From the NCBI GenBank assembly GCA_963803805.1, contig CAWDOD010000001.1, positions 32,001 to 96,000 on the forward strand: a stretch of DNA of 64,000 nt, read 5' to 3'. Below the pieces are notes generated by a model. That model was not told the origin of the DNA. It searched no databases and was given only the letters and a program-made list of their open reading frames with translations. Shown one piece after another: positions 1-64,000 of this stretch. How positions within the stretch are numbered: the first letter of the stretch is position 1; the number at the start of each line of letters is the position of its first letter. Origin of the DNA: an uncultured cyanobacterium (GTDB lineage Bacteria > Cyanobacteriota > Cyanobacteriia > Cyanobacteriales > CAWCAG01). The translations under genes were made by a program, and so were the position numbers.

Positions 1-1527
1 GAGGGCATAGAGTAATTTATTCCATAGCCCAAACAAAACAGAAATATCTAACATATGAGGTAAATCTATTTTCCTAGCTTGGGATGGTACATTCGGTTGA
101 GAAGTTACCAGATTTTCTTGGTTAATAATTTCTGGAGTAAGATGCCATTGTGACCAAAGCAATTTGAGAGCTTTGTACTTTTCTCCAGACAGCCACTCAC
201 TAAACTTGTCTCCATCACCACGCCAACCCACAGTCCACTCAATAGTGCTTTCCCAACCTTTAGTAACATCACTATCCCAAATCTCTAGTAATTCGTGGTC
301 ATCAACATTACGTCTTTCTAAAGCACGGGGATGGTCAAACTGTTTGTAACTATCTATTCTCGGCATTCCCCATTCCTTCTTTTTACTAGAAGAATCAGGA
401 AAATAATCTTTTTCTAAAGCACTAATCTTTTGATTCCAAACTTGGGGGTCAACACCAGCATCACCTATCCAAGCCGCCGCCGCCGCAGTACGATCAGGAA
501 ATCTCTCCCATGGGCAAAAGGGTAAGGAATCCCTATTAACCCATAACCTAGTCAGGGTGGGACGAATAATCTCTGGTATAGATGCTAAACGCTTCACCAT
601 CTCCAAACTGTTCAGGCGATCGCTGCTAGAAAACAAACCCGCAAGATGAGTTTCTCGGCGTTGAGATAGTTTTTGCCACCAATTTTTGAGATTATCTTCT
701 GGCAATCCCCAAGTACCACCTTTGTCGATAGGTTTTAAGCCAGGATGCCATACAGAAAGAGAACCAGCACTAGGACTAGTTTTTCCGGCCCACCACTGCT
801 TTTGCCAGCTACGACCTATTTTTTGTGCCTCCAGATGTTGGTGGAGTTTGGCTAAGGTAGCTGTAATAGTTTCTGGATTACTGATATTGAGGGGGGCTTG
901 ACTAATATAAACTGACCAAAGGTGTTGACAATCTCCACGAATTACTTGCCACCCTACCCCATTTAAAAGGGTACGTTCATAGGAGATTGCCGATTGTTCT
1001 AAACAGCGTACAAATTCGCTCCATTCCCTTTGCACTATATCCTTTATTTCTTCTAACCAGCCCTTTTCGTTAGGAAAAATGCCAGTAAAAATGTTGGGTA
1101 ATTCTGCTTGCCAAAAAGATTCGTCTTGGTGAAACGACTCTTTTTTTAACCATTGCACTAAAGGTACAGAGCGATGTAGAGGTAACAACACTTTGCCCCC
1201 TCTCCGTTCCCAGTGATAAATTACTACAGCACTGAGATAGTGACAAAGCCAAGAACTTACAGCCCAATCCCTCAACCTTTGCCCACCTCCTAAAAAAGTT
1301 TGCACTGGGCCAAAGGTTAATACTCCCAACTGGTTTAAATTAGGATCAACACCCTCTAACTGTGCTGCTGTTTCTTGAGTTGCTCCCCCTCCCCACCAGA
1401 GTTGCGATCGCAAGTAAGCAGATTCTTGCCATTGCCCACTAAGGGGATGAATAGAAAGAGTAGGATCTTCTTGAGATACTTGAGTATATAATTCCCTTTG
1501 GCGTTGTAACCAAGTTTCTATTTGCAT
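1..1527 (-). CDS. cas10: Cas10/Cmr2 (type III-B large subunit), 3' end outside window
   Basis: Not in the ORF track; translated by hand from the ATG at 1527, which overlaps the upstream stop (TAATG). Gives MQIETWLQ...LTFGPVQTFLGGGQRLRDWAVSSWLCHYL (Cmr2 N-terminal PVQxF motif), DRLNSLEMVKRL and VGWRGDGDKFSEWL (palm DGD motif). No N-terminal HD domain; the GGDD motif would lie beyond the left edge. Confidence 0.88.
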   Translation of the reverse strand, partial: MQIETWLQRQRELYTQVSQEDPTLSIHPLSGQWQESAYLRSQLWWGGGATQETAAQLEGVDPNLNQLGVLTFGPVQTFLGGGQRLRDWAVSSWLCHYLSAVVIYHWERRGGKVLLPLHRSVPLVQWLKKESFHQDESFWQAELPNIFTGIFPNEKGWLEEIKDIVQREWSEFVRCLEQSAISYERTLLNGVGWQVIRGDCQHLWSVYISQAPLNISNPETITATLAKLHQHLEAQKIGRSWQKQWWAGKTSPSAGSLSVWHPGLKPIDKGGTWGLPEDNLKNWWQKLSQRRETHLAGLFSSSDRLNSLEMVKRLASIPEIIRPTLTRLWVNRDSLPFCPWERFPDRTAAAAAWIGDAGVDPQVWNQKISALEKDYFPDSSSKKKEWGMPRIDSYKQFDHPRALERRNVDDHELLEIWDSDVTKGWESTIEWTVGWRGDGDKFSEWLSGEKYKALKLLWSQWHLTPEIINQENLVTSQPNVPSQARKIDLPHMLDISVLFGLWNKLLYAL

Positions 1528-2972
1528 TAAAGACTTTCCTGAACTTCCGAGGTTAAGTTGTGGTAATACTTAATTCTTTGATTGACTTCCGTAGCTGCAT
1601 CAGCTAGATAAATAATGTATTTCAACCATTGCACTGCTACTTCTGAAGGGTGATTTTTGTTAGTTACGGAATGATATTTTTCGGTTTTTTTATCTAAACT
1701 TTCATCAATAACATCCCCTAGTAAAGAGTGATAAAGATTATTACGAATGTGGGTAAAAGCCATCTTAAACTCTGAATCTATTTCCCAACACCGACAATAA
1801 AACTGTTTAAAGTCTCTCCATTCAGCAGTGTCGGCTATAGCATCAACCTTGTGACCATCAAAATAACCATCACTTAGTAACTTATTAACCACTTTGCCGA
1901 TACTTAGAAAACGTCTATCACTACCTGGCTCTTTGCATTGCAGCTTTCCCCCTTCCCTTTGCCAAATATACTTTCCGAAACTTTGCTTTTCTACCAAACA
2001 CCACAAAGCCAACTCTAAAGCCCCTGCTATCCTCATATACCAGTGCATCCATTGCCCCCGCTCCCGAAAAGCCTTTTCACTCCAAAGAGCGATCGCTATT
2101 CTTTCAATCACTTCTTGTCTGGGAGTTAAGCCTAGTTTTAAAGCTGCGACATTTAAAGAGACTGCATAATCAAGAGTTTTTAACTTCTGCTCAATTCCTT
2201 CTGTTAAATAATTCTCCGCAATAGTCAAGACACCGCTAAAATCCTGAATAGCTATTAACTGTTGAATTTGCGGCACTTTCAACCGCCAGCGCCAATGATT
2301 ACCTTCGTGACTGTAATAGCGGGAGTTTTCTTTGGAGATATAAACAAATTCTACTGGTTGTTTGGCTAGCTTCTGCTCAATTCCCCATAGATACAAAGCG
2401 CTACTTAATGCCGGAGTACCACTACTATGTTGAATAACAATCTTTTCTATTTCAACTTTCTCTTCTTTGGTAGTTTGAAAGAAAAGAGTATTCTTCTGAG
2501 CTAGAATTAGTTGATTAAAACGTTGATTAACCAACTCTGCCATTCCTTCCCAATCTGCTGCACCTTTATCGATATGGGAACTAATTTCTAAGGGAATAGG
2601 ATAATAATTAATCTGCTGTTGTTTACACCAATACTCAAGAATATTACGCCACCAATAACCATCAGAAGCAATAATTTCTTGTATCGCTTGACTTTCTAGA
2701 TTCTGGTGACTCGCTAGCCAGCTACTTTGTTGAGTTAAGATTACTCCCAAATAAACATCTTCTTGCTTCCCTTCCTTTGCATATTCCTGCCAAACTTGGC
2801 GAATCTGCGGGAAATCTACCCTTTCTATTTCCTCTAACAATTCCTCATCATTTATCTGTGCTACCTCCTCAGCATCTTCTACTGTATAAGCTGTTTGCAA
2901 TCTTGCTGCCCCTTCATCGGAATCTACGAGAACATCACTGTTTCCCAAGACTTGCAGGATTAAAGTTTTCAT
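1527..2972 (-). CDS. CARF-HEPN type III CRISPR effector (Csx1/Csm6-like RNase)
   Basis: Rossmann-like start LILQVLGNSDV, CARF-like IVIQHSSGTPALSSAL, C-terminal HEPN RxxxxH motif (IRNNLYH); translationally coupled to cas10. Confidence 0.75.
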   Translation of the reverse strand: MKTLILQVLGNSDVLVDSDEGAARLQTAYTVEDAEEVAQINDEELLEEIERVDFPQIRQVWQEYAKEGKQEDVYLGVILTQQSSWLASHQNLESQAIQEIIASDGYWWRNILEYWCKQQQINYYPIPLEISSHIDKGAADWEGMAELVNQRFNQLILAQKNTLFFQTTKEEKVEIEKIVIQHSSGTPALSSALYLWGIEQKLAKQPVEFVYISKENSRYYSHEGNHWRWRLKVPQIQQLIAIQDFSGVLTIAENYLTEGIEQKLKTLDYAVSLNVAALKLGLTPRQEVIERIAIALWSEKAFRERGQWMHWYMRIAGALELALWCLVEKQSFGKYIWQREGGKLQCKEPGSDRRFLSIGKVVNKLLSDGYFDGHKVDAIADTAEWRDFKQFYCRCWEIDSEFKMAFTHIRNNLYHSLLGDVIDESLDKKTEKYHSVTNKNHPSEVAVQWLKYIIYLADAATEVNQRIKYYHNLTSEVQESL

Positions 2973-3186
2973 CTTCTAGGTTTGTAAGTTGTTTTCCTCG
3001 CTCAGAAACTATAGCTACACCACTTTTTGCTTTATTCAACTTAGATACTATCAGAAGTAGTAGAGAAAACCTAGAGTTTGATAATACTTTCTCCAATTGT
3101 TTAAATGCTTATGTCTTATTCTCCGACTAGCTTTTAAAGATTAAGCTTAAATATAATCAATATTATCTTTATCTTGACAGTCTCTT

Positions 3187-4344
3187 ATGACCAAAAAAAA
3201 TATCTACCACCGCTATAGTGACTTACTAGCTTTTGAGAGATTGATGATTTTGGTGGCTACCTTAGCCCGTTATCCAGGGGTAGGTAGCAGAGATAATCCT
3301 TTGTTGAAAAACCAAGACCCTTTGGAACAGTTATTAGCTATGATGCAGGAGGTAGCCACCGAAGTTGAAGTAGACTTACCTAACTATTCAATTCATACTC
3401 TCCGTAAAGATTTGGCCACACTACGCAACTATGGAATTTTGCAACAGCATATGTATCGCTGGGGCTATTATTTAGGTACTGGGGCTTTAGACAAGGTAGA
3501 GTTACGTTTTGCCCTCAATGCCTTGCGATCGCAGGTGGAATATCAAGAAGATCCTTTGGTTAGACAAACTTATAGCAAACTGAAACGGCGTTTACGGCAA
3601 TTTGATTTAGAAGAAGAGTTTAGTTATCCCCTAAGAACACAACTGAGTAAGGTTATTGTCTACACTAGTCCTGAAGAGATGATGCAAGAAGGTAAATATA
3701 GAGGGACTTTGTTTGAGAAGTTGGGGGAAATTGAGGAAGCAATTTTACAAGGACAAGCTATAGAAATAAAGCGAGTTCGTAATCCTCATCAAAAAGGTAA
3801 GGGACTCTTTTTACAAAGTATCTGGCCCTTACAGTTAATCTACCATGATATTGCCTGGTATCTTCTCCATGAGAACTATGAGAATGGTCATTTAGCTATA
3901 TCCCGTTTAGACCGTTTCAATGGTTATTATCAAGCTTTGGATGTACCCGCTAGGGGAATTCAAGCACAGCTAGAGAGTTTGCAAACGGCTAAGGAGTTGT
4001 TGAGAAATGGTTGGGGATTGTATTTAGGTAAGTTTGAGGAACAGTTAGAAGAGAAGGAAGGTAAGGGAAATTTAGTTGAGGTTAAGGTACGCTTTTTTGG
4101 TGATGCGATTGCTTTTGTTTTAGAAGGGGAGAAGCGTCATCATTCTCAAAGGATTAAGAAAGGGGCTATAGATGCAGAAGGTTGGCTTACTTGTATAGAT
4201 TATGAAATTAAGTTACCTCGGCGTTCCCTAAAAGAGTTTAGTTATTGGGTTAATCGTTTTTTTGGTAAAGCTGTTTTCAAGCAACCTAGCTTTATGGCAG
4301 AAGAGCAAGTTTCGCAGGCTAAGGCTTTGTTGGAAAGAGGGTAA
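3187..4344 (+). CDS. WYL-domain transcriptional regulator (wHTH-WYL-WCX)
   Basis: HTH TLRKDLATL, IWPLQLIYHDIAWYL, SRLDRF; divergent from the cas operon. Confidence 0.9.
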   Translation: MTKKNIYHRYSDLLAFERLMILVATLARYPGVGSRDNPLLKNQDPLEQLLAMMQEVATEVEVDLPNYSIHTLRKDLATLRNYGILQQHMYRWGYYLGTGALDKVELRFALNALRSQVEYQEDPLVRQTYSKLKRRLRQFDLEEEFSYPLRTQLSKVIVYTSPEEMMQEGKYRGTLFEKLGEIEEAILQGQAIEIKRVRNPHQKGKGLFLQSIWPLQLIYHDIAWYLLHENYENGHLAISRLDRFNGYYQALDVPARGIQAQLESLQTAKELLRNGWGLYLGKFEEQLEEKEGKGNLVEVKVRFFGDAIAFVLEGEKRHHSQRIKKGAIDAEGWLTCIDYEIKLPRRSLKEFSYWVNRFFGKAVFKQPSFMAEEQVSQAKALLERG

Positions 4345-4352
4345 GGGATTTT

Positions 4353-4552
4353 ACTGTCATTTAATGCCAGCTTGCGGCCACCTACCGGAATGGGCTGAAA
4401 CCACCATTTTACGTGGAGGCGGCCGACCTTTGATGGGGAGAGGGTTATAGCCGTTTTTGTTTCCCTTTTTCTTCTAGAGTTTGCTTAAGAAAAGGTAGGT
4501 GGCCGCAAAGCGCTTCTAGACACCAGGCAGGGTAAGGGTTTAAAATGAGGGG
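4353..4552 (+). promoter_or_regulatory. CRISPR leader 1
   Basis: 200 bp directly upstream of the first repeat, near-identical to 5708-5906 and 8440-8639; ends GGTAAGGGTTTAAAATGAGGGG; 15-bp inverted repeat 4372-4386/4494-4508. Confidence 0.85.
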
Positions 4553-4659
4553 GTCACGACTTCCTTTTGGAAGTAAAGAAGTTGAAACATTACAGTGTAA
4601 GAGACACGATTTTTATCAAAATCCGTCACGACTTCCATTAGGAAGTAAAGAAGTTAAAC
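4553..4659 (+). CRISPR. CRISPR mini-array 1 (2 repeats, 1 spacer of 36 nt)
   Basis: GTCACGACTTCCTTTTGGAAGTAAAGAAGTTGAAAC at 4553-4588; variant repeat at 4625-4659. Confidence 0.88.
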
Positions 4660-4804
4660 ACCCTGATGCGATCGCAAAATATGTATCAAACTGCGATCGC
4701 CTCTAGCAGTATTTAGAGTGAGATAGTTTTGCTGTACTGTAAAAGCTTAATATTAAGAAAGCACTGCTTATCTTTGTGTTTTTGTTACAATCGACTCTTT
4801 AATC

Positions 4805-5228
4805 ATGCCTGCAAAAGATATCTACCACGATACTGTTAGGACAGCTTTGCTCAAAGACCAGTGGACTATCACTCACGACCCTTTGAGAATTCGTCTTACT
4901 CGTGGAAAAAATCTTTTCGTTGATTTAGGCGCAGAGCGACTATTAGCAGCCCAACGCGGAGTTGAAAAAATAGCAGTAGAAGTCAAGAGTTTTGTCAGTC
5001 CTTCAGACATGAGAAGCTTGGAGGAAGCAGTAGGTCAGTTTGTCGTTTATGCTGAATTACTGAAGCGCTACTACCTGTGAGCATACACTATACCTAGCTG
5101 TTAGCGAGAAAGTTCGCAAAAATGTTTTTGAAGAGGAAGCTGGTCTAACTATGATTGAAAATGGCATCATTCGTATAGTTACCTTTGACCAAACTAAGGA
5201 GGAAATTGTGCAATGGATTCATCCTTAA
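4805..5228 (+). pseudogene. xisH: XisH family protein, +1 frameshift near 5076
   Basis: MPAKDIYHDTVRTALLKDQWTITHDP...DLGAERL...KIAVEVKSF. Stop at 5080, but the shifted frame continues EHTLYLAVSE...EEIVQWIHP* to 5228. Confidence 0.85.
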
Positions 5229-5551
5229 CCGAGTACCGCAACATCATCGAAAAAGTTCTACAGGACTATGCTAACTTTTTAGGGGGAGAACCAGAAGTTC
5301 AAATTGAATTAGTCTGCGATAGAGAAGGTAATCGCTACCTTTTAGTAGAGACAGGTTGGCAAAATGACTATCGCATTTATGGCAACGTGCTACACCTAGA
5401 CATTATTAATGGTAAGGTTTGGATTCAGCATGATGGAACAGAAGAAGGAGTTGCTAATGAGTTAATAGCAGCAGGTATCCCTAAAGAGTCTATAGTACTC
5501 GCTTTCCGCCATCCTCAAGTAAGAGAACATACAGGATTTGCTGTAGCTTAA
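5213..5551 (+). CDS. xisI: XisI protein
   Basis: HLDIINGKVWIQHDGTEEGVANELIAAGIPKESIVLAF; overlaps the end of xisH. Confidence 0.92.
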   Translation: MDSSLTEYRNIIEKVLQDYANFLGGEPEVQIELVCDREGNRYLLVETGWQNDYRIYGNVLHLDIINGKVWIQHDGTEEGVANELIAAGIPKESIVLAFRHPQVREHTGFAVA

Positions 5552-5942
5552 TCTTGCTTAAGTTGGTTTTTGAAATGATTTACCTTTTTGCTTTGAAAAT
5601 GGTTTGAGGTGAGGAATAATTAGCTAAGATTTGAGCGAATTTTAAGCTATAAGTCAGATAAAATAAAGCTTAGAGAGGATATTGCTATTACTAAAAAAGT
5701 TATTCCAACTGTCATTTAATACCAGCTTGCGGCCACCTGCCGAGATGGGCTGAAACCACCATTTTGCGTCGAGGCGGCCGACCTTTGATGGGGAGAGGGT
5801 TACAGCCGTTTTTGCTCCCTTTTTCTTCCAGAGGTTGCTTAAGAAAAGGTAGGTGGCCGCAAACCGCTTCTAGACACCAGGCAGGGTAAGGGTTTAAAAT
5901 GAGGGGGTCACGACTTCCGTCAGGAAGTAAAGAAGTTGAAAC
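5438..5942 (+). repeat. ~505-bp direct repeat copy 1 (3' xisI + intergenic + leader + first repeat)
   Basis: Highly similar to 8171-8675 by eye. Confidence 0.85.
5708..5906 (+). promoter_or_regulatory. CRISPR leader 2
   Basis: Near-identical to leaders 1 and 3. Confidence 0.85.
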
Positions 5943-6086
5943 ACTCTCTTGGCTAATTCCCTAGAAGCGCCATTTTTGTCGTCACGACTTCCTCTTGGAA
6001 GTAAAGAAGTTGAAACCCATGACAAAAAAAGTCAACTTTCGAGCTTCTGATGTCACGACTTCCACTAAGAAGTAAAGAAGTTAAAT
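5907..6086 (+). CRISPR. CRISPR mini-array 2 (3 repeats, spacers 38 and 35 nt)
   Basis: Repeats at 5907-5942 and 5981-6016, degenerate one from 6052; loops GTCA, TCTT, ACTA. Confidence 0.9.
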
Positions 6087-6493
6087 AACTTTATGCGATC
6101 GCAAAATATGTATCAAACTGCGATCGCATCGTTACACCTGGAGGGTATCGCTAAACATCTTGGTATAGAAGTAGGACGAAATCACAATATGCTAAGATGT
6201 TTTCCTAACAAAATATCAATAATAACTTATCTTCGAGACTTAACTTCTTTGTGCCAGCAAGAGACATTTATCATGACACCGTAAAACGTGCTTTAGAAAA
6301 GGATAACTGGACAATCACCAACGATCCTTTCCCCCTAAAAATCGGTAAGAAGCGCCTGTCTGCTGACTTAGGGGCAGAACGCCTGATTAGTGCGGAAAAG
6401 GGTATTAAAAAGATTGTTGTGGAAATCAAAAGTTTTGTTGGCCCCTCTAATGTCAAAGACTTAGAACAGGCTTTAGGACAATATATCTTGTAC

Positions 6494-7775
6494 CTAGCAG
6501 GGGGACATAAAGTCTAAAAAGTAGACAGAGCAAGTTCGACAGCACGTTGCCCTTTTTTGTAATGAAAAATCCAACGGCGATTAATTTGCAAAAGTTCTGA
6601 CAAAGTTTTTTGGCACAATTGCTGTAAGCGAAGCCAGTTATGAAGATGTTGACCAACATAAAAAGAGCTATGTTTGCGCTGTGCTTGATGAGCATTTTCT
6701 GGTCGTGCTACATATTTTTGGATACCCATACGCTTAATTTTTTGCCCTTGTAGTAGAGCGCTGGTATAAGCAATAGCTACAACAATTAGTAGTTTATTAA
6801 GCTGTTGTGAGTGAAGTTTGGAACCTTCAAGATTATATCCTCCTGCTTTAAAATCACGAAACATTTCTTCAATATCAAAGCGCTTCTGATAAGCTCGAAT
6901 TGCTGTGTCTACATCAGACAAATTAGTCAAGATATACCAAGGTTCTTTTGTTTTCAATCCTTGGTAGTTTCTTTTCCATTTCCCAGCAATATTGAAAGTG
7001 CCAAATCCTTTTTTCTTCGTCACCTGTTGGTTGCTCAGAAATAGCTTTGTACCAGGAGCTAAATCAAGTTCTCTTAGTTCTTGATATAAGCCGTTTTCAC
7101 ACTCAATCTTTGTGTCACATTTCTGTCTCAAACAAAAATATGTATCCTTCTGTCTCAGCCAGCTTGCCAGTTTTGGCGAACAAAATTCTCTGTCTCCTAA
7201 TATGACTAGTTTATTCTCCTGCCTATTCTCTGATAATAACTCTATACTTTTGCTTAATACTTCTTGCTGTTCTATGAGATTGCTACTTCCTTTTTTTGAC
7301 AAGAAACTCCAATATACTGGCCATGCTCTGTTGTCGTAGATTACACTCACCATCAAAATATTTATTATTCCCCAGCTCGTTCTGTCTATTGCCAAATATA
7401 TTGTCTCCTTTGGCTTTAACATCAGAGTTAATAAACACTTTACGCATTCAAACCATACACCCTCTATGCTTAATTGTTCCTTTCTTAAAAAACGCCGCAT
7501 TTTCTTGCGCCTGCTTTCAAATAATATCGGTATTGGTAGAGCTTCTGCTAATACCTCTAACTTCACTTGCTTGAGCATTTGAAGAGCTTCTACCACTAAC
7601 ATTAATAATAGACAAGTACTTTTACCCAATTCTTTTTCAATTATTTTCTGGTATTCTTTTGCTATCATTTTCTTTTACTAGGTCAGAGCTACTGTATCTG
7701 ACCTATCTTTTTTTTACCAGCACCACCGTTTCTTTGGCTACATCTAGCTCTTACTTCTCTGTGTACCCCTGCCAG
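6494..7775 (-). mobile_element. IS4-family insertion sequence (1282 bp)
   Basis: Imperfect TIRs CTAGCAGGGGGACA / CTGGCAGGGGTACA; 9-bp TSD ATCTTGTAC at 6485-6493 and 7776-7784. Confidence 0.9.
6514..7668 (-). CDS. IS4-family DDE transposase
   Basis: LAIDRT, LGDREF and YQKRFDIEEMFRDFK (YREK signature). Confidence 0.9.
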   Translation of the reverse strand: MIAKEYQKIIEKELGKSTCLLLMLVVEALQMLKQVKLEVLAEALPIPILFESRRKKMRRFLRKEQLSIEGVWFECVKCLLTLMLKPKETIYLAIDRTSWGIINILMVSVIYDNRAWPVYWSFLSKKGSSNLIEQQEVLSKSIELLSENRQENKLVILGDREFCSPKLASWLRQKDTYFCLRQKCDTKIECENGLYQELRELDLAPGTKLFLSNQQVTKKKGFGTFNIAGKWKRNYQGLKTKEPWYILTNLSDVDTAIRAYQKRFDIEEMFRDFKAGGYNLEGSKLHSQQLNKLLIVVAIAYTSALLQGQKIKRMGIQKYVARPENAHQAQRKHSSFYVGQHLHNWLRLQQLCQKTLSELLQINRRWIFHYKKGQRAVELALSTF

Positions 7776-7945
7776 ATCTTGTACCAACAAATTCTTGACA
7801 AGATGGGTATAGAAAGAAGCCTTTACTTAGCTATTTCTCAACCAACCTTTAACAGTGTATTCAATATAGAATTAGGACAGATGTTACTAGAAAATCAAGT
7901 AGTCAAGTTGATTATCTTTGATGAGCAAAGTGAGGCAATAGTAGA

Positions 7946-8284
7946 ATGGATACCCGATTAAACTACCAAAAGATTATTCAAACTGTTCTTCAAGATCATG
8001 CTGACTATCGTAATAGCTTCTTAGATGGTTACAATTGTCAGCTTCTTTTTGATCAACAACGAGGTCAATACTTAATTTTAGATATTGGCTGGCAAGGAGA
8101 TCAATATCTTCATGCAACTCCTATTCATCTTAGTTTAATTGATGATAAAGTCTGGATTCAGTCTGATGATACAGAAGAAGGAGTTGCTAATGATTTGATG
8201 GCAGCAGGTATCCCTAAAGAGTCTATAGTACTCGGTTTCCGCCATCCTAGAATAAGAGAACATACAGGATTTGCTGTAGCTTAA
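7946..8284 (+). CDS. xisI: XisI protein (second copy)
   Basis: IHLSLIDDKVWIQSDDTEEGVANDLMAAGIPKESIVLGF. Confidence 0.92.
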   Translation: MDTRLNYQKIIQTVLQDHADYRNSFLDGYNCQLLFDQQRGQYLILDIGWQGDQYLHATPIHLSLIDDKVWIQSDDTEEGVANDLMAAGIPKESIVLGFRHPRIREHTGFAVA

Positions 8285-8675
8285 TCTTATTTAAGTTGCT
8301 TTTTGAAATGATTTACCTTTTTGCTTTGAAGATAGGGTTGGTGAGGAAAGATTAGCTAAGATTTGAGCAGATTTTGAGTTATAAGTCAGATGAAATAAAG
8401 CTTAGAGAGGATATTGCTATTGCTGAAAAAGTTAGTTCAACTGTCATTTAACACTAGCTTGCGGCCACCTGCCGAGATGGGCTGAAACCACCATTTTACG
8501 TGGAGGCAGCCGACCTTTGATGGGGAGAGGGTTACAGCCGTTTTTGTTCCCCTTTTTCTTCCAGAGGTTGCTTAAGAAAAGGTAGGTGGCCGCAAACCGC
8601 TTCTAGACACCAGGCAGGGTAAGGGTTTAAAATGAGGGGGTCACGACTTCCTTTTGGAAGTAAAGAAGTTGAAAC
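8171..8675 (+). repeat. ~505-bp direct repeat copy 2
   Basis: Highly similar to 5438-5942. Confidence 0.85.
8440..8639 (+). promoter_or_regulatory. CRISPR leader 3
   Basis: Near-identical to leaders 1 and 2. Confidence 0.85.
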
Positions 8676-8828
8676 ATCTTTAATGGCTGAGATTATCCAG
8701 CGTTCTTATTTTGAAGTCACGACTTCCTTTTGGAAGTAAAGAAGTTGAAACACCTCACACATCGCTTTGCTGAAGCGTCCATCTCCTCCGCCGTCGTGAC
8801 TTCCATTAAGAAATAAAAAAGTTGGGTT
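8640..8828 (+). CRISPR. CRISPR mini-array 3 (3 repeats, spacers 40 and 41 nt)
   Basis: Repeats at 8640-8675 and 8716-8751; degenerate GTCGTGACTTCCATTAAGAAATAAAAAAGTTG from 8793. Confidence 0.9.
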
Positions 8829-9300
8829 CTGTAGAACCAGTTTTTGGGCAACCAAAGCAGTAATTACCGGAACTGCTTTTGTATTAGACTTTATCGGAAA
8901 TAGTGGAGAAAGTGATTGAGGCGATCGCATCTTCCTCTAACTTTTACTGGTTATGCAACTTGCAACACTTCACTACCTCTTTTGGAGCGGTGAGTAAGGC
9001 GGAAATTATGCAACCCACAGGCTGTTTCCATCACATCATCACCTAAAGTGAGCTAACCAATTGCGGAACTTTTGTACCACAATCTGACACCTCTTGATAC
9101 CTCCTATTTGAGAAAGTTTGGTCTGGTTAGAGTTATTTTAATGGGGCTTTTTAAGAAAATCAACTGATTTACCTTTTGGCTTAAAGATAAATTAGTTATG
9201 GGTAAGTATGATGTTGATTTTGGGAAGTTAATGGCAGTTAATGCCTATGGATATTACCTCTAGGAGTTTATTTTAGTTAGCTAAAAAGCTGTTTTATTTA

Positions 9301-9496
9301 TCATTTAAGTCTAGTTGCGGGCCATCTCAGAAAATCTCTGAAACCCCCATTCTTTCGTTGAGATGGCCCATCCATTGCTCTGTAAGGATTTGAGGCACTT
9401 TTTTCCTGTTGCTTTATTCGTCAACATAGATGTTTTTAGGGGATGGCCCGAAACCGCTTCTAGACACTATGCAGGGTAAGGGTTTAAAATGAGGGG
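9301..9496 (+). promoter_or_regulatory. CRISPR leader 4 (diverged)
   Basis: Same proximal ~47 nt (AAACCGCTTCTAGACAC...GGGTAAGGGTTTAAAATGAGGGG); distal part diverged. Confidence 0.8.
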
Positions 9497-9824
9497 GTCG
9501 TGACTTCCATTAGGAAGTAAAGAAGTTGAAACCGCATAAAGCCAGGTTGCGCTGTTTTGTATCATACAGTCGTGACTTCCATTAGGAAGTAAAGAAGTTG
9601 AAACGAGGGTTATTTGCAGAAGCTAGTTCGTTGCTTTGTGTGTCGTGACTTCCATTAGGAAGTAAAGAAGTTGAAACAACTAGTTCCTCCAACAGGTAGG
9701 TCGAGGAGATATTCGTCGTGACTTCCATTAGGAAGTAAAGAAGTTGAAACAATATCATAGCGCGTGGTGCGGCGTGATCCATCATCACGTCGTGACTTCC
9801 ATTAGGAAGTAAAGAAGTTGAAAC
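9497..9824 (+). CRISPR. CRISPR array 4 (5 identical repeats, spacers 36, 37, 37, 38 nt)
   Basis: GTCGTGACTTCCATTAGGAAGTAAAGAAGTTGAAAC at 9497, 9569, 9642, 9715, 9789. Confidence 0.97.
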
Positions 9825-10795
9825 CTCTCAACTATGAAAAGTGCGATCGCGAAATATTAGTCATACCAAATATTGCGATCGCAATATTTGCAGCATAAAA
9901 ATCCTCAAACTCTGCTGCGGTGTAGCCTACCCTCACCAACAACCTACGCTATTACCAGATCGAATATGACCAGAAAAAACAAGCAAACACCAGAAAAAGA
10001 TCATCAAACCTTCGCCGCAGAAAACAAGATTGCTCGTCAACTTATCACCAAATTTTCCCAAGCTTTCATAAGTTGGTTTCCCTTCGGAAGTAGTGGCTTT
10101 GCCTTAGTTTCCTTACTTCTCAAACAAGAATGGTTCATCACCTTTCTGGTTTTCCCCCTCATGATCATCAGCATCGCTTGGGGAGCTTTCACCACCAGCT
10201 TTTTGAAGCAAATCCAACACCATGCCCAAGAAATTGGTCAAGAAAGTGCAAACGCTTTTGTTAGGTGGCTAAGAGCTATTGCCACCGCCCTCAAATGGCA
10301 ACTGGCAGGGGTAGAGGATAAATACTTGCAATGCCAAGGAAACGCTTGCCTTTATTACACCACAGAAGGTTATCAAACCACCTTCAAACCCTTGCTCCAA
10401 GATGTCTTTGTCCCTTTAGAATTAAGCCCTAACTTTTTCCGGGCTGCTACTGGAGAGTATGTCCCGATGGTTGGTGGTTATGGAGGAGAAATGCAAGGGG
10501 AAGAGGGGTTTACTATTTGGGATGTTTTACAAAGGACGAAAACTAATCCTACCTACCGCAACCTGGTGATTTTAGCTTTAGGAGGTTATGGCAAAACCAC
10601 TTTGTTGCGACATATCACCTATACCTACAGTCAGAAAAAACTATTAAGAGGTGTTCCCAAACTCTTGCCAGTGTTGCTACTACTCCGCAAGTGGCAAGCC
10701 TTGATAGTTAAGGAAAAACCTGACCTTGTTACTCTGATTGAGAAATATCATCTTCCTTCCCTGCCTCAAGGAAAAGATTTATCAATACCTAATAA

Positions 10796-12103
10796 GGGAG
10801 TAGCAAAGAAAAGAGATACCATGTAGGAAGAGTAGAGGAAGAGAAGTAGAGAGAAAACAATGGCACGGACAAAGATAGAACTACCAGCTAAAGTGCAAGC
10901 AAGTCTCAAAGATGCCTCAAGGAAACTAACAGGAGTAAAGAAAAGAGCGTTTATAGCGAAGGTAACATTGGACTACTTTAATGGTAGCCCAAGACAAGCC
11001 GAAAGCTATATGGGTTGGTCAAGAAAAGCAGTAGCTAAGGGGTTAGAAGAATTAGAAACAGGAAGAATCTACCAGGACAATCATCATGACAAAGGAAGAA
11101 AGAAAACAGAACAAAAGAATCCTCTCCTAGAAGAAGATATACGTTCTCTGGTAGAAAACGATGCTCAAGCAGACCCAAAATTTCAGACAGTATTTTGTTA
11201 TGCCAGAAAAAGTGCCAGAGCAGTGAGGGAGGCATTAGTAGAAGAAAAAGGCTACCAGAGTGAAGAATTACCTTCTCGACAAACCGTAGGAGCAATCTTG
11301 AATCGGATGGGATATCGTTTAAAAAAACACAAAAAGTCAAACCCCTAAAAAAAATCGAGGAAACTGATGCGATCTTTGAGAATGTAGCTCAAAGGAAGAA
11401 CGAATCAGACTGTAACCCCAAATCGTTGAGAATATCGATAGATTCCAAAGCCAAGGTGAAAATAGGAGATTTATCAAGGGGAGGATACGACAGAAATATT
11501 GAAGCCCCCAAAGCCTTAGACCATGATTACCAATCCCAAGCTACTTTAGTACCCTTTGGTATTCTTGATGTGCTAGGGGAGCAACTGTGGATTTATTTCG
11601 GACAGAGCAAGGAAACAACGGATTTTGTCGTTGATTGTTTAGAACAGTGGTGGAAAGATAACGGTGATGGTTACGAAGGTATAGAAGAATTAATGATTGA
11701 GTTAGATGGAGCCGGTCAAATTCGTAGTAATCGCACTCAATTCATCCAGAGAATTGTCGCCTTTTCTCAACAGAACAACTTGAAAATTAGGTTAATTTAT
11801 CACCCTCCTTATCACAGTAAATATAACACTATTGAGAGGTGTTGGGCTTGTTTAGAAAACTACTGGCGTGGAGCCGTATTAGATTCGAGAGAAGCAGCCA
11901 TTGCTTGGGCCAAAAATATGACCTGGAAGGGAGTTAAACCAATAGTAGAATTAGTGGAGAAGACTTATCAATCAGGTATAGTCCCAAGTGTAGAAGAGTT
12001 AGAAACGAGCAAACAGAGTTGGCATCCTTGCCCAAAGTTACCATGCTGGGATATCAGCATTATGCCCCAGGTCTAAGTGGTACTTTATTTCTTTGCTAGC
12101 CCC
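10796..12103 (+). mobile_element. ISAzo13-family insertion sequence (1308 bp)
   Basis: TIRs GGGAGTAGCAAAGAAA / GGGGCTAGCAAAGAAA; 3-bp TSD TAA at 10793-10795 and 12104-12106. Confidence 0.85.
10860..12076 (+). CDS. ISAzo13-type transposase in two frames (10860-11348 and ~11330-12076)
   Basis: QADPKF in orfA; RISIDSKAKVKIG, ALDHD, YHPPYHSKYNTIERCW in orfB; A-rich junction near 11321-11354. Confidence 0.8.
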
Positions 12104-13561
12104 TAACTGGGTAAAAAATCTCCTCCATCAAAATAAGATGCTTATTATGTTAGATGGATTTGATGAGGTTAAACAGGAGTGGCGACAAGAAGTGGGACAA
12201 TGGATTGCTGAGGTGATGCACCACTACCCTGGTGCTTGTTTTATTCTCACTTCCCGACCTACAGGCTACCAAGCTTTTCCCTGTGAGAATCAACCTAATC
12301 GTTTACGAATCAAGGCTTTTAATCAAGGACAAAGGGAGAGGTTTATTCAAAGTTGGTATTTGAGTCGGGAAAAGCAAGTGAGTGCTAAACCCTACAATCC
12401 TGTAGTTAAGGAGGTTGCTAAACAAAAAGCAGCTAATCTGATTCAGCAGTTACAAGCTAGGACAGAGTTAAATGATTTGGCTCAAAATCCTTTGTTACTG
12501 AATATGATTGTTAACCTCCATAGCGTTGCACCCACAGACCACAGTGATTTGTCTCGCCCTATTCAATTGCCTCAAAGGAGAAAGGAACTTTATCGAGATA
12601 TTTTCCGTTTGCAGTTAGGGGACAGACCTACGGTTAAGCAGGTTGATATGTATTTAGAGGCGGAAGAGTCGCAACAAGTGCTACAAAGTCTCGCTTTGTC
12701 TATGATAAGAAATAATCAATCTACCCTTCCCTATGAACTCTTGCTTCAGCAAATTAAAGAGAGTTTGCAGAATTACAACTTCTCTGTCACTCCCCAGCAA
12801 TTTCTGCAACAGATGGTTGATGTCAGTGAACTTTTGGTTAAACGGGATGAAGATTATGAGTTTGCCCATTTGAGTTTCCAGGGTTATTTAGCTGCCCAAG
12901 AAGTTCACCGCACCCATCAGGAAGATTTGTTGATTGAGCATTGGCAAAATCCTTGGTGGCGAGAAACTATCCTCCTCTATGCAGCACAGTTTAACCCTAA
13001 CCAGTTACTCAAACAGTTGATGAAGTTGGGAACCCAAGAAGCAGTGGCTTTAGCACTCACCTGTATTAAAGAAACTCTGCGGCAAGTTGACCCAGATATA
13101 GAACAGGAGCTTAAAAGTTTAGAGTTAGAAATTCAAAAACTACTCTACAACCCTTTGAAAAGTTATTTAGCTAACGGGCAATGGCAAAAGGCGAATCAAG
13201 AAACTAATCGCGTTATGGTTCAAGTGGCTAAGAAAGAGCCAGGAGAACTTTTGGAGCTAGAAGATATAGAGAGGTTTCCTTGTCAGGATTTAGGGATTAT
13301 TGATGATTTGTGGGTTCAATATAGTGGAGAGAAGTTCGGTTTTACTGTGCAAAGGGATATTTGGTTAAGCTGCGGTGGTCAAGTAGGAATATACGAACCA
13401 GATGTTTATGAAAACTTTGCTACCCAAGTTAGATGGTATGACCGGAAGCAGCAGCAATGGTACAAGGAAATAGAGTTTAATCTTGATACTACTCCCCCAG
13501 GTCATTTACCAACCCTTTACTCTATCGCTTCTACCCATAAAGTCCATCTTTTTTCCCGTAG

Positions 13562-14482
13562 TCATTGTAGTAAGCTTTCAATCTGACTTAGCAGTTTTTC
13601 TATTTTCTTTTGCTTCTTGGGATCATTCCAACAATTGGAAGAATTAAGCCGACGGTAAGCTCTCCCTAGTCTATCTTTCAAAGAAGAAGACTCTACTTGG
13701 GGTACAATAGCCCTAATTTTTGCTTTGATTTGGGAAAGAGAAAGATTATTCTCAATTGCTTCTGCTAATAACTCTTTCCTAACCTCCAAATCCTTAACTT
13801 TGGCAATTGCAGTAGCTTTTGTATAAGCTATTTGTCCCTTCCTTAGAACCTCAAGAATTTCTTCTGGCAACTTTCTTAAAGGAAGACGGCTTTTAACAAA
13901 TGACTCCCAAGTTATTGTTCCAAGAGAATTAAATAACTCCTTGATAGCTTCTCCTTGAGAGCTACCCAAAACGTTTTGGGTAGCTTTTCCCTTGACCTCA
14001 TTTTCCATTCGATAGAGCAAAGAAGTAGCTTCAGGTAAGGTTTTATTTAAACGTAGGGCCAACAGTTGTAAAATCCCTTCTGTTTCTTCTATAGCATTAA
14101 GATCCACTCGTTGGAGATTTTCAACTAAGGCCAACTGCTGTGCCTCTTCATCATTAAGCTCTTTAATAACAACAGGCACTTCTTCAAGTTCTGCTTCAAT
14201 AGCTGCACGGTAACGCCTCTCTCCAGCAACCAACTCATACTCTCCCACATTCAGAGGTCTAACTAGCAGGGGTTCAAGAATGCCATGTTGCCTCACGGAA
14301 GCTATTAACTGCTCCATTTTTTCTGGGTCAAAGTAGCGTCTAGGCTGTTGACGGGGCTTTTGAATTAAACTGATAGCGACTGATTGAGTAGCCGCTTCTG
14401 TAGCAGGTTGGTCAAGAAGTCCTGCTATACCCTTAAGTTGACTGGTATAAGGTTCATCTTTTTTTTTACGTGTAGTTGCCAT
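13562..14482 (-). CDS. parB: ParB/Spo0J partition protein
   Basis: QPRRYFD, LVAGERRYRAA, ENLQRVDL. Confidence 0.95.
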   Translation of the reverse strand: MATTRKKKDEPYTSQLKGIAGLLDQPATEAATQSVAISLIQKPRQQPRRYFDPEKMEQLIASVRQHGILEPLLVRPLNVGEYELVAGERRYRAAIEAELEEVPVVIKELNDEEAQQLALVENLQRVDLNAIEETEGILQLLALRLNKTLPEATSLLYRMENEVKGKATQNVLGSSQGEAIKELFNSLGTITWESFVKSRLPLRKLPEEILEVLRKGQIAYTKATAIAKVKDLEVRKELLAEAIENNLSLSQIKAKIRAIVPQVESSSLKDRLGRAYRRLNSSNCWNDPKKQKKIEKLLSQIESLLQ

Positions 14483-14491
14483 ACAGAAAAG

Positions 14492-15259
14492 TTAAGGTAG
14501 TTTTTCCAAGTCTCTAACGATTTTTTGAAGTAGTTTGACCGCAGGATGCTTTGGTTTATAGATAGCCAAAGGAACTCTCTTTTCGCTAGCATCAGCAAAA
14601 GCAACGGAACGAGGGACAGGATCGTAAACTGTAGCTAAGGCAGAAAGTTGTTCTTTGATAGCTTTATAAGTCCTTGTTTCTTGCGCTGTACGACTATCGT
14701 ACATGGTGGGAATAAACCCAGCAAACTTAAGTTTAGGATTAGCTGATTTCCGTAATCTGGCTACGGTATTTAACAACAAATCTGTCCCCTTAAAAGCTTT
14801 GAACTGAGTTTGAATCGGTACTAAAACGTGAGTAGATGCTACCAAACTAATCATAGTCAGAATACCTAAGCTAGGAGGACAATCGATAAGGATAAAGTCG
14901 TAGTCCTTAGTTGCCTGGGCCAAAGCATTTTTGAGACGCATCTCTCGCATGAGAGCAGAAACTAACTCCAATTCCGCAGCGCACAAATTTATGTTAGAAG
15001 GAGCTAAGTCCATATTATGGATTCCTTTATGAATAGTCAAAGGTTCCTCTCCAACAACTGCTTGATAAACTGTAGCTTCCAAATTAGCTGGCTCAACTCC
15101 CATGAAAGTGGTTAGCGAGGCTTGAGGATCTATATCTACCAATAGAACTCGATTCTTGCGCTCGGCTAAATGGTAGCCTAGATTCATAGTTAAACTAGTT
15201 TTCCCAACACCACCACATTGGTTGAACAGGGCGATAATATAATTCGACTTCTTAGGCAT
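14492..15259 (-). CDS. parA: ParA partition ATPase
   Basis: NQCGGVGKT, VDIDPQAS, IDCPPSLG. Confidence 0.95.
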   Translation of the reverse strand: MPKKSNYIIALFNQCGGVGKTSLTMNLGYHLAERKNRVLLVDIDPQASLTTFMGVEPANLEATVYQAVVGEEPLTIHKGIHNMDLAPSNINLCAAELELVSALMREMRLKNALAQATKDYDFILIDCPPSLGILTMISLVASTHVLVPIQTQFKAFKGTDLLLNTVARLRKSANPKLKFAGFIPTMYDSRTAQETRTYKAIKEQLSALATVYDPVPRSVAFADASEKRVPLAIYKPKHPAVKLLQKIVRDLEKLP

Positions 15260-15359
15260 CTACTTCTCAACATCATAGGTCAAAAGATTTTCATTGCGTA
15301 CAATCATATTTCTAATCCTTTTACTTGTAGTTTAAAACGATAGTATTCTGTACTTCAAC

Positions 15360-15704
15360 TCATATAATAAAGCTTCCGCCTCCTATTTCCACTACCTCAA
15401 TCTTCTCATCTTCCCTGCTAGCCATAAAAGCTAGCAACTCTTGTTTTCTTTTACGAGTACTATACCCCTTAAATTTTTTATCACTCCTACAAATATCTCG
15501 AAGCTTTTCAATACTTAATCCTTCCCACTCAATTAGATGATTGGGTTGAGGTGGTTTAAGCTCGAAGTAAGTTTCCAGGGCTGTGGGAAGTAACTCTAAG
15601 GCATATTTCAAAGTTACTTCTCTTTTTTCAGCAACCTCTCCAACTAATTCCATTTTCTCAAAGAAATAGGCAATGTTTTTAGGCAAGGAGCCTTGTTTCA
15701 TCAA
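15360..15704 (-). CDS. Hypothetical protein, possible Rho-N/HeH-like C-terminal motif
   Basis: LSIEKLRDIC...KGYSTRKRKQELL. Confidence 0.45.
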   Translation of the reverse strand: MMKQGSLPKNIAYFFEKMELVGEVAEKREVTLKYALELLPTALETYFELKPPQPNHLIEWEGLSIEKLRDICRSDKKFKGYSTRKRKQELLAFMASREDEKIEVVEIGGGSFII

Positions 15705-15719
15705 AATAACTAAATAAAT

Positions 15720-16766
15720 CTATCTTGAAATAAAACTTGTTCTTTTTTCTGGTTTCTCTACTTGAACTTGGAATTGTTGTAGTTTAGACTGGACTTCCCC
15801 CTCAAAATACTTAGCATCATCTTCAGTTAAATTACTTCCTTTATCGACCCATGTTTTACCATCCCATTTAGCATACATGATAGTCCTTTTGGCTTCTTCA
15901 GGCTCACTTTTATCTAAGGTAAGCAAACTATCTTTCTCGTCCCATCTAGCACTGTGAAAACTACCTTCAGCCTTATAACCATCAGGATCTACAGTATTGA
16001 TCCACAAGGCAACTATAGGAGCAGTACGATCAACAAATTCTTGCTGTTTTGTCTTCTCATTTGTCTCACGTTCATCATTTGCGATCGCAGATTTAGCAAG
16101 CCCATCTTCTTTACCAACTGATTTGTTCTCTAGTGGCTCTAATTCCTCTACCTCTTGTTTAACCTCTTTGGCAGTATCTGCAACCTTTTGAGTAGCTTTC
16201 TCAACAAACCTGCTCAACCATTTCTTAGTACCACCAATATCTGATACTTGTTCAATTTGCTTTTTCAAATTATCAAAGAAGCTTCTACCCAGAGAAGCTT
16301 TCTCCTCTTCAGCCAAGACAGAGGAAGACTCACTTCCCTTTGTTAAGGTACTCGATATAGCTTCGCCAAGAGAAATCTCTCCATCATTCACCTGTTGAGA
16401 AGTTGCAGCTAGTCCTTTTAGTCCTTTTATCTCAAGAAGACTAACTAACGAAGGTTGTACCTGATTATGAACCACAGAACCATCACCATCTTGTCTGAAC
16501 AGCAACTCACCTTGGGAGTCATTATTTCTAATTTCTATAACACCAGATACATCTGGCTGTTCGTTAGGGGAGTTTTCCAAGAAGTCTGAAGCCCTGGTAG
16601 TAGCTTCAAAAATAATTTCAGCTTTAGGATTATCTAATTCATCTCTAAATTCTTTAGCAGTTTGCCCATAGACAACTCGATTGCCCATTTGGATGCAAAG
16701 ATTTTCAGATTCTGTATTTGCTTGCTGGGACAAACTCTCAAGAAGTTTCGCTTTATTCATACCCAT
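15720..16766 (-). CDS. Hypothetical protein with shared C-terminal domain; paralog of 16859-19610
   Basis: N-terminus near-identical to ORF 18840-19610; C-terminus similar to ORF 16859-18796. Confidence 0.7.
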   Translation of the reverse strand: MGMNKAKLLESLSQQANTESENLCIQMGNRVVYGQTAKEFRDELDNPKAEIIFEATTRASDFLENSPNEQPDVSGVIEIRNNDSQGELLFRQDGDGSVVHNQVQPSLVSLLEIKGLKGLAATSQQVNDGEISLGEAISSTLTKGSESSSVLAEEEKASLGRSFFDNLKKQIEQVSDIGGTKKWLSRFVEKATQKVADTAKEVKQEVEELEPLENKSVGKEDGLAKSAIANDERETNEKTKQQEFVDRTAPIVALWINTVDPDGYKAEGSFHSARWDEKDSLLTLDKSEPEEAKRTIMYAKWDGKTWVDKGSNLTEDDAKYFEGEVQSKLQQFQVQVEKPEKRTSFISR

Positions 16767-16858
16767 CCTTTCTCATTCTATATTGCTGTTTAAATTCAAA
16801 AAAGGACTACTAAACCAAACAATTTAATAGTCCAAACACTAACCCGAAAGTTTGAATA

Positions 16859-19610
16859 TTATCTAGTAACAGCTTCTGATTCTTTCTGCCTAGTTTCAGT
16901 AGCTTCTTGCTTATGGAGACTCTGACTAACCAAATCTGCAACCTCCCCCTCAAAATATTGAGCTTTTTCTTCGGTGAGTTCACTTCCTTTATCTACCCAA
17001 CTGTTTGTGCCTTCATCCCATCCAGCCCGCATGATAGTTTTTGATTCTCCCCCTTCCTCTATCTCATTTAGGGTAAGCTCTTCGTTCTCAAAGTCCCATT
17101 CAGCACTATGTTTATTACCTTCTGCTCTGTAATCATCTCTGCCTTCAGCATGAATCCAAGATGAAACGGCAGGAGCAGTACGATCAACTAAGTTTTGTTG
17201 CCCTTCAGAAGCATCTTCTAATTCCTGCTGTTCATCTTCTTCAAAGTCTTCATCGAACAATTCATCTAGTTCATCATACTCATCACTAAATCTTTCATCT
17301 AATTCATTTTCATTTTCATATTCATCTTGGAGATCAAACTCCAAATTTTGAAGTGAATCTGTTACTTCTTCGACACCTTGTTCTTCTTTGACAGCATCTT
17401 TTAAAATGTTTCGTACTTCGTCAATAGGAAGATGGTCATTGCTTCCCTCAATCTTTATGTGCTTGCCATTGCTTATTTCTTCAAGACTTTCCTTAATTTC
17501 TTCAGAAAACTCAGTTTTATCTGCTAGAAGAAGTTCTTCAGCCTTAATTTCTATAAGTTCCTCTTCCTCTTCGGCTTCACTATAAGCCCTGATCCTATCT
17601 TCATCATAAGGATCTTCAAGAGTTGCATTTAATCTCCCATCCCTACTATTTTCTATCCTCCCAGACGCTATATTTTGGAAAGATTTTTCAACTTCGCTAG
17701 GAAAATTAAAATCACGGTTGCTCTCAAGTATTTCCTGTGCTTTATTTCTGGATTTTTCAGATACCACTTCCTCTTCTAAAGAAGCTAAGTTCTCTTGAGC
17801 TTCAGCCATAGTCTCAGCTATGTTTTGGGGAACTTTATCAAGTTCATCTTGAGATGAAGTCATTAACTCGCCTTGGCTCTGGTAATCAGCGACAATACCT
17901 CTGTTGGTGCGATTATTTTCCTCAATAGCACTTGCCATGTCGCTTTGTACTTGGCGTGATTTATACTTGTCGCCGTCGTAGTCACCTTCGCTTAATTTTC
18001 CAAGTTCTTCTTGTACTTCTTCAGGAAGCTCTACCTGCATTTCTTCAGCAGTTTCAAGAACCTCTCCAGCTTTAGACTCAACTTCGTCTTCCAAGTTTGC
18101 TAAGGTCTTCAGACGTTCTTTTTTTTGGGTTTTAATCCGTTCATCAGCTTCCCTACTTCTTATTTCATCTAACTCTTCATGAGCCTCAGTCATAGTCTCA
18201 GCTATGTTTTGGGGAACTTTATCAAGTTCATCTTCAGGTAAAGTAACCAACTCATCTCGATTCTGATAATCAGTAATTATGTCCTCAGTGTTCGTATCGT
18301 TCTCAATGGCACTTGCCATATCACTTTGTACTTGGCGTGACTTAGATTTGTCCTCTTCGTATTCGTCTGGCTCATAATCACTCTCAACTTTTTGTACTGC
18401 TTCTTCGGGAAGCTCTAAACCCATTTCAGCAGCAGTTTCAAGAACCTCTTCCCTATCCGCCATGTAGCTTTCTGGTTCAGGTAATTTATGTTTTTCACCT
18501 GTATAGTCACCTTCACTTAATTTCTCAAGTTCCTCTCGTGCTTCTTCAGGAAGCTCTAAACCCATTTCAGCAGCAGTTTCAAGAACTTCTCCAGCTTTGA
18601 ACTCAACTTCATCTTCCAAGTTTGCTAACCTCTGAAGACGTTGTTTTGTTTTATCAACTTCAGATGTTTTTTCATTAGACTCCTCAGTTGACTCTTCAGA
18701 AATTTCGTTACCTTCAGACTCGGCTGAAATTGATTCTTCAGGAAAATAATCAACTGATTCTTCCTGTTGCTTATCAGCACCAAATGCAGACTGCATGACC
18801 TCCTTGCGAGATTTCAGCCAATTCCCAGTAGTTTCAATATCAGATTCGAACTTTATCCCCGACCTTACTACGAAGCGCTTGCGCCTCTTCGCTTTGGGCT
18901 ACCTCTTTAGTTTTTTCAACAACTTTATTGATAGCAGGCTTAGCTACATCAACTAATTCTCCAACCTCTTGCTGAACCTCTTTGGCAGTATCTGCAACCT
19001 TTTGAGTAACTTTCTCTGCTTGCTGATACAATTCATTAGCATTCTCTGCGAATTTACCTAACCATTTTTTAGTGCTGCCGATACTATCTGGTACTTGGTC
19101 AATTTGCTTTTTCAGACTATCAAAGAAACTTCTCTGGGTAGAAGCTTCTTGTTGTTGTTGAACTTCTACTTGTGGCATTTCTAGAGAAGCTTCTTGTTGT
19201 TGGGCTTCCACTTCTGGCTCTTCTGGAGTAGATAAATCTTGGGACATCTCTTGTTCCTGTTGGGCTTCCACTTCTGGCTCTTCTGGAGTAGATAAATCTT
19301 GGGACATCTCTTGCTGTTGAAGCTGATTGTGTCCAATAGAACCATCGCTGTTTTGCCTAAATAGTTTGTCATCACCGTTGGTTATTTCTATGACCCCAGA
19401 AACCTGTTCCTCCTCAGATACATTCTCTGAAGCCTCAGAGCTTCTACTAATAGCTTCAGAAATAATTTCAGCTTTAGGATCATCTAATTCATCTCTAAAT
19501 TCTTTAGAAGTTTGGCCATAGACAACTCGATTACCCATCTTAATACGCAAATTTTCAGATTCTGTATTCGCTTGCTGGGATAAACTTTCAAGAAGTTCTG
19601 CTTTATTCAC
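16859..19610 (-). pseudogene. Large acidic repeat protein split by +1 frameshift (ORFs 18840-19610 and 16859-18796)
   Basis: Span is 3n+1; shifted frame reads SDIETTGNWLKSRKEV straight into MQSAFG; internal repeats EVLETAAEMGLELPEE and SRQVQSDMASAIE. Confidence 0.7.
19201..19313. repeat. 60-bp-period tandem duplication (QEMSQDLSTPEEPEVEAQ x2)
   Basis: 19201-19253 identical to 19261-19313. Confidence 0.9.
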
Positions 19611-19652
19611 TGTATTTTCCTCTTACAACTAGGTTTTTAATTGATAACAAAA

Positions 19653-20048
19653 CTAAGCTGGCTGCTTCTCATCAAGCCAACCGACTATTCTGTCTAGTTC
19701 AGCCATATCAGCTATACGGTTGACAACAATATCACTTTTAGATTGAAAGAAAGCACAGTCCCCATCGAATTTCCATTCACTAAACAAAGGGTCAAAGTCT
19801 TCAGGGCAAGGACGACAAAAGGTTACTTCACCTGCTTCTATTTCATACCTAAAAAAGATTATATCTTCATAAAAAATTTCAATAGTAGAAGGAGTATAAT
19901 TTGCAGGAAAATTGTCTAAACTACGCTGCGATCGCAAATATTCAACTGTCTCTGGTCTGTCTTCAAATCTTTGAGTGAATTCTTGAGACATACCCCAACT
20001 TTTCAGTAAAGATTTGATTGCATCTGTAGATAAAGCTTGTCCATTCAT
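19653..20048 (-). CDS. Hypothetical protein
   Basis: 131-aa ORF in operon context. Confidence 0.55.
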   Translation of the reverse strand: MNGQALSTDAIKSLLKSWGMSQEFTQRFEDRPETVEYLRSQRSLDNFPANYTPSTIEIFYEDIIFFRYEIEAGEVTFCRPCPEDFDPLFSEWKFDGDCAFFQSKSDIVVNRIADMAELDRIVGWLDEKQPA

Positions 20049-20081
20049 AGTTAATTTTGGTAAGTAAACAAAGTGTAAAAA

Positions 20082-23000
20082 CTATCGTGCCATTGCAGCT
20101 TCTTTTTGAGAAGACTGTCTTTTGTTTTTGCTAGCTGAATGTTGAGACATTTGCTGCTGCTTAGATTTTTCCAGAGCCTCTTTAACTTTTGGCCCAACTC
20201 TTTCGGTGAAGTAATCTGCTCTCTTATCGCTCAAGTTGGAGCCTAAATCTTTCCATTCTCCCCCATCATATTTAGCTTTCATTACTATCTCTTCAGTCTG
20301 ACTATCAGTTAAAGTTATCGATAAATCGTCATAATCGTACTCACAGGTGTGTTTACTACCACGTTTACTAAGCTTTCCATTCGCATCAATTTCACCCGCA
20401 ACTTTCAAATAAGATGAGACTACAGGAGCGACTTTGCTTACTTTTTCTTGCTGTTCGTTGCTATTGTTATCAGCAAGTATTGGTTTTTCAACCTTTTTAC
20501 TATCACTTTCGCTAGCTAATATAGGTTTTTCAACTTTCTCTTGAGAGAGTTTTTCCTGTTCTCTTTTTTGTAAAGCCTTTTTAACTTTTGGCCCAACTCT
20601 TTTGGTAAAGTAGTCTGTTCTCTTATCACTCAAATTAGAACCTAAATCTTGCCATTTTTCCCCATCATATTTAGCTTTCATTACTGTTTCTTTAGTCTTA
20701 TTGTCAACTAAAGCGACAGTTCGAGATTCTTCATTTAAACTACTAGTATGGCGCTTACCTTCTACCTTGCTTTTACCTTTAAGCTTTAAATAATCAGCAA
20801 CCACAGGAGCAACTTGCTCTACTTTGTTTTGTTGCTCTGAATTATTAGTAAGTGTTGGTTTCTCAACCTTATCATCAGCTAGTATCGGTTTCTCTGTACC
20901 GTTGTCATAGGTTTCAACTTCATGATTGTCACTGGCCAGTGTAGATTCTTCAACTTCTTCCTCAACCACCTCTGAACCAACAATCTCATTTGAATCAACT
21001 ACCTCAACAACTTCATAACCTTCATTACTTACTTCTTCTTCGTTATGAGTTGCTGGTTGAGGCTGACTCCCATCGCCAATTTCATTTAGGTTAACTACTT
21101 CATGCAGTTTTTCTTCAACCTGATTTTCAGACTCTTCTGAGTTATTGGTAAGTATAGGCTCCTCAACTTCTTCATTTTGAGTCACTGGTTGAGAGTCAGT
21201 CTCAACCTCATCATCAGCCAATATCGGCTTCTCTGTACCATTTTCGTAAGTTTCAACTTCATCATCAGCAAGTACAGGCTCCTCAACTTCTTCATTGTCG
21301 TCAGCTAGCACAGGTTTCTCTGTACCATTCTCGTAAACCTTAACTTTAGGATCATCATTCATATTCATTTTGCTACCTAAAATCACATCACTACTATCAG
21401 GGCCAACACCAACTCTCCCTGACGAAGCTCTACTAATTTGCTGTTCAAGCTCCTCCTCAGCCTCATCTGCTTTTTGCTGCAAACTCTCTGTATCAGGCAA
21501 TTCAAGCCCTACAATCTCACGAGCTAAATAGTTATCTTCTTCTTTTGCGTACAAACCATTATTCTCATTAAGATAATCGACAACTTTACCTAAGTTCTCT
21601 TCAGTAACATAAGCTTCCATGCGATTACCAACTGAAACAAACTCATCATCAGCCGCCGCCAGCAAGTCTTGATCCAAGAAATATTGACCTCCTTTAGACT
21701 TAGATTTAGGAGTAGATAATAAGTAAGTTCTATCAAGATCAGTATAGGAAGGGTGGTGTTCAATAGTTAAGTTTTTGTCTTTAGTACTAACCTCTTTTTT
21801 GTATTCCTTAGTGAGCTTTTTCACAGACTCTACATCAGGTATGCGTATGGGCATTTTCTCCAGATGCTCCTCAATGGAGAATCCTTTCTTCATCAAGATA
21901 CCCTGCTCAATTTCCCCCTCACTATTGGTAAAAATAGAAACCTTACCCTCCTTTAAGTATTTCTCAGAAGCCCGAAGTAAGTTACCTTTAATCATGCCTC
22001 TCTGTTCACGGCCGGAGGTTTGACGCTCATCAAACAACCTATAAACTGGTGTTTGATCAAAATCATCTACTTTCTGAGGCTTCATTTTGTAGTCGCGATA
22101 ACTATTCATTTCTCCCATCTTGGAGTGAGGAATTTTTAATTCCCTAGCCTGATCTGCTACTGCCACTGTTGTTTTCCAACTACTAGGAGCTACAGGATTT
22201 GCATTTTCACTTCCTTTATAGCTATGCCCTTGAATAACTCCATACATAACCATATTGTTGGGAGTTTGTACCTTTACTGTTTCTCCCACAGGGTAATTTT
22301 GAATTACCTCTTTCAGTTTTTCAGCTTGCCCATCTATTTTGTTATTAAAATTTTCTTTCTGTCCATCAGTTTTAAACAGTGACTCTTTTTTCTTTTTGTA
22401 ATCCAATACAGATTGAACTACTTCCTCTATCTGCCCTTGGGAATGCTTTTGACTAAGAGCTTTTACTTCATCTAATGCAGAGACATGATCCTCAACTTCA
22501 TCGACTTCCGCTAACCCTAGTTTCTCCCTAACCCCATTAACAACATCCAGAGTCTTAGGAGGTTGGCGATTGTTTTTAATCGAGACAATCTGAAAATCAA
22601 CTCCTTGAGTAAAGGGAGAATCACTTCCAGGATCAGAAGGTTGTAACTCTGCTGATGCCAATGTTACAGCATCAAGGTCTTCCGCTTCTGCATCTAGCTC
22701 ATAAGCACCAATAGATTTTAGCTCTCTAACTCTATCTTGATAGTCTGTTTCCAACCTCCCAATCAACTCTTCCTGTTCTTCTAGATCCAACATTGGCATA
22801 CGTCCAGTGACGCGACGCATATTCCCCTCATACGGTTTTATCGGATGTGATAATTTCTGACTTAACTCCGGATCTTCTTCTACTATATCTGCTGCTACCT
22901 CATCACCAATTTCATTAAACATATCAATGGCATCGCCAAAATTGACTTGAGATTCAGCATTAGCTGTAGTGTTGGCGGCTAACGAGGACATTTTATTCAT

Positions 23001-26000
23001 CAGAATAGCTGTCTGTCGCTTTTCATGGGGAATGTCCCCAGAAACAATAGTGATATGAGGTGCTTTTGTTTGCCCAGTACGATGCACTCGCCCAAAAAAC
23101 TGCTTAGCTACATTTACGTCTCCCTCCGGTTGTACCAACAAAAATCTCCTACGGCGTTGGTCTTGAGCCTTTTCTGAAGCATGGAGAGATATTCCAGTAG
23201 ACGCAACCTGATTACCGATTGCTCCATCAATCTCCCCGCTTTGAAACTGGTCAACGGTTTTACCTAAAGCAGCTTTACCTGTGTCTCTAGAACTACGTTT
23301 TTGATATACAGGCAAATAGTTCCCATCTTCTTGCTTCTGATAATCTATATAGGATGAGCGTCCCGTCATTTCACCGATACTATAACCAGCTTCTTCCATT
23401 TTGCATTTGTACCAGTCGATAGGAGAAGCAGGTACAGACGTAAAATCCGTTTCATCTATTAGTCGTTCAATCTCATCCCAAGCATCTAATGCTTCTGTAC
23501 TTAACTCCTCGTCACTTAGCCTCCGCCTTGTAGTTTCTCCATAAGCATCTCTAGTAATAACTTCCCGTGACCTCTCAGCATAATGCCTAAGCATATCTCC
23601 CAAGTTAGCGTCAATAGGATCACCAGGCTTAATGTCATTCTCTTCTGCGTAGCGTCCAAAAAATGATTCAGAAGTACGTGAAATCGCAACAAAAGGTTTC
23701 TCCCCTTTGTCAAGAGCCTCCAGGGATTTATCAATCGTACCGTCAATTTTTTTAGCTAAAGTTGATGCGTTAAGATAATTGTGCATCAAAGAAGCAAAGT
23801 TCTGGCTATCTGCCCCAGCTTTCCCTGTAGCGTTATCTCCCAAAACCTCTTTAGCTTCTGCTTTTAAAAGATTATCAACACTTTTAAGAGTACTTTGTTT
23901 ACAATCATCAAAGTCACGAATAGCAGCCATAACATTAGCTTCTGCATTCGTTAACTCCCGGCTAGCTTCAACAACCTCTGCATCAAAGTCAACCCCTTCA
24001 AAACTTCTTTCCCTACGAACATACTGACCAGCTTCTGTAAGTTCATTGGCTAGAACCTGCTGCATAGGCAAACCACCATCGGTAGTTATTCTAATCAGCG
24101 AATTGATATCCTCTACCGCAGCGCCCATACCAGTACGGGAATAGAAATCCATCATATTCGGATCTTTTGCATAGGTAGCACTGGCAGAAAAAGTACGCTT
24201 ACTTTTCTTCTTCAACTCCCTAGCAAATTCTGCTGCATTAAGAGGATCTTTTGACCAAGGATTTCTATCCGGAGCAGCCCCAGCCGAGTGAGATTCATCT
24301 AAGGCTAAAAATGAGGAAGGAGCAAAGGTACGCAAAAGATCCCTACGACGTGGCTCTTCTCCCCTAACAGTTTGCATCTGAGAGTAGGTGGTAAAAATAG
24401 CATTGTAATCCCCTTTTAAATCTCCACTAGCTATCATTTCCTCCATCTCTTTATCATGGCTATCTTTGCCGTACTTAATCCTCTCCCCATTGTGGAGACG
24501 TAAGTTGAGGTTAGAGTCAGTGCAAAAAGGTTTTACATCCTCAACTCCAATCTCTTCAAACCCTTCAACAACATCTCTGTAAAGGTTATTATCTTTAGTA
24601 ACAACGATGGGTGTACTACCTTGTTGTCGAGCATATTGAGTGATTGCTGCTAACTGTCTAGATTTGCCAAAACCTGTATCATCTCCTAAGACAACTTCTC
24701 CATCTTTATCGTAGTTATCTATGCCTAAAGCTACTCCTTCAATCTGTTCTGCACTCAAAGCTTCATAGAGTCTATCTTTATCCCACTCTCCAGAACCAGC
24801 CACAGAGCTAGCACCTGCGACATAAGAATTCATTTTCCCTACTACCCAATCGTCTAGATCCTCATAGCCTTCCTGTTGGGCATTCTTCTCTAATTTTAGT
24901 AAACGCTTACGCAAAGCTTTGTGCATATTAGAAGGAACCAGGGCATTAAATGACTTCCCTTTTGAAATTGGCTCCCAAGGTGTTTGTAAGTCTTGTGTAT
25001 TTTCCATGATTCCTCCTAAGTTTAAGCTTGGTTGGTCACGCTGGTTCTCACTAGTTCCAGCCATTCCCGTAGTTGAATGTCTTTTATTGCCGTCTGAGCC
25101 TGCTGAATCTCCTCCTTTCTCTCCACTATCTTCAGGGGATAATCCACCAGCAGATGAAGGTTCAGGCTCTCCCTGAGCAACTCGTTCTCCTCCGTTAAGT
25201 CTCTGGCTATCACGTAAGCTCCCAAAGTTGGAGTATTGATCAGATTCTGCAAATTCTCCTCGGTTTTCCCCTCTATAGGTGCTACCATCTGTTCCGGTAG
25301 ACTCTGCCGGATCATATCCACTGCCCACTTCATATTGTTGTGTTGGAGAATCAGATACTCTACCCTCTTCAATAGCAAGTTCAGGTAAGAATCCTGAGTC
25401 TTTATTTTCTGAAGGACTTTGGGAACTTCTATTGCTGTCCACTGAGCGATTACCGCCAGGGATGCGGACTCTATTTGTTCCTCTGTTGGTATCCAATAGT
25501 TGGGATGATCTAGATACATATTTAGTTAATACCTCCTTTTCAATTTCTGCAAAACTACTATGAACGGGGGGAACATCAACCGCCGGATAGGGGAGTGCTG
25601 ATTTTCCTTTCCCATCTATGGCAATAACATCTATGGGATAATTAGCCCCTTGACGGTTATATAAGGAACCATCAAGGGAAAAATGTTCAGTAACGTTGTA
25701 ATCATCGTAAAGACTTTTGAAAAAAGCCCTGTTTTGGCGAGAGTTGTAAGACCTACCCCTAGCTTCAGGATCTAAACCCTTCACTCCTCCAATAATCAAA
25801 ACTGCTCTCCCATCATCTTTCAATGAAGAGAGTGCGTTCAAAGAGATTGCATGGTCAATTTCTTTAGTATGATACTTGCCAGTATCCCAAGTTTTATTAC
25901 TTCCATCTTTCTCCTTAACCCTACCAAAGGGAGGGTTAGCAACAACCACATCTACTTTTTGGTCAGGGCGGTAAGTGGTTGCATCAAAGGTAGTAGTTTT

Positions 26001-26468
26001 ATAGCCTTGCCTTTGCAATGCCTTGGCTCTATCAAAGTCTAACTCGTTAGCCTGCACATTTTGAGGATCAGCTTCTAGCAACAAAGCCCCATTCCCTGCT
26101 GAAGGTTCAAAAACAGAATCCTCTTGACCAATTCCAGCTAAACGATTAGCTAAATAAGCAATGGGTAAAGGAGTTGAGTAAGCCTGGTTAGCAACACTAC
26201 TACTAGTGCGAGTACCCAATCGAGGCTGACGCTGATACAAATCTACAAGACTATGGTAAGCAGAAATTTCATCTTCACTTTCAATTATCTCCTTAGCTAC
26301 CTCTATCAAAGATTCTTCAATAGTTTCTTCTAACTCCTTAGCTTGTGGAGTACCAAAGTTTATCTTTTCCCCTAACTTATCTCCAGCCCAAGACCTAGCT
26401 TGGGTAATTGTTCTAAAACTATTACCCTGACGGAAATATTCAGCTAGTTCTTGAGTTAATTCAGCCAT
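20082..26468 (-). CDS. N6-methyltransferase + strawberry-notch (SF2) helicase fusion
   Basis: FEPSAGNGAL and ANPPFG (MTase); GDDTGFGKSRQ, LDESH, STGISLHA, QFFGRVHRTGQ (strawberry-notch helicase); two copies of the shared C-terminal domain. Confidence 0.88.
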   Translation of the reverse strand: MAELTQELAEYFRQGNSFRTITQARSWAGDKLGEKINFGTPQAKELEETIEESLIEVAKEIIESEDEISAYHSLVDLYQRQPRLGTRTSSSVANQAYSTPLPIAYLANRLAGIGQEDSVFEPSAGNGALLLEADPQNVQANELDFDRAKALQRQGYKTTTFDATTYRPDQKVDVVVANPPFGRVKEKDGSNKTWDTGKYHTKEIDHAISLNALSSLKDDGRAVLIIGGVKGLDPEARGRSYNSRQNRAFFKSLYDDYNVTEHFSLDGSLYNRQGANYPIDVIAIDGKGKSALPYPAVDVPPVHSSFAEIEKEVLTKYVSRSSQLLDTNRGTNRVRIPGGNRSVDSNRSSQSPSENKDSGFLPELAIEEGRVSDSPTQQYEVGSGYDPAESTGTDGSTYRGENRGEFAESDQYSNFGSLRDSQRLNGGERVAQGEPEPSSAGGLSPEDSGEKGGDSAGSDGNKRHSTTGMAGTSENQRDQPSLNLGGIMENTQDLQTPWEPISKGKSFNALVPSNMHKALRKRLLKLEKNAQQEGYEDLDDWVVGKMNSYVAGASSVAGSGEWDKDRLYEALSAEQIEGVALGIDNYDKDGEVVLGDDTGFGKSRQLAAITQYARQQGSTPIVVTKDNNLYRDVVEGFEEIGVEDVKPFCTDSNLNLRLHNGERIKYGKDSHDKEMEEMIASGDLKGDYNAIFTTYSQMQTVRGEEPRRRDLLRTFAPSSFLALDESHSAGAAPDRNPWSKDPLNAAEFARELKKKSKRTFSASATYAKDPNMMDFYSRTGMGAAVEDINSLIRITTDGGLPMQQVLANELTEAGQYVRRERSFEGVDFDAEVVEASRELTNAEANVMAAIRDFDDCKQSTLKSVDNLLKAEAKEVLGDNATGKAGADSQNFASLMHNYLNASTLAKKIDGTIDKSLEALDKGEKPFVAISRTSESFFGRYAEENDIKPGDPIDANLGDMLRHYAERSREVITRDAYGETTRRRLSDEELSTEALDAWDEIERLIDETDFTSVPASPIDWYKCKMEEAGYSIGEMTGRSSYIDYQKQEDGNYLPVYQKRSSRDTGKAALGKTVDQFQSGEIDGAIGNQVASTGISLHASEKAQDQRRRRFLLVQPEGDVNVAKQFFGRVHRTGQTKAPHITIVSGDIPHEKRQTAILMNKMSSLAANTTANAESQVNFGDAIDMFNEIGDEVAADIVEEDPELSQKLSHPIKPYEGNMRRVTGRMPMLDLEEQEELIGRLETDYQDRVRELKSIGAYELDAEAEDLDAVTLASAELQPSDPGSDSPFTQGVDFQIVSIKNNRQPPKTLDVVNGVREKLGLAEVDEVEDHVSALDEVKALSQKHSQGQIEEVVQSVLDYKKKKESLFKTDGQKENFNNKIDGQAEKLKEVIQNYPVGETVKVQTPNNMVMYGVIQGHSYKGSENANPVAPSSWKTTVAVADQARELKIPHSKMGEMNSYRDYKMKPQKVDDFDQTPVYRLFDERQTSGREQRGMIKGNLLRASEKYLKEGKVSIFTNSEGEIEQGILMKKGFSIEEHLEKMPIRIPDVESVKKLTKEYKKEVSTKDKNLTIEHHPSYTDLDRTYLLSTPKSKSKGGQYFLDQDLLAAADDEFVSVGNRMEAYVTEENLGKVVDYLNENNGLYAKEEDNYLAREIVGLELPDTESLQQKADEAEEELEQQISRASSGRVGVGPDSSDVILGSKMNMNDDPKVKVYENGTEKPVLADDNEEVEEPVLADDEVETYENGTEKPILADDEVETDSQPVTQNEEVEEPILTNNSEESENQVEEKLHEVVNLNEIGDGSQPQPATHNEEEVSNEGYEVVEVVDSNEIVGSEVVEEEVEESTLASDNHEVETYDNGTEKPILADDKVEKPTLTNNSEQQNKVEQVAPVVADYLKLKGKSKVEGKRHTSSLNEESRTVALVDNKTKETVMKAKYDGEKWQDLGSNLSDKRTDYFTKRVGPKVKKALQKREQEKLSQEKVEKPILASESDSKKVEKPILADNNSNEQQEKVSKVAPVVSSYLKVAGEIDANGKLSKRGSKHTCEYDYDDLSITLTDSQTEEIVMKAKYDGGEWKDLGSNLSDKRADYFTERVGPKVKEALEKSKQQQMSQHSASKNKRQSSQKEAAMAR

Positions 26469-26476
26469 TTATCTAA

Positions 26477-26941
26477 TCAAATTTCTGCCAAAGTTAAATT
26501 TACTAACCAATCTTTGAAAGCTGTCTGCCCGATAATTTTTTCAGCTAATTCATCGTCGCCAGCTTGTAAGGGGAAAACGAATTCTACATATTCATTTAAT
26601 AGCTCTATTAAAGCTAAATTAGTTAAAGTTAATCCTTCTGCGATCGCAGTGGATAAACTAACAGGAGATTTCCCATTAGATTGAAAGTTAATAATAGACT
26701 CTAAAGGAATTTCTTCTAACATTTTATCAGGCAAAACATTTTTGATTAACCCAATTAAACAATCTTTATCTTTTTCTTTTTCAATCATACCTTTAACTCT
26801 CACACCCAAAAAGTTAAGATACTCTTCAGGATTTTCAACTGAAAGTTGAGGCTTAGGTAGCTCAATAGTACTGATAATTTGAATAGAGTCTGTGCTTTTG
26901 GGAAGCCAAAAGTTAGAATTACCATAATATGACATACTCAT
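26477..26941 (-). CDS. Hypothetical protein
   Basis: 154-aa ORF tightly packed in operon. Confidence 0.55.
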   Translation of the reverse strand: MSMSYYGNSNFWLPKSTDSIQIISTIELPKPQLSVENPEEYLNFLGVRVKGMIEKEKDKDCLIGLIKNVLPDKMLEEIPLESIINFQSNGKSPVSLSTAIAEGLTLTNLALIELLNEYVEFVFPLQAGDDELAEKIIGQTAFKDWLVNLTLAEI

Positions 26942-27312
26942 AACTCCATACCTTCATCTGGTTGCTGAAGTTCTTGTTGCTCCTGCTTAAACTGCCTAGC
27001 TTTTTGGGTTATTCTTTCAGAGAAATTTCTTGTCCTTTCAGAGGAAAGATTAGAACCTTGATCTTGCCAAGTCTCACCATCAAACTTAGCTCTAGCAAAA
27101 GTTTCTCCTGTCTTGCTATCACTGATGTCTAAGCTTTGCTCTTCATCATTGTAAACAAGAGTATTATTACTTCCAATAATTTCGCTAGTACCAGCCAAAG
27201 ACAAAACTGTAGCAGCCATAGAAGCGACTTGTTCCACTTGTTTTTGCTGGTCAAATTCATGCAAACTTTGACCTAGTGGTTTTTTACTTTTACTAACCGT
27301 TAGTCCTGGCAT
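26938..27312 (-). CDS. Stand-alone copy of the shared C-terminal domain
   Basis: QVEQVA...RAKFDGETWQDQGSNLS. Confidence 0.7.
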   Translation of the reverse strand: MPGLTVSKSKKPLGQSLHEFDQQKQVEQVASMAATVLSLAGTSEIIGSNNTLVYNDEEQSLDISDSKTGETFARAKFDGETWQDQGSNLSSERTRNFSERITQKARQFKQEQQELQQPDEGMEL

Positions 27313-27313
27313 T

Positions 27314-28423
27314 TTAGTTACCCACCCTAGCTATTTTCTCAAAGTTTAAAACTGGAACAAGTCTAACTGACAAATCTGTAGGCTTTTTAAGCTTTAGATT
27401 AAGCTTTTTTTGTAAACTATTAACTTGCTCTTCAGTAATTTTCTCAGATGTTTTAACTTCTAAACTAACTATAAGATGTTCAGTTTTTTTGTGAGGTATT
27501 TTTGTAGGGACAAAGCCTAAAATTTTAGTCTTGCTTGGTCTTTCTTTACGAAATATTTTACGGACAGTAACTTCTGCTGCCTCATCACGTTCTTTAGAAT
27601 CGAAAGGGTCAGTACGCATTATAGAACCAACACTACGACTCAAACGTTGCTCAAATAATAAATCCCCTAACGAAACCGTTAAGGGAATGGCACTAACTAT
27701 TAGTAAGAGTAACACAAGAATAAGCCCTTTTTGAGTGGCACTTTCTTTAAATGAACCATACCCTAATAAAGTAAAAACCACTAAAGCACTAAACAACATC
27801 CCGGCTAAATTAGAAGCAAATAACAACCCAGCACCAGTACTAAGTTGCCAACTCCTTAAAGCAATACCAATACCAATTACACTCAAAGGAGGTACTAAAG
27901 CAACTGCAATCGCAACACCTGCTAAAGAGTCAGCAATATCTTCATGAGACATGACAAAAGACCCTGCTGCCCCTGCTGCGATCGCAACTCCCAAATCAAT
28001 TAAAGTAGGATTAATTCTAGCGTTAATTTGAGCAGTCAGAGTCTCAATCCCTAACGACAAAGTTATGGCAACAGAAACAACAACCACAATCAATATACCC
28101 ATTACCAAAGTGAAAGTAGCCCTGGTAATCAGTTTACGATTATCAATTAATGCCCCAAATGAAACAGCTAGTACTGCCCCCATCATAGGAGCAAGCAACA
28201 TAGAGCCAACAATAGCCGCCGCCGAATTAGCAAGTAAACCAAGAGTGGAGATAATACCAGCAACAGACATCAAAAAATAATATCCCAAGGAGGGCAAACT
28301 AGCCTTAAGATACTGCTGTTGCATTTTAGCAAGTGAAAGCTGGGGGGAATTTAGCCATTTCCACTTCCCTCTATTGTAGCTACTAATAATCGTCCAAACT
28401 TTCTGTATCATCTTGCTTTCCAT
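27314..28423 (-). CDS. DUF389/TIGR00341-like membrane protein
   Basis: GLLANSAAAIVGSMLLAP, LAGVAIAVALVPPL; multiple TM helices. Confidence 0.82.
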   Translation of the reverse strand: MESKMIQKVWTIISSYNRGKWKWLNSPQLSLAKMQQQYLKASLPSLGYYFLMSVAGIISTLGLLANSAAAIVGSMLLAPMMGAVLAVSFGALIDNRKLITRATFTLVMGILIVVVVSVAITLSLGIETLTAQINARINPTLIDLGVAIAAGAAGSFVMSHEDIADSLAGVAIAVALVPPLSVIGIGIALRSWQLSTGAGLLFASNLAGMLFSALVVFTLLGYGSFKESATQKGLILVLLLLIVSAIPLTVSLGDLLFEQRLSRSVGSIMRTDPFDSKERDEAAEVTVRKIFRKERPSKTKILGFVPTKIPHKKTEHLIVSLEVKTSEKITEEQVNSLQKKLNLKLKKPTDLSVRLVPVLNFEKIARVGN

Positions 28424-28441
28424 AGCTTGTAATTTAATTCT

Positions 28442-30325
28442 TCAAATATCATACAAACCTCCAGGAGGAGGTTTCTTGCCTCCTCCTGTACTTACAGTGT
28501 TGGTATTTTCTTTCTCATCATCAGGCAAAGGTAACAACCGATCTGCTTCCTCTTGTCGCTTTTTTAGTTCCTGCTGCAACCAAGTACTTTGTTCTACTTC
28601 ACTTTGACCATAAATCCCTCTAGCCTTTTGCTCTAGCTTGATTAAATTAGGTAAAATCTGCTCGTCCCAAAGCTCAAGACATTCTTTCCTCCTTTTAATA
28701 TATTCTTTGGGAATAGGAACCCGATCAATATGCCAAGGAACGCCACCCCCCATAGTCGGGTTCATATAAATACATTCCCCTACGCCCATACTGTTGATAG
28801 AATCTGCACTCATAAGAGGACGAATATGAGTTTGATCTGAAGTACTTACTGACCCCCCAGATGAACCACGGTTACGGCTTCTCGATTTATTTTGGGTTAT
28901 AATTTCGGTATCTCCCAAGTACTGAGAATACTGCGATGCAGTTTCTTGATCTCCAGGGTTAAACCAAAATTTTGTAGCTAAACCAGAACTAAGAAATTGA
29001 GCTTTATCTTTGCCATAAGCTTCTCTCATCTGGGGAGAGTTTTGATAAGCAAACATAAAAACTGCCCCCTTAGACCGATGGAGGTTAGCCCAGTTAGGTG
29101 CATCAGTAATTGTAAACGTAGATGCTTCATCAAAAGAACAGACTATGGGAACCTTACGCTGTTCAGAGCAATTGTAGTTGACATATGTTTGTATAATTGC
29201 CGCTAAGAAGGGGTTAATTGTATCGCTACGAAAAATGTCAGATTGAAAGAAAATCATCTGCTTCTTTCCAAGCATAGAAGGAGCAGTACTTTGACCCATC
29301 ATGCAGCCTAATAAATCTGGCTGAATAAAGTCAGTCAAAACATCAATTGCTCCAGCTTCAATACTCCCAGCCGTCTTTTCTACATCAGCAACCTTAATAA
29401 GCTGGTCAAACTGAACCCTAACCCATTCTGGTAATACCTCACTTCCTTCCTCTGCTGCTTTAGCTAACCGTTTAGGAAACTCAGATAATTGTAAAAAGCT
29501 AAAAGCCATCCCTAAATCAGGGTATTTTGTACCCTTAGCTAACATAAATAATGCTTGTACTAACCTTGCACCAGCAGGGCCAAAGAAAGCATCTCCTTTA
29601 CCCTGATCTCCTTTTACATTTGCATGGAAAGTACTAGCTAGGTTTGCAGCAGTGGTAGTATCATTATTATCTTGCAGAAAATCTAAAGGATTAATCACAC
29701 AGGTATAATCCCTACCAGGAGCAAAAATACTAACTTCATACCCACACCTAATAGCATGGGTACAAAGATAGTCTATTTGTCCTCCATGCCCCTTGTCATC
29801 TGCCTTGTAATCGTAGACAATGCCTGAAAATCCTTGATCAATAGCTGAGGCACAAAGAGGATCTATAACTGAGAAAGTTTTACCAGAACCAGGGCCACCA
29901 GTTACCTCAATACTTCGGTTTGCTTTAGGTAAAGATAGTATAGGTGGTTTACCACCGAACAAGGTTGATAGTTCAGGTAGTATACGCTTTGTATGCCAAG
30001 GTTTTTTAATACCAATGTAAAGAGCAACATCATCAACAGCATCAGACTCAAGAAGTTTTTTGGTATTACGAACTAGTTCTACCTTATCTTTCCTATCAGC
30101 CCATTTAGCCGTTGTTAGTTTATTTTTCTTACCCCTACCGAAAATGAGAGCAACAACTCCCAGTACACCTCCCAAGCCCAAGAGCATGAGGATATCTGGT
30201 GAAGCAAAAGTATCTCTAAATGCTCCAATGAAACTACTAGCAATGCCAGAGCTACCGTCGCTACTTGAGCTTTGAGCTATTACGGGATTAGTGTAATAAA
30301 TAGGATGCTGTTGTCGAGTTTTCAT
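28442..30325 (-). CDS. virD4: Type IV coupling protein (VirD4/TraG-like)
   Basis: N-terminal TM, GGPGSGKT, YDYK, FDEAST, AYQNSPQMREAYG, RPLMSADSI. Confidence 0.88.
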   Translation of the reverse strand: MKTRQQHPIYYTNPVIAQSSSSDGSSGIASSFIGAFRDTFASPDILMLLGLGGVLGVVALIFGRGKKNKLTTAKWADRKDKVELVRNTKKLLESDAVDDVALYIGIKKPWHTKRILPELSTLFGGKPPILSLPKANRSIEVTGGPGSGKTFSVIDPLCASAIDQGFSGIVYDYKADDKGHGGQIDYLCTHAIRCGYEVSIFAPGRDYTCVINPLDFLQDNNDTTTAANLASTFHANVKGDQGKGDAFFGPAGARLVQALFMLAKGTKYPDLGMAFSFLQLSEFPKRLAKAAEEGSEVLPEWVRVQFDQLIKVADVEKTAGSIEAGAIDVLTDFIQPDLLGCMMGQSTAPSMLGKKQMIFFQSDIFRSDTINPFLAAIIQTYVNYNCSEQRKVPIVCSFDEASTFTITDAPNWANLHRSKGAVFMFAYQNSPQMREAYGKDKAQFLSSGLATKFWFNPGDQETASQYSQYLGDTEIITQNKSRSRNRGSSGGSVSTSDQTHIRPLMSADSINSMGVGECIYMNPTMGGGVPWHIDRVPIPKEYIKRRKECLELWDEQILPNLIKLEQKARGIYGQSEVEQSTWLQQELKKRQEEADRLLPLPDDEKENTNTVSTGGGKKPPPGGLYDI

Positions 30326-30364
30326 CTTCTTCTCTACTTTTATTCGACAATGAAAAGAACTACT

Positions 30365-31129
30365 TTACAGGTCAAAGTCATCAAAACTGGTACTACCAGC
30401 CGCACTAACTCTGACGATAGTTCCCTGGTCTATTTCCTCTGTCCCATCAATTTGGATATCAAAAGGTAGTTCTTTACCTGCTAGCAAAGCATCCAAACTG
30501 CTGTTAGAAATAACATGAAGCTCTTCTTCATTTTCATCTTCTACTTTGTATATGGTAGAGCCGTATTCAGAAGTTCCAGTTTCTGCAACAACAGTATATT
30601 TTTGCTCCTCCTCCAAAGCTTTTAGAGGCACAGGGGCATTACCTGGAATCAAACGCACCATATCAAGAGGTGGTGTTCCTTCTCCCGTTTCCCCATCATG
30701 TTGCTTAAAGGTAGCGTAGAACTTATTGCTTGTACGAATGTCAATCTGTATAAGTTGTCCAGCAACTTTTATTTCCTGATAAGCATTGTAGCCAAGCCTG
30801 TATTTAACATACTCAATATCCAATGCTTTTAAAGAATTGAGGGCAGCATCGGTAACGATAAAAGTATTATCATCCTGTCTAAACAAAGTTAGTGTATTAG
30901 CGTAAAAACGGTCTTTTTTCTCACTATAAACAACCTGAACTGCAATTGCATCTTCAGGTAAAACTTCTAATTCTGATATTTTTTTAACTAAACTACCAAC
31001 GGGAATTTCAACTTTTTCTTCCTGCTTTGCTCTTTCTCTAATTTTTCTCGATTGTACTCCTATTTTTTGAGCAACTTTATATAAGTTTGTTACTTGTTTT
31101 GTTTCTTTTGTTTCTGTTGAAACTACCAT
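30365..31129 (-). CDS. Hypothetical protein with acidic-aromatic C-terminal tip
   Basis: 254-aa ORF ending SFDDFDL. Confidence 0.6.
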   Translation of the reverse strand: MVVSTETKETKQVTNLYKVAQKIGVQSRKIRERAKQEEKVEIPVGSLVKKISELEVLPEDAIAVQVVYSEKKDRFYANTLTLFRQDDNTFIVTDAALNSLKALDIEYVKYRLGYNAYQEIKVAGQLIQIDIRTSNKFYATFKQHDGETGEGTPPLDMVRLIPGNAPVPLKALEEEQKYTVVAETGTSEYGSTIYKVEDENEEELHVISNSSLDALLAGKELPFDIQIDGTEEIDQGTIVRVSAAGSTSFDDFDL

Positions 31130-31831
31130 TTATACTTCCTCTTTATTAATAACGAATACTTTACTACTAACTACTTTAAATTCGACTCCATCAAAACAAG
31201 TTCTACTTCGTCGAATGTTTTCTCCTTCTACTTGATTGATTCTCAAGCAAGGTAAACCATTTTGCTCTGCTTCTAAAACTTTAAAGAGTTTCTCATCTTT
31301 AGGAAGTCTAGGGTCTAAATAACGACTAAAAACAGGAGTTAATTCTTCCGTTTCTTCATCAGTTATATATACCCTGTAAAGCTTTCCTAATGAACCTTGA
31401 AGCTCATTAGAGTTAAGATCAACTAGAGTAGTTTGCGGTTCTTCAGCTATTTGGAAAGCTTCAGCTTTCTTAGCTATTTTGCTAATTGCTTTATCATCTA
31501 AAGAATCATCCACACTAGTTGTTACAATTGTTTCTAACTGAGATTTAGAAAAATAGCTATTAGCATCTTTCCAATTACTTGAATTACTATTGCTACAACC
31601 AGATAACAAACTACAAAGAACTGTTAGTAGTAAAAAGATACCTATCCCTAATCGCATGAAGTGAGTGAAAGATATTATCTTTAATGTGGGTGGTTCTAGT
31701 TCTTTGTCTGATATTGACTTGAGTTCGGAAAAAGTAGGTAGTTTAATTCTTCTTTCTCTTTTTTCAAAGTTAGGAACTTCGCCATCAAAAAAAGAATTAT
31801 CAAAGTCGTTATCTGTTATTTCTGTTTTCAT
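31130..31831 (-). CDS. Putative lipoprotein
   Basis: Hydrophobic stretch followed by lipobox LLSGC (true start may be internal). Confidence 0.55.
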   Translation of the reverse strand: MKTEITDNDFDNSFFDGEVPNFEKRERRIKLPTFSELKSISDKELEPPTLKIISFTHFMRLGIGIFLLLTVLCSLLSGCSNSNSSNWKDANSYFSKSQLETIVTTSVDDSLDDKAISKIAKKAEAFQIAEEPQTTLVDLNSNELQGSLGKLYRVYITDEETEELTPVFSRYLDPRLPKDEKLFKVLEAEQNGLPCLRINQVEGENIRRSRTCFDGVEFKVVSSKVFVINKEEV

Positions 31832-32352
31832 CTTGTAACCTCAATAGCTACATTACTAGGAATAGTTATATTCAACTTTTTAAGCGCTGTAACATCATCC
31901 TTACGCCAAATGACTTGGCTATCTTTTTGCCCAGCAACTTCTTCAGCTTTCTGCTGTAATCCCTCTTTACCTAAACGCTCTAAGTCTCTTTCATAAAGAG
32001 CATCCACTAACCTTTGACCGACATCACCACCTAGAGCATCTGGTAAGGAAATATTGCTACCGGAAATATCCAAATACTCTTGTTGACAATCCCCTCCTTG
32101 AGTGGAAGTAGAAACGACTAAAGGATTTGCATAGTCGCTGTCTATTTGATAAAGATGCAATAAGTGATACTCTTTATCACCTTCTGTAGTAGAAGCAACA
32201 ATTCTAGTTTTAGAACCATTAAAAAAACCATCCCAACTAGGAATACAAGCTTCCAGTTCACCAATACTCTGTTGGGCCACAACAGGATGAACCATCACTA
32301 CAGCAAGGGCCATAGCTACAGCTATTAAAATTAGTTTGAGTTTATTTTTCAT
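31828..32352 (-). CDS. Secreted hypothetical protein
   Basis: Signal peptide MKNKLKLILIAVAMALAVVMVHPVVA. Confidence 0.6.
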   Translation of the reverse strand: MKNKLKLILIAVAMALAVVMVHPVVAQQSIGELEACIPSWDGFFNGSKTRIVASTTEGDKEYHLLHLYQIDSDYANPLVVSTSTQGGDCQQEYLDISGSNISLPDALGGDVGQRLVDALYERDLERLGKEGLQQKAEEVAGQKDSQVIWRKDDVTALKKLNITIPSNVAIEVTR

Positions 32353-32363
32353 AACAGTCTTCC

Positions 32364-34739
32364 CTAATCAATCAAACGGTTGGGATCTACGGCTGCACTT
32401 TGAGGAGTACGCCAATTGTCCCCTTGATATTCGTAAACACCAAAATCTAATTGAGGCTGCTTGGTATTTCCAGAACTTCCGGAAGTTCCGAGAAGCTGAC
32501 CCTTACCAATTTCATCTCCTACAGAAACCTCAATATTTCCTAAGTGAGAGTAGCGAGTCTTTGTACCATCACCATGAGCTACTACAACCGTTTGCCCATA
32601 GCCACCCCAGGATTCAGCACCAATAACTTGCCCCCCATCTGCTGCTTTTATTTGCGTCCCAGTTGGGGTATCAATACTCACACCAGGATGAAAACTACTA
32701 CAACCAGAGCAAACTCTCGTTTGTCTACCAAAGTCATCTGCAACTGTATAACCAGATGCAGGGTTAATTAGTTTTCCTGTTACTACTCCTTTTTCACCAA
32801 CAGGGTCATCAGGAGTAGCATCAGCAGTATTTGTAACGCTTTTGCTACCCTCACCGATATCACAACTAGGGCTTCCACCAGTACCGTTGTAATACTGTCT
32901 TGTCTCTACTCCATATTCGTAAAGATTTAAACTACCAAGGGCATCACTATATCCAGCATCGACCTTAGAACCACTACCACCAAACCACTGCTGGGAAACA
33001 CGTTCAACTAACCGAGGGGTTCCTGGTTGAAACTTTTTACCTGTACGAGGATCAGTTTCTTGCAGTGCATCTTTGATATTACGATTCATCTTATTTCTAA
33101 AAGCTTCATCTTGAGCCGCAGGGGGAAAGAATTTGGCCATTTCAGCTTGGGTAGGTTCATCTCCTGCTGCTACCTCTTTAAGCCACTGCTTACCACCAGA
33201 AACTTGAGCAACCTGGTTTTTAACACTACGGTCGTAGCTCATAATTTGGTATGCTCCTAAAGCGACACCGCAGTTTTTTCCTTTATCAGCACAAGTAGGA
33301 GTACCAACGGCTCTATATCCTCCACTTCCTTGAGATTCAATAGCTGCGATCGCATCTCCCAAACCATCCATAGATAGACCAGCGCTTTCTTGCCCTGAAC
33401 AGGGCCTTTGAGGTGCTTGTCCCGCACTAGCAAGGCTTTTTCCACTGCTACCTTTAGGTTGTTGAGTTAGAAAACTTCGAGCTTGAAGAGCTTGTTTTTC
33501 GCTACCATGAACCTTACGACTTTCTCCTCCCCCCTGAAAGCCATCTAAGCGACCCATAAAAATGGTGTCGTCACGACGGAAACGCAAAAAGGGAGCAGGG
33601 ATAAAGTAAGGGGAACACCCCAAGTCAGGAATCCCCCGCTTACAAATACGGAAGTACATCCTGGTACTGACGTTATCGCTAGTCTCATCCGCTTCCCAAA
33701 CTACTACCTTAAAAGCATCTCCGAAAGGATGTCTCCCAGTTGGCTCAACGCCACCATTGAGATTCCCCAATACTCCAAAACCACCATTAACCTCCTGGTA
33801 CTTACCAGATATCCACTCTGCCCCTTCAAATTCTCCTTGAACCTTCTCCCCAGTATCTTCAGTATCATCTAGTTCTATATGGGAACAGTTATCTCTGCAC
33901 TTGACAGAGAAGCCCTCCTCATTGCTACCACTAACAGTTTGCTTCTGCCCTCCTTCAGCAGGGCCAAATACTTGATCTATTCGAGCTACTGTATTACCAA
34001 CCAAGCCAACAGAGTTAGGCATCTTAGCCAAGGGAACCTGATCTAACCCTGGCACTGTCTCAACAGTGCTACCTTCCCAACGTTGCAAGTCTCCTAATTT
34101 GGTATTCCTCACATTAGGAATATCTGTAATTGCATATTGCCCAAGATTAGCTTGCTCTAACTTCAAATCAGCCACAGCCGGGAATTGTTCAATTACCTGT
34201 CCAATTTCCATGTTGAGAACGTCTCTGCTTCCCCCAGGTAACGACAAAGAAGAAACTAAATCTTTGATTGGTAAAACCTCCTCAACTGTGAAACCCTTTA
34301 GGTAGGGAACAGCTTCTGCTAACTCTCTAATTGCCTGATCTGCTAGCAAGGGAAAATTATCTAAAGCTATTTGACCCAAATCTAGCCCACTGATCATTTC
34401 AATTTGACCAATGGGAAATTCTTGAGTTGACATAGCCGGGGCAATGTCCCCCAGTTTGAGGAATTGAGATGGAGAATCCCCCGATTGCCAAGTACGACTA
34501 AAATCGTAACCTAGAGATTGGTTAAAGCGATCATCAATGCTACCACTACCAATAACTTGCCCAATATTTTTCAGGTTAATCTGCTGGAAGTTAGGAACAA
34601 CTGCACTACTAACTTTCCCACCATTAATACTTTGATAGAGATTAGTTGGTAAAGGCTGAGTGCTTGCAATCGCACTAAAAGGGAAAGAAACAAACAATAC
34701 GATTACTAATAAAAATAGATATGCTACTCGTTTAATCAT
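32364..34739 (-). CDS. Secreted lytic transglycosylase-like + M23/LytM-fold protein (VirB1-like role)
   Basis: Signal peptide; AIAAIES...GAYQIM; C-terminal AADGGQV..GGYGQTVVVAHGDG..TRYSHL..VSVGD. Confidence 0.8.
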   Translation of the reverse strand: MIKRVAYLFLLVIVLFVSFPFSAIASTQPLPTNLYQSINGGKVSSAVVPNFQQINLKNIGQVIGSGSIDDRFNQSLGYDFSRTWQSGDSPSQFLKLGDIAPAMSTQEFPIGQIEMISGLDLGQIALDNFPLLADQAIRELAEAVPYLKGFTVEEVLPIKDLVSSLSLPGGSRDVLNMEIGQVIEQFPAVADLKLEQANLGQYAITDIPNVRNTKLGDLQRWEGSTVETVPGLDQVPLAKMPNSVGLVGNTVARIDQVFGPAEGGQKQTVSGSNEEGFSVKCRDNCSHIELDDTEDTGEKVQGEFEGAEWISGKYQEVNGGFGVLGNLNGGVEPTGRHPFGDAFKVVVWEADETSDNVSTRMYFRICKRGIPDLGCSPYFIPAPFLRFRRDDTIFMGRLDGFQGGGESRKVHGSEKQALQARSFLTQQPKGSSGKSLASAGQAPQRPCSGQESAGLSMDGLGDAIAAIESQGSGGYRAVGTPTCADKGKNCGVALGAYQIMSYDRSVKNQVAQVSGGKQWLKEVAAGDEPTQAEMAKFFPPAAQDEAFRNKMNRNIKDALQETDPRTGKKFQPGTPRLVERVSQQWFGGSGSKVDAGYSDALGSLNLYEYGVETRQYYNGTGGSPSCDIGEGSKSVTNTADATPDDPVGEKGVVTGKLINPASGYTVADDFGRQTRVCSGCSSFHPGVSIDTPTGTQIKAADGGQVIGAESWGGYGQTVVVAHGDGTKTRYSHLGNIEVSVGDEIGKGQLLGTSGSSGNTKQPQLDFGVYEYQGDNWRTPQSAAVDPNRLID

Positions 34740-34744
34740 GGCTT

Positions 34745-36418
34745 TTAGATATCATAAAAATCTGAAGAAGGTGGTCTTTTTGCTTGGGTACTAAAGATTG
34801 CAGGTGTTTTCTGATGTTCAGTTTCACTAGGAGCTAGTTTGTTTTCTTCTAACTCCCTCGGTTTTTGGAACATCTGTTGAGGCATTTGGGCAAAGCGGCT
34901 TGTATCTTTGGAACAAACTGGTGCTGCAAAGTCAGCTTCTCTGCGAATTTGATACAGATTATCCGAAGTAGATTGATTAGCGCTGGCAGGTTTGAAGTTA
35001 TCCCTTTCAGCTAGCAAGTCTTCTAAAGTTACCTCTGCTGGTCTATCTGCATAGTAGATATTTTCGGCTGTATGGCGTACTGCTTTACCAATTTCTGCTG
35101 GTGTACAACCACGGTACTCTCGAAATAAGACTCGCCACTCATTATCCTCAAAGCTATAACCTGGAAAGTACTTATTCAAATGCAGTTTGAAGATTTCATA
35201 CATTGCCCCAGCATGGGGTAAGTCAAAGAAGAAAACATACTCAAATCTACGGATCAACTCAGGACTAAGAGATTCAATCCGGTTGATTGTCGCAATCATA
35301 ATAGTAGGATCTTCATGCTCCTGCATCCAGGTTAGTAGTTTCCCTACCATTTTTGAAAGCACACCCCCACCAACTCCGGAATCCCAACCTAAAAAGGCTT
35401 TCTCAAATTCATCAAAAAATAGGATACAAGTACCAATCTCGGAACAAAAATCAAAGATATAATCTAAGTTTGCTAAAGACTCATGTATAGTTGGTGCAAC
35501 TAAGCCATTCCAATCACAACTTACTAAGGTGGCTCCAATCTCCTGTGCCGCAAGCTTTGATACTAAAGATTTACCAGTTCCGGGAATTCCCCAAAGTAAC
35601 ATCCCTTTGGGACATACTAAATTCCTCTCTAACTTAGCTTCTGGTTGCAGCAGTTTTTTTATTTTTTTGAAGGTTTCATAAACCAAGTCCATTCCGGCTG
35701 CATGAGGTACATCTGGTTCTCCAGTGATTTGAATGCCCCTCCCCATCAGTTTTTCAACTTTGTAGTCCATGATAAGTTTAGTTACTGATTCGATGGAATC
35801 AGTAACAGCCAAGGAGCGATTTAACACTAATTCAATTTCTCCCCTGGGCAAGCCTACACAAGCTTGGACTAACTGACTTAGATTCTCTCCCTCAAATAGT
35901 TTGCTGTGAACAATTATCTCTTTCACCTCCTGACGACCAGGGAAGCTATGGTGAAGGACAGGGAGAATGGGGTGGAGATTTAAAGGTACTTCAAATTCAT
36001 CGTCTACCAAGATTAAATACTGGTTGTTCTTCGCCTTGAGTTCATAGAAGGCATTGCTTATTTGGGAGCAAAGTAAATTATCTAATTTTTTAATTAAACC
36101 TTCAACGATGAAGATACCTTCTTGAAGAATAGAGAAGCTAGAAATCCCTGCAATAGCATCTACATCTCTACCAAAATTAACCTCACTAGGGTTTATTTGT
36201 AACGAGTTCCCAGAAGTTGTTGACGTTAATTTCTGTAGCTGTTTACCGTAGCCAGGGTTCCAGTAATATAGTGGAAGGTTCAAATCTTGGGCAAAGCTAT
36301 AAAACTTGTTCAGCAAGCCACTGTTGCACATCATGTCAACCACAGGACATTTGATAGCAACTAACTTCGTTCCTCTTTCAGCTAGTTTGGGCCAAGACTC
36401 AACAGTTTTATCTCTCAT
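34745..36418 (-). CDS. AAA+ ATPase (Ycf46-like)
   Basis: GIPGTGKS, FFDEFEK, ATINRIESLSPELIRRF; start taken at MRDKTVES. Confidence 0.8.
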   Translation of the reverse strand: MRDKTVESWPKLAERGTKLVAIKCPVVDMMCNSGLLNKFYSFAQDLNLPLYYWNPGYGKQLQKLTSTTSGNSLQINPSEVNFGRDVDAIAGISSFSILQEGIFIVEGLIKKLDNLLCSQISNAFYELKAKNNQYLILVDDEFEVPLNLHPILPVLHHSFPGRQEVKEIIVHSKLFEGENLSQLVQACVGLPRGEIELVLNRSLAVTDSIESVTKLIMDYKVEKLMGRGIQITGEPDVPHAAGMDLVYETFKKIKKLLQPEAKLERNLVCPKGMLLWGIPGTGKSLVSKLAAQEIGATLVSCDWNGLVAPTIHESLANLDYIFDFCSEIGTCILFFDEFEKAFLGWDSGVGGGVLSKMVGKLLTWMQEHEDPTIMIATINRIESLSPELIRRFEYVFFFDLPHAGAMYEIFKLHLNKYFPGYSFEDNEWRVLFREYRGCTPAEIGKAVRHTAENIYYADRPAEVTLEDLLAERDNFKPASANQSTSDNLYQIRREADFAAPVCSKDTSRFAQMPQQMFQKPRELEENKLAPSETEHQKTPAIFSTQAKRPPSSDFYDI

Positions 36419-36422
36419 TTTC

Positions 36423-37106
36423 CTATTCCTCAAATTTGCGATCGCCAGATGGAACAACCCACAGAAAACAGTAACCAGACACCGCCTGTTTTCCTAAGTA
36501 GTTAAGAGTTACTCCCAACTGACTTACTTTCTCTTGGCAGCTTCCATCTATTACATCCTCATTCCAACGCAACATATCTCTAGCAAACTCCCCTTGATCG
36601 CTAGTAGCCCATTTCAAAGCTTCTATCTGCTCGTTAGTAAGGGACATCTGTTGCTGCTTAGAAATCTGATACTGAGAATATCCCCATCCCCCAACCAGAC
36701 CTAATCCTAGAGAGGTACAAATGATTGTCCCAGCACCTACCAAAGAAAAGAAGGTCATTTTACTTTTAGACCCTTTAGCTTTCTCCATTGCCCCATCAAC
36801 CAAACTGCTAACAGAGTCACTGATATTTTTCTCAATCCCTTTACTAGCAGCAGATTTATAAGTTTCAAGTCGTTCCATAAGTTGCTCAGTAACATAGTCC
36901 CCAGCAGACTTATATTCTTTGGGTGCTTTTTCAAGGAGAACTTTGAGACTGGAGGTAGAGACTAACAAGGGAAAAACCGGGTCAGTTTCTCTAATTCCAG
37001 TTTGTTTGATTATTTGATAAACCTTATTCTTAAACTCTGCTGATTCTCCTTCTAGGGCTATGTCAATCAGTCCATTGTTATTTTCATTTGTCGTAGTAGC
37101 TGTCAT
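36423..37106 (-). CDS. Membrane-anchored plasmid protein (DUF6753-like)
   Basis: GIRETDPVF, single TM, LKWATSDQGEFARDMLRWN. Confidence 0.6.
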   Translation of the reverse strand: MTATTTNENNNGLIDIALEGESAEFKNKVYQIIKQTGIRETDPVFPLLVSTSSLKVLLEKAPKEYKSAGDYVTEQLMERLETYKSAASKGIEKNISDSVSSLVDGAMEKAKGSKSKMTFFSLVGAGTIICTSLGLGLVGGWGYSQYQISKQQQMSLTNEQIEALKWATSDQGEFARDMLRWNEDVIDGSCQEKVSQLGVTLNYLGKQAVSGYCFLWVVPSGDRKFEE

Positions 37107-37111
37107 AGTAA

Positions 37112-37969
37112 TTAAGCTGCTTCATTCGCTTTGTTATCTTTATCTTTGTCTTTAGACTGAGATAGCTGATTAAAACCAACAATGTCTTCCAAAAAGCTGA
37201 TTCCCTCTAACATTGCAAAAACTTCTTTCCTAAAATTGACTACTCTCTGGGCTGAAACAATGCCATAACCCGGTTCATCTATGAGTATTTCTTTACCTTC
37301 TAAGAAAGTTAACCCATTCTTGTCTAGAAAGAACTGCTCTTGCGGATAAAGCATAGGCAAATTAACATCCTCAATATCAAACTTGCTAACAGCTTTTTCA
37401 AACTCTTCATCTTTATACAAATACTCGAAGTTTGCTCCTCCAGTTACTCTACCTAGATTCTTGACCAATACATGATGTATATCTTCACCATGCTCTTTTA
37501 AAGAGGTATATAGTAGCTTGATACTTGAATAAGATCCATCTGTAAGAAATAGTTTATAAAGTTCGACATCATACTCTTCTTTCAAGCCGAGAATATCTGA
37601 TTTATTGAGCCAATTATTAACTTGCTCTTCTACATTACTAGGAAGATTGACAATAGTTATCCTATCTAGAGCAGAAGTAAATATCACATCTGGCTCAGCA
37701 ATTCTATACTTACTATCCGAAAATCCTATATATTCGCAGGGAGTGAGGCTGAAGTTGTTAGTTCCTGTATCAGACAAGCCTTGATCATAAATATCTGGCA
37801 ATCGCTCTTTGTCATAAACTATAGCAACATCAGGGTTATCTTGATCTGCCTCTATAAGCTGGTAATTGACCCTCCTATGCCAGAAGTACTCAACCAAGCT
37901 TTTCGTTGCAAAGCTTTTGCCTACTCCGCCTTTCTGACCGCCAACAAATATAATTTTATTTTTATCCAT
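37112..37969 (-). CDS. ParA/MinD-like P-loop protein (mobilisation accessory)
   Basis: GGQKGGVGKS, IEADQDNPDV, IVNLPSN. Confidence 0.7.
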   Translation of the reverse strand: MDKNKIIFVGGQKGGVGKSFATKSLVEYFWHRRVNYQLIEADQDNPDVAIVYDKERLPDIYDQGLSDTGTNNFSLTPCEYIGFSDSKYRIAEPDVIFTSALDRITIVNLPSNVEEQVNNWLNKSDILGLKEEYDVELYKLFLTDGSYSSIKLLYTSLKEHGEDIHHVLVKNLGRVTGGANFEYLYKDEEFEKAVSKFDIEDVNLPMLYPQEQFFLDKNGLTFLEGKEILIDEPGYGIVSAQRVVNFRKEVFAMLEGISFLEDIVGFNQLSQSKDKDKDNKANEAA

Positions 37970-38282
37970 TTCTATAAATACTCCTATTAACTTTTACTAT
38001 TAATTAAATTGAGTTAAGTATTGATACTTTAGTCTGAATGGTTTTTAGCGGAGGTATTTTTTTAACTCTCTATTAATTCCAAAATATCCACATCAAGACC
38101 TTTTCTTCCAATGTTTTCCTTAATATCTCCAACTAAATCTTCAATAGCTTTAAGATACGAATAAGTTTTTAATATTTCACTTTCTTGAGGTATAACTTTC
38201 TTCTTGTCATCAATACTCATAGCAATACATAATATAAAGTTTAAAAATCATCTAAAGTATAAAACCAAATCACCCTTTAATG

Positions 38283-38747
38283 TTAGCCACCAAACATTTT
38301 CAAGTCTTTATTTTTAACTTCTTTTAATTTGTCTTCAGGCTTTTCATCACTTTCTTTGTCAACAGCCCCTTCATATGTTAACTGCGAACTTGGGTGATCT
38401 ATAAGCTCTGAAATATCTATGCCTAGATTTTCTTTCACCTCTTTTTCTATCTCTGTTATAAGAGTTCTTAAGTCAGCAATTTGTCGGATAGCAGTAAAAA
38501 CAATTTTTCGTTTTACAAGTTCAATATCTTTTTCCTGCTGCTGATTGTTTGAGATGAATTTGTTTATGAGGGCAAAAGTTTCTACCCTATTTTTTATAGC
38601 ATCTGCAATTTGTGTTCTTCTAGTTGATTTATTTTTCCATTTCTTATGAAAATAATCTATGATGACATTATTTTCAGTATCTGCACCCTCTACTGCCGTT
38701 ATTCTGTAAGATAGATATTTTCGTTTTTTGTTAGTAGTATCAGCCAT
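38283..38747 (-). CDS. Small basic protein, candidate ParR-like adaptor
   Basis: Directly downstream of the parM-like gene; basic N-terminus KRKYLSYRI. Confidence 0.4.
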   Translation of the reverse strand: MADTTNKKRKYLSYRITAVEGADTENNVIIDYFHKKWKNKSTRRTQIADAIKNRVETFALINKFISNNQQQEKDIELVKRKIVFTAIRQIADLRTLITEIEKEVKENLGIDISELIDHPSSQLTYEGAVDKESDEKPEDKLKEVKNKDLKMFGG

Positions 38748-38846
38748 TTTTCTTATCTCATAGATACATCATGCTTTTTGTGATGATAGTTCTATATTTC
38801 AATTTCTGCACTCATCACGCCTGATAGCAGAATAAGAATAAGTTTG

Positions 38847-40022
38847 CTAGTTCGGGGAAGATAATGAAAAATACCTACATGACAAGCAATAAACATCTAT
38901 CAAGCGAAAAGCTAGAATATTTCTATCTTCCTCCTTGCTTACATGAGCAGATTGGTCAAATTCATCTTTAAGCCTTTGCTTAATTTCTTTCTGTATTTTG
39001 TTGCCCCAATATATTGATAACCCTTCAAAAAAACTTGTAATTTCATCTTCCAAATATCTAGCAGTTCCACCGCAAACAACCAACTGATCTATCTGATTGC
39101 GTTTGTCCAAGGTTCCTTTTAACCAGTTCTCAGTTAAGTTCCAGCATTCTTGCCTTGCACTATTTATGCTGTTTAGTATTTGTTTAGATTCAACTTTTTT
39201 GTTTTTAGGCTCTTCACTCCTAACCAAACTAGCTATTACACCAGAAGACGGCTTTGTTTCTTCATCAACTTTGAAAACTTTCTTAGCCAATGAATTTCTA
39301 TCCTGCCCGGAGGTATTTTTAATTACTCTATCTAATATTTGATAGAAGCCGAGATCGGTTGTTTTACCATATTGAATTGCTCCTCTTTGGAAAAATAGCA
39401 ACGAAACATTCCTATGCCCAAAGACTAAAACAGCAATATTCTTGGATTGAAACCAATTTTCACCTTTGTCTTCTGATAAAGAACAAGCCAATCCCCCTCC
39501 CTCTGGGAAACAGACAAAATTCTCTAAAGCTATCTGTATTCTTGTTCCTCGGAAATAAAACCTTTTGAGACTTTTTTCAAGCTGTTCTCTCAACTGTCCA
39601 TGGTTAGAGTATTCACCATGTGGAAGTAATGCAAATACAGATACACTAAACTTTTCATCAGTTGAAGCAAAGTTTTTTGTGATAATAGAGCCGAGGGCTG
39701 CCATAACCTTATGTACTGCTGATTCATACTTAAGACTATTCATACGAACTTTTGCATGAAGTTTTTTGGCTAAAAAACCAACGGCACAAACTGTATCGCT
39801 TCTCTTCTGCTCTTTGATCCAAGCGTCATCTTCTGGATTAGCCTGGTTATAGATACGACCATAACTGTTTAAAGAGCTTTCAGGAGTTTCTAAAACTTCT
39901 GGCTCCATGAAAAGAAGTCTTTTTTTATTTTCATCAGGAAGTCTGTAAATAATTTTTGTCAAACTTGTACCAGGATCAAATCCCAGCATTATATGACGAG
40001 CCACACTACTTAAGTACTCCAA
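38847..40022 (-). CDS. parM: ParM/StbA-family actin-like ATPase
   Basis: GFDPGTSLTK, FPEGGG, FGHRNVS, VCGGTA. Confidence 0.8.
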   Translation of the reverse strand: MEYLSSVARHIMLGFDPGTSLTKIIYRLPDENKKRLLFMEPEVLETPESSLNSYGRIYNQANPEDDAWIKEQKRSDTVCAVGFLAKKLHAKVRMNSLKYESAVHKVMAALGSIITKNFASTDEKFSVSVFALLPHGEYSNHGQLREQLEKSLKRFYFRGTRIQIALENFVCFPEGGGLACSLSEDKGENWFQSKNIAVLVFGHRNVSLLFFQRGAIQYGKTTDLGFYQILDRVIKNTSGQDRNSLAKKVFKVDEETKPSSGVIASLVRSEEPKNKKVESKQILNSINSARQECWNLTENWLKGTLDKRNQIDQLVVCGGTARYLEDEITSFFEGLSIYWGNKIQKEIKQRLKDEFDQSAHVSKEEDRNILAFRLIDVYCLSCRYFSLSSPN

Positions 40023-40152
40023 TCTTAGTTTTCAAAAGTTAAGTTGTGGCAAATTTATTTTTTATTTGGTGAATGAATCTTTTATATCACTGTTTTATTT
40101 TAATAGCAACTATTTAATTAGTAGATGGAAAAACTTTTTTTAGTTATAAACA

Positions 40153-40334
40153 ATGTGCGTTTGAAAACACACATTTATTGCGCGAATGTGCGTTTGAAAA
40201 CACACATTTGGAAATATTTATATATTACAATTGTATTACAACAGCTTTTTAAGCTGCTAAATCCAAAGGTACTTGCTGGATGTGCGTTTCCAAACGCACA
40301 TTTATTATACAGATGTGCGTTTTCAAACGCACAT
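40153..40334. repeat. Four 22-bp palindromic boxes ATGTGCGTTTnnAAAC(G/A)CACAT
   Basis: At 40153, 40186, 40280, 40313; two pairs, each with 33-bp spacing. Confidence 0.92.
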
Positions 40335-40754
40335 CTATACTTTTTCTCACAAAACTCAGTATTTTGTAGTATACACTTCCCTAACCTCAAGCCATAGTTT
40401 TGTCATACGTTAGTATTTTTGCTTAAATGTTGACTTTGGTATCAACTACTTTCTAAAAGTTTTTTCCTAATGTTTGATCATACTTTTGAATTTTTATTAT
40501 CAAAACTAGAAAACTTTAAAAAACTCTAGGGTTTTATGAATTAACTTTTTTATGTATTAGGGTTGATTTTTTTTATTTTCTTCGGTAATAATATTTGGCA
40601 AGAGATGGTTGCCAACTTCAAACAATTTACTAATTGTGTGATCGCAACTGTTATAACTGTGGTGAATTTGTTTTGCTTTGCAGTCTGATCTGCAATGCTT
40701 ATTTGGTGAATGAATTAGTAGCAAAATAAATCTCAACCCCATAAAAAATGAAAG

Positions 40755-41123
40755 ATGACCAAAACGAAGCCACACCATCAAGTGCGATCGTGTACGCTTT
40801 CAATTCGACTTTCTCCTAGTGAGCGTGGTGAGTTAGTTAACTTTGCAATGTCTTATAACAGCAACGCTAGCAGCTTGTTTCGTGAGATTTGTTTTGACGT
40901 AATAAGGCTGGAAACAAACCAACCCTTACCCTTCTCTATTTCATCAATAATTAAAGATTTGAGAGGCTTATCTAAGTTAGTTGGAAAGCTTGCCTTGGAG
41001 CATCAAGAAGCTGACTCTCGATACTTCAACTTCTTCTATTGAGTTTGTCGAAACTCAATTAGCTGTGACTGTAAAAAAATTGGAAACAATTTCTTCTTCT
41101 AAAGTTTGGTGGAATAAGCGTTG
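40755..41123 (+). pseudogene. mobC: MobC-like ribbon-helix-helix relaxosome protein (frameshift near 41020)
   Basis: RSCTLSIRLSPSERGEL; shifted frame is open to a stop at 41123, just before the relaxase ATG. Confidence 0.6.
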
Positions 41124-41128
41124 AGGAA

Positions 41129-43194
41129 ATGATTGGTAACATAGCCAGGATTGGAAGAGACAGCTTTAGTAGAGCGGTTAATTATGTAATGAACCGAGAC
41201 TCTGCTCAACTTATATCGACTAATATGCCTACTGCCTTTCAATAAGAACTACCGAGAGGCAACTCGGTCTTTCAGCAGAATCAGCCAACTAAACAAAAGG
41301 GTCAGAAAAGCCTTTGTACCATGTCTCAATCAGATGCGCTCCAGAGGATGAGAAGCCTTCATCTTTGGAGTGGTCAGAGCTAAGCGAAAGGTATCTGGAG
41401 TTAATGGATTTGCAAGATAATCCTTTTGTTGCCACTACTCACGGAGACAACCATATCCACTTACTAGTAAGTAGAGTAGACGACGACGGTAATTGCTATG
41501 ACTCTTCCTGGGACTACCGCAAATCAGAAAAAGCTTTGAGAACAATTGAAATTGAAGGAGGTTACAAACAAGTTCACTCTAGCTCTGAAGTAGGCAAACG
41601 TAGAGATACTAATGGACAAGTGCATCGTATTAGAAAAGAGCAGAAGGAGTACGACAATGGTTTAAGAGAAGAACCACCAGAGTCAAGTAAACGAACTCAA
41701 TTGCAAAAAGCAATTGAGCAAGGGATAGAGCAATCTTCCTCTGTTGAGGGAATTGAAGAATTTTTAAGCAGACAAAACATCCAAACTAAGCAAACACAAC
41801 AAGGCTGGAGCTTCAAAATAGACAATGTTCCTTTTGCTGGCTACCAACTTGGCAACCACTTTACTTTAAATGCCATTAACGAACAAATGACCAGCCAACA
41901 ACCCTCTCAAAAACCGCAGCAGCGCAGTATGGGTGACATCATGCGGCAAGCTGGACAAGAAGTTAACACTTTAGGACAACAAACTCCAATTGGCAATGGT
42001 GAGTTTGACGGAACTGATTTGTTAGGACTTTCGGGTGTTGTTGTTGGTAATGCTTTAGTAGTTGGTGGGTATGTAAGTGATGCGATCGCAAATTTGAAAG
42101 AGCAGTTTGACGCTAAGGGGGAAAAATTCGACTCTTCGGCAGCTAATGCCAGAGTTAAAAAAGCTATCAACGATTTAGAAGAAGCTGGAGAAAAAGTTGA
42201 CAGTCTCCAGGACAGGATTATTAACAATTATCCTGATGCAGACAGATCAGGTGGCAACGAAAGAGCGAGGAGAGTTAAGTCATCGCGGTATTTTAACCAA
42301 GGTGAAAACGCTAATCCTTTAGCTGATGGTGCTGAACTGATTGATGAGAAAATCCAGATTCTTAGCGAGGAGATTCCTGGTGGGCAAGAACTTGATTCCC
42401 AACCACTAAAAATTGACCGCTCCGTTCCCTTTGATCAGCAGCTAGAAAAAGTAGAGCAAGCTGTTGGTCAAATTGAAAGACGTAGCCAAGAACTTGAGGA
42501 TCTAGTCAACGAAGCAGAATTGGCAGAAAGTAAACAGCGTCAAGAGAAAGTGGAGCAAGTTAATGCAGCGACTGCTGCTACCGCTACTGCTAGCTACATT
42601 GAATCTAGGGCTTCTGTTTATAATCTCCCAAAAGATGAGGAAATAGATACTCGCACCATGGGCAAGATGAAAATGTCCCCAGAAGGCGACTATATAGCTA
42701 TTACCAAAGAAGGTCAAGATACTGACTTTGAAGCAGTTCGCGTTGATGATCAATGGCTTGTTACTAAAGATGAACTTACTCAAGAGGAGAAGGAGCGTTT
42801 AGCCTCCTTACCCCAAACGGATCAAGAGTATGCAGTCCAAGCTAACGGCAGAGATTTAGCTGCTTATTTCCAGCGTAACTGTGCCAAAGAATTATCTAAA
42901 GATAAAGGAGTTATTACCTGGTCTGACAAAAGTAATGAGGAGGTGGATTATAGTTTCGAGGTTGAGCGAGATGGAGACAGAACTACGATTCGAGGCTTCA
43001 AAGCTGGAGAAGCTAACTCAGTATTTGAGGTGGATTTGGATGAAGATGGCACAGCTAAAACTTCTCAATGTGAGATTCCCACCAAACATATAGATGGACT
43101 GTTACGAGAGGAACGTCTTCGAGAGCAACGCCGCTTAGCCAAAGAGAAGAAAGAAGAAGAGAAAAGGACTGGTTTAAGTCTGTCCTTTGATTAA
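41129..43194 (+). pseudogene. MOBP-type relaxase with two +1 frameshifts in the N-terminus
   Basis: MIGNIARIGRDSFSRAVNYV (motif I Tyr) from 41129, then RVRK/PLYHVSI and ATTHGDNHIHLLVSRV (HUH) in ORF 41314-43194. Confidence 0.82.
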
Positions 43195-43224
43195 CAACAA
43201 ACCATAAATGATAGGAGTTTTATT

Positions 43225-43809
43225 GTGCAACGAAACAATTTGGCCAAAATGACTTGGTTAGAGGCAGCGAAGAAAAAGTTTAACCTGACTGATAATGATG
43301 TTATATCCATTGCTGTTTGCATTATTTGTGCCTGCTACTTTCTAATTACACAACCCTTAACCTCTTTGGTTTTTACCTTCGCTGCGATCGCAACGGTATC
43401 AGCAAGAGTTATTGTCCGCTCTATTCCAGTTCTAGAAAGAATCATCGGAGCCAGGATAAAAACTTGGCATATCGCCTCAATTATTTCAGCCTGCACAGTT
43501 TTATTCGGAGGTATTCTACATCTTCCGGCTGAAGCTGCCATGTTTCAGGCAATTGAGGATTCAGTTACTGAAGTTTTAAGTGAAAGCGGTATTGATTCTG
43601 GAATTGTAGAAGCAATTTTTACAGTCTTCCGAATCATTGTTATCTTTGCTTTTCTAGCAGGTGGTGTCGCTCTAGCAACACAAGCACTGCAAGGCGGTAA
43701 CTGGCAACCCCTAGCGAGTTTGATGGGTATTGGCATTGGTTTCGTAATTACCATTGAGATTCTTACCCGATTAGTACTTGAGACTGGCGGCGGCGGTGCT
43801 GCTCCCTAA
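43225..43809 (+). CDS. Membrane protein, VirB2/pilin-like candidate
   Basis: Several TM helices, AEA-like processing site, directly upstream of virB4. Confidence 0.5.
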   Translation: MQRNNLAKMTWLEAAKKKFNLTDNDVISIAVCIICACYFLITQPLTSLVFTFAAIATVSARVIVRSIPVLERIIGARIKTWHIASIISACTVLFGGILHLPAEAAMFQAIEDSVTEVLSESGIDSGIVEAIFTVFRIIVIFAFLAGGVALATQALQGGNWQPLASLMGIGIGFVITIEILTRLVLETGGGGAAP

Positions 43810-43824
43810 AGAGTTCCGTAAAGG

Positions 43825-46800
43825 ATGTTCAGTCAAGTAAGTATAAGGAAGGAAGGTGGAGTAATGGCTTTAAGAGTAGAAGATCCTGATAAGGAACCAA
43901 TCAAGACCAACCAAATTCTCAATAAAGCTGCATCTGTAGGGCCTATACCTGCTTACCAGTTATTCCCTTGGGCATTTCTTATCTCTGCTAGCTTCTTACT
44001 TACCTACGGAATCACTGATTTAGGTTTTCCCTACTTCATGGGAATATCTACCTGGCTAATCTCTACCTGGTGGGCGCTGACGGGAAATAAAATTTACAAA
44101 TATTTGGATCGTTGGTTTCGTCCACCAGGTGAAAAAACAGGTGGAGACTGGATTAATGCTAAGACTCTTTGGGTTTCTGCCGAAGACAAAGGTAGCTTTC
44201 GTCGCAAACTAAAAAGCAAATTAAAGCCAATCAAAGGGAAAGATGGGAGTAAATATATGCCTTTCCAAGACTACGTTGATCTCCATTGCATTGTCAGCAT
44301 TGAAATGGGTGGACACAAATTTGCTGCCCTGCTACTCAAAAATCATAAGGAGAAAGATGAAGAAAAAGGTTGGTCAGCCGTAATTCCTTTTAGGTTAAAA
44401 GGTTTGCACGACCAATTGTATAACGACGAAATTATCAATCAAGCAGAAGCTATTTCTCAGGCTATGCAGCAAATGCCTGATAAAGAGACTTTGACTATGA
44501 TGATGGGTTGTCGTAGTAGTTCTGAAGATCGTGAAGAGTTTTTAGAACAAATAGCAAGCCAGGAAAACTGCCCTTTTCCTTCTCTAAGAGTACTATTGCA
44601 TAACGAGCAACTTCGTAATCGGCAGTTAGCTCAACAAGGTAATCGTCAGCTTTGGGAACAATACGCTTTTTGTACCTGGACAGGGCGTGTTAACTCTTAT
44701 AAAGATAAAGATATAACTGGCAAGATTACAGGTTTTCTATTTGGTGGAACCAAAAGAATCTGGCGTAAGTTCACTCGTAGCTTTGCTGGTACGGCAAAGT
44801 CTCACCAAAAAGCCTTGTACGCTTCTTTAGCTAAGAACATCTATCAAGATGGGTTTATGCCTTGGCGACTTTTCCTCGAAACTAAATCCCAGCTTGAAAT
44901 TGAGATTTTAAACGAAGAAGAGATTTGGGAATGGCTGTGGTACAGATTTAATAACCGCTCTCCTGAACCAATTCCACAATTAGTTAGTGTCAAAACTAAC
45001 CCTGAAGCACAAGGAGGAATGGAAACAAGCATTCAAGTTAGTAGTGAGTTTGATCCCGCAACAGTATTGATAGATGGTGAAGAGGGACATACAAACTGCC
45101 CCAGCACTAACGGTAGTAGGGAAAGAGTCTATGTTAACCGTAAAGTAGTTGGTGTTCTGGCCATGGAGGAATACCCTCAGCAGTTTCCTAGTTTACGAAA
45201 CTCAATGCAGTGGATGTGGCAACATCTGAGTGACCCTTACACAAGGGATACAGAGGTTTGGGTACAAGTTCAGAACTCCAGCAAAGCAATTGAAAAAGAT
45301 AACTTACAGAAGATAGCTAAGCAATCAACCTCTGCCCACAAAATGTCTGCCAAATATGGTTCTGGACAAGACGTTGCTGCAACCATGAAAGAGAAGCAAT
45401 CCTATGAAGCCCAACGCCGTTTTTACGAAGGTACTCGCCCTTTATATGTTGCTCCAGTATTTCTGGTTTATCGTGATAATTCTCAAGACCTCAATAAAGC
45501 TTGCGCTTTACTATGTAACAGTTTTGGTGGTGCTGTTGTAACCAGAGAGCATAGCATTGCTTGGCGATATTGGTTAGAGACTCTACCTATTAACCAACTA
45601 AGACTACTTTGTTTTGGTGGTGCGCTAACTCAGCGTCGTCCTAAAATCGATTCTGATTCAATACTAGGGCTAATGCCCTTAACTCGTCCTCGTTCTCTTA
45701 GTCCAACTCAAGGGGTTGAATTCTTAACGGATCGTGGCGGACATCCTATAAGTATTGATCTTTTCCCAGATAGTGAAAGAGCCGTAATTATGGCTCGAAG
45801 TGGTGGGGGGAAATCGGTTATGGGGGCAAGGTTTATTCTTGATGCGATCGCAAAAGGTATTCCTGTTGTGTGTATGGATCAAAGTACTGAAGGTAGTGGT
45901 ACTTTTGAACTTATTACTAAGCTATTAGGTGATAAGGGAGCCTACATCAACATATCCAGAGAATCTTTTAACCTAATTCAACCTCCTGACCTTAGACACC
46001 TTGAACCTGAACTACAAGTAGAGAGGTTTGATAGATGGAAAGACTTCATTCGTCAAGCAATTGTTGCTATGGCAATGGGGCAAATTGACAATGAGCAATT
46101 AAGAGAAAGGGTTGATTCCCTAACTATTCAGTTGTTAGAAAACTTCTTTAATGATCAGCAAATAATAGAACGCTATAACGAAGCCTTTGAATATGGTTGG
46201 AAGTCTTCTGCTTGGAAGCGGATGCCCACTTTACATGATTTGTTAGGTTTTTGTAGTAAAGAAAAGCTAGGTTTGCGCTCTTATGAAGATATGGATAAAA
46301 GGGCATTAAATCAGATTGTAGCCCAAATTCAAGCTAAACTAGCTGACCCTAATATAGGTAAAGCTATTGGTAAACCTAGCACTATTTCTCCCTACCCAAT
46401 TATGAAAGTTTTCGCACTTTCTGGGTTAACTAATGAATCTAACAGTTACATTATGAGTTTAGTAGCTCAAATGGCTTGTATTACTACTTCTTTAGCTCAT
46501 AAAAAGAGTCTATTTGTAGGAGATGAATTATCAGTTCTTTTATCCAAAAGAGGCTTTGCTGATATGGTTGGAGAACTGTTTGCTACTGGAAGAAAAGAGG
46601 GAATCAGTTGCTTGATTTTAGCTCAAGATATAGATGCTATTGGTAACTGTTCTGCCGCGCCCAAAATACTACAGAACCTCAACTATATTATTACTGGATC
46701 AACAACAACAGGAGCAGTCGATTCTTACGAGAAAATTCTTGGTTATCCTAGAGAAATTATTGCCAAGAATGCTTCAGAAGGTTTTAGACCAAATTCTTCT

Positions 46801-47079
46801 GAGTATTATACGATGTGGACTGTAGAAGTTGATGGACGTTTTCATACTCCCTTACGCTACTATCCGGGAGCAATGACTTTAGCTGTACTGGCAAATAGTC
46901 AAGATGAAAAAGCCGCTCGTCAGAGAGTTTTAGATGCTTATCCTAGCGATTTAAAAGGTCAATTAGAAGGTTTAAAAGCATTTACCCAAGAGTACATATC
47001 TGCTTTGAGAGGATATAAATCTCTTAAGGCTATTGGGTATGAAGATAATACTAAGAAAAAGCGCATCAAAGTTTCTTAG
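43825..47079 (+). CDS. virB4: VirB4-like T4SS ATPase with N-terminal TM (VirB3-like) region
   Basis: ARSGGGKS, MPTLHDL, FVGDELS, GRKEGISCLILAQD. Confidence 0.85.
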   Translation: MFSQVSIRKEGGVMALRVEDPDKEPIKTNQILNKAASVGPIPAYQLFPWAFLISASFLLTYGITDLGFPYFMGISTWLISTWWALTGNKIYKYLDRWFRPPGEKTGGDWINAKTLWVSAEDKGSFRRKLKSKLKPIKGKDGSKYMPFQDYVDLHCIVSIEMGGHKFAALLLKNHKEKDEEKGWSAVIPFRLKGLHDQLYNDEIINQAEAISQAMQQMPDKETLTMMMGCRSSSEDREEFLEQIASQENCPFPSLRVLLHNEQLRNRQLAQQGNRQLWEQYAFCTWTGRVNSYKDKDITGKITGFLFGGTKRIWRKFTRSFAGTAKSHQKALYASLAKNIYQDGFMPWRLFLETKSQLEIEILNEEEIWEWLWYRFNNRSPEPIPQLVSVKTNPEAQGGMETSIQVSSEFDPATVLIDGEEGHTNCPSTNGSRERVYVNRKVVGVLAMEEYPQQFPSLRNSMQWMWQHLSDPYTRDTEVWVQVQNSSKAIEKDNLQKIAKQSTSAHKMSAKYGSGQDVAATMKEKQSYEAQRRFYEGTRPLYVAPVFLVYRDNSQDLNKACALLCNSFGGAVVTREHSIAWRYWLETLPINQLRLLCFGGALTQRRPKIDSDSILGLMPLTRPRSLSPTQGVEFLTDRGGHPISIDLFPDSERAVIMARSGGGKSVMGARFILDAIAKGIPVVCMDQSTEGSGTFELITKLLGDKGAYINISRESFNLIQPPDLRHLEPELQVERFDRWKDFIRQAIVAMAMGQIDNEQLRERVDSLTIQLLENFFNDQQIIERYNEAFEYGWKSSAWKRMPTLHDLLGFCSKEKLGLRSYEDMDKRALNQIVAQIQAKLADPNIGKAIGKPSTISPYPIMKVFALSGLTNESNSYIMSLVAQMACITTSLAHKKSLFVGDELSVLLSKRGFADMVGELFATGRKEGISCLILAQDIDAIGNCSAAPKILQNLNYIITGSTTTGAVDSYEKILGYPREIIAKNASEGFRPNSSEYYTMWTVEVDGRFHTPLRYYPGAMTLAVLANSQDEKAARQRVLDAYPSDLKGQLEGLKAFTQEYISALRGYKSLKAIGYEDNTKKKRIKVS

Positions 47080-47085
47080 TTACAA

Positions 47086-47979
47086 GTGTCCCAACTAGCA
47101 AATGCAAGGAGGTCGTTCTCTATTTTAAAAACGAGAAAAACAATCAGCAAACTATTAGCAACACTAGTTGCTTCTTGTTTAATTTCTGCTCCTGCGATCG
47201 CGCAGCAGCAGGGAAACAATAAGAGTACTAATTCAAAAACTACCAAGACAACTCAGCAAGTAGACGCTAACCAAGCAACAGGAAGCTCTGACGGGGACTT
47301 TTTTAGTGGGATTAATTCTGCATTAGATGATGCCTCGGCATTTGTCACTGATGTGCAGAGTGATATTTCCAGTGTCCTCTCTGGTGACTTTTCACCTTTA
47401 GGAGGAGAGGTTGAGCAAATTGCCGAAGATAATTTTGGAGAATTGGGCCTTCCTGATTTTCTAGGGATGGAAGAAGATATTGATAATTCTTCCACTGAAG
47501 CCCTGGCTCCTATATCTGAAGCCCTTGGTATACAGTCTGGTGAAGAGGGTTCCGTAACTTCTCTTAAAGAGTCTCTGAAGACTTCTTTAAACGCCAATGT
47601 TGCAAAGGCACTGTCAAACGATAGTGCTTTAACTAAGGAAGCTCAAGCCGAATCTGCAAAAAAAGCTGATCTTGCTGCTGAAGCCAATGACACCTCCAAA
47701 GAGCTAAGTGAAGAGGCTCAAAACACTGATGTAACTCAACACATCATGCAGGACATCTCCCAACAGATGGCTAAGCAACAAGAAGCCTCGACACTGCTTT
47801 TAGCAGAAGCCCAACAGTCTCGACAAGCTGATGCAATCAACAATCTGTTGTCAGCAGAAGCTCTTGAAGAGTTGAACGGTGCTAATGCTTCTAAGACAAG
47901 GGAGAACTCTAGTATGAGTGAATCCGAGTCTGTTGTTGGAGGACAGATGGGAGTTTTTGGTACAACTATATCTGAGTAG
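47086..47979 (+). CDS. Secreted helical T4SS protein (VirB5-like candidate)
   Basis: Signal peptide, coiled C-terminal half, operon position. Confidence 0.45.
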   Translation: MSQLANARRSFSILKTRKTISKLLATLVASCLISAPAIAQQQGNNKSTNSKTTKTTQQVDANQATGSSDGDFFSGINSALDDASAFVTDVQSDISSVLSGDFSPLGGEVEQIAEDNFGELGLPDFLGMEEDIDNSSTEALAPISEALGIQSGEEGSVTSLKESLKTSLNANVAKALSNDSALTKEAQAESAKKADLAAEANDTSKELSEEAQNTDVTQHIMQDISQQMAKQQEASTLLLAEAQQSRQADAINNLLSAEALEELNGANASKTRENSSMSESESVVGGQMGVFGTTISE

Positions 47980-48022
47980 TTTGTAGCTAGTAATTTTGCT
48001 CTCTTTATCTAAGTAGTTGATT

Positions 48023-48055
48023 TGGTAAGGAGGTCAATCTCCTTACCATTTATTT
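48023..48055 (+). terminator. Intra-operon hairpin/terminator
   Basis: TGGTAAGGAG-6 nt-CTCCTTACCA followed by TTTATTT. Confidence 0.55.
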
Positions 48056-48067
48056 CCCTTTTTTAAT

Positions 48068-49171
48068 ATGTTTTTATTTTCTCAAGTACAACCTGGCTCA
48101 GACTTGCTAAGGCAAGGTATAGATGTAGCTCAAAAGACTTCTGCTTCTTGGGATAGCTTATGGGATGAAGCAATTAATCCTTCTAATGGACTCTGGGGAG
48201 GATTGGTTGAGTTGGCATTATTTATTGCAGGCTTATCAATTGTGATTATGGCTGTGCAAATTGCAACTAATTTTCAAAACAACGCCTCTTGGTCTGCGCT
48301 AATTGAATCGTTTATTTGGCCTTTAATTATCATTTTTTTCTTGGGTGGTAGGGGGACGTTTTTAGCTGATTCTGTCCTTGCTGTTCGAGCTATTGGGCAG
48401 CAGCAAGTTACTGAGGTGTTAGAGTCACAATTAGGGAGCGTAACTTTTAAAGATGCTCTAATGCAAGTTAGAGATAACAACATGGCAGCAAACAGAGTGC
48501 ATGAAATTTATGGAGCTTGCCGAAACTTAGCTGAGCCAGAATTTTCCGAATGTATTCAAGATCCCAACAAACAAAGTGAAGCTAGAAGTGAACTGAATCA
48601 AATTCAGGGCGGTGGTTCGGATTTAGATCCAGCTAACAAACTACTTGATAAGATTACTCGTCTTGTACCAGGGGCAGGGGCAGTTAGTACAGCCAAAGAT
48701 GTTGTGGAAGCTGGTGGTATTAAAGAGTTTATGCAGTCAGAGATCATGGACTTGATCATGACCCTCCTCTGGGCATTGCAAACAGCCTTCATCAATATTT
48801 TAGAAGCTTCACTACTTCTAACTGGTGTATTTGCACCAATAGCAATGGGACTATCAATATTACCCTTAGCGGGTAAACCAATCCTTGCTTGGTTTAGTGG
48901 TTTTATTTCTTTGATTGGGGTACAACTGGGATACAACATCATTATTGGTATTGGCGCAACAGTAATGGTAGAAGCAGATGCGGAACTTGCTTCTGATTTG
49001 TCATTTTTACTTTTTCTTTCTATTTTTTCCCCTATTTTATCTGTGTTAATTGCTGGGATGGGAGGAACAGCTTTATTCCAATCTATGTCACGAAATTCGG
49101 CAGCAATGGCATCCAAAGTAGGGGGGACAGTTAGCTCTTTAGTTTTATTACCTGTTAAATATTTCGCATAG
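48068..49171 (+). CDS. Polytopic T4SS membrane protein (VirB6-like)
   Basis: Multiple TM helices, APIAMGLS motif, operon position. Confidence 0.65.
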   Translation: MFLFSQVQPGSDLLRQGIDVAQKTSASWDSLWDEAINPSNGLWGGLVELALFIAGLSIVIMAVQIATNFQNNASWSALIESFIWPLIIIFFLGGRGTFLADSVLAVRAIGQQQVTEVLESQLGSVTFKDALMQVRDNNMAANRVHEIYGACRNLAEPEFSECIQDPNKQSEARSELNQIQGGGSDLDPANKLLDKITRLVPGAGAVSTAKDVVEAGGIKEFMQSEIMDLIMTLLWALQTAFINILEASLLLTGVFAPIAMGLSILPLAGKPILAWFSGFISLIGVQLGYNIIIGIGATVMVEADAELASDLSFLLFLSIFSPILSVLIAGMGGTALFQSMSRNSAAMASKVGGTVSSLVLLPVKYFA

Positions 49172-49182
49172 TGGTTTAGATA

Positions 49183-49926
49183 ATGGCTCAAACAAATAAT
49201 AAAGTCAAAAAAAATAGCAGGTTTGACCTTTTCACTAATTCTTCTGCTGCCCATGAAGGTAAAGTAGTTCTGGCTTTGATGGTTTTAGCAGGTTGCTTTA
49301 TCTGTTTAACTTTTGTAACGGCTTGGATTAGTTTTACTAACCGTGCTTTAGCAGTGCGGGGTCAAACTTTTGTACAACTAAATAATGGTTCTGCTGTTGA
49401 GGCTCAAGAAGAAGATGAGAACTTTCGTAGTGAAGAAGTACTGCAAGAAGCTGTGGCTCGATGGACACAACTAACTTTTGAATGGGATAATACCATTCCA
49501 AACTCTACTGCAACAGACCAAGGCTATGAAGTTGGTAGTGATGGCAGAATAACTAGTCGTGCTTACTTTGCTTCTTATTTGCTAGAAGATGGCGCTCAAG
49601 GTGGCTTTAGAGAAGAGTTTTTAGAGAAGTTGGGAGAATTGACTCCTGGTGCAGTTTTTGATGGCAGTGTCAAAAGCGTGGTTCGTATTTACGACGTTTC
49701 TAAGCCACGTCGTATTGCTCCTGGTAAGTGGGAGGTAGATTTGGTTGCTACCCGCTACCTTCAGGGGCAAACCGACGGTATTGAATTTAACCGCACATTT
49801 ACCCTTCAAGCAGTTAGACCAGCTTCTTTAGCATTGGGGGAAGAAGAGCCTAGCGCTTATCGTCGCCAAATCTATAGCCTTCTTAGTGCTGGTTTGATAA
49901 TTACAGAGATTGTTCCCATACAGTGA
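49183..49926 (+). CDS. VirB8-like protein
   Basis: Single N-terminal TM, beta-rich C-terminus (WEVDLVA). Confidence 0.55.
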   Translation: MAQTNNKVKKNSRFDLFTNSSAAHEGKVVLALMVLAGCFICLTFVTAWISFTNRALAVRGQTFVQLNNGSAVEAQEEDENFRSEEVLQEAVARWTQLTFEWDNTIPNSTATDQGYEVGSDGRITSRAYFASYLLEDGAQGGFREEFLEKLGELTPGAVFDGSVKSVVRIYDVSKPRRIAPGKWEVDLVATRYLQGQTDGIEFNRTFTLQAVRPASLALGEEEPSAYRRQIYSLLSAGLIITEIVPIQ

Positions 49927-49936
49927 AGTTAAGAAT

Positions 49937-51703
49937 ATGGCAAATGAAGTCAAAGAAGAAGCAGTTGTAGAATCAAGAATTGGAACATCTCAAGATGGAG
50001 AGCTTTCTCCTGAAGATGAAAAAGCTCTTGCTGGATTAGAAACCGACAGTCCCTCAACTGCTGAAACTGAAGCAGAAGAGGAGGAGGTAGCTTTACTCTC
50101 AGAAGAGTATCAGTACCCACAAGATGTTGAAGATCCAGAGGAACGGGATGATTCTCAATCTCCTGTTTCTCGTACTGTTGTTGTTGCAGTAATTTCTGGT
50201 CTTATTGTTGGTTTGGGAGCTTTAATTGCTATTTTTGTCGGAGGTGTTGGTTGGGGTGACAAAGCAGCAGAACCTGAACCAGCAGAAGATACTACTGTTT
50301 TTGAAGAGGAGCAGAGGGAGAATGAAGCTGCTAGGTATCAAACTGAGCTAGCCTTGAGTGATCAGCAAGCAGCACAGGAAGGAGAAGAAGATAACCCGGA
50401 GACTCCTGAAGGGGAAGGAGGAGCTACTACTGTCGTTGCGGCTGGGGATACTCAAGCTGAAGGTGAGGAATCTACATCTGATGATTCTACTTCCTATAGT
50501 TCACCTAGTCGTAGTAGTGGCGGTAGTAGTGGGAGTAGTTCTAACACTACTTCTTATACTCCACCCAGTCGCAGTAGTGGCGGTAGTAGTTCATCTTATA
50601 CCCCACCACCAGCTTCTACTCCTTCTTCAGCACGGACAACTCCATCCTTTTCTTCTGGTAATGGTGGCAATGACAATGACAACGGTTCCTTTTCACCTCC
50701 ACCAACTCCAGAACCTCAAGATCCTCTAGAGCAATGGCAATTGTTAGCTTCTTTAGGTGAGGAAGGGGCTATTTTGCAAGAAGCAGAAGCGGTTGAGGAG
50801 GCTAACGAGAGTAGTAGAAGTAGAAGTGAAAGTGGTAACAATGGTGGTAACTCTGCTCCTGCTTTTACAGGAAAAGGGGGAGGTAATAGGGGCGTTTCCC
50901 AAGTAACTATCGGCAATCCGCAATCTCCTTCTAGAAGTAACTTTAGAAGTAGGGGTGCAAGGGGGATTATTAATCGCCGTAAGGCAAGAGATTTTTCTAG
51001 TAACACTGGTGGTAATCAATCTAACAATCAGCCTCAACGTTATCAAATTCCTATTGGTTCTGTTGCTAGAGGAAAGGTTTCTGTTCCTATCGTTTGGAGT
51101 AGTGGTGAGAGCGGATCTCTAACTCAAGGTCGCTTTACGATTACTTTAGCAGAACCGTTGCGGGCAGCAAATGGAGATGTAGCTCTACCCAGAGGAACAG
51201 TGATTGTTACTCAAGCGCAGAGTATAGCTAGTAATGGGTTAGTTAGCCAGTTCCCTATTGCGATCGCATATCGTGATCGCAGGGGAAATTTGCTTCAACA
51301 AGAAATTCCCCCTGATAGCTTTTCGATTCGGGGCAGTAATAATGCTCCTTTAATAGCTCGGAATTTACGAGATCCTGGAGATGCGATCGCGCAGCAGGAT
51401 CTTTTAGTTGGGATTTTGGGGGCTGGCGCTCGTGCTACTGAACTTATTAATGAGCCTGATGAGGAGTTTGTTGATCAACGTGATACTCGCTTTTCCTCAA
51501 CTAGCCGCCGCTCTACTACAAGGGAAGATAGAGATATTTTAGCTGCTGCTTTTGAAGGTTTTTTCGGTATCACTAGGGATAGGTTAGTTGAGCGCTCAAA
51601 CCAAGCGACACAGGAGTTGTTGAACAGACAACCAGTCTTTGTTGTTGATCAAGGGACTGGGGTTACGGTTATTGTTAATAGCTTTTTGGAGGTTAATAGG
51701 TGA
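49937..51703 (+). CDS. VirB10/TrbI-like protein
   Basis: TM, long Ser/Pro/Gly linker, IPIGSVARG, LPRGTVIV, VDQGTGVTVIVN. Confidence 0.75.
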   Translation: MANEVKEEAVVESRIGTSQDGELSPEDEKALAGLETDSPSTAETEAEEEEVALLSEEYQYPQDVEDPEERDDSQSPVSRTVVVAVISGLIVGLGALIAIFVGGVGWGDKAAEPEPAEDTTVFEEEQRENEAARYQTELALSDQQAAQEGEEDNPETPEGEGGATTVVAAGDTQAEGEESTSDDSTSYSSPSRSSGGSSGSSSNTTSYTPPSRSSGGSSSSYTPPPASTPSSARTTPSFSSGNGGNDNDNGSFSPPPTPEPQDPLEQWQLLASLGEEGAILQEAEAVEEANESSRSRSESGNNGGNSAPAFTGKGGGNRGVSQVTIGNPQSPSRSNFRSRGARGIINRRKARDFSSNTGGNQSNNQPQRYQIPIGSVARGKVSVPIVWSSGESGSLTQGRFTITLAEPLRAANGDVALPRGTVIVTQAQSIASNGLVSQFPIAIAYRDRRGNLLQQEIPPDSFSIRGSNNAPLIARNLRDPGDAIAQQDLLVGILGAGARATELINEPDEEFVDQRDTRFSSTSRRSTTREDRDILAAAFEGFFGITRDRLVERSNQATQELLNRQPVFVVDQGTGVTVIVNSFLEVNR

Positions 51704-52401
51704 AAAATTTATGGAGTTTGTTATGTTTCTCTTTTTTGGCTATTCCTACTATTGCTAATGCTCAACCAGATGTGGGGGTAGACATTATTGAAGAAGTTAC
51801 TCAAGTGCAAATTTTTCCTGGTCGCGCTAGTGCTATTCAGTTTCCCAATGATGAGGTAATTTCTTACATCTTACTTGCGGATCAAAGTAAGATTGTTTAT
51901 ACCACTAATGCGCCATTAGAAACTGGTTTGGCTCAAATGGTGTTTTTAAGGCTCATTGACCCACTTTTTATCCCTGGTACAACGTCACCGCCAGAGAGTT
52001 TGACTACTGTAGAAACTGAGACTGATGTAGGTCAGATTTACGCCCCTGTTACTAACTTATCAGTTGTGACTGTAGATGAATCTGATAATCAGATACTCTA
52101 CGTTTTTAACTTAGTTCCCAACTCTGCAAACCTCCCAGAAGGGAATAATGGAGTTGAGCTTTTACTGGCTACAGCAGGGTCAAATATTGACTTAAATGGT
52201 GTTCAACTTATTGATGTGCAAATAGGGTTAGAATTAGCTATTGAAAGGGAGTATACCGAGCCTGATGATCCTATTGTGAGAAGGTTGAGAAGGTTAATAG
52301 AGATGGCTATTGAATCGGAGCGTTCTATTGCTGATCTTGCTGATGAACTAAATATCAATGGGGAAGTTATTCTTAGTTTGGTTGAGATTGCTCAAGATTG
52401 A
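51700..52401 (+). CDS. Secreted T4SS protein (VirB9-like candidate)
   Basis: Signal peptide, IFPGRASAIQF, TNLSVVT. Confidence 0.5.
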   Translation: MKNLWSLLCFSFLAIPTIANAQPDVGVDIIEEVTQVQIFPGRASAIQFPNDEVISYILLADQSKIVYTTNAPLETGLAQMVFLRLIDPLFIPGTTSPPESLTTVETETDVGQIYAPVTNLSVVTVDESDNQILYVFNLVPNSANLPEGNNGVELLLATAGSNIDLNGVQLIDVQIGLELAIEREYTEPDDPIVRRLRRLIEMAIESERSIADLADELNINGEVILSLVEIAQD

Positions 52402-52439
52402 TTGGTAGAATTTGTCTTTAGGAATTACCTGGTTCTATC

Positions 52440-52883
52440 ATGAGTAATAAAAAACCCAATATAGCAGCAGAGGTTGTATCTGGAATTGCTGCCTACAAAC
52501 TACTTAGTTTTCTCATACCTCTACTTTTGTTTTTCGGGGCTATATTTCTTTTTAGTATAGGGAGGGAGAGAGTTGAAACTCCCTATGAACCACTGGGGAT
52601 TAGCTGTAGAAACATGAGAAACAAACATAAAACAGGTCATGCACTTAGTGGAGTTCGTGGTATTGAACCTTCAGTTGAAAAAGTTCTTAAAGAAGTTAAG
52701 ATAGAGATTGAAGCAGGTACTATTGAAGGGGACGCTGAATTTCAAAAGTTGGTTGAGGAATGGGTTGTCATTCATGCTGATATTCCCCAACGAAATACTC
52801 CCAAAGTTTTAGAATGGGAAAAAAGGTTTACTGAAGTTTGTGGGTTAGCGATAATAGATAATAGTGATTATTTTGATGAATAG
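52440..52883 (+). CDS. Hypothetical membrane-anchored protein
   Basis: One TM; last gene of the T4SS operon. Confidence 0.55.
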   Translation: MSNKKPNIAAEVVSGIAAYKLLSFLIPLLLFFGAIFLFSIGRERVETPYEPLGISCRNMRNKHKTGHALSGVRGIEPSVEKVLKEVKIEIEAGTIEGDAEFQKLVEEWVVIHADIPQRNTPKVLEWEKRFTEVCGLAIIDNSDYFDE

Positions 52884-52959
52884 TTTGGCTCAAAGTATAT
52901 GGTTATTAAATCGTTGCGATCGCAGGTTTGAAGAATTGCATCGCATTAAAATTAAGCGA

Positions 52960-53009
52960 AACAGACCTTGATTAGCTTGAATTTCCCAAACAAGGTCTGT
53001 TAGTTTTTT
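52960..53009. terminator. Hairpin between convergent genes
   Basis: AACAGACCTTG...CAAGGTCTGTT followed by a T-run. Confidence 0.55.
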
Positions 53010-53031
53010 CTCATTACTGGGGAGTAAAATA

Positions 53032-54831
53032 TCAATTTTGTGTTCCATTTAATGAGTCTTTGAAGCTAACTTTGGTACTTAATATCCAAAGACGAAATAG
53101 TTCAATAGTAATAGAATACTTACCTTCTTTATTGGTCACTATCTCATTATGAATCAGAAGTTCTAAATCCGATGATAACAGTTCCTCTGATTCAGATTTT
53201 TTTGTTCTCTCAATTAATTCTTCTAAAGTTATTCCTTGTTTTTTACTAGCTATTGACTTTAGAACTTCTTCGGCTGATTTAGTTGTAAGGTCAAAAAGTA
53301 AGATGCTTTCTGACCATAGCTGCTTAAAACAATACTCTCCATACTTTGTACTAAATAATTTTCCGTCATCAATTAACTTATTCACATCGTCGCTAGTAAA
53401 TGAATAATTTCTGACCGCACTTTGTTTGGTTTTGTCACCATAGTGTACAAGAAGATATCCTATAATTTGTACAGAGAAAGGATGCCCATGGGTTAGCTCG
53501 TATATTATTTTTACTGCTTCATCAGTATATGTTCTAAACTCCTTTAAAACAGCATCAGTTTCCTGTAAAGATAGAAAGCTAACTCCAACAGGAACTAAGT
53601 CAGAGAAGAAGTCTGTCAAGTCAGTAACAGCAATATCAGAAGCGGTAAACGCTCCATAATATTGTGTACAGCAAACAGCCAACCCTACTCCAGAGGGTAC
53701 ACATCTTTGTAGGTAATCTATAAAATCATCAGAAATATATCCTTCTGATATCAAATCTAACAGTACTTCAAACTCATCTAAGGCGATAATTAGTTTTTTT
53801 GAATGTTCCTTCTCTACTTTTGCTAGATAGACTCTGAAGGTATCATAGGGCTGTTCTAACATCTCTTCATTGCTAGGAAAGGTAATAGCCGTAGCATCAG
53901 CAATACTATCTGCGATCGCAATTAATAATTCATCATCTTCAGGAAATTGATTTAAACGAGCAACAGCTTTTAAATCGAGGTAAGCAACTGCTACCTTATT
54001 AATCAAACGTTGGGAGGCATAATGTATTAATGAAGTTTTGCCTATGCCAGGTTGCCCGAATATAATTGTTGAAGACTTGTTGTCCCTCATCCAAAATTTC
54101 TCAAGTTTTCGTAAAATATTTTCTCTACCTTTAAATTGCTGTCTAGTCTCTTTGACATGAACAGGAATTAACTTGTTTAGAAAACTTGTCAAGTTAGGGA
54201 TAGGAAGATTAGGGAAAACAGACTCTACTGATTTACTTGTACAGCAAATAGCAAATGCCACTTTAGGTGATAAACATTCTTGCAGATAGTCTGGTAGATT
54301 GCGAGGAAGCCTGTCTTTCATGATTAGTTCTAGCAAAACCTCAAACTTATCCAAAACAATAACTAAATTGCCTTTAAGTTCAGCTTCTACTTCTGTTAAG
54401 TAATTTTTGAAAATTATGTAGGGCTGTTCCAGCATTTGTTGTTCACTAGGAGGGGCAATAGCTGTAACCTCAGCAATACTACTTGTAATTGCAAGCAACA
54501 ACTCGCGAATTCCGCCACCTCCTAGAGCAAAGTTCGGTAAGTTAAGGTAAGCAACAGTTGCTTCTGTTGTAGATAAAAGATGGGTAATGTGTTGTATCAA
54601 AGGGCTTTTTTTCGGGTAAGGCTTACTATGGACGATAAGCGTCGGTTGGACAGTTTGCGCTTTCCAATATTCCTGAAGCTTTTGAAGATAAGGAAATAGC
54701 CCTTGAAACTGATTTTCAGGGCCAATACTGTCTAGTGTGTAGGGATTATCTTGCTCTATTAATTCCTTAACTGCTGTAGAAGGTATCATCAAATCTATTA
54801 TTGCCTGTAAAGGGTTTACATTTTGTGTCAT
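53032..54831 (-). CDS. Tandem P-loop ATPase (degenerate + intact domain) with wH-like C-terminus
   Basis: Second domain FKGRE..GQPGIGKTS..IALDEFE..GHPF; first domain lacks Walker A. Confidence 0.75.
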   Translation of the reverse strand: MTQNVNPLQAIIDLMIPSTAVKELIEQDNPYTLDSIGPENQFQGLFPYLQKLQEYWKAQTVQPTLIVHSKPYPKKSPLIQHITHLLSTTEATVAYLNLPNFALGGGGIRELLLAITSSIAEVTAIAPPSEQQMLEQPYIIFKNYLTEVEAELKGNLVIVLDKFEVLLELIMKDRLPRNLPDYLQECLSPKVAFAICCTSKSVESVFPNLPIPNLTSFLNKLIPVHVKETRQQFKGRENILRKLEKFWMRDNKSSTIIFGQPGIGKTSLIHYASQRLINKVAVAYLDLKAVARLNQFPEDDELLIAIADSIADATAITFPSNEEMLEQPYDTFRVYLAKVEKEHSKKLIIALDEFEVLLDLISEGYISDDFIDYLQRCVPSGVGLAVCCTQYYGAFTASDIAVTDLTDFFSDLVPVGVSFLSLQETDAVLKEFRTYTDEAVKIIYELTHGHPFSVQIIGYLLVHYGDKTKQSAVRNYSFTSDDVNKLIDDGKLFSTKYGEYCFKQLWSESILLFDLTTKSAEEVLKSIASKKQGITLEELIERTKKSESEELLSSDLELLIHNEIVTNKEGKYSITIELFRLWILSTKVSFKDSLNGTQN

Positions 54832-54878
54832 TTTAGTATCCTATAAATAGTCTAGTTGTGTTGTGCAGCAGTCACTAC

Positions 54879-55035
54879 TTTTAGTAACTCTAAACTATCT
54901 TCAATTAATTGGTTGTTGCTGTGTAGTGCAGCTTTATCTTCTAAAGAATCTAATACCCTCGATGGTGGGTAAAACTTAGTTGATAGTTGAGTAAGCATAT
55001 TTGTCCTTGTTAAATTAATTATACTTACTACTCCT
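54879..55035 (-). repeat. 157-bp partial duplicate of 56992-57148 (remnant of the 141-aa gene)
   Basis: Direct near-identity read by eye. Confidence 0.85.
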
Positions 55036-55096
55036 CGATAAGATAAAAACGTTATACTAACTTTAGGTTAAAGTTATGCAAAAATGAAGCAAAATC

Positions 55097-55351
55097 ATGA
55101 ATGATTTAATCAATAAAATCAACTATAACCTACTTTCTAAAATTTTCCTTACTTGGCTTTTTATCTTCCCTTCATTCGTAGGAATAGGTACTCTTTCAAT
55201 CTACGCTTTAGAGCGTTATTTTGGCATCGTTACAGTCGAGATTGATCTACTATTACAAGTTAGCGCTTTTGTTGCTGCAATTGTTATTAGCTTCTTTCTT
55301 TTTATTCTTTTTACGAAACTTGCCGCTTTTGTTATTTCCTTTTGGGAGTAA
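55097..55351 (+). CDS. Small two-TM protein
   Basis: 84 aa, two hydrophobic helices. Confidence 0.5.
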   Translation: MNDLINKINYNLLSKIFLTWLFIFPSFVGIGTLSIYALERYFGIVTVEIDLLLQVSAFVAAIVISFFLFILFTKLAAFVISFWE

Positions 55352-55388
55352 AATTAAGCTGTTTACTCACTATTATCTTGTTCTTCTA

Positions 55389-56951
55389 TTACTGTTCAAT
55401 TTGCCATAGATGCAATAACTCAATAGTAACAGAATATCTTCCTTCTTTGCTTACAATCACTTCACTTTCCTGTAAAAATTTAAGGACAGACAACAACATA
55501 TCTTTAGATATTGTATCTCCTGGCATTTTATATATCGAGCTTTTACTTAGCTTTTCTAATGTAAGCCCTTGCTGTTTACAAGCTAGCAAACTTAGAGTTT
55601 CTTGAGACGTAATTGTAAACGATGGAAACATAATACTTTGCAGCCATAATTGGCAAAAGAAATGCTGCCCATATTTTGAATTAAATATTTCTTTTTTCTC
55701 AACTACCATATCTACGTTGTCCTTGGTAAAAGAGTAGTTTTTGAACATACTTTGCCCGATATCATTACTCTGATTGTGACGTAGACTATTACTGTAACGC
55801 ACTAAGATATGCCCTATAGCTTGTATTAAATAGGGGTGTCCATTAGTTAATTGATATACTCTTTCTATAGCTTCTTCTGTATATTTTCTAGATGCTCTTA
55901 GAACAGCGCTGGTTTCTTGTCGAGACATGAAACTAACATGAATAGGGATTAGATAGCTAAAGAAGCTTACTAAGCCGGGAATGGGGAGTTCTTGGGCAAG
56001 GAACTTAACCAGGTTTTGAGTACAACAAATAGCAAAACCTAGTTTGGGAGATATACATTCTTGTAAGTAAGTTATGAAAGTTTTGGAGATACTACCTTCT
56101 AATATTCTATTTATGAGTATTTCAAAGTCATCTAAGGCAATGATTAGGCTTCCTTGCAGTTGTTTTAAGTAAGCCTTAAAGCTTTTATGAGGTTCAACTA
56201 AAAACGCTTTTTTAGTAGGAAGAGGGACTTTAGTTACTTGGGCAATATTACTTGCGATCGCAAATAATAGTTTACCTTCTTGTGGTTCTAAGCTAACGTA
56301 GCTTATTACTTCTAAGTTAAGGTAAGCAATTTTTACCTCTTCGCTAAAATATTGGCTGGCATAACGTATTAGTGAAGTCTTCCCTATACCAGCTATTCCA
56401 TAGATAATTACTGATTCCACCTTATTTTTTGTCCAGATAGTCTTAAGTAAACGTAAGATATCTTCCCTACCATGAAACTGGTCTTTAGACCCAACACTGG
56501 TTAAAGTATAGGGGTTACTTTGCTCTACTAACTTTTTCTTCGTCACAAAGGAAGCAGGATAACAAGTAACGTCTCTGCTGAACTCTACATACTCCTGCTT
56601 ATATTCTTCCTGTTCAAGCCAATAGGATTGGCCAGGGCGTATAGGAAAAAGATTGAAAGTTTCTCCAGCTTCCCATTCGTACTTAGGATTCCATTCGTAC
56701 TTAGAACAAATACTAGAACCAGTATCCAAAATTCTCCATTGCTGCCAGGGAAATCTTCTATAAACTAAGGTAGAGAAAAACAATCTTAGAGCATAAGATT
56801 TACCCAGAGTAAGTTTGTCAAGATGAAAAGTACTTGTAGGTGATTTGAAACTAACATCATGCCAAAAAACCTCAACAACTGTGTAGGAAGTTATTGAATT
56901 AAGTAAATTTTTTATGAAGCTAAGAGCGGCAAAGCCTTTTTCATATATCAT
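55389..56951 (-). CDS. P-loop ATPase (STAND-like) with unknown N-terminal domain
   Basis: NPY..FHGRE..GIAGIGKTS..IALDDFE..GHPYL. Confidence 0.78.
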   Translation of the reverse strand: MIYEKGFAALSFIKNLLNSITSYTVVEVFWHDVSFKSPTSTFHLDKLTLGKSYALRLFFSTLVYRRFPWQQWRILDTGSSICSKYEWNPKYEWEAGETFNLFPIRPGQSYWLEQEEYKQEYVEFSRDVTCYPASFVTKKKLVEQSNPYTLTSVGSKDQFHGREDILRLLKTIWTKNKVESVIIYGIAGIGKTSLIRYASQYFSEEVKIAYLNLEVISYVSLEPQEGKLLFAIASNIAQVTKVPLPTKKAFLVEPHKSFKAYLKQLQGSLIIALDDFEILINRILEGSISKTFITYLQECISPKLGFAICCTQNLVKFLAQELPIPGLVSFFSYLIPIHVSFMSRQETSAVLRASRKYTEEAIERVYQLTNGHPYLIQAIGHILVRYSNSLRHNQSNDIGQSMFKNYSFTKDNVDMVVEKKEIFNSKYGQHFFCQLWLQSIMFPSFTITSQETLSLLACKQQGLTLEKLSKSSIYKMPGDTISKDMLLSVLKFLQESEVIVSKEGRYSVTIELLHLWQIEQ

Positions 56952-56964
56952 TTGTCACAATCTT

Positions 56965-57390
56965 TCAATTATATTGTGCAGAAGCTACTAGTTTTAGTAA
57001 CTCTAAACTATCTTCAATTAATTGGTCATTGCTGTGTAGTGCAGCTTTACCTTCTAAAGCATCTAATATTCTTGATGGTGGGTAAAACTTAGTTGATAGT
57101 TGAGCAAGCATATTTGCCCTTGTTAAATTAATTATACCTACTACTCCTTGAACAGAATTAGCAGTTTTAATAAAATGCAAATTCTGCTCAATATCCATAT
57201 TTGCCTTTAGTACTATGGGTATTATTTCTAAGTCGGTTCTAGCGAGGTAATAGTTAAATAACGGTAATGTGACATTACTAACTTCTTCTACTGCTTTAGT
57301 GTGACTCTCTAAGCTTTGAGCATGAGATAACAAGGCATTGGTAAATAGAAAAACGACTAACCCTATGCAAGTTTGTTCTAAGATAAACAT
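56965..57390 (-). CDS. Secreted hypothetical protein
   Basis: Signal-like N-terminus; 3' part duplicated at 54879. Confidence 0.55.
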   Translation of the reverse strand: MFILEQTCIGLVVFLFTNALLSHAQSLESHTKAVEEVSNVTLPLFNYYLARTDLEIIPIVLKANMDIEQNLHFIKTANSVQGVVGIINLTRANMLAQLSTKFYPPSRILDALEGKAALHSNDQLIEDSLELLKLVASAQYN

Positions 57391-57474
57391 TATTACTTTT
57401 TATTAGTTAGGTCATTGCTAAAACAATTATACATTTGCTAGAATAAAAGTCACTCATATTTATAGTTTTTTAGC

Positions 57475-57753
57475 GTGGGTAGATTTGAAGATCGTCAGCA
57501 TAAAAAGCAGCAACTGGACAAAATAAATTCAGTTGCTAATTCGGTTTTCAATATTTGCAATTGGTTCATTTGCTATTTCTGTTTGCTTCTTGTACTTATT
57601 CTGTTTTTCTCAGAGAGCGAAGATCCTGAAATTGTCTATTTTCTAACTGGGCTTTTACTTCTGGGATTTGCCGCTTGTCCGCTTATAGACTTTGAGAAGT
57701 ATTGGTTTTTAAAGTGCGTGACTGGGGTACTTGGAATTATTTTACTTAGTTGA
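57475..57753 (+). CDS. Small membrane protein
   Basis: 92 aa, about three hydrophobic segments. Confidence 0.45.
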   Translation: MGRFEDRQHKKQQLDKINSVANSVFNICNWFICYFCLLLVLILFFSESEDPEIVYFLTGLLLLGFAACPLIDFEKYWFLKCVTGVLGIILLS

Positions 57754-57914
57754 ATCTATTTCTTTTTTCTTGAGAAACTTTAGTAAAAACTTGGAGAAGT
57801 TGCCTATAGTTAGTCCAAAGATAGCCGCTAAAAAAAATAGCAATAGGAAAGGATATTCTTCTGGAAACTCTACTTTAGGCGGGAGAATAATTACAGTAGT
57901 TGCAATAAAAGCCA

Positions 57915-58166
57915 ATGACTATTACACAATCTATAATTTTTGCTTTCTTTGGTTTACTAAGCTCTTTGGCCATCTACTATCTGTTTGGCTATGTCATGGA
58001 TACCGTTGCTGGATCAGACTTCTTTTTAGGGCGAGATCGCTTGAGGCTTTTCTGTTGGAATGCAATGAATAATTCAAGAATTATGATAGCAATAGTAATA
58101 GCAATAATTTGTACGTTTGCCTTCTCTTTTGCTATTATGGAGATAGTTCTTGATATCTTTAACTAG
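57915..58166 (+). CDS. Small two-TM protein
   Basis: 83 aa, two hydrophobic helices. Confidence 0.5.
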   Translation: MTITQSIIFAFFGLLSSLAIYYLFGYVMDTVAGSDFFLGRDRLRLFCWNAMNNSRIMIAIVIAIICTFAFSFAIMEIVLDIFN

Positions 58167-58168
58167 CT

Positions 58169-59659
58169 TTAAGCTAATTCGTAGTGAGGTTTTTCTTGAA
58201 GTATCCAGAGACGGAATAATTCGATAGCAATTACCCATCTTTCTTCCCTGTTTACAATAATTTCGCTTTCTTCTAATATGTCTAAACTTGAGGAAAGAAG
58301 ATTATCTGATATGTCCCTGGTGATTGCATCAAGCTTTGTCCTTAATTCTTCATAAGTCAAACCTTCTGGTTCAGAGGATAAAATAACAGTGATTTTTTGA
58401 AAGGCTAAGCAGTCCGAAGCTTTTCGCCACAAGAACCTAAAGTAGGTAGCCCCAGAGTTCAAAATTTTTCCTTCTGCAAAAACTTCATCTAAATGTTTAC
58501 CGGTGAAGAATCTAACCTTCGGATAACGGCTTACCAACTGAAAACCTATTGTTTGTACTAGAAGGGGCTGTCCATTGGTAAGCTGATATATTTTTTCGAC
58601 TACATCGTCCGTGTAATGTCTAAATTGAGTTAGAACGGTGCGAGTTTCTTCTAAAGATAAGAAGCCTCTGACTTGGATAGGGACTAACTTATCAAAGAAG
58701 TTTTTAAAGTAAGTGCGAAACATTTTCTCTGGACTGTGGCCAGCAATAACGGCAAAGCCAGTCTTTGAGGATATGCACTCTGCCAAATAGTCCGTGAATG
58801 TCTCAGGAATCTTCTCTTCTCTAATCCATATTTGTAATTTTTCAAACTCATTCAGGGTAATGATTAAGTTACTTTGTAGTTGTTCTTCTAATGTGGCTAA
58901 GTAGCCTCTAAAGGCTTCGTAAGGCTGTTCTAGTATCTCTTTGTCAGAGGGAGGCTTAATTGCTGTTGCCTCTTGAATACTATCTGCGATCGCTAGTAAG
59001 AATTCGCCTACCATTTGTCCTTCTGAGTTCAGGCTACCTAGAATTTGTAGATTGAAGTCAGCAACTATAACTTTTGGATAGAAGTTGTAGGCAGCGTTGC
59101 GTACCAAAGAAGTTTTACCAGTTCGACGCTGACCATAGATTAGTGTTGATTGTACTTTTTCCCTTGTCCAAAACTCTTTAAGCCGTATAAGGGCTTCCTC
59201 TCTACCTTTAAAGTTATCTTTAGTGACAACAGAATTGGGTCTATAGGGGTTTGCTTCTTTAAACTGATGTTGCATATTTAGACGAAGTAATTCAGCATTC
59301 AAGTACCATCTATTTTCTTTTTGTTGAACTATTCCAATATTCTGGAGTTCTCTTAGTTGGCAGTCAACTTCCAACAAAGAAGATTGGTTCAACTCAGTTG
59401 ATGTGTAACCTTCTTTCCTCGGAAAATATGTTGCGACATAGGTTTTTTTTGGGCGAATGGCGAAGAAATCAAACTCATCATTGAACTTCCATAGATATTC
59501 GGAGCCAGGGTCTAAAACCCTCCATTTTTCCCAAGGAAGTAGTCTAAAAATAGTTAAGAACTCTTCATCAATTTGGTTGTCATTAATAAAGGCTTTCCAA
59601 CTAACTTCAACTACGGAGTAAGGGAGAATTGTTTTGAGTGAGTCGAGTAAGTTTTTCAT
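58169..59659 (-). CDS. P-loop ATPase (STAND-like) with unknown N-terminal domain
   Basis: NPY..FKGRE..GQRRTGKTS..ITLNEFE..GQPLL. Confidence 0.78.
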   Translation of the reverse strand: MKNLLDSLKTILPYSVVEVSWKAFINDNQIDEEFLTIFRLLPWEKWRVLDPGSEYLWKFNDEFDFFAIRPKKTYVATYFPRKEGYTSTELNQSSLLEVDCQLRELQNIGIVQQKENRWYLNAELLRLNMQHQFKEANPYRPNSVVTKDNFKGREEALIRLKEFWTREKVQSTLIYGQRRTGKTSLVRNAAYNFYPKVIVADFNLQILGSLNSEGQMVGEFLLAIADSIQEATAIKPPSDKEILEQPYEAFRGYLATLEEQLQSNLIITLNEFEKLQIWIREEKIPETFTDYLAECISSKTGFAVIAGHSPEKMFRTYFKNFFDKLVPIQVRGFLSLEETRTVLTQFRHYTDDVVEKIYQLTNGQPLLVQTIGFQLVSRYPKVRFFTGKHLDEVFAEGKILNSGATYFRFLWRKASDCLAFQKITVILSSEPEGLTYEELRTKLDAITRDISDNLLSSSLDILEESEIIVNREERWVIAIELFRLWILQEKPHYELA

Positions 59660-60999
59660 AGTTTTTGTGCCTCTTTGCTTAAAATAAAAGGGACTACGTT
59701 GGTTAAGGGACGACTGTATTTAGCGATTAATTTTAAATCAGGAGAGAAAAAGATAAAACTAATTGCTAAATTTGATTGAATCAGAGAGTGTAATTCAGAT
59801 AGGAGGCTCTCTTTATTTATTTTCTCTTGCTCTATGGCTGCATCTATATTATTAAAGCTATCAATACAAGCTAGTATCTTTTTATTAGGCTGTTGTTCAA
59901 AAACTTCATCTAACCAGTCGTCTAATGTAAAATAAATATTTTCTTGAGGATCGTAATTTAAAACTGGTAATTTACTGTTGTTTTGATTACAAATAGATGT
60001 TGTAAAGTAGCGCCAGAAACCTTCTTCACTTTCTAGAATTTCTGAATTGAGGTTTAGATAAGCAAATAAATAGTCGTCTGGAAGTTCGTCTTGTAATTGC
60101 TTGAGAAATAGCTCTTTGTCACTATTTTCATAACTATACAACCATAAACTATTACTTCTTTCTATATGTTTAACTATATGATTTGTATTAGTTAGCTTAT
60201 CAAAGGCAAATTTGAGGTTTTTCTCAAAGTATGAGTTGTCGGGGCAGTTGAAAGCTCGTTCTTCAAGAATTTCCAACCACCTTACAAATGTTTCATAATA
60301 TTTATCTATAGATTCTTTGTATGAATTGTTAGTAGCTTTTGTATTAGCTTGTATTTGCAAAAATAATATATCTTCTCTTTCTACCTCGACTACATTCTCT
60401 ACTCCGTCTACTTTGCAAATTAATACGATTAGGTTTGTTACTAAGTCCCTTTCATAATCTTCTTTGATAACAACACAAAATTTCCCTTTTTTTATTTCTA
60501 CTAGAAGGTGATAGAAAGAAGGTGAAACAGGAGGATTAAGCTCAACTTTACTTTTAAGCTTGAAGTTTGCTACTTCTTTCTCATACTCTTGTCTTTCTTG
60601 AGTATGCTTGTACATTTCGCTTTGTGATCTCTCACTAACAAGCTCTAAATCGAATTCTAACTCTCTTTTGTCAGTTTCAAGCTTAATTTCAGGCTGCATA
60701 TTTTCTACAGTGTTACTTGGGGGATTTTTAACTCTCTTACCTATTTTTATGGCTGTAATTAAACTTTTGATAGCTAGATAAAAAACTAATGCAACTGCAA
60801 CTGTATTGATTATTATTAAGCTAGTTAGAAGCGGATAATCGCTGACTAAACTAGTAAGTTTTGAGCTTGCACTGACATTGTTTGCTTGAGTAGTTGATAG
60901 TTGATTAGCCATGGTTATTACTCTTTCTGTCTTTATTACTAAGTCTATCAAATGTAAGTTTAAGGCTCTCTTCAAGATACGAGTTATCAGTACAATCAA
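59656..60999 (-). CDS. TM protein with degenerate, truncated ATPase-like C-terminus
   Basis: One TM; FAYLNL and ILACIDSF present, no Walker A. Confidence 0.5.
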   Translation of the reverse strand: MIVLITRILKRALNLHLIDLVIKTERVITMANQLSTTQANNVSASSKLTSLVSDYPLLTSLIIINTVAVALVFYLAIKSLITAIKIGKRVKNPPSNTVENMQPEIKLETDKRELEFDLELVSERSQSEMYKHTQERQEYEKEVANFKLKSKVELNPPVSPSFYHLLVEIKKGKFCVVIKEDYERDLVTNLIVLICKVDGVENVVEVEREDILFLQIQANTKATNNSYKESIDKYYETFVRWLEILEERAFNCPDNSYFEKNLKFAFDKLTNTNHIVKHIERSNSLWLYSYENSDKELFLKQLQDELPDDYLFAYLNLNSEILESEEGFWRYFTTSICNQNNSKLPVLNYDPQENIYFTLDDWLDEVFEQQPNKKILACIDSFNNIDAAIEQEKINKESLLSELHSLIQSNLAISFIFFSPDLKLIAKYSRPLTNVVPFILSKEAQKL

Positions 61000-61195
61000 C
61001 TGCTCGTTTTTCTAACACAATATTTAACTGTTCCTATCAATACAAATAGATTTTTACTATACACAGTAAACTCTATATCTATACTTAATAAAAGATTAGA
61101 GGAAGTATTCTTACTATGAGAGCTTAATTCAAGTCTCAAAACCTTTATAAATTCAAAACTTGAAGTAAAGCTATCAATAGGAAAAGTATTCAATA

Positions 61196-62145
61196 TTAAT
61201 CCCATCTTTCTACTGTTTGGCGGTGTATCCAGCTACTTAACTTTTCATCTTCAACATATCCTTTTAAACCAGAATCTACCCAGATATGCAGTTTATCCAA
61301 ACATCCCAACTCTGAAGCAGCGCTTTCTATGTCTTGCCACTGCTGAATAAAATTACTGGCCCAGGATTTCTGCTTTGTTACTGACTTTACAAAGTCTAGC
61401 CCTGCTGCTAGCATTCTTTGCCCATTAGTTCCTCTGGCGTTAATAGGTTCCCAGAAGATAACTTCTGGGGAAAACTGCATCACTTTCTCTAAATGCACTT
61501 TGAAATCGTCTTTACCCATAGATGGTGGAGTAGGTGCGATCGCAACGTATAGGCGACAGCCTGCTTTATGCCCTTTTAATAAAGCTCGGTAGCGCGTGGA
61601 AGGTAGTGGTGCAAAAGGTTCTATTTTACGGCTGAGTGCGTCATCTAGATAGGGTAAACTCATGCCAACTGTAATATTAGGATGAACGAGAATGTCAATG
61701 TCTTTTATCCACAAGGGAGAACGGGTGAGGATTCTCACCCGTTTATCGTATTTGAGGAGAATTTCTATTGTTTGGCGAGTGATGGCTGCTGTTGCAGCAT
61801 TCTGGTAAGGGTCGGTGGTGGAGCAAAGCAAAACTACACCCTGTCCAGAATTGGTAGTTTGCCAAGTTCTTTTACTTTTGAGTATTGCTTCTAGCTTCTC
61901 TGCTACTTGTTCTCGGACGAAGAGGTAGTTGCCCCAGTCTAGTTGGGGATTCTCCACCCCTCTACTTTGTAGTTCCTGGGAACGAATTCTTATTACAGGG
62001 GTAGAAGGCACGTAGCAGAATGTGCAGCCGTGCAAGCAGCCGCTTGCTATGTTGATTACATAGTCACACAATCCTTTTTTACTTAGATTGCTTTGCTGAA
62101 GAAAGGACGCTGACTAGTATGAAGGGCGTAGTATTTTATTTCCAT
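61196..62145 (-). CDS. Radical SAM protein (SplB-like family); 5' end appears frameshifted
   Basis: GCLHGCTFCY (CxxxCxxC), STTDPYQ, ILTRSPL, IEPFAP; upstream ATG at 62145 is out of frame with ORF 61196-62071. Confidence 0.8.
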
Positions 62146-62210
62146 GATTTAGAAGGTTTGCTCATTGTTTTAATTTGGTTTAGAAGTAGTGCTTAAAATG
62201 CTACTGTGCT

Positions 62211-63233
62211 TTATAACTTTTCTAGGTACTTTTCAACTAAAGGAGGGTACGTTTTTAGAAGAGCAAATGGTAATTTTTTTCCTTTATAAGCTGGATGGCT
62301 TTTACCTGACTGTATTTCTCTCGAAGTAGCTACATCAGGTAGTGTTTGGTATAGTTGCGGAAAGAACTCTGACTTTAAAATGGTAGGTATAGAGTTAAGA
62401 ACCTCCTTTCTAGTAATTGTCTTTCTAAACCATCTCCTTGGGCTAGATAATTCAATTAGATTGAGACACATTAATTGAATTAGATAAGGATGGCCAGCAG
62501 TTTGACGAATTATTTCTTCTACGGCTGCGGGTTCGTAAACCTTACTAGGAAAGTCAAGAGTGGGATTCTCTATCAACTCACGAGACTCTGCTTTCTCTAA
62601 GTAAGGAAGGTGGAGATACTCTGTACTAATTAAACAGTCGCTCCAGTGATAGGGAAGCTGTTCAAAAGTTTGGGAACTGGTAAAGAACAATTGCCATTTC
62701 GCACGATGTTGGATTAGATAGCGAAATAGACCAAGTATGGCTGTAATATTTTTTCTTTTCGTTAGTTTTTCAAGGTATTCAACATCATCTAAACAGAGAA
62801 GAAAGCGTTTACTAGGAAAAGCTTTTTCTATTGCCATAAACCAGCTTTGCATGGCAAGGAATGGTTCACGTGAGAGGTTTTCTTCATCTGGTTTTGGTAG
62901 TTCGTAGTTGAATGGTTTTGGTAATTCGTAGCTAGATGCAGTAATTTTATTTATGAAATATTTTACTAACTCTAAGGAATTTTCAATTTTTACTGTCTTA
63001 TCAAGTTTGAAACTTGAGATTAATGGAATAACTTCAAGGCTCAAACTTCGAGGCAAATGATTTAGTAAAGATGTTTTACCAACACCTTTAATACCGTGTA
63101 TGAAGTAGCTCATTGGAGGAATAAGCTTATGTTCAGTAGTTAGCCTTTTAAGTATTTCTCTCCTACCTTTGAATAAGTGAGAGTTGGAGTTTAAAGTTAA
63201 GGCTTCTTCGGTGTAATATGCTGTTGTTTTCAT
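62211..63233 (-). CDS. P-loop ATPase (STAND-like)
   Basis: FKGRRE..GIKGVGKTS..LCLDDVE..AGHPYL. Confidence 0.78.
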   Translation of the reverse strand: MKTTAYYTEEALTLNSNSHLFKGRREILKRLTTEHKLIPPMSYFIHGIKGVGKTSLLNHLPRSLSLEVIPLISSFKLDKTVKIENSLELVKYFINKITASSYELPKPFNYELPKPDEENLSREPFLAMQSWFMAIEKAFPSKRFLLCLDDVEYLEKLTKRKNITAILGLFRYLIQHRAKWQLFFTSSQTFEQLPYHWSDCLISTEYLHLPYLEKAESRELIENPTLDFPSKVYEPAAVEEIIRQTAGHPYLIQLMCLNLIELSSPRRWFRKTITRKEVLNSIPTILKSEFFPQLYQTLPDVATSREIQSGKSHPAYKGKKLPFALLKTYPPLVEKYLEKL

Positions 63234-63344
63234 TAGACATCTCCAGAAAAGAGGGAACAGGGAACGGGGAACGGGGAACAGAGGAGAATAATTGACGATT
63301 TCGGTATGAGAATTGATTCTGTTTTTAATTCTTGGAGATGTCTA
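63234..63344. mobile_element. MITE-like element with heptamer repeats
   Basis: 12-bp TIR TAGACATCTCCA/TGGAGATGTCTA; internal GGGAAC(A/G) x4. Confidence 0.7.
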
Positions 63345-63518
63345 TTAGTATAAAACTCTGATTATTTCTACTTTTCCTTCTTCGTTAACAAAGATGGAGG
63401 TTTGAGTTGCCCATGAAAAGGCTAATACTATTACCAAGGTTGTTGTGATACCGAATATAGTCCCTGCAAGGAAACTATGTAGATGGGAAGAGCTAGAGCT
63501 TGTGTTTTTGCTTTCCAT
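63345..63518 (-). CDS. Small single-TM protein (57 aa)
   Basis: Hand-translated MESKNTSSSSSHLHSFLAGTIFGITTTLVIVLAFSW... Confidence 0.4.
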   Translation of the reverse strand: MESKNTSSSSSHLHSFLAGTIFGITTTLVIVLAFSWATQTSIFVNEEGKVEIIRVLY

Positions 63519-63560
63519 GATTAAAATGGTATTAGGTTATCTTGTTGGAAGTGAAAGAAG

Positions 63561-63782
63561 ATGGAACTTTGGTTTTACCAGATACACTTAGAATTGTTAG
63601 ATAAGGTAAGTTGTTATATTTATAAGCCAAGCGGTGATCCTCAAAAACTAACGAAAGAAATTATTGAAAAACACCCTGATAAAACCTTTGTCATATCAGC
63701 AAGAACAGAGGAGAAAGCTAAAGAGTTTCTTGAAAACATTATTAAACCTCAATTGCAAGAATATTTTGTGCAAGGTGGATAA
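63561..63782 (+). CDS. Hypothetical protein
   Basis: 73-aa ORF with purine-rich upstream sequence. Confidence 0.45.
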   Translation: MELWFYQIHLELLDKVSCYIYKPSGDPQKLTKEIIEKHPDKTFVISARTEEKAKEFLENIIKPQLQEYFVQGG

Positions 63783-64000
63783 ATTAAGGTTAGGTTGTTT
63801 CAGTAAAAGAGGGAAGTATTCTTAGTTCTTTCATACAATTGCTTAGTATCGATGCAATACGCTTGGTTTCTTTATTATTGTGTTCTGATTTGGCTTTGTC
63901 AGTAATACGGATTAAGAAGTTGCTAGGGTCACTACGCAGTGATCCAAGGGCAAAAGGAAAAGCTTTCTCCCATTCTGGTTTGTTTATATGTTCGTCTATT

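Follow-up and report, generated by a model that had tools for sequence, protein, structure and literature searches.

Organisation of the locus

The window, i.e. the whole stretch of 64,000 nucleotides analysed here, lies on a conjugative cyanobacterial plasmid. Four CRISPR leaders of ~200 bp each are arranged in tandem within 5.5 kb, adjoining a cmr (type III-B) operon and heading 1, 2, 2 and 4 unique spacers, respectively. They occupy positions 4353..4552, 5707..5906, 8440..8639 and 9297..9496, all on the plus strand, and thus confirm the four leader and mini-array units beside a type III-B operon of a preliminary description. Leaders 1-3 show 93.5-96.0% mutual identity compared to 69-70% between them and leader 4, seemingly an older paralogue. 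Together with ~36 nt of repeat 1, leader 4 is 94% identical over 232 nt to the leader of the array at C1:22542. The likeness of leader 2 to the other leaders of the genome runs ~70 nt further upstream, behind xisI-1.

The CRISPR repeat has a length of 36 nt and the 3' end GTTGAAAC. All arrays are located on the plus strand. Mini-array 1 (4553..4660) consists of two repeats, the second ending in GTTAAACA, and one spacer (4589-4624). Mini-array 2 (5907..6087) has three repeats and two spacers. Mini-array 3 (8640..8828), likewise with two spacers, combines two good repeats with a degenerate third one of the array-4 variant and is followed by a terminator-like hairpin with a T run (8825-8838). Array 4 (9497..9824) comprises five identical repeats and four spacers. 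All nine spacers (35-41 nt) differ as previously stated: any two have at most 8 nt in common, and further matches of a spacer within its own genome are no longer than 19 nt. HIP1 octamers are present at 4668, 4693, 6095, 6120, 8921, 9843 and 9875. Two octamers 17 nt apart follow mini-array 1 (4668..4700), a copy of this pair is found at 6095..6127, and a pair with a distance of 24 nt follows array 4 (9843-9882).

The adjoining operon is encoded on the minus strand. Its first gene (1527..2972, 481 aa) matches no family above threshold, apart from a weak CARF-like match (E 0.007), and shares 73% identity with its counterpart at the start of a chromosomal paralogous operon. The 5' part of cas10/cmr2 (1..1527; Pfam Cmr2_N, 1.5e-13) runs off the window; the full ORF in the genome has 740 aa and also matches Cas10-Cmr2_palm2. 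The cmr3-, cmr4- and cmr6-like genes are each spread over at least two frames in this assembly. Divergent from the operon, a WYL-type regulator-like gene (3187..4344, plus strand) ends 8 nt before leader 1. Its HTH_DeoR and WYL matches are both below threshold, plasmid homologues are annotated as WYL domain-containing proteins, and it is 74% identical to a gene beside the chromosomal locus.

Leader family, promoter and upstream boxes

Six further arrays of the same repeat exist in the genome, two of them being copies inside a large inverted duplication. All six have the same kind of leader, and the leaders of all 10 arrays can be aligned over ~200 nt. We extended the alignment to 30 leaders from 9 genomes plus CRISPR3 of the Synechocystis plasmid pSYSA, which aligns with the leaders of the window over its whole length. 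Judged by sequence, the leader is a member of a widespread cyanobacterial family including pSYSA CRISPR3. In the available parts of the respective reports, the leaders of Synechocystis sp. PCC 6803 pSYSA CRISPR3 (III-Bv; Scholz et al. 2013, PMC3575380) and CRISPR1 (I-D; Kieper, Almendros and Brouns 2019, PMC6607411) have a similar length of ~200-213 bp, the same order of conserved blocks and a promoter directly before repeat 1, as predicted for the window, whereas the repeats differ.

A sigma-70-like TAGACA-18-TAAAAT (4517-4546, plus strand, in leader 1) is the strongest promoter candidate in the region. It scores 10/12 in each of the four leaders, ends 6 nt before repeat 1 and lines up with the CRISPR3 leader of Synechocystis, for which the accessible text of Scholz et al. 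2013 (PMC3575380) gives a mapped transcription start 1 nt before repeat 1. By this homology the leader promoter should start transcription at repeat 1.

Upstream of the promoter, one word of 10-15 nt is present three times in each leader, once inverted (boxes A, B and C; ~4372-4386, ~4413-4423 and ~4494-4508 in leader 1). The word changes from leader to leader while its copies stay alike: complementarity of boxes A and C amounts to 75.1% of cells compared to 27-50% in slid controls, with 0/500 shuffles as high, and boxes A and B reach 71.5%. In the consulted portions of PMC3575380 and PMC6607411 the three motifs are handled as conserved words and not as one word in three copies. The same threefold arrangement is seen in the I-D leader sequence where motifs III, II and I are located, whereby the sequence of motif II is deduced from its stated position in the part of the source at hand. 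According to the same part (PMC6607411), Cas1-2 takes up fewer spacers in E. coli when the three motifs are deleted from the Synechocystis I-D leader. The three word copies would most likely serve Cas1-2 docking. Since each unit has a full leader, a promoter-like site and three boxes, each module plausibly represents its own promoter and acquisition site.

Cargo of the modules

The cargo listed beforehand, namely xisHI-1, xisHI-2, an unrecognised stretch and NACHT-GUN4, is in place but largely not intact: xisH-1 is frameshifted, xisH-2 and NACHT-GUN4 are split by insertion sequences, leaving 3/4 of the module-specific cargo genes broken. All cargo genes are located on the plus strand. In xisH-1 (4805..5226) the frameshift lies near 5070-5080, with Pfam XisH positions 1-88 and 87-134 in two frames. 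The region 4757-5089 agrees letter for letter with a metagenome contig of a public run, possibly from the source sample; the frameshift calls as a whole derive from a single assembly, xisH-1 being the only gene compared with independent contigs. The following xisI-1 (5213..5551; Pfam XisI 6.3e-42) is an open frame, as is xisI-2 (7946..8284; 4.6e-38), and from ~5407 onwards both are ~90% identical on the DNA level.

The 5' part (6251..6494; XisH positions 1-81) and the 3' part (7776..7961; positions 79-134) of xisH-2 are separated by an IS4-type insertion sequence of 1281 bp on the minus strand (6495..7775; transposase 6514-7668). It is bounded by terminal inverted repeats, has duplicated 10 bp of its target (ATCTTGTACC, 6485-6494 and 7776-7785), occurs only once in the genome and has different flanks in public run X1. 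NACHT-GUN4 is one gene cut by an ISAzo13-type element and uninterrupted in a same-genus genome (G027). Its membrane-anchored 5' part (9873..10826) contains Walker A, its 3' part (12093..13586) Walker B, Pfam NACHT positions 76-163 and GUN4 (4.6e-33). The transposase in between (10860..12076, plus strand; Pfam DDE_Tnp_ISAZ013) occupies two frames (10860-11348 and 11426-12076). The unrecognised stretch (8829..9296) is 468 bp without a gene. Relatives of 8829-9106 were not found in the own genome; 8885-9037 is 88% identical to a place in G027, and 9107-9296 is 73% identical to DNA upstream of another leader (C1:27051-27239).

We asked whether a single leader-array unit might have been wrongly expanded during assembly. 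In the one public run holding the stretch, two modules are not bridged by any contig, and the large inverted duplication at the contig start is possibly an assembly effect. However, sequence divergence between the copies amounts to 4-13%, their cargo varies and no spacer recurs among the nine, while artefactual copies would be near-identical, and one copy has a clean IS insertion with target duplication. Divergence and unique spacers thus make a collapse or expansion artefact unlikely, and we give it hardly any credence.

Mosaic structure of modules 1-3

Leader, array and HIP1 sites of modules 1-3 are ~90-96% alike. In windows of 50 nt, identity between the copies is mostly ~90-100% in 4352-4703, dropping to 2-76% where spacers are not shared (~4552-4653), declines to 30-64% in xisH and the 5' part of xisI (4704-5406) and returns to 84-100% in 5407-5930. 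The 3' part of xisI (145 nt) and ~155 nt of the DNA behind it are ~88-90% alike. The left break is located 0-3 nt past HIP1, where homology with module 2 stops beyond 4668..4700, and the right break lies within the xisI reading frame. Between the two XisI proteins, identity is 32% for the N-terminal half and 67% for the C-terminal half, and the N-terminal halves resemble each other no more than other paralogues (20 compared). This sharp mosaic of similar flanks around a divergent interior bears out the earlier remark that the modules are not a simple tandem duplication.

A related scenario is a plain segmental tandem duplication by unequal homologous recombination between repeats or leaders of sister plasmids, after which one segment from xisH to 5'-xisI was swapped for a paralogue, xisHI being mere passengers. 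The 36-bp repeats and ~240-bp leaders are ready recombination substrates, the 25 XisI and 18 XisH matches in the genome offer exchange partners, and the sharp breaks fit recombination tracts. Moreover array 3 is itself chimeric with two repeat variants, and in the available portion of PMC4524480 arrays are described to evolve by recombining with one another. Against this, no genomic donor was found for either divergent segment upon searching the own genome, the best match reaching 68-72%, and the scenario does not predict a left break at HIP1. We regard it as possible but rather doubtful.

xisHI cassettes and arrays elsewhere

Flanking direct repeats are present at 3/12 other xisHI loci of the genome compared to 9/300 random control sites, an enrichment which plain tandem duplication does not predict either. 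At these three loci the repeats are 55-87 bp long, 85-93% identical and 10-223 nt away from the genes; in one case a gene end has been duplicated, and in one the repeat starts with HIP1. The duplicated flanks in the window are much longer (320-484 bp).

Arrays of the same repeat were not found beside any of the other 12 compared xisHI pairs of the genome. Likewise, none of 20 arrays with the same leader in six other genomes has xisH or xisI within 4 kb, so the link between array and xisHI may be a one-off. Both counts speak against xisH-xisI as functional accessory genes of the type III system kept beside arrays, e.g. a CRISPR-fired or -regulated nuclease module. Two xisHI pairs directly behind arrays, possibly co-transcribed, would suit such a role, but both xisH copies are broken, and among publications matching xisH, xisI and CRISPR in full text, as far as title and abstract go, none has these words there. 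We therefore consider it very improbable.

The leader was also searched in the 400 other genomes of the order. Among the matches listed, no two lie less than 16 kb apart, and a tandem layout was not seen there. Cargo varying between relatives was not seen either. At the chromosomal paralogous locus, the arrays are single and comprise 14 and 16 repeats. An empty site or variant allele was not found, the locus being absent from the same-genus genome, and nothing close to it turned up in the plasmid and phage collections.

The units had been suggested to form an integron-like platform, with leaders and arrays as boundaries and promoters for capture, swapping and co-expression of defence or toxin-antitoxin cassettes. 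Integrons (intI, attI, Pc and promoterless cassettes bounded by attC) indeed share serial units in one orientation, an upstream promoter and variable inserts between conserved boundaries. Arrays and cargo have the same direction here, and an interior of ~700 bp from xisH to 5'-xisI is replaced between conserved flanks. Neither xisH has a promoter-like site in the preceding 100-120 nt, and intrinsic terminators are lacking after arrays 1, 2 and 4, hence read-through is possible. In contrast to integrons, none of 50 window ORFs scanned (21 + 29) matches a tyrosine-recombinase family, attC-like sites are missing at the cargo ends, the inverted boxes lie within the leader instead, and the right boundary is located inside xisI and not at a cassette site. 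Only two cargoes are alike in kind, the third contains no gene, and the fourth is an ordinary chromosomal-type gene split by an IS and intact in a sister species. Together with the uniqueness of the layout among 401 genomes (among the matches listed), the lack of xisHI at the 20 other arrays and the broken cargo genes, capture of this kind is not supported and appears improbable.

Origin of the tandem units

We lean towards a proliferated ("fragmented") type III-B array cluster whose duplications are tied to xisHI cassettes and which later decayed. The four units have the appearance of ancient duplications associated with a pair of small selfish xisH-xisI cassettes, in a locus undergoing decay. 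Each unit comprises a complete leader of the CRISPR3 family, predicted to be an untranscribed module of ~200 bp. Units 1-3 may stem from an old duplication of a segment consisting of leader, first repeats, terminal repeat and HIP1 pair, which brackets the two different cassettes; unit 4 would be an older paralogous array. Since flanking direct copies also surround some other xisHI cassettes, the duplication most likely arose as a side effect of cassette insertion or recombination without an integrase. A HIP1 site would mark one junction, and homologous exchange within the conserved 3' portion of xisI would have produced the other. Spacer turnover in the arrays probably followed, and then decay by insertion of IS elements into xisH-2 and NACHT-GUN4 and by frameshifts in xisH-1 and cmr3/4/6.

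Restriction-modification complexes have been proposed to be selfish cassettes that insert with long target duplication. The window resembles them by a small nuclease-type two-gene cassette between direct copies of neighbouring sequence, no integrase and a junction on the HIP1 octamer. The duplicated "target" is however a presumably functional CRISPR leader with the array start and much longer, and two different, putatively mobile cassettes have one common 3' end. This shared end (~89%) is unexpected from independent insertions, so that gene conversion or unequal crossover between occupied sites is needed. Similarly, module 3 lacks the terminal repeat and HIP1 pair of modules 1 and 2, its final repeat being degenerate and of array-4 type, hence plain target duplication is insufficient without further exchange.

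According to the available part of Reimann et al. 2020 (10.1101/2020.04.14.041012), which cites Hou et al. 2019, fragmented arrays typify filamentous cyanobacteria and arise by an unknown genetic mechanism. The fragmented or orphan arrays portrayed there are alike in that many short arrays of the same family, apparently separate units, accompany one cas operon; leaders and xisHI are not treated in that part. In contrast, the window contains four head-to-tail units in 5.5 kb with a full leader each, and duplicated segments and breakpoints are directly readable. Taken together, the preliminary interpretation is not supported as far as an integron-like platform is concerned, while its several promoters and several acquisition sites remain a reasonable reading by leader homology.

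The row of leaders and its replicon

A row of four units, each composed of a ~200-bp leader and a mini-array, is confirmed at 4353-9824, as the preliminary description had proposed. The leaders L1 to L4 start at 4353, 5707, 8440 and 9297 and head arrays of 1, 2, 2 and 4 spacers, respectively. In total there are 13 repeats of 36 nt, ending in GTTGAAAC, and nine unique spacers of 35-41 nt, as is typical of CRISPR arrays. None of the nine spacers has a second match longer than 19 nt in the genome, nor did megablast return a near-perfect match in the phage and plasmid collections. Pairwise identity among L1, L2 and L3 is 93.5-96%, and L4 shares only ~70% with them. Another array on the same contig, at C1:22542, has a leader much closer to L4: over 232 nt, including ~36 nt of repeat 1, the two share 94% identity.

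The repeats themselves are not uniform. In the mini-arrays at 4553-6087 and 8640-8828 the four-base loop of the repeat hairpin differs between repeats (TTTT, ATTA, GTCA, TCTT, ACTA) and the 6-bp stem and the 3' handle are constant; in array 4 all five repeats are identical. No Rfam family reached the gathering score in the entire window. Between array 3 and leader 4, where no gene is found, part of the DNA (8885-9037) is 88% identical to a segment of a genome of the same genus (G027:C9:1005627-1005778).

The window covers positions 32001-96000 of the 160 kb contig C1. A profile search of its ORFs revealed parA/parB, a coupling protein, a relaxase and a TrbI-like gene, and we therefore read the replicon as a conjugative plasmid. 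On the minus strand, a radical SAM gene and four STAND/ATPase_2-type NTPase genes in a row (53032-63233) possibly make up a defence island. Left of the window, C1:1-13065 is an inverted copy of C1:27203-14287, each arm being ~13 kb long. The outer 5.8 kb of the arms are 98% identical, the inner 7 kb 90%, and fragments of a ResT/TelK-like telomere resolvase are found within them (L011 9586-10546). This inverted duplication, which includes two arrays with their spacers, may represent a replicon with hairpin ends, a true palindrome or an effect of the assembly. Contigs from one public metagenome run (X1) are of low depth and none bridges two modules, so that this run neither confirms nor refutes the assembly of the row.

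Genes around the arrays are broken

The cargo assigned to the modules was found, namely two xisHI pairs and NACHT-GUN4, but hardly in working order. XisH (PF08814) and XisI (PF08869) form an overlapping pair, and both xisH copies are disrupted. xisH-1 is frameshifted, with positions 1-88 and 87-134 of the XisH model in different frames; an X1 contig is identical to the window letter for letter over 4757-5089. An IS4-type element of 1281 bp has inserted into xisH-2; it is bounded by inverted repeats and has duplicated 10 bp of its target. The element (6495-7775) is present as a single copy in the genome. In X1 its depth is ~4x that of the DNA around it, and both of its flanks differ from those seen here. 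NACHT-GUN4 is a single gene split by an ISAzo13-type element, leaving Walker A in 9873-10826 and Walker B in 12093-13586; in G027 a gap of 42 nt separates the two parts. Other parts of the window encode long uninterrupted ORFs (2128, 1084 and 791 aa), and we therefore take the gene breaks, seen in one assembly, as real. The locus is decaying.

The cas genes show a similar picture. Matches to Cmr2_N, Cas10 palm2, Cmr4 and RAMP proteins at C1:27216-34972 identify the neighbours of the arrays as a type III-B operon, in which the cmr3-, cmr4- and cmr6-like genes each occupy at least two frames. Its paralogue on the chromosome (C2:427694-436714; 65-81% amino acid identity) carries different frameshifts, with cas10 and cas1 split, and is accompanied by single arrays of 14 and 16 repeats. 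Two further cas1 genes are located on the plasmid at C1:130784 and C1:133285, the latter within a frame of 664 aa. Cas6 has a single match in the genome (C10:322616).

Modules 1 and 2 form a sharp mosaic

Module 1 was aligned with module 2 after removal of the insertion element. Both are 90-100% identical over the leader, the first repeat, the terminal repeat and a HIP1-17 nt-HIP1 segment, the unshared spacers aligning poorly. Over the next ~700 bp, comprising xisH and the 5' 60% of xisI, identity drops to 30-64%. It rises again to 84-100% from mid-xisI, across the spacer DNA and into the following leader. On the left, the break lies 0-3 nt past the HIP1 octamer in both modules; on the right, it falls within the xisI frame, and the right junctions are devoid of HIP1. 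Accordingly, XisI-1 and XisI-2 are 32% identical in the N-terminal half and 67% in the C-terminal half. Compared with 20 paralogues, the two N-terminal halves are no closer to each other than to the others. The genome holds 25 XisI and 18 XisH matches, and no donor closer than 68-72% was detected in it for either divergent segment. Two different xisHI cassettes are thus each bracketed by copies of leader, mini-array and HIP1.

The direct copies flanking the two cassettes are 320-484 bp long. Three of 12 other xisHI loci of the genome are likewise bracketed by direct repeats, here of 55-87 bp with 85-93% identity and 10-223 nt away from the genes; random sites yielded such repeats in 9 of 300 cases. 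In one of these three loci the repeat is a duplicated gene end, in another it begins with HIP1. The HIP1 pair was also considered as a general array trailer. This was rejected, as the pair follows arrays 1, 2 and 4 only, out of eight arrays inspected.

Origin of the row

The simplest explanation would be that L1-L3 multiplied through a long flanking duplication that accompanied the insertion or recombination of xisHI cassettes, with L4 representing a presumably older paralogous array. In the third copy the HIP1 pair is missing and the array closes with a degenerate array-4-type repeat, and the two cassettes share a ~89% identical 3' end. Hence at least one further homologous exchange is needed to arrive at the present row. 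A plain unequal crossover, in which the cassettes play no role at all, is a serious rival to cassette-associated duplication. The copies differ by 4-13% and have no spacers in common, which fits independent turnover after the duplication.

The locus had also been viewed as an integron-like platform for the capture of defence genes, with leaders as boundaries. Our data do not support this view. Neither intI nor any other member of the tyrosine recombinase family was found among 21 + 29 ORFs of the window or among the scanned ORFs of C1:1-36 kb. An attC-type inverted repeat is absent from the cassette ends, the mosaic boundaries being a HIP1 site and a point within the xisI gene; the inverted boxes A and C described below sit inside the leader, upstream of the promoter. 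Variation of cargo between related loci, a further expectation, found no support, as no related tandem-leader locus was detected in the 400 other genomes of the order, in G027 and G059, or in the plasmid collection. Moreover, no other genome has two leader matches less than 16 kb apart among the matches listed, and a homologous array locus is absent from G027 and G059. Twenty loci with this leader in six other genomes also speak against such a platform: their arrays comprise 1-50 repeats, and neither xisH nor xisI lies within 4 kb of any of them. A close relative of the plasmid was not found; blastn of 3100-10000 against plasmids returned only pieces of the IS, WYL and xisH sequences. The WYL protein, encoded left of L1, had one relative (46%) in a collection of genome contigs, on a contig that ends behind the gene.

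The leader belongs to a widespread family with a promoter-like site

Each of the genome's ten arrays with this repeat is preceded by the same ~200-nt module, and two of the ten are copies inside the large inverted duplication. As blastn of the leader against 401 genomes of the order (the source genome included) recovered only the final ~50 nt, a pattern derived from the last 31 nt was scanned in its place, with the reversed pattern as control. It was found in 47 of the 401 genomes, and the reversed pattern gave 4 hits among the matches listed. Leaders from other genera can be aligned over their whole length, despite heading at least five other repeat families. In an alignment of 30 leaders, the CRISPR3 leader on the Synechocystis plasmid pSYSA (L047:34890-35112) is a clear member of the family, the order of blocks being kept over ~200 bp.

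Contigs of X1 carry leaders nearly identical to L1 and L3 (window positions 4175-4556 and 8639), one of them together with the end of the WYL gene, and then run into different repeat sequences; therefore relatives attach an L1/L3-like leader to other repeat families. Truncated leaders, consisting of the promoter-proximal 50-100 nt only and followed by a single repeat or no array, were seen in G197, G400 and G065 (L032, L043 and L044) and look like relics of arrays.

A sigma-70-like motif (TAGACA-18-TAAAAT) ends 6 nt upstream of repeat 1 and is the top promoter-like candidate of its region in all four units. It aligns with the promoter of Synechocystis CRISPR3, whose transcription start is reported 1 nt before the first repeat (PMC3575380); on the pSYSA sequence the mapped coordinate indeed falls at this position. 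The idea that the row multiplies promoters and acquisition sites is plausible by homology, as each unit holds a complete leader; the cassette platform is not supported. By analogy, the four leaders likely provide four promoters and four docking sites for Cas1-2. Arrays 1, 2 and 4 lack a terminator behind them and the two xisH genes lack a promoter-like site in front, so that transcripts may read through from the arrays into xisH and xisI.

Three copies of one word in each leader

Each of the four leaders contains a word of 10-15 nt in three copies upstream of the promoter. Box A is in forward orientation at about -185 (4372-4386 in L1). Boxes B and C are reverse complements of it and located at about -135 (4413-4423) and about -55 (4494-4508), respectively. 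The word varies between leaders, while the three copies in one leader agree. This covariation extends across 30 leaders of 10 genomes, Synechocystis CRISPR3 among them (L047:34900-35104; see also L048:11098-11310). For boxes A and C 75.1% of the cells are complementary versus 27-50% when the boxes are slid against each other, and none of 500 shuffles scored as high; 13 of 15 pairs have changed on both sides. For boxes A and B the values are 71.5% versus 28-47%.

The word is not tied to the repeat family. One family is served by four words in the source genome and by three in G103, and in G197 one word serves three families. The boxes were also considered as an RNA helix, and RNAalifold indeed predicts a stem between A and C. 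G.T cells (15) are however no commoner than A.C cells (14-17), and the leader region of Synechocystis CRISPR3 is reported as untranscribed (PMC3575380), so the triplet is a feature of the DNA rather than a helix of RNA. A MITE with A and C as terminal inverted repeats was rejected, given that the interior is conserved while the supposed ends vary.

The I-D leader of Synechocystis exhibits the same layout of three boxes with the words TTTGGCA, TGCCAAA and TGCCAAAG, which sit where motifs III, II and I of Kieper et al. stand. From the stated position of motif II we infer that it corresponds to box B. Stepwise removal of these motifs is reported to lower spacer uptake by Cas1-2 in E. coli (PMC6607411). 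The comparison thereby ties the arrays described here to two Synechocystis leaders that have been studied experimentally, and the boxes may bear on the requirements of CRISPR leaders in organisms lacking IHF. A triple-word rule for CRISPR leaders was not found stated in the literature searched.

Implications for array multiplication

The duplication seams and the co-varying leader boxes are the most promising by-products of this analysis. We propose two linked readings. First, xisHI cassettes lacking an integrase would spread with long target duplications and, whenever the target is a leader, create additional, fully equipped leader-array units. Second, the leader would work through an arbitrary word of 10-15 nt present in three co-evolving copies, one of which is inverted; these would act at the level of DNA to position Cas1-2 in organisms without IHF. 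Jointly, we regard these readings as tentative and rather doubtful.

A literature search of limited coverage returned no link of xisHI to CRISPR arrays and nothing on duplicated leaders. Filamentous cyanobacteria are described as having far more arrays than cas operons, and the same source reports fragmentation of arrays, calling its mechanism open and the way in which arrays multiply unknown (10.1101/2020.04.14.041012). The present locus keeps the seams of duplication: whole leaders were copied, not just repeats, and the breaks are found at HIP1 and inside the paralogous xisI. These seams turn a vague tendency to fragment into a recombination model that can be tested. If true, the spread of xisHI cassettes with long target duplications would be one concrete genetic route to the proliferation of arrays in filamentous cyanobacteria.
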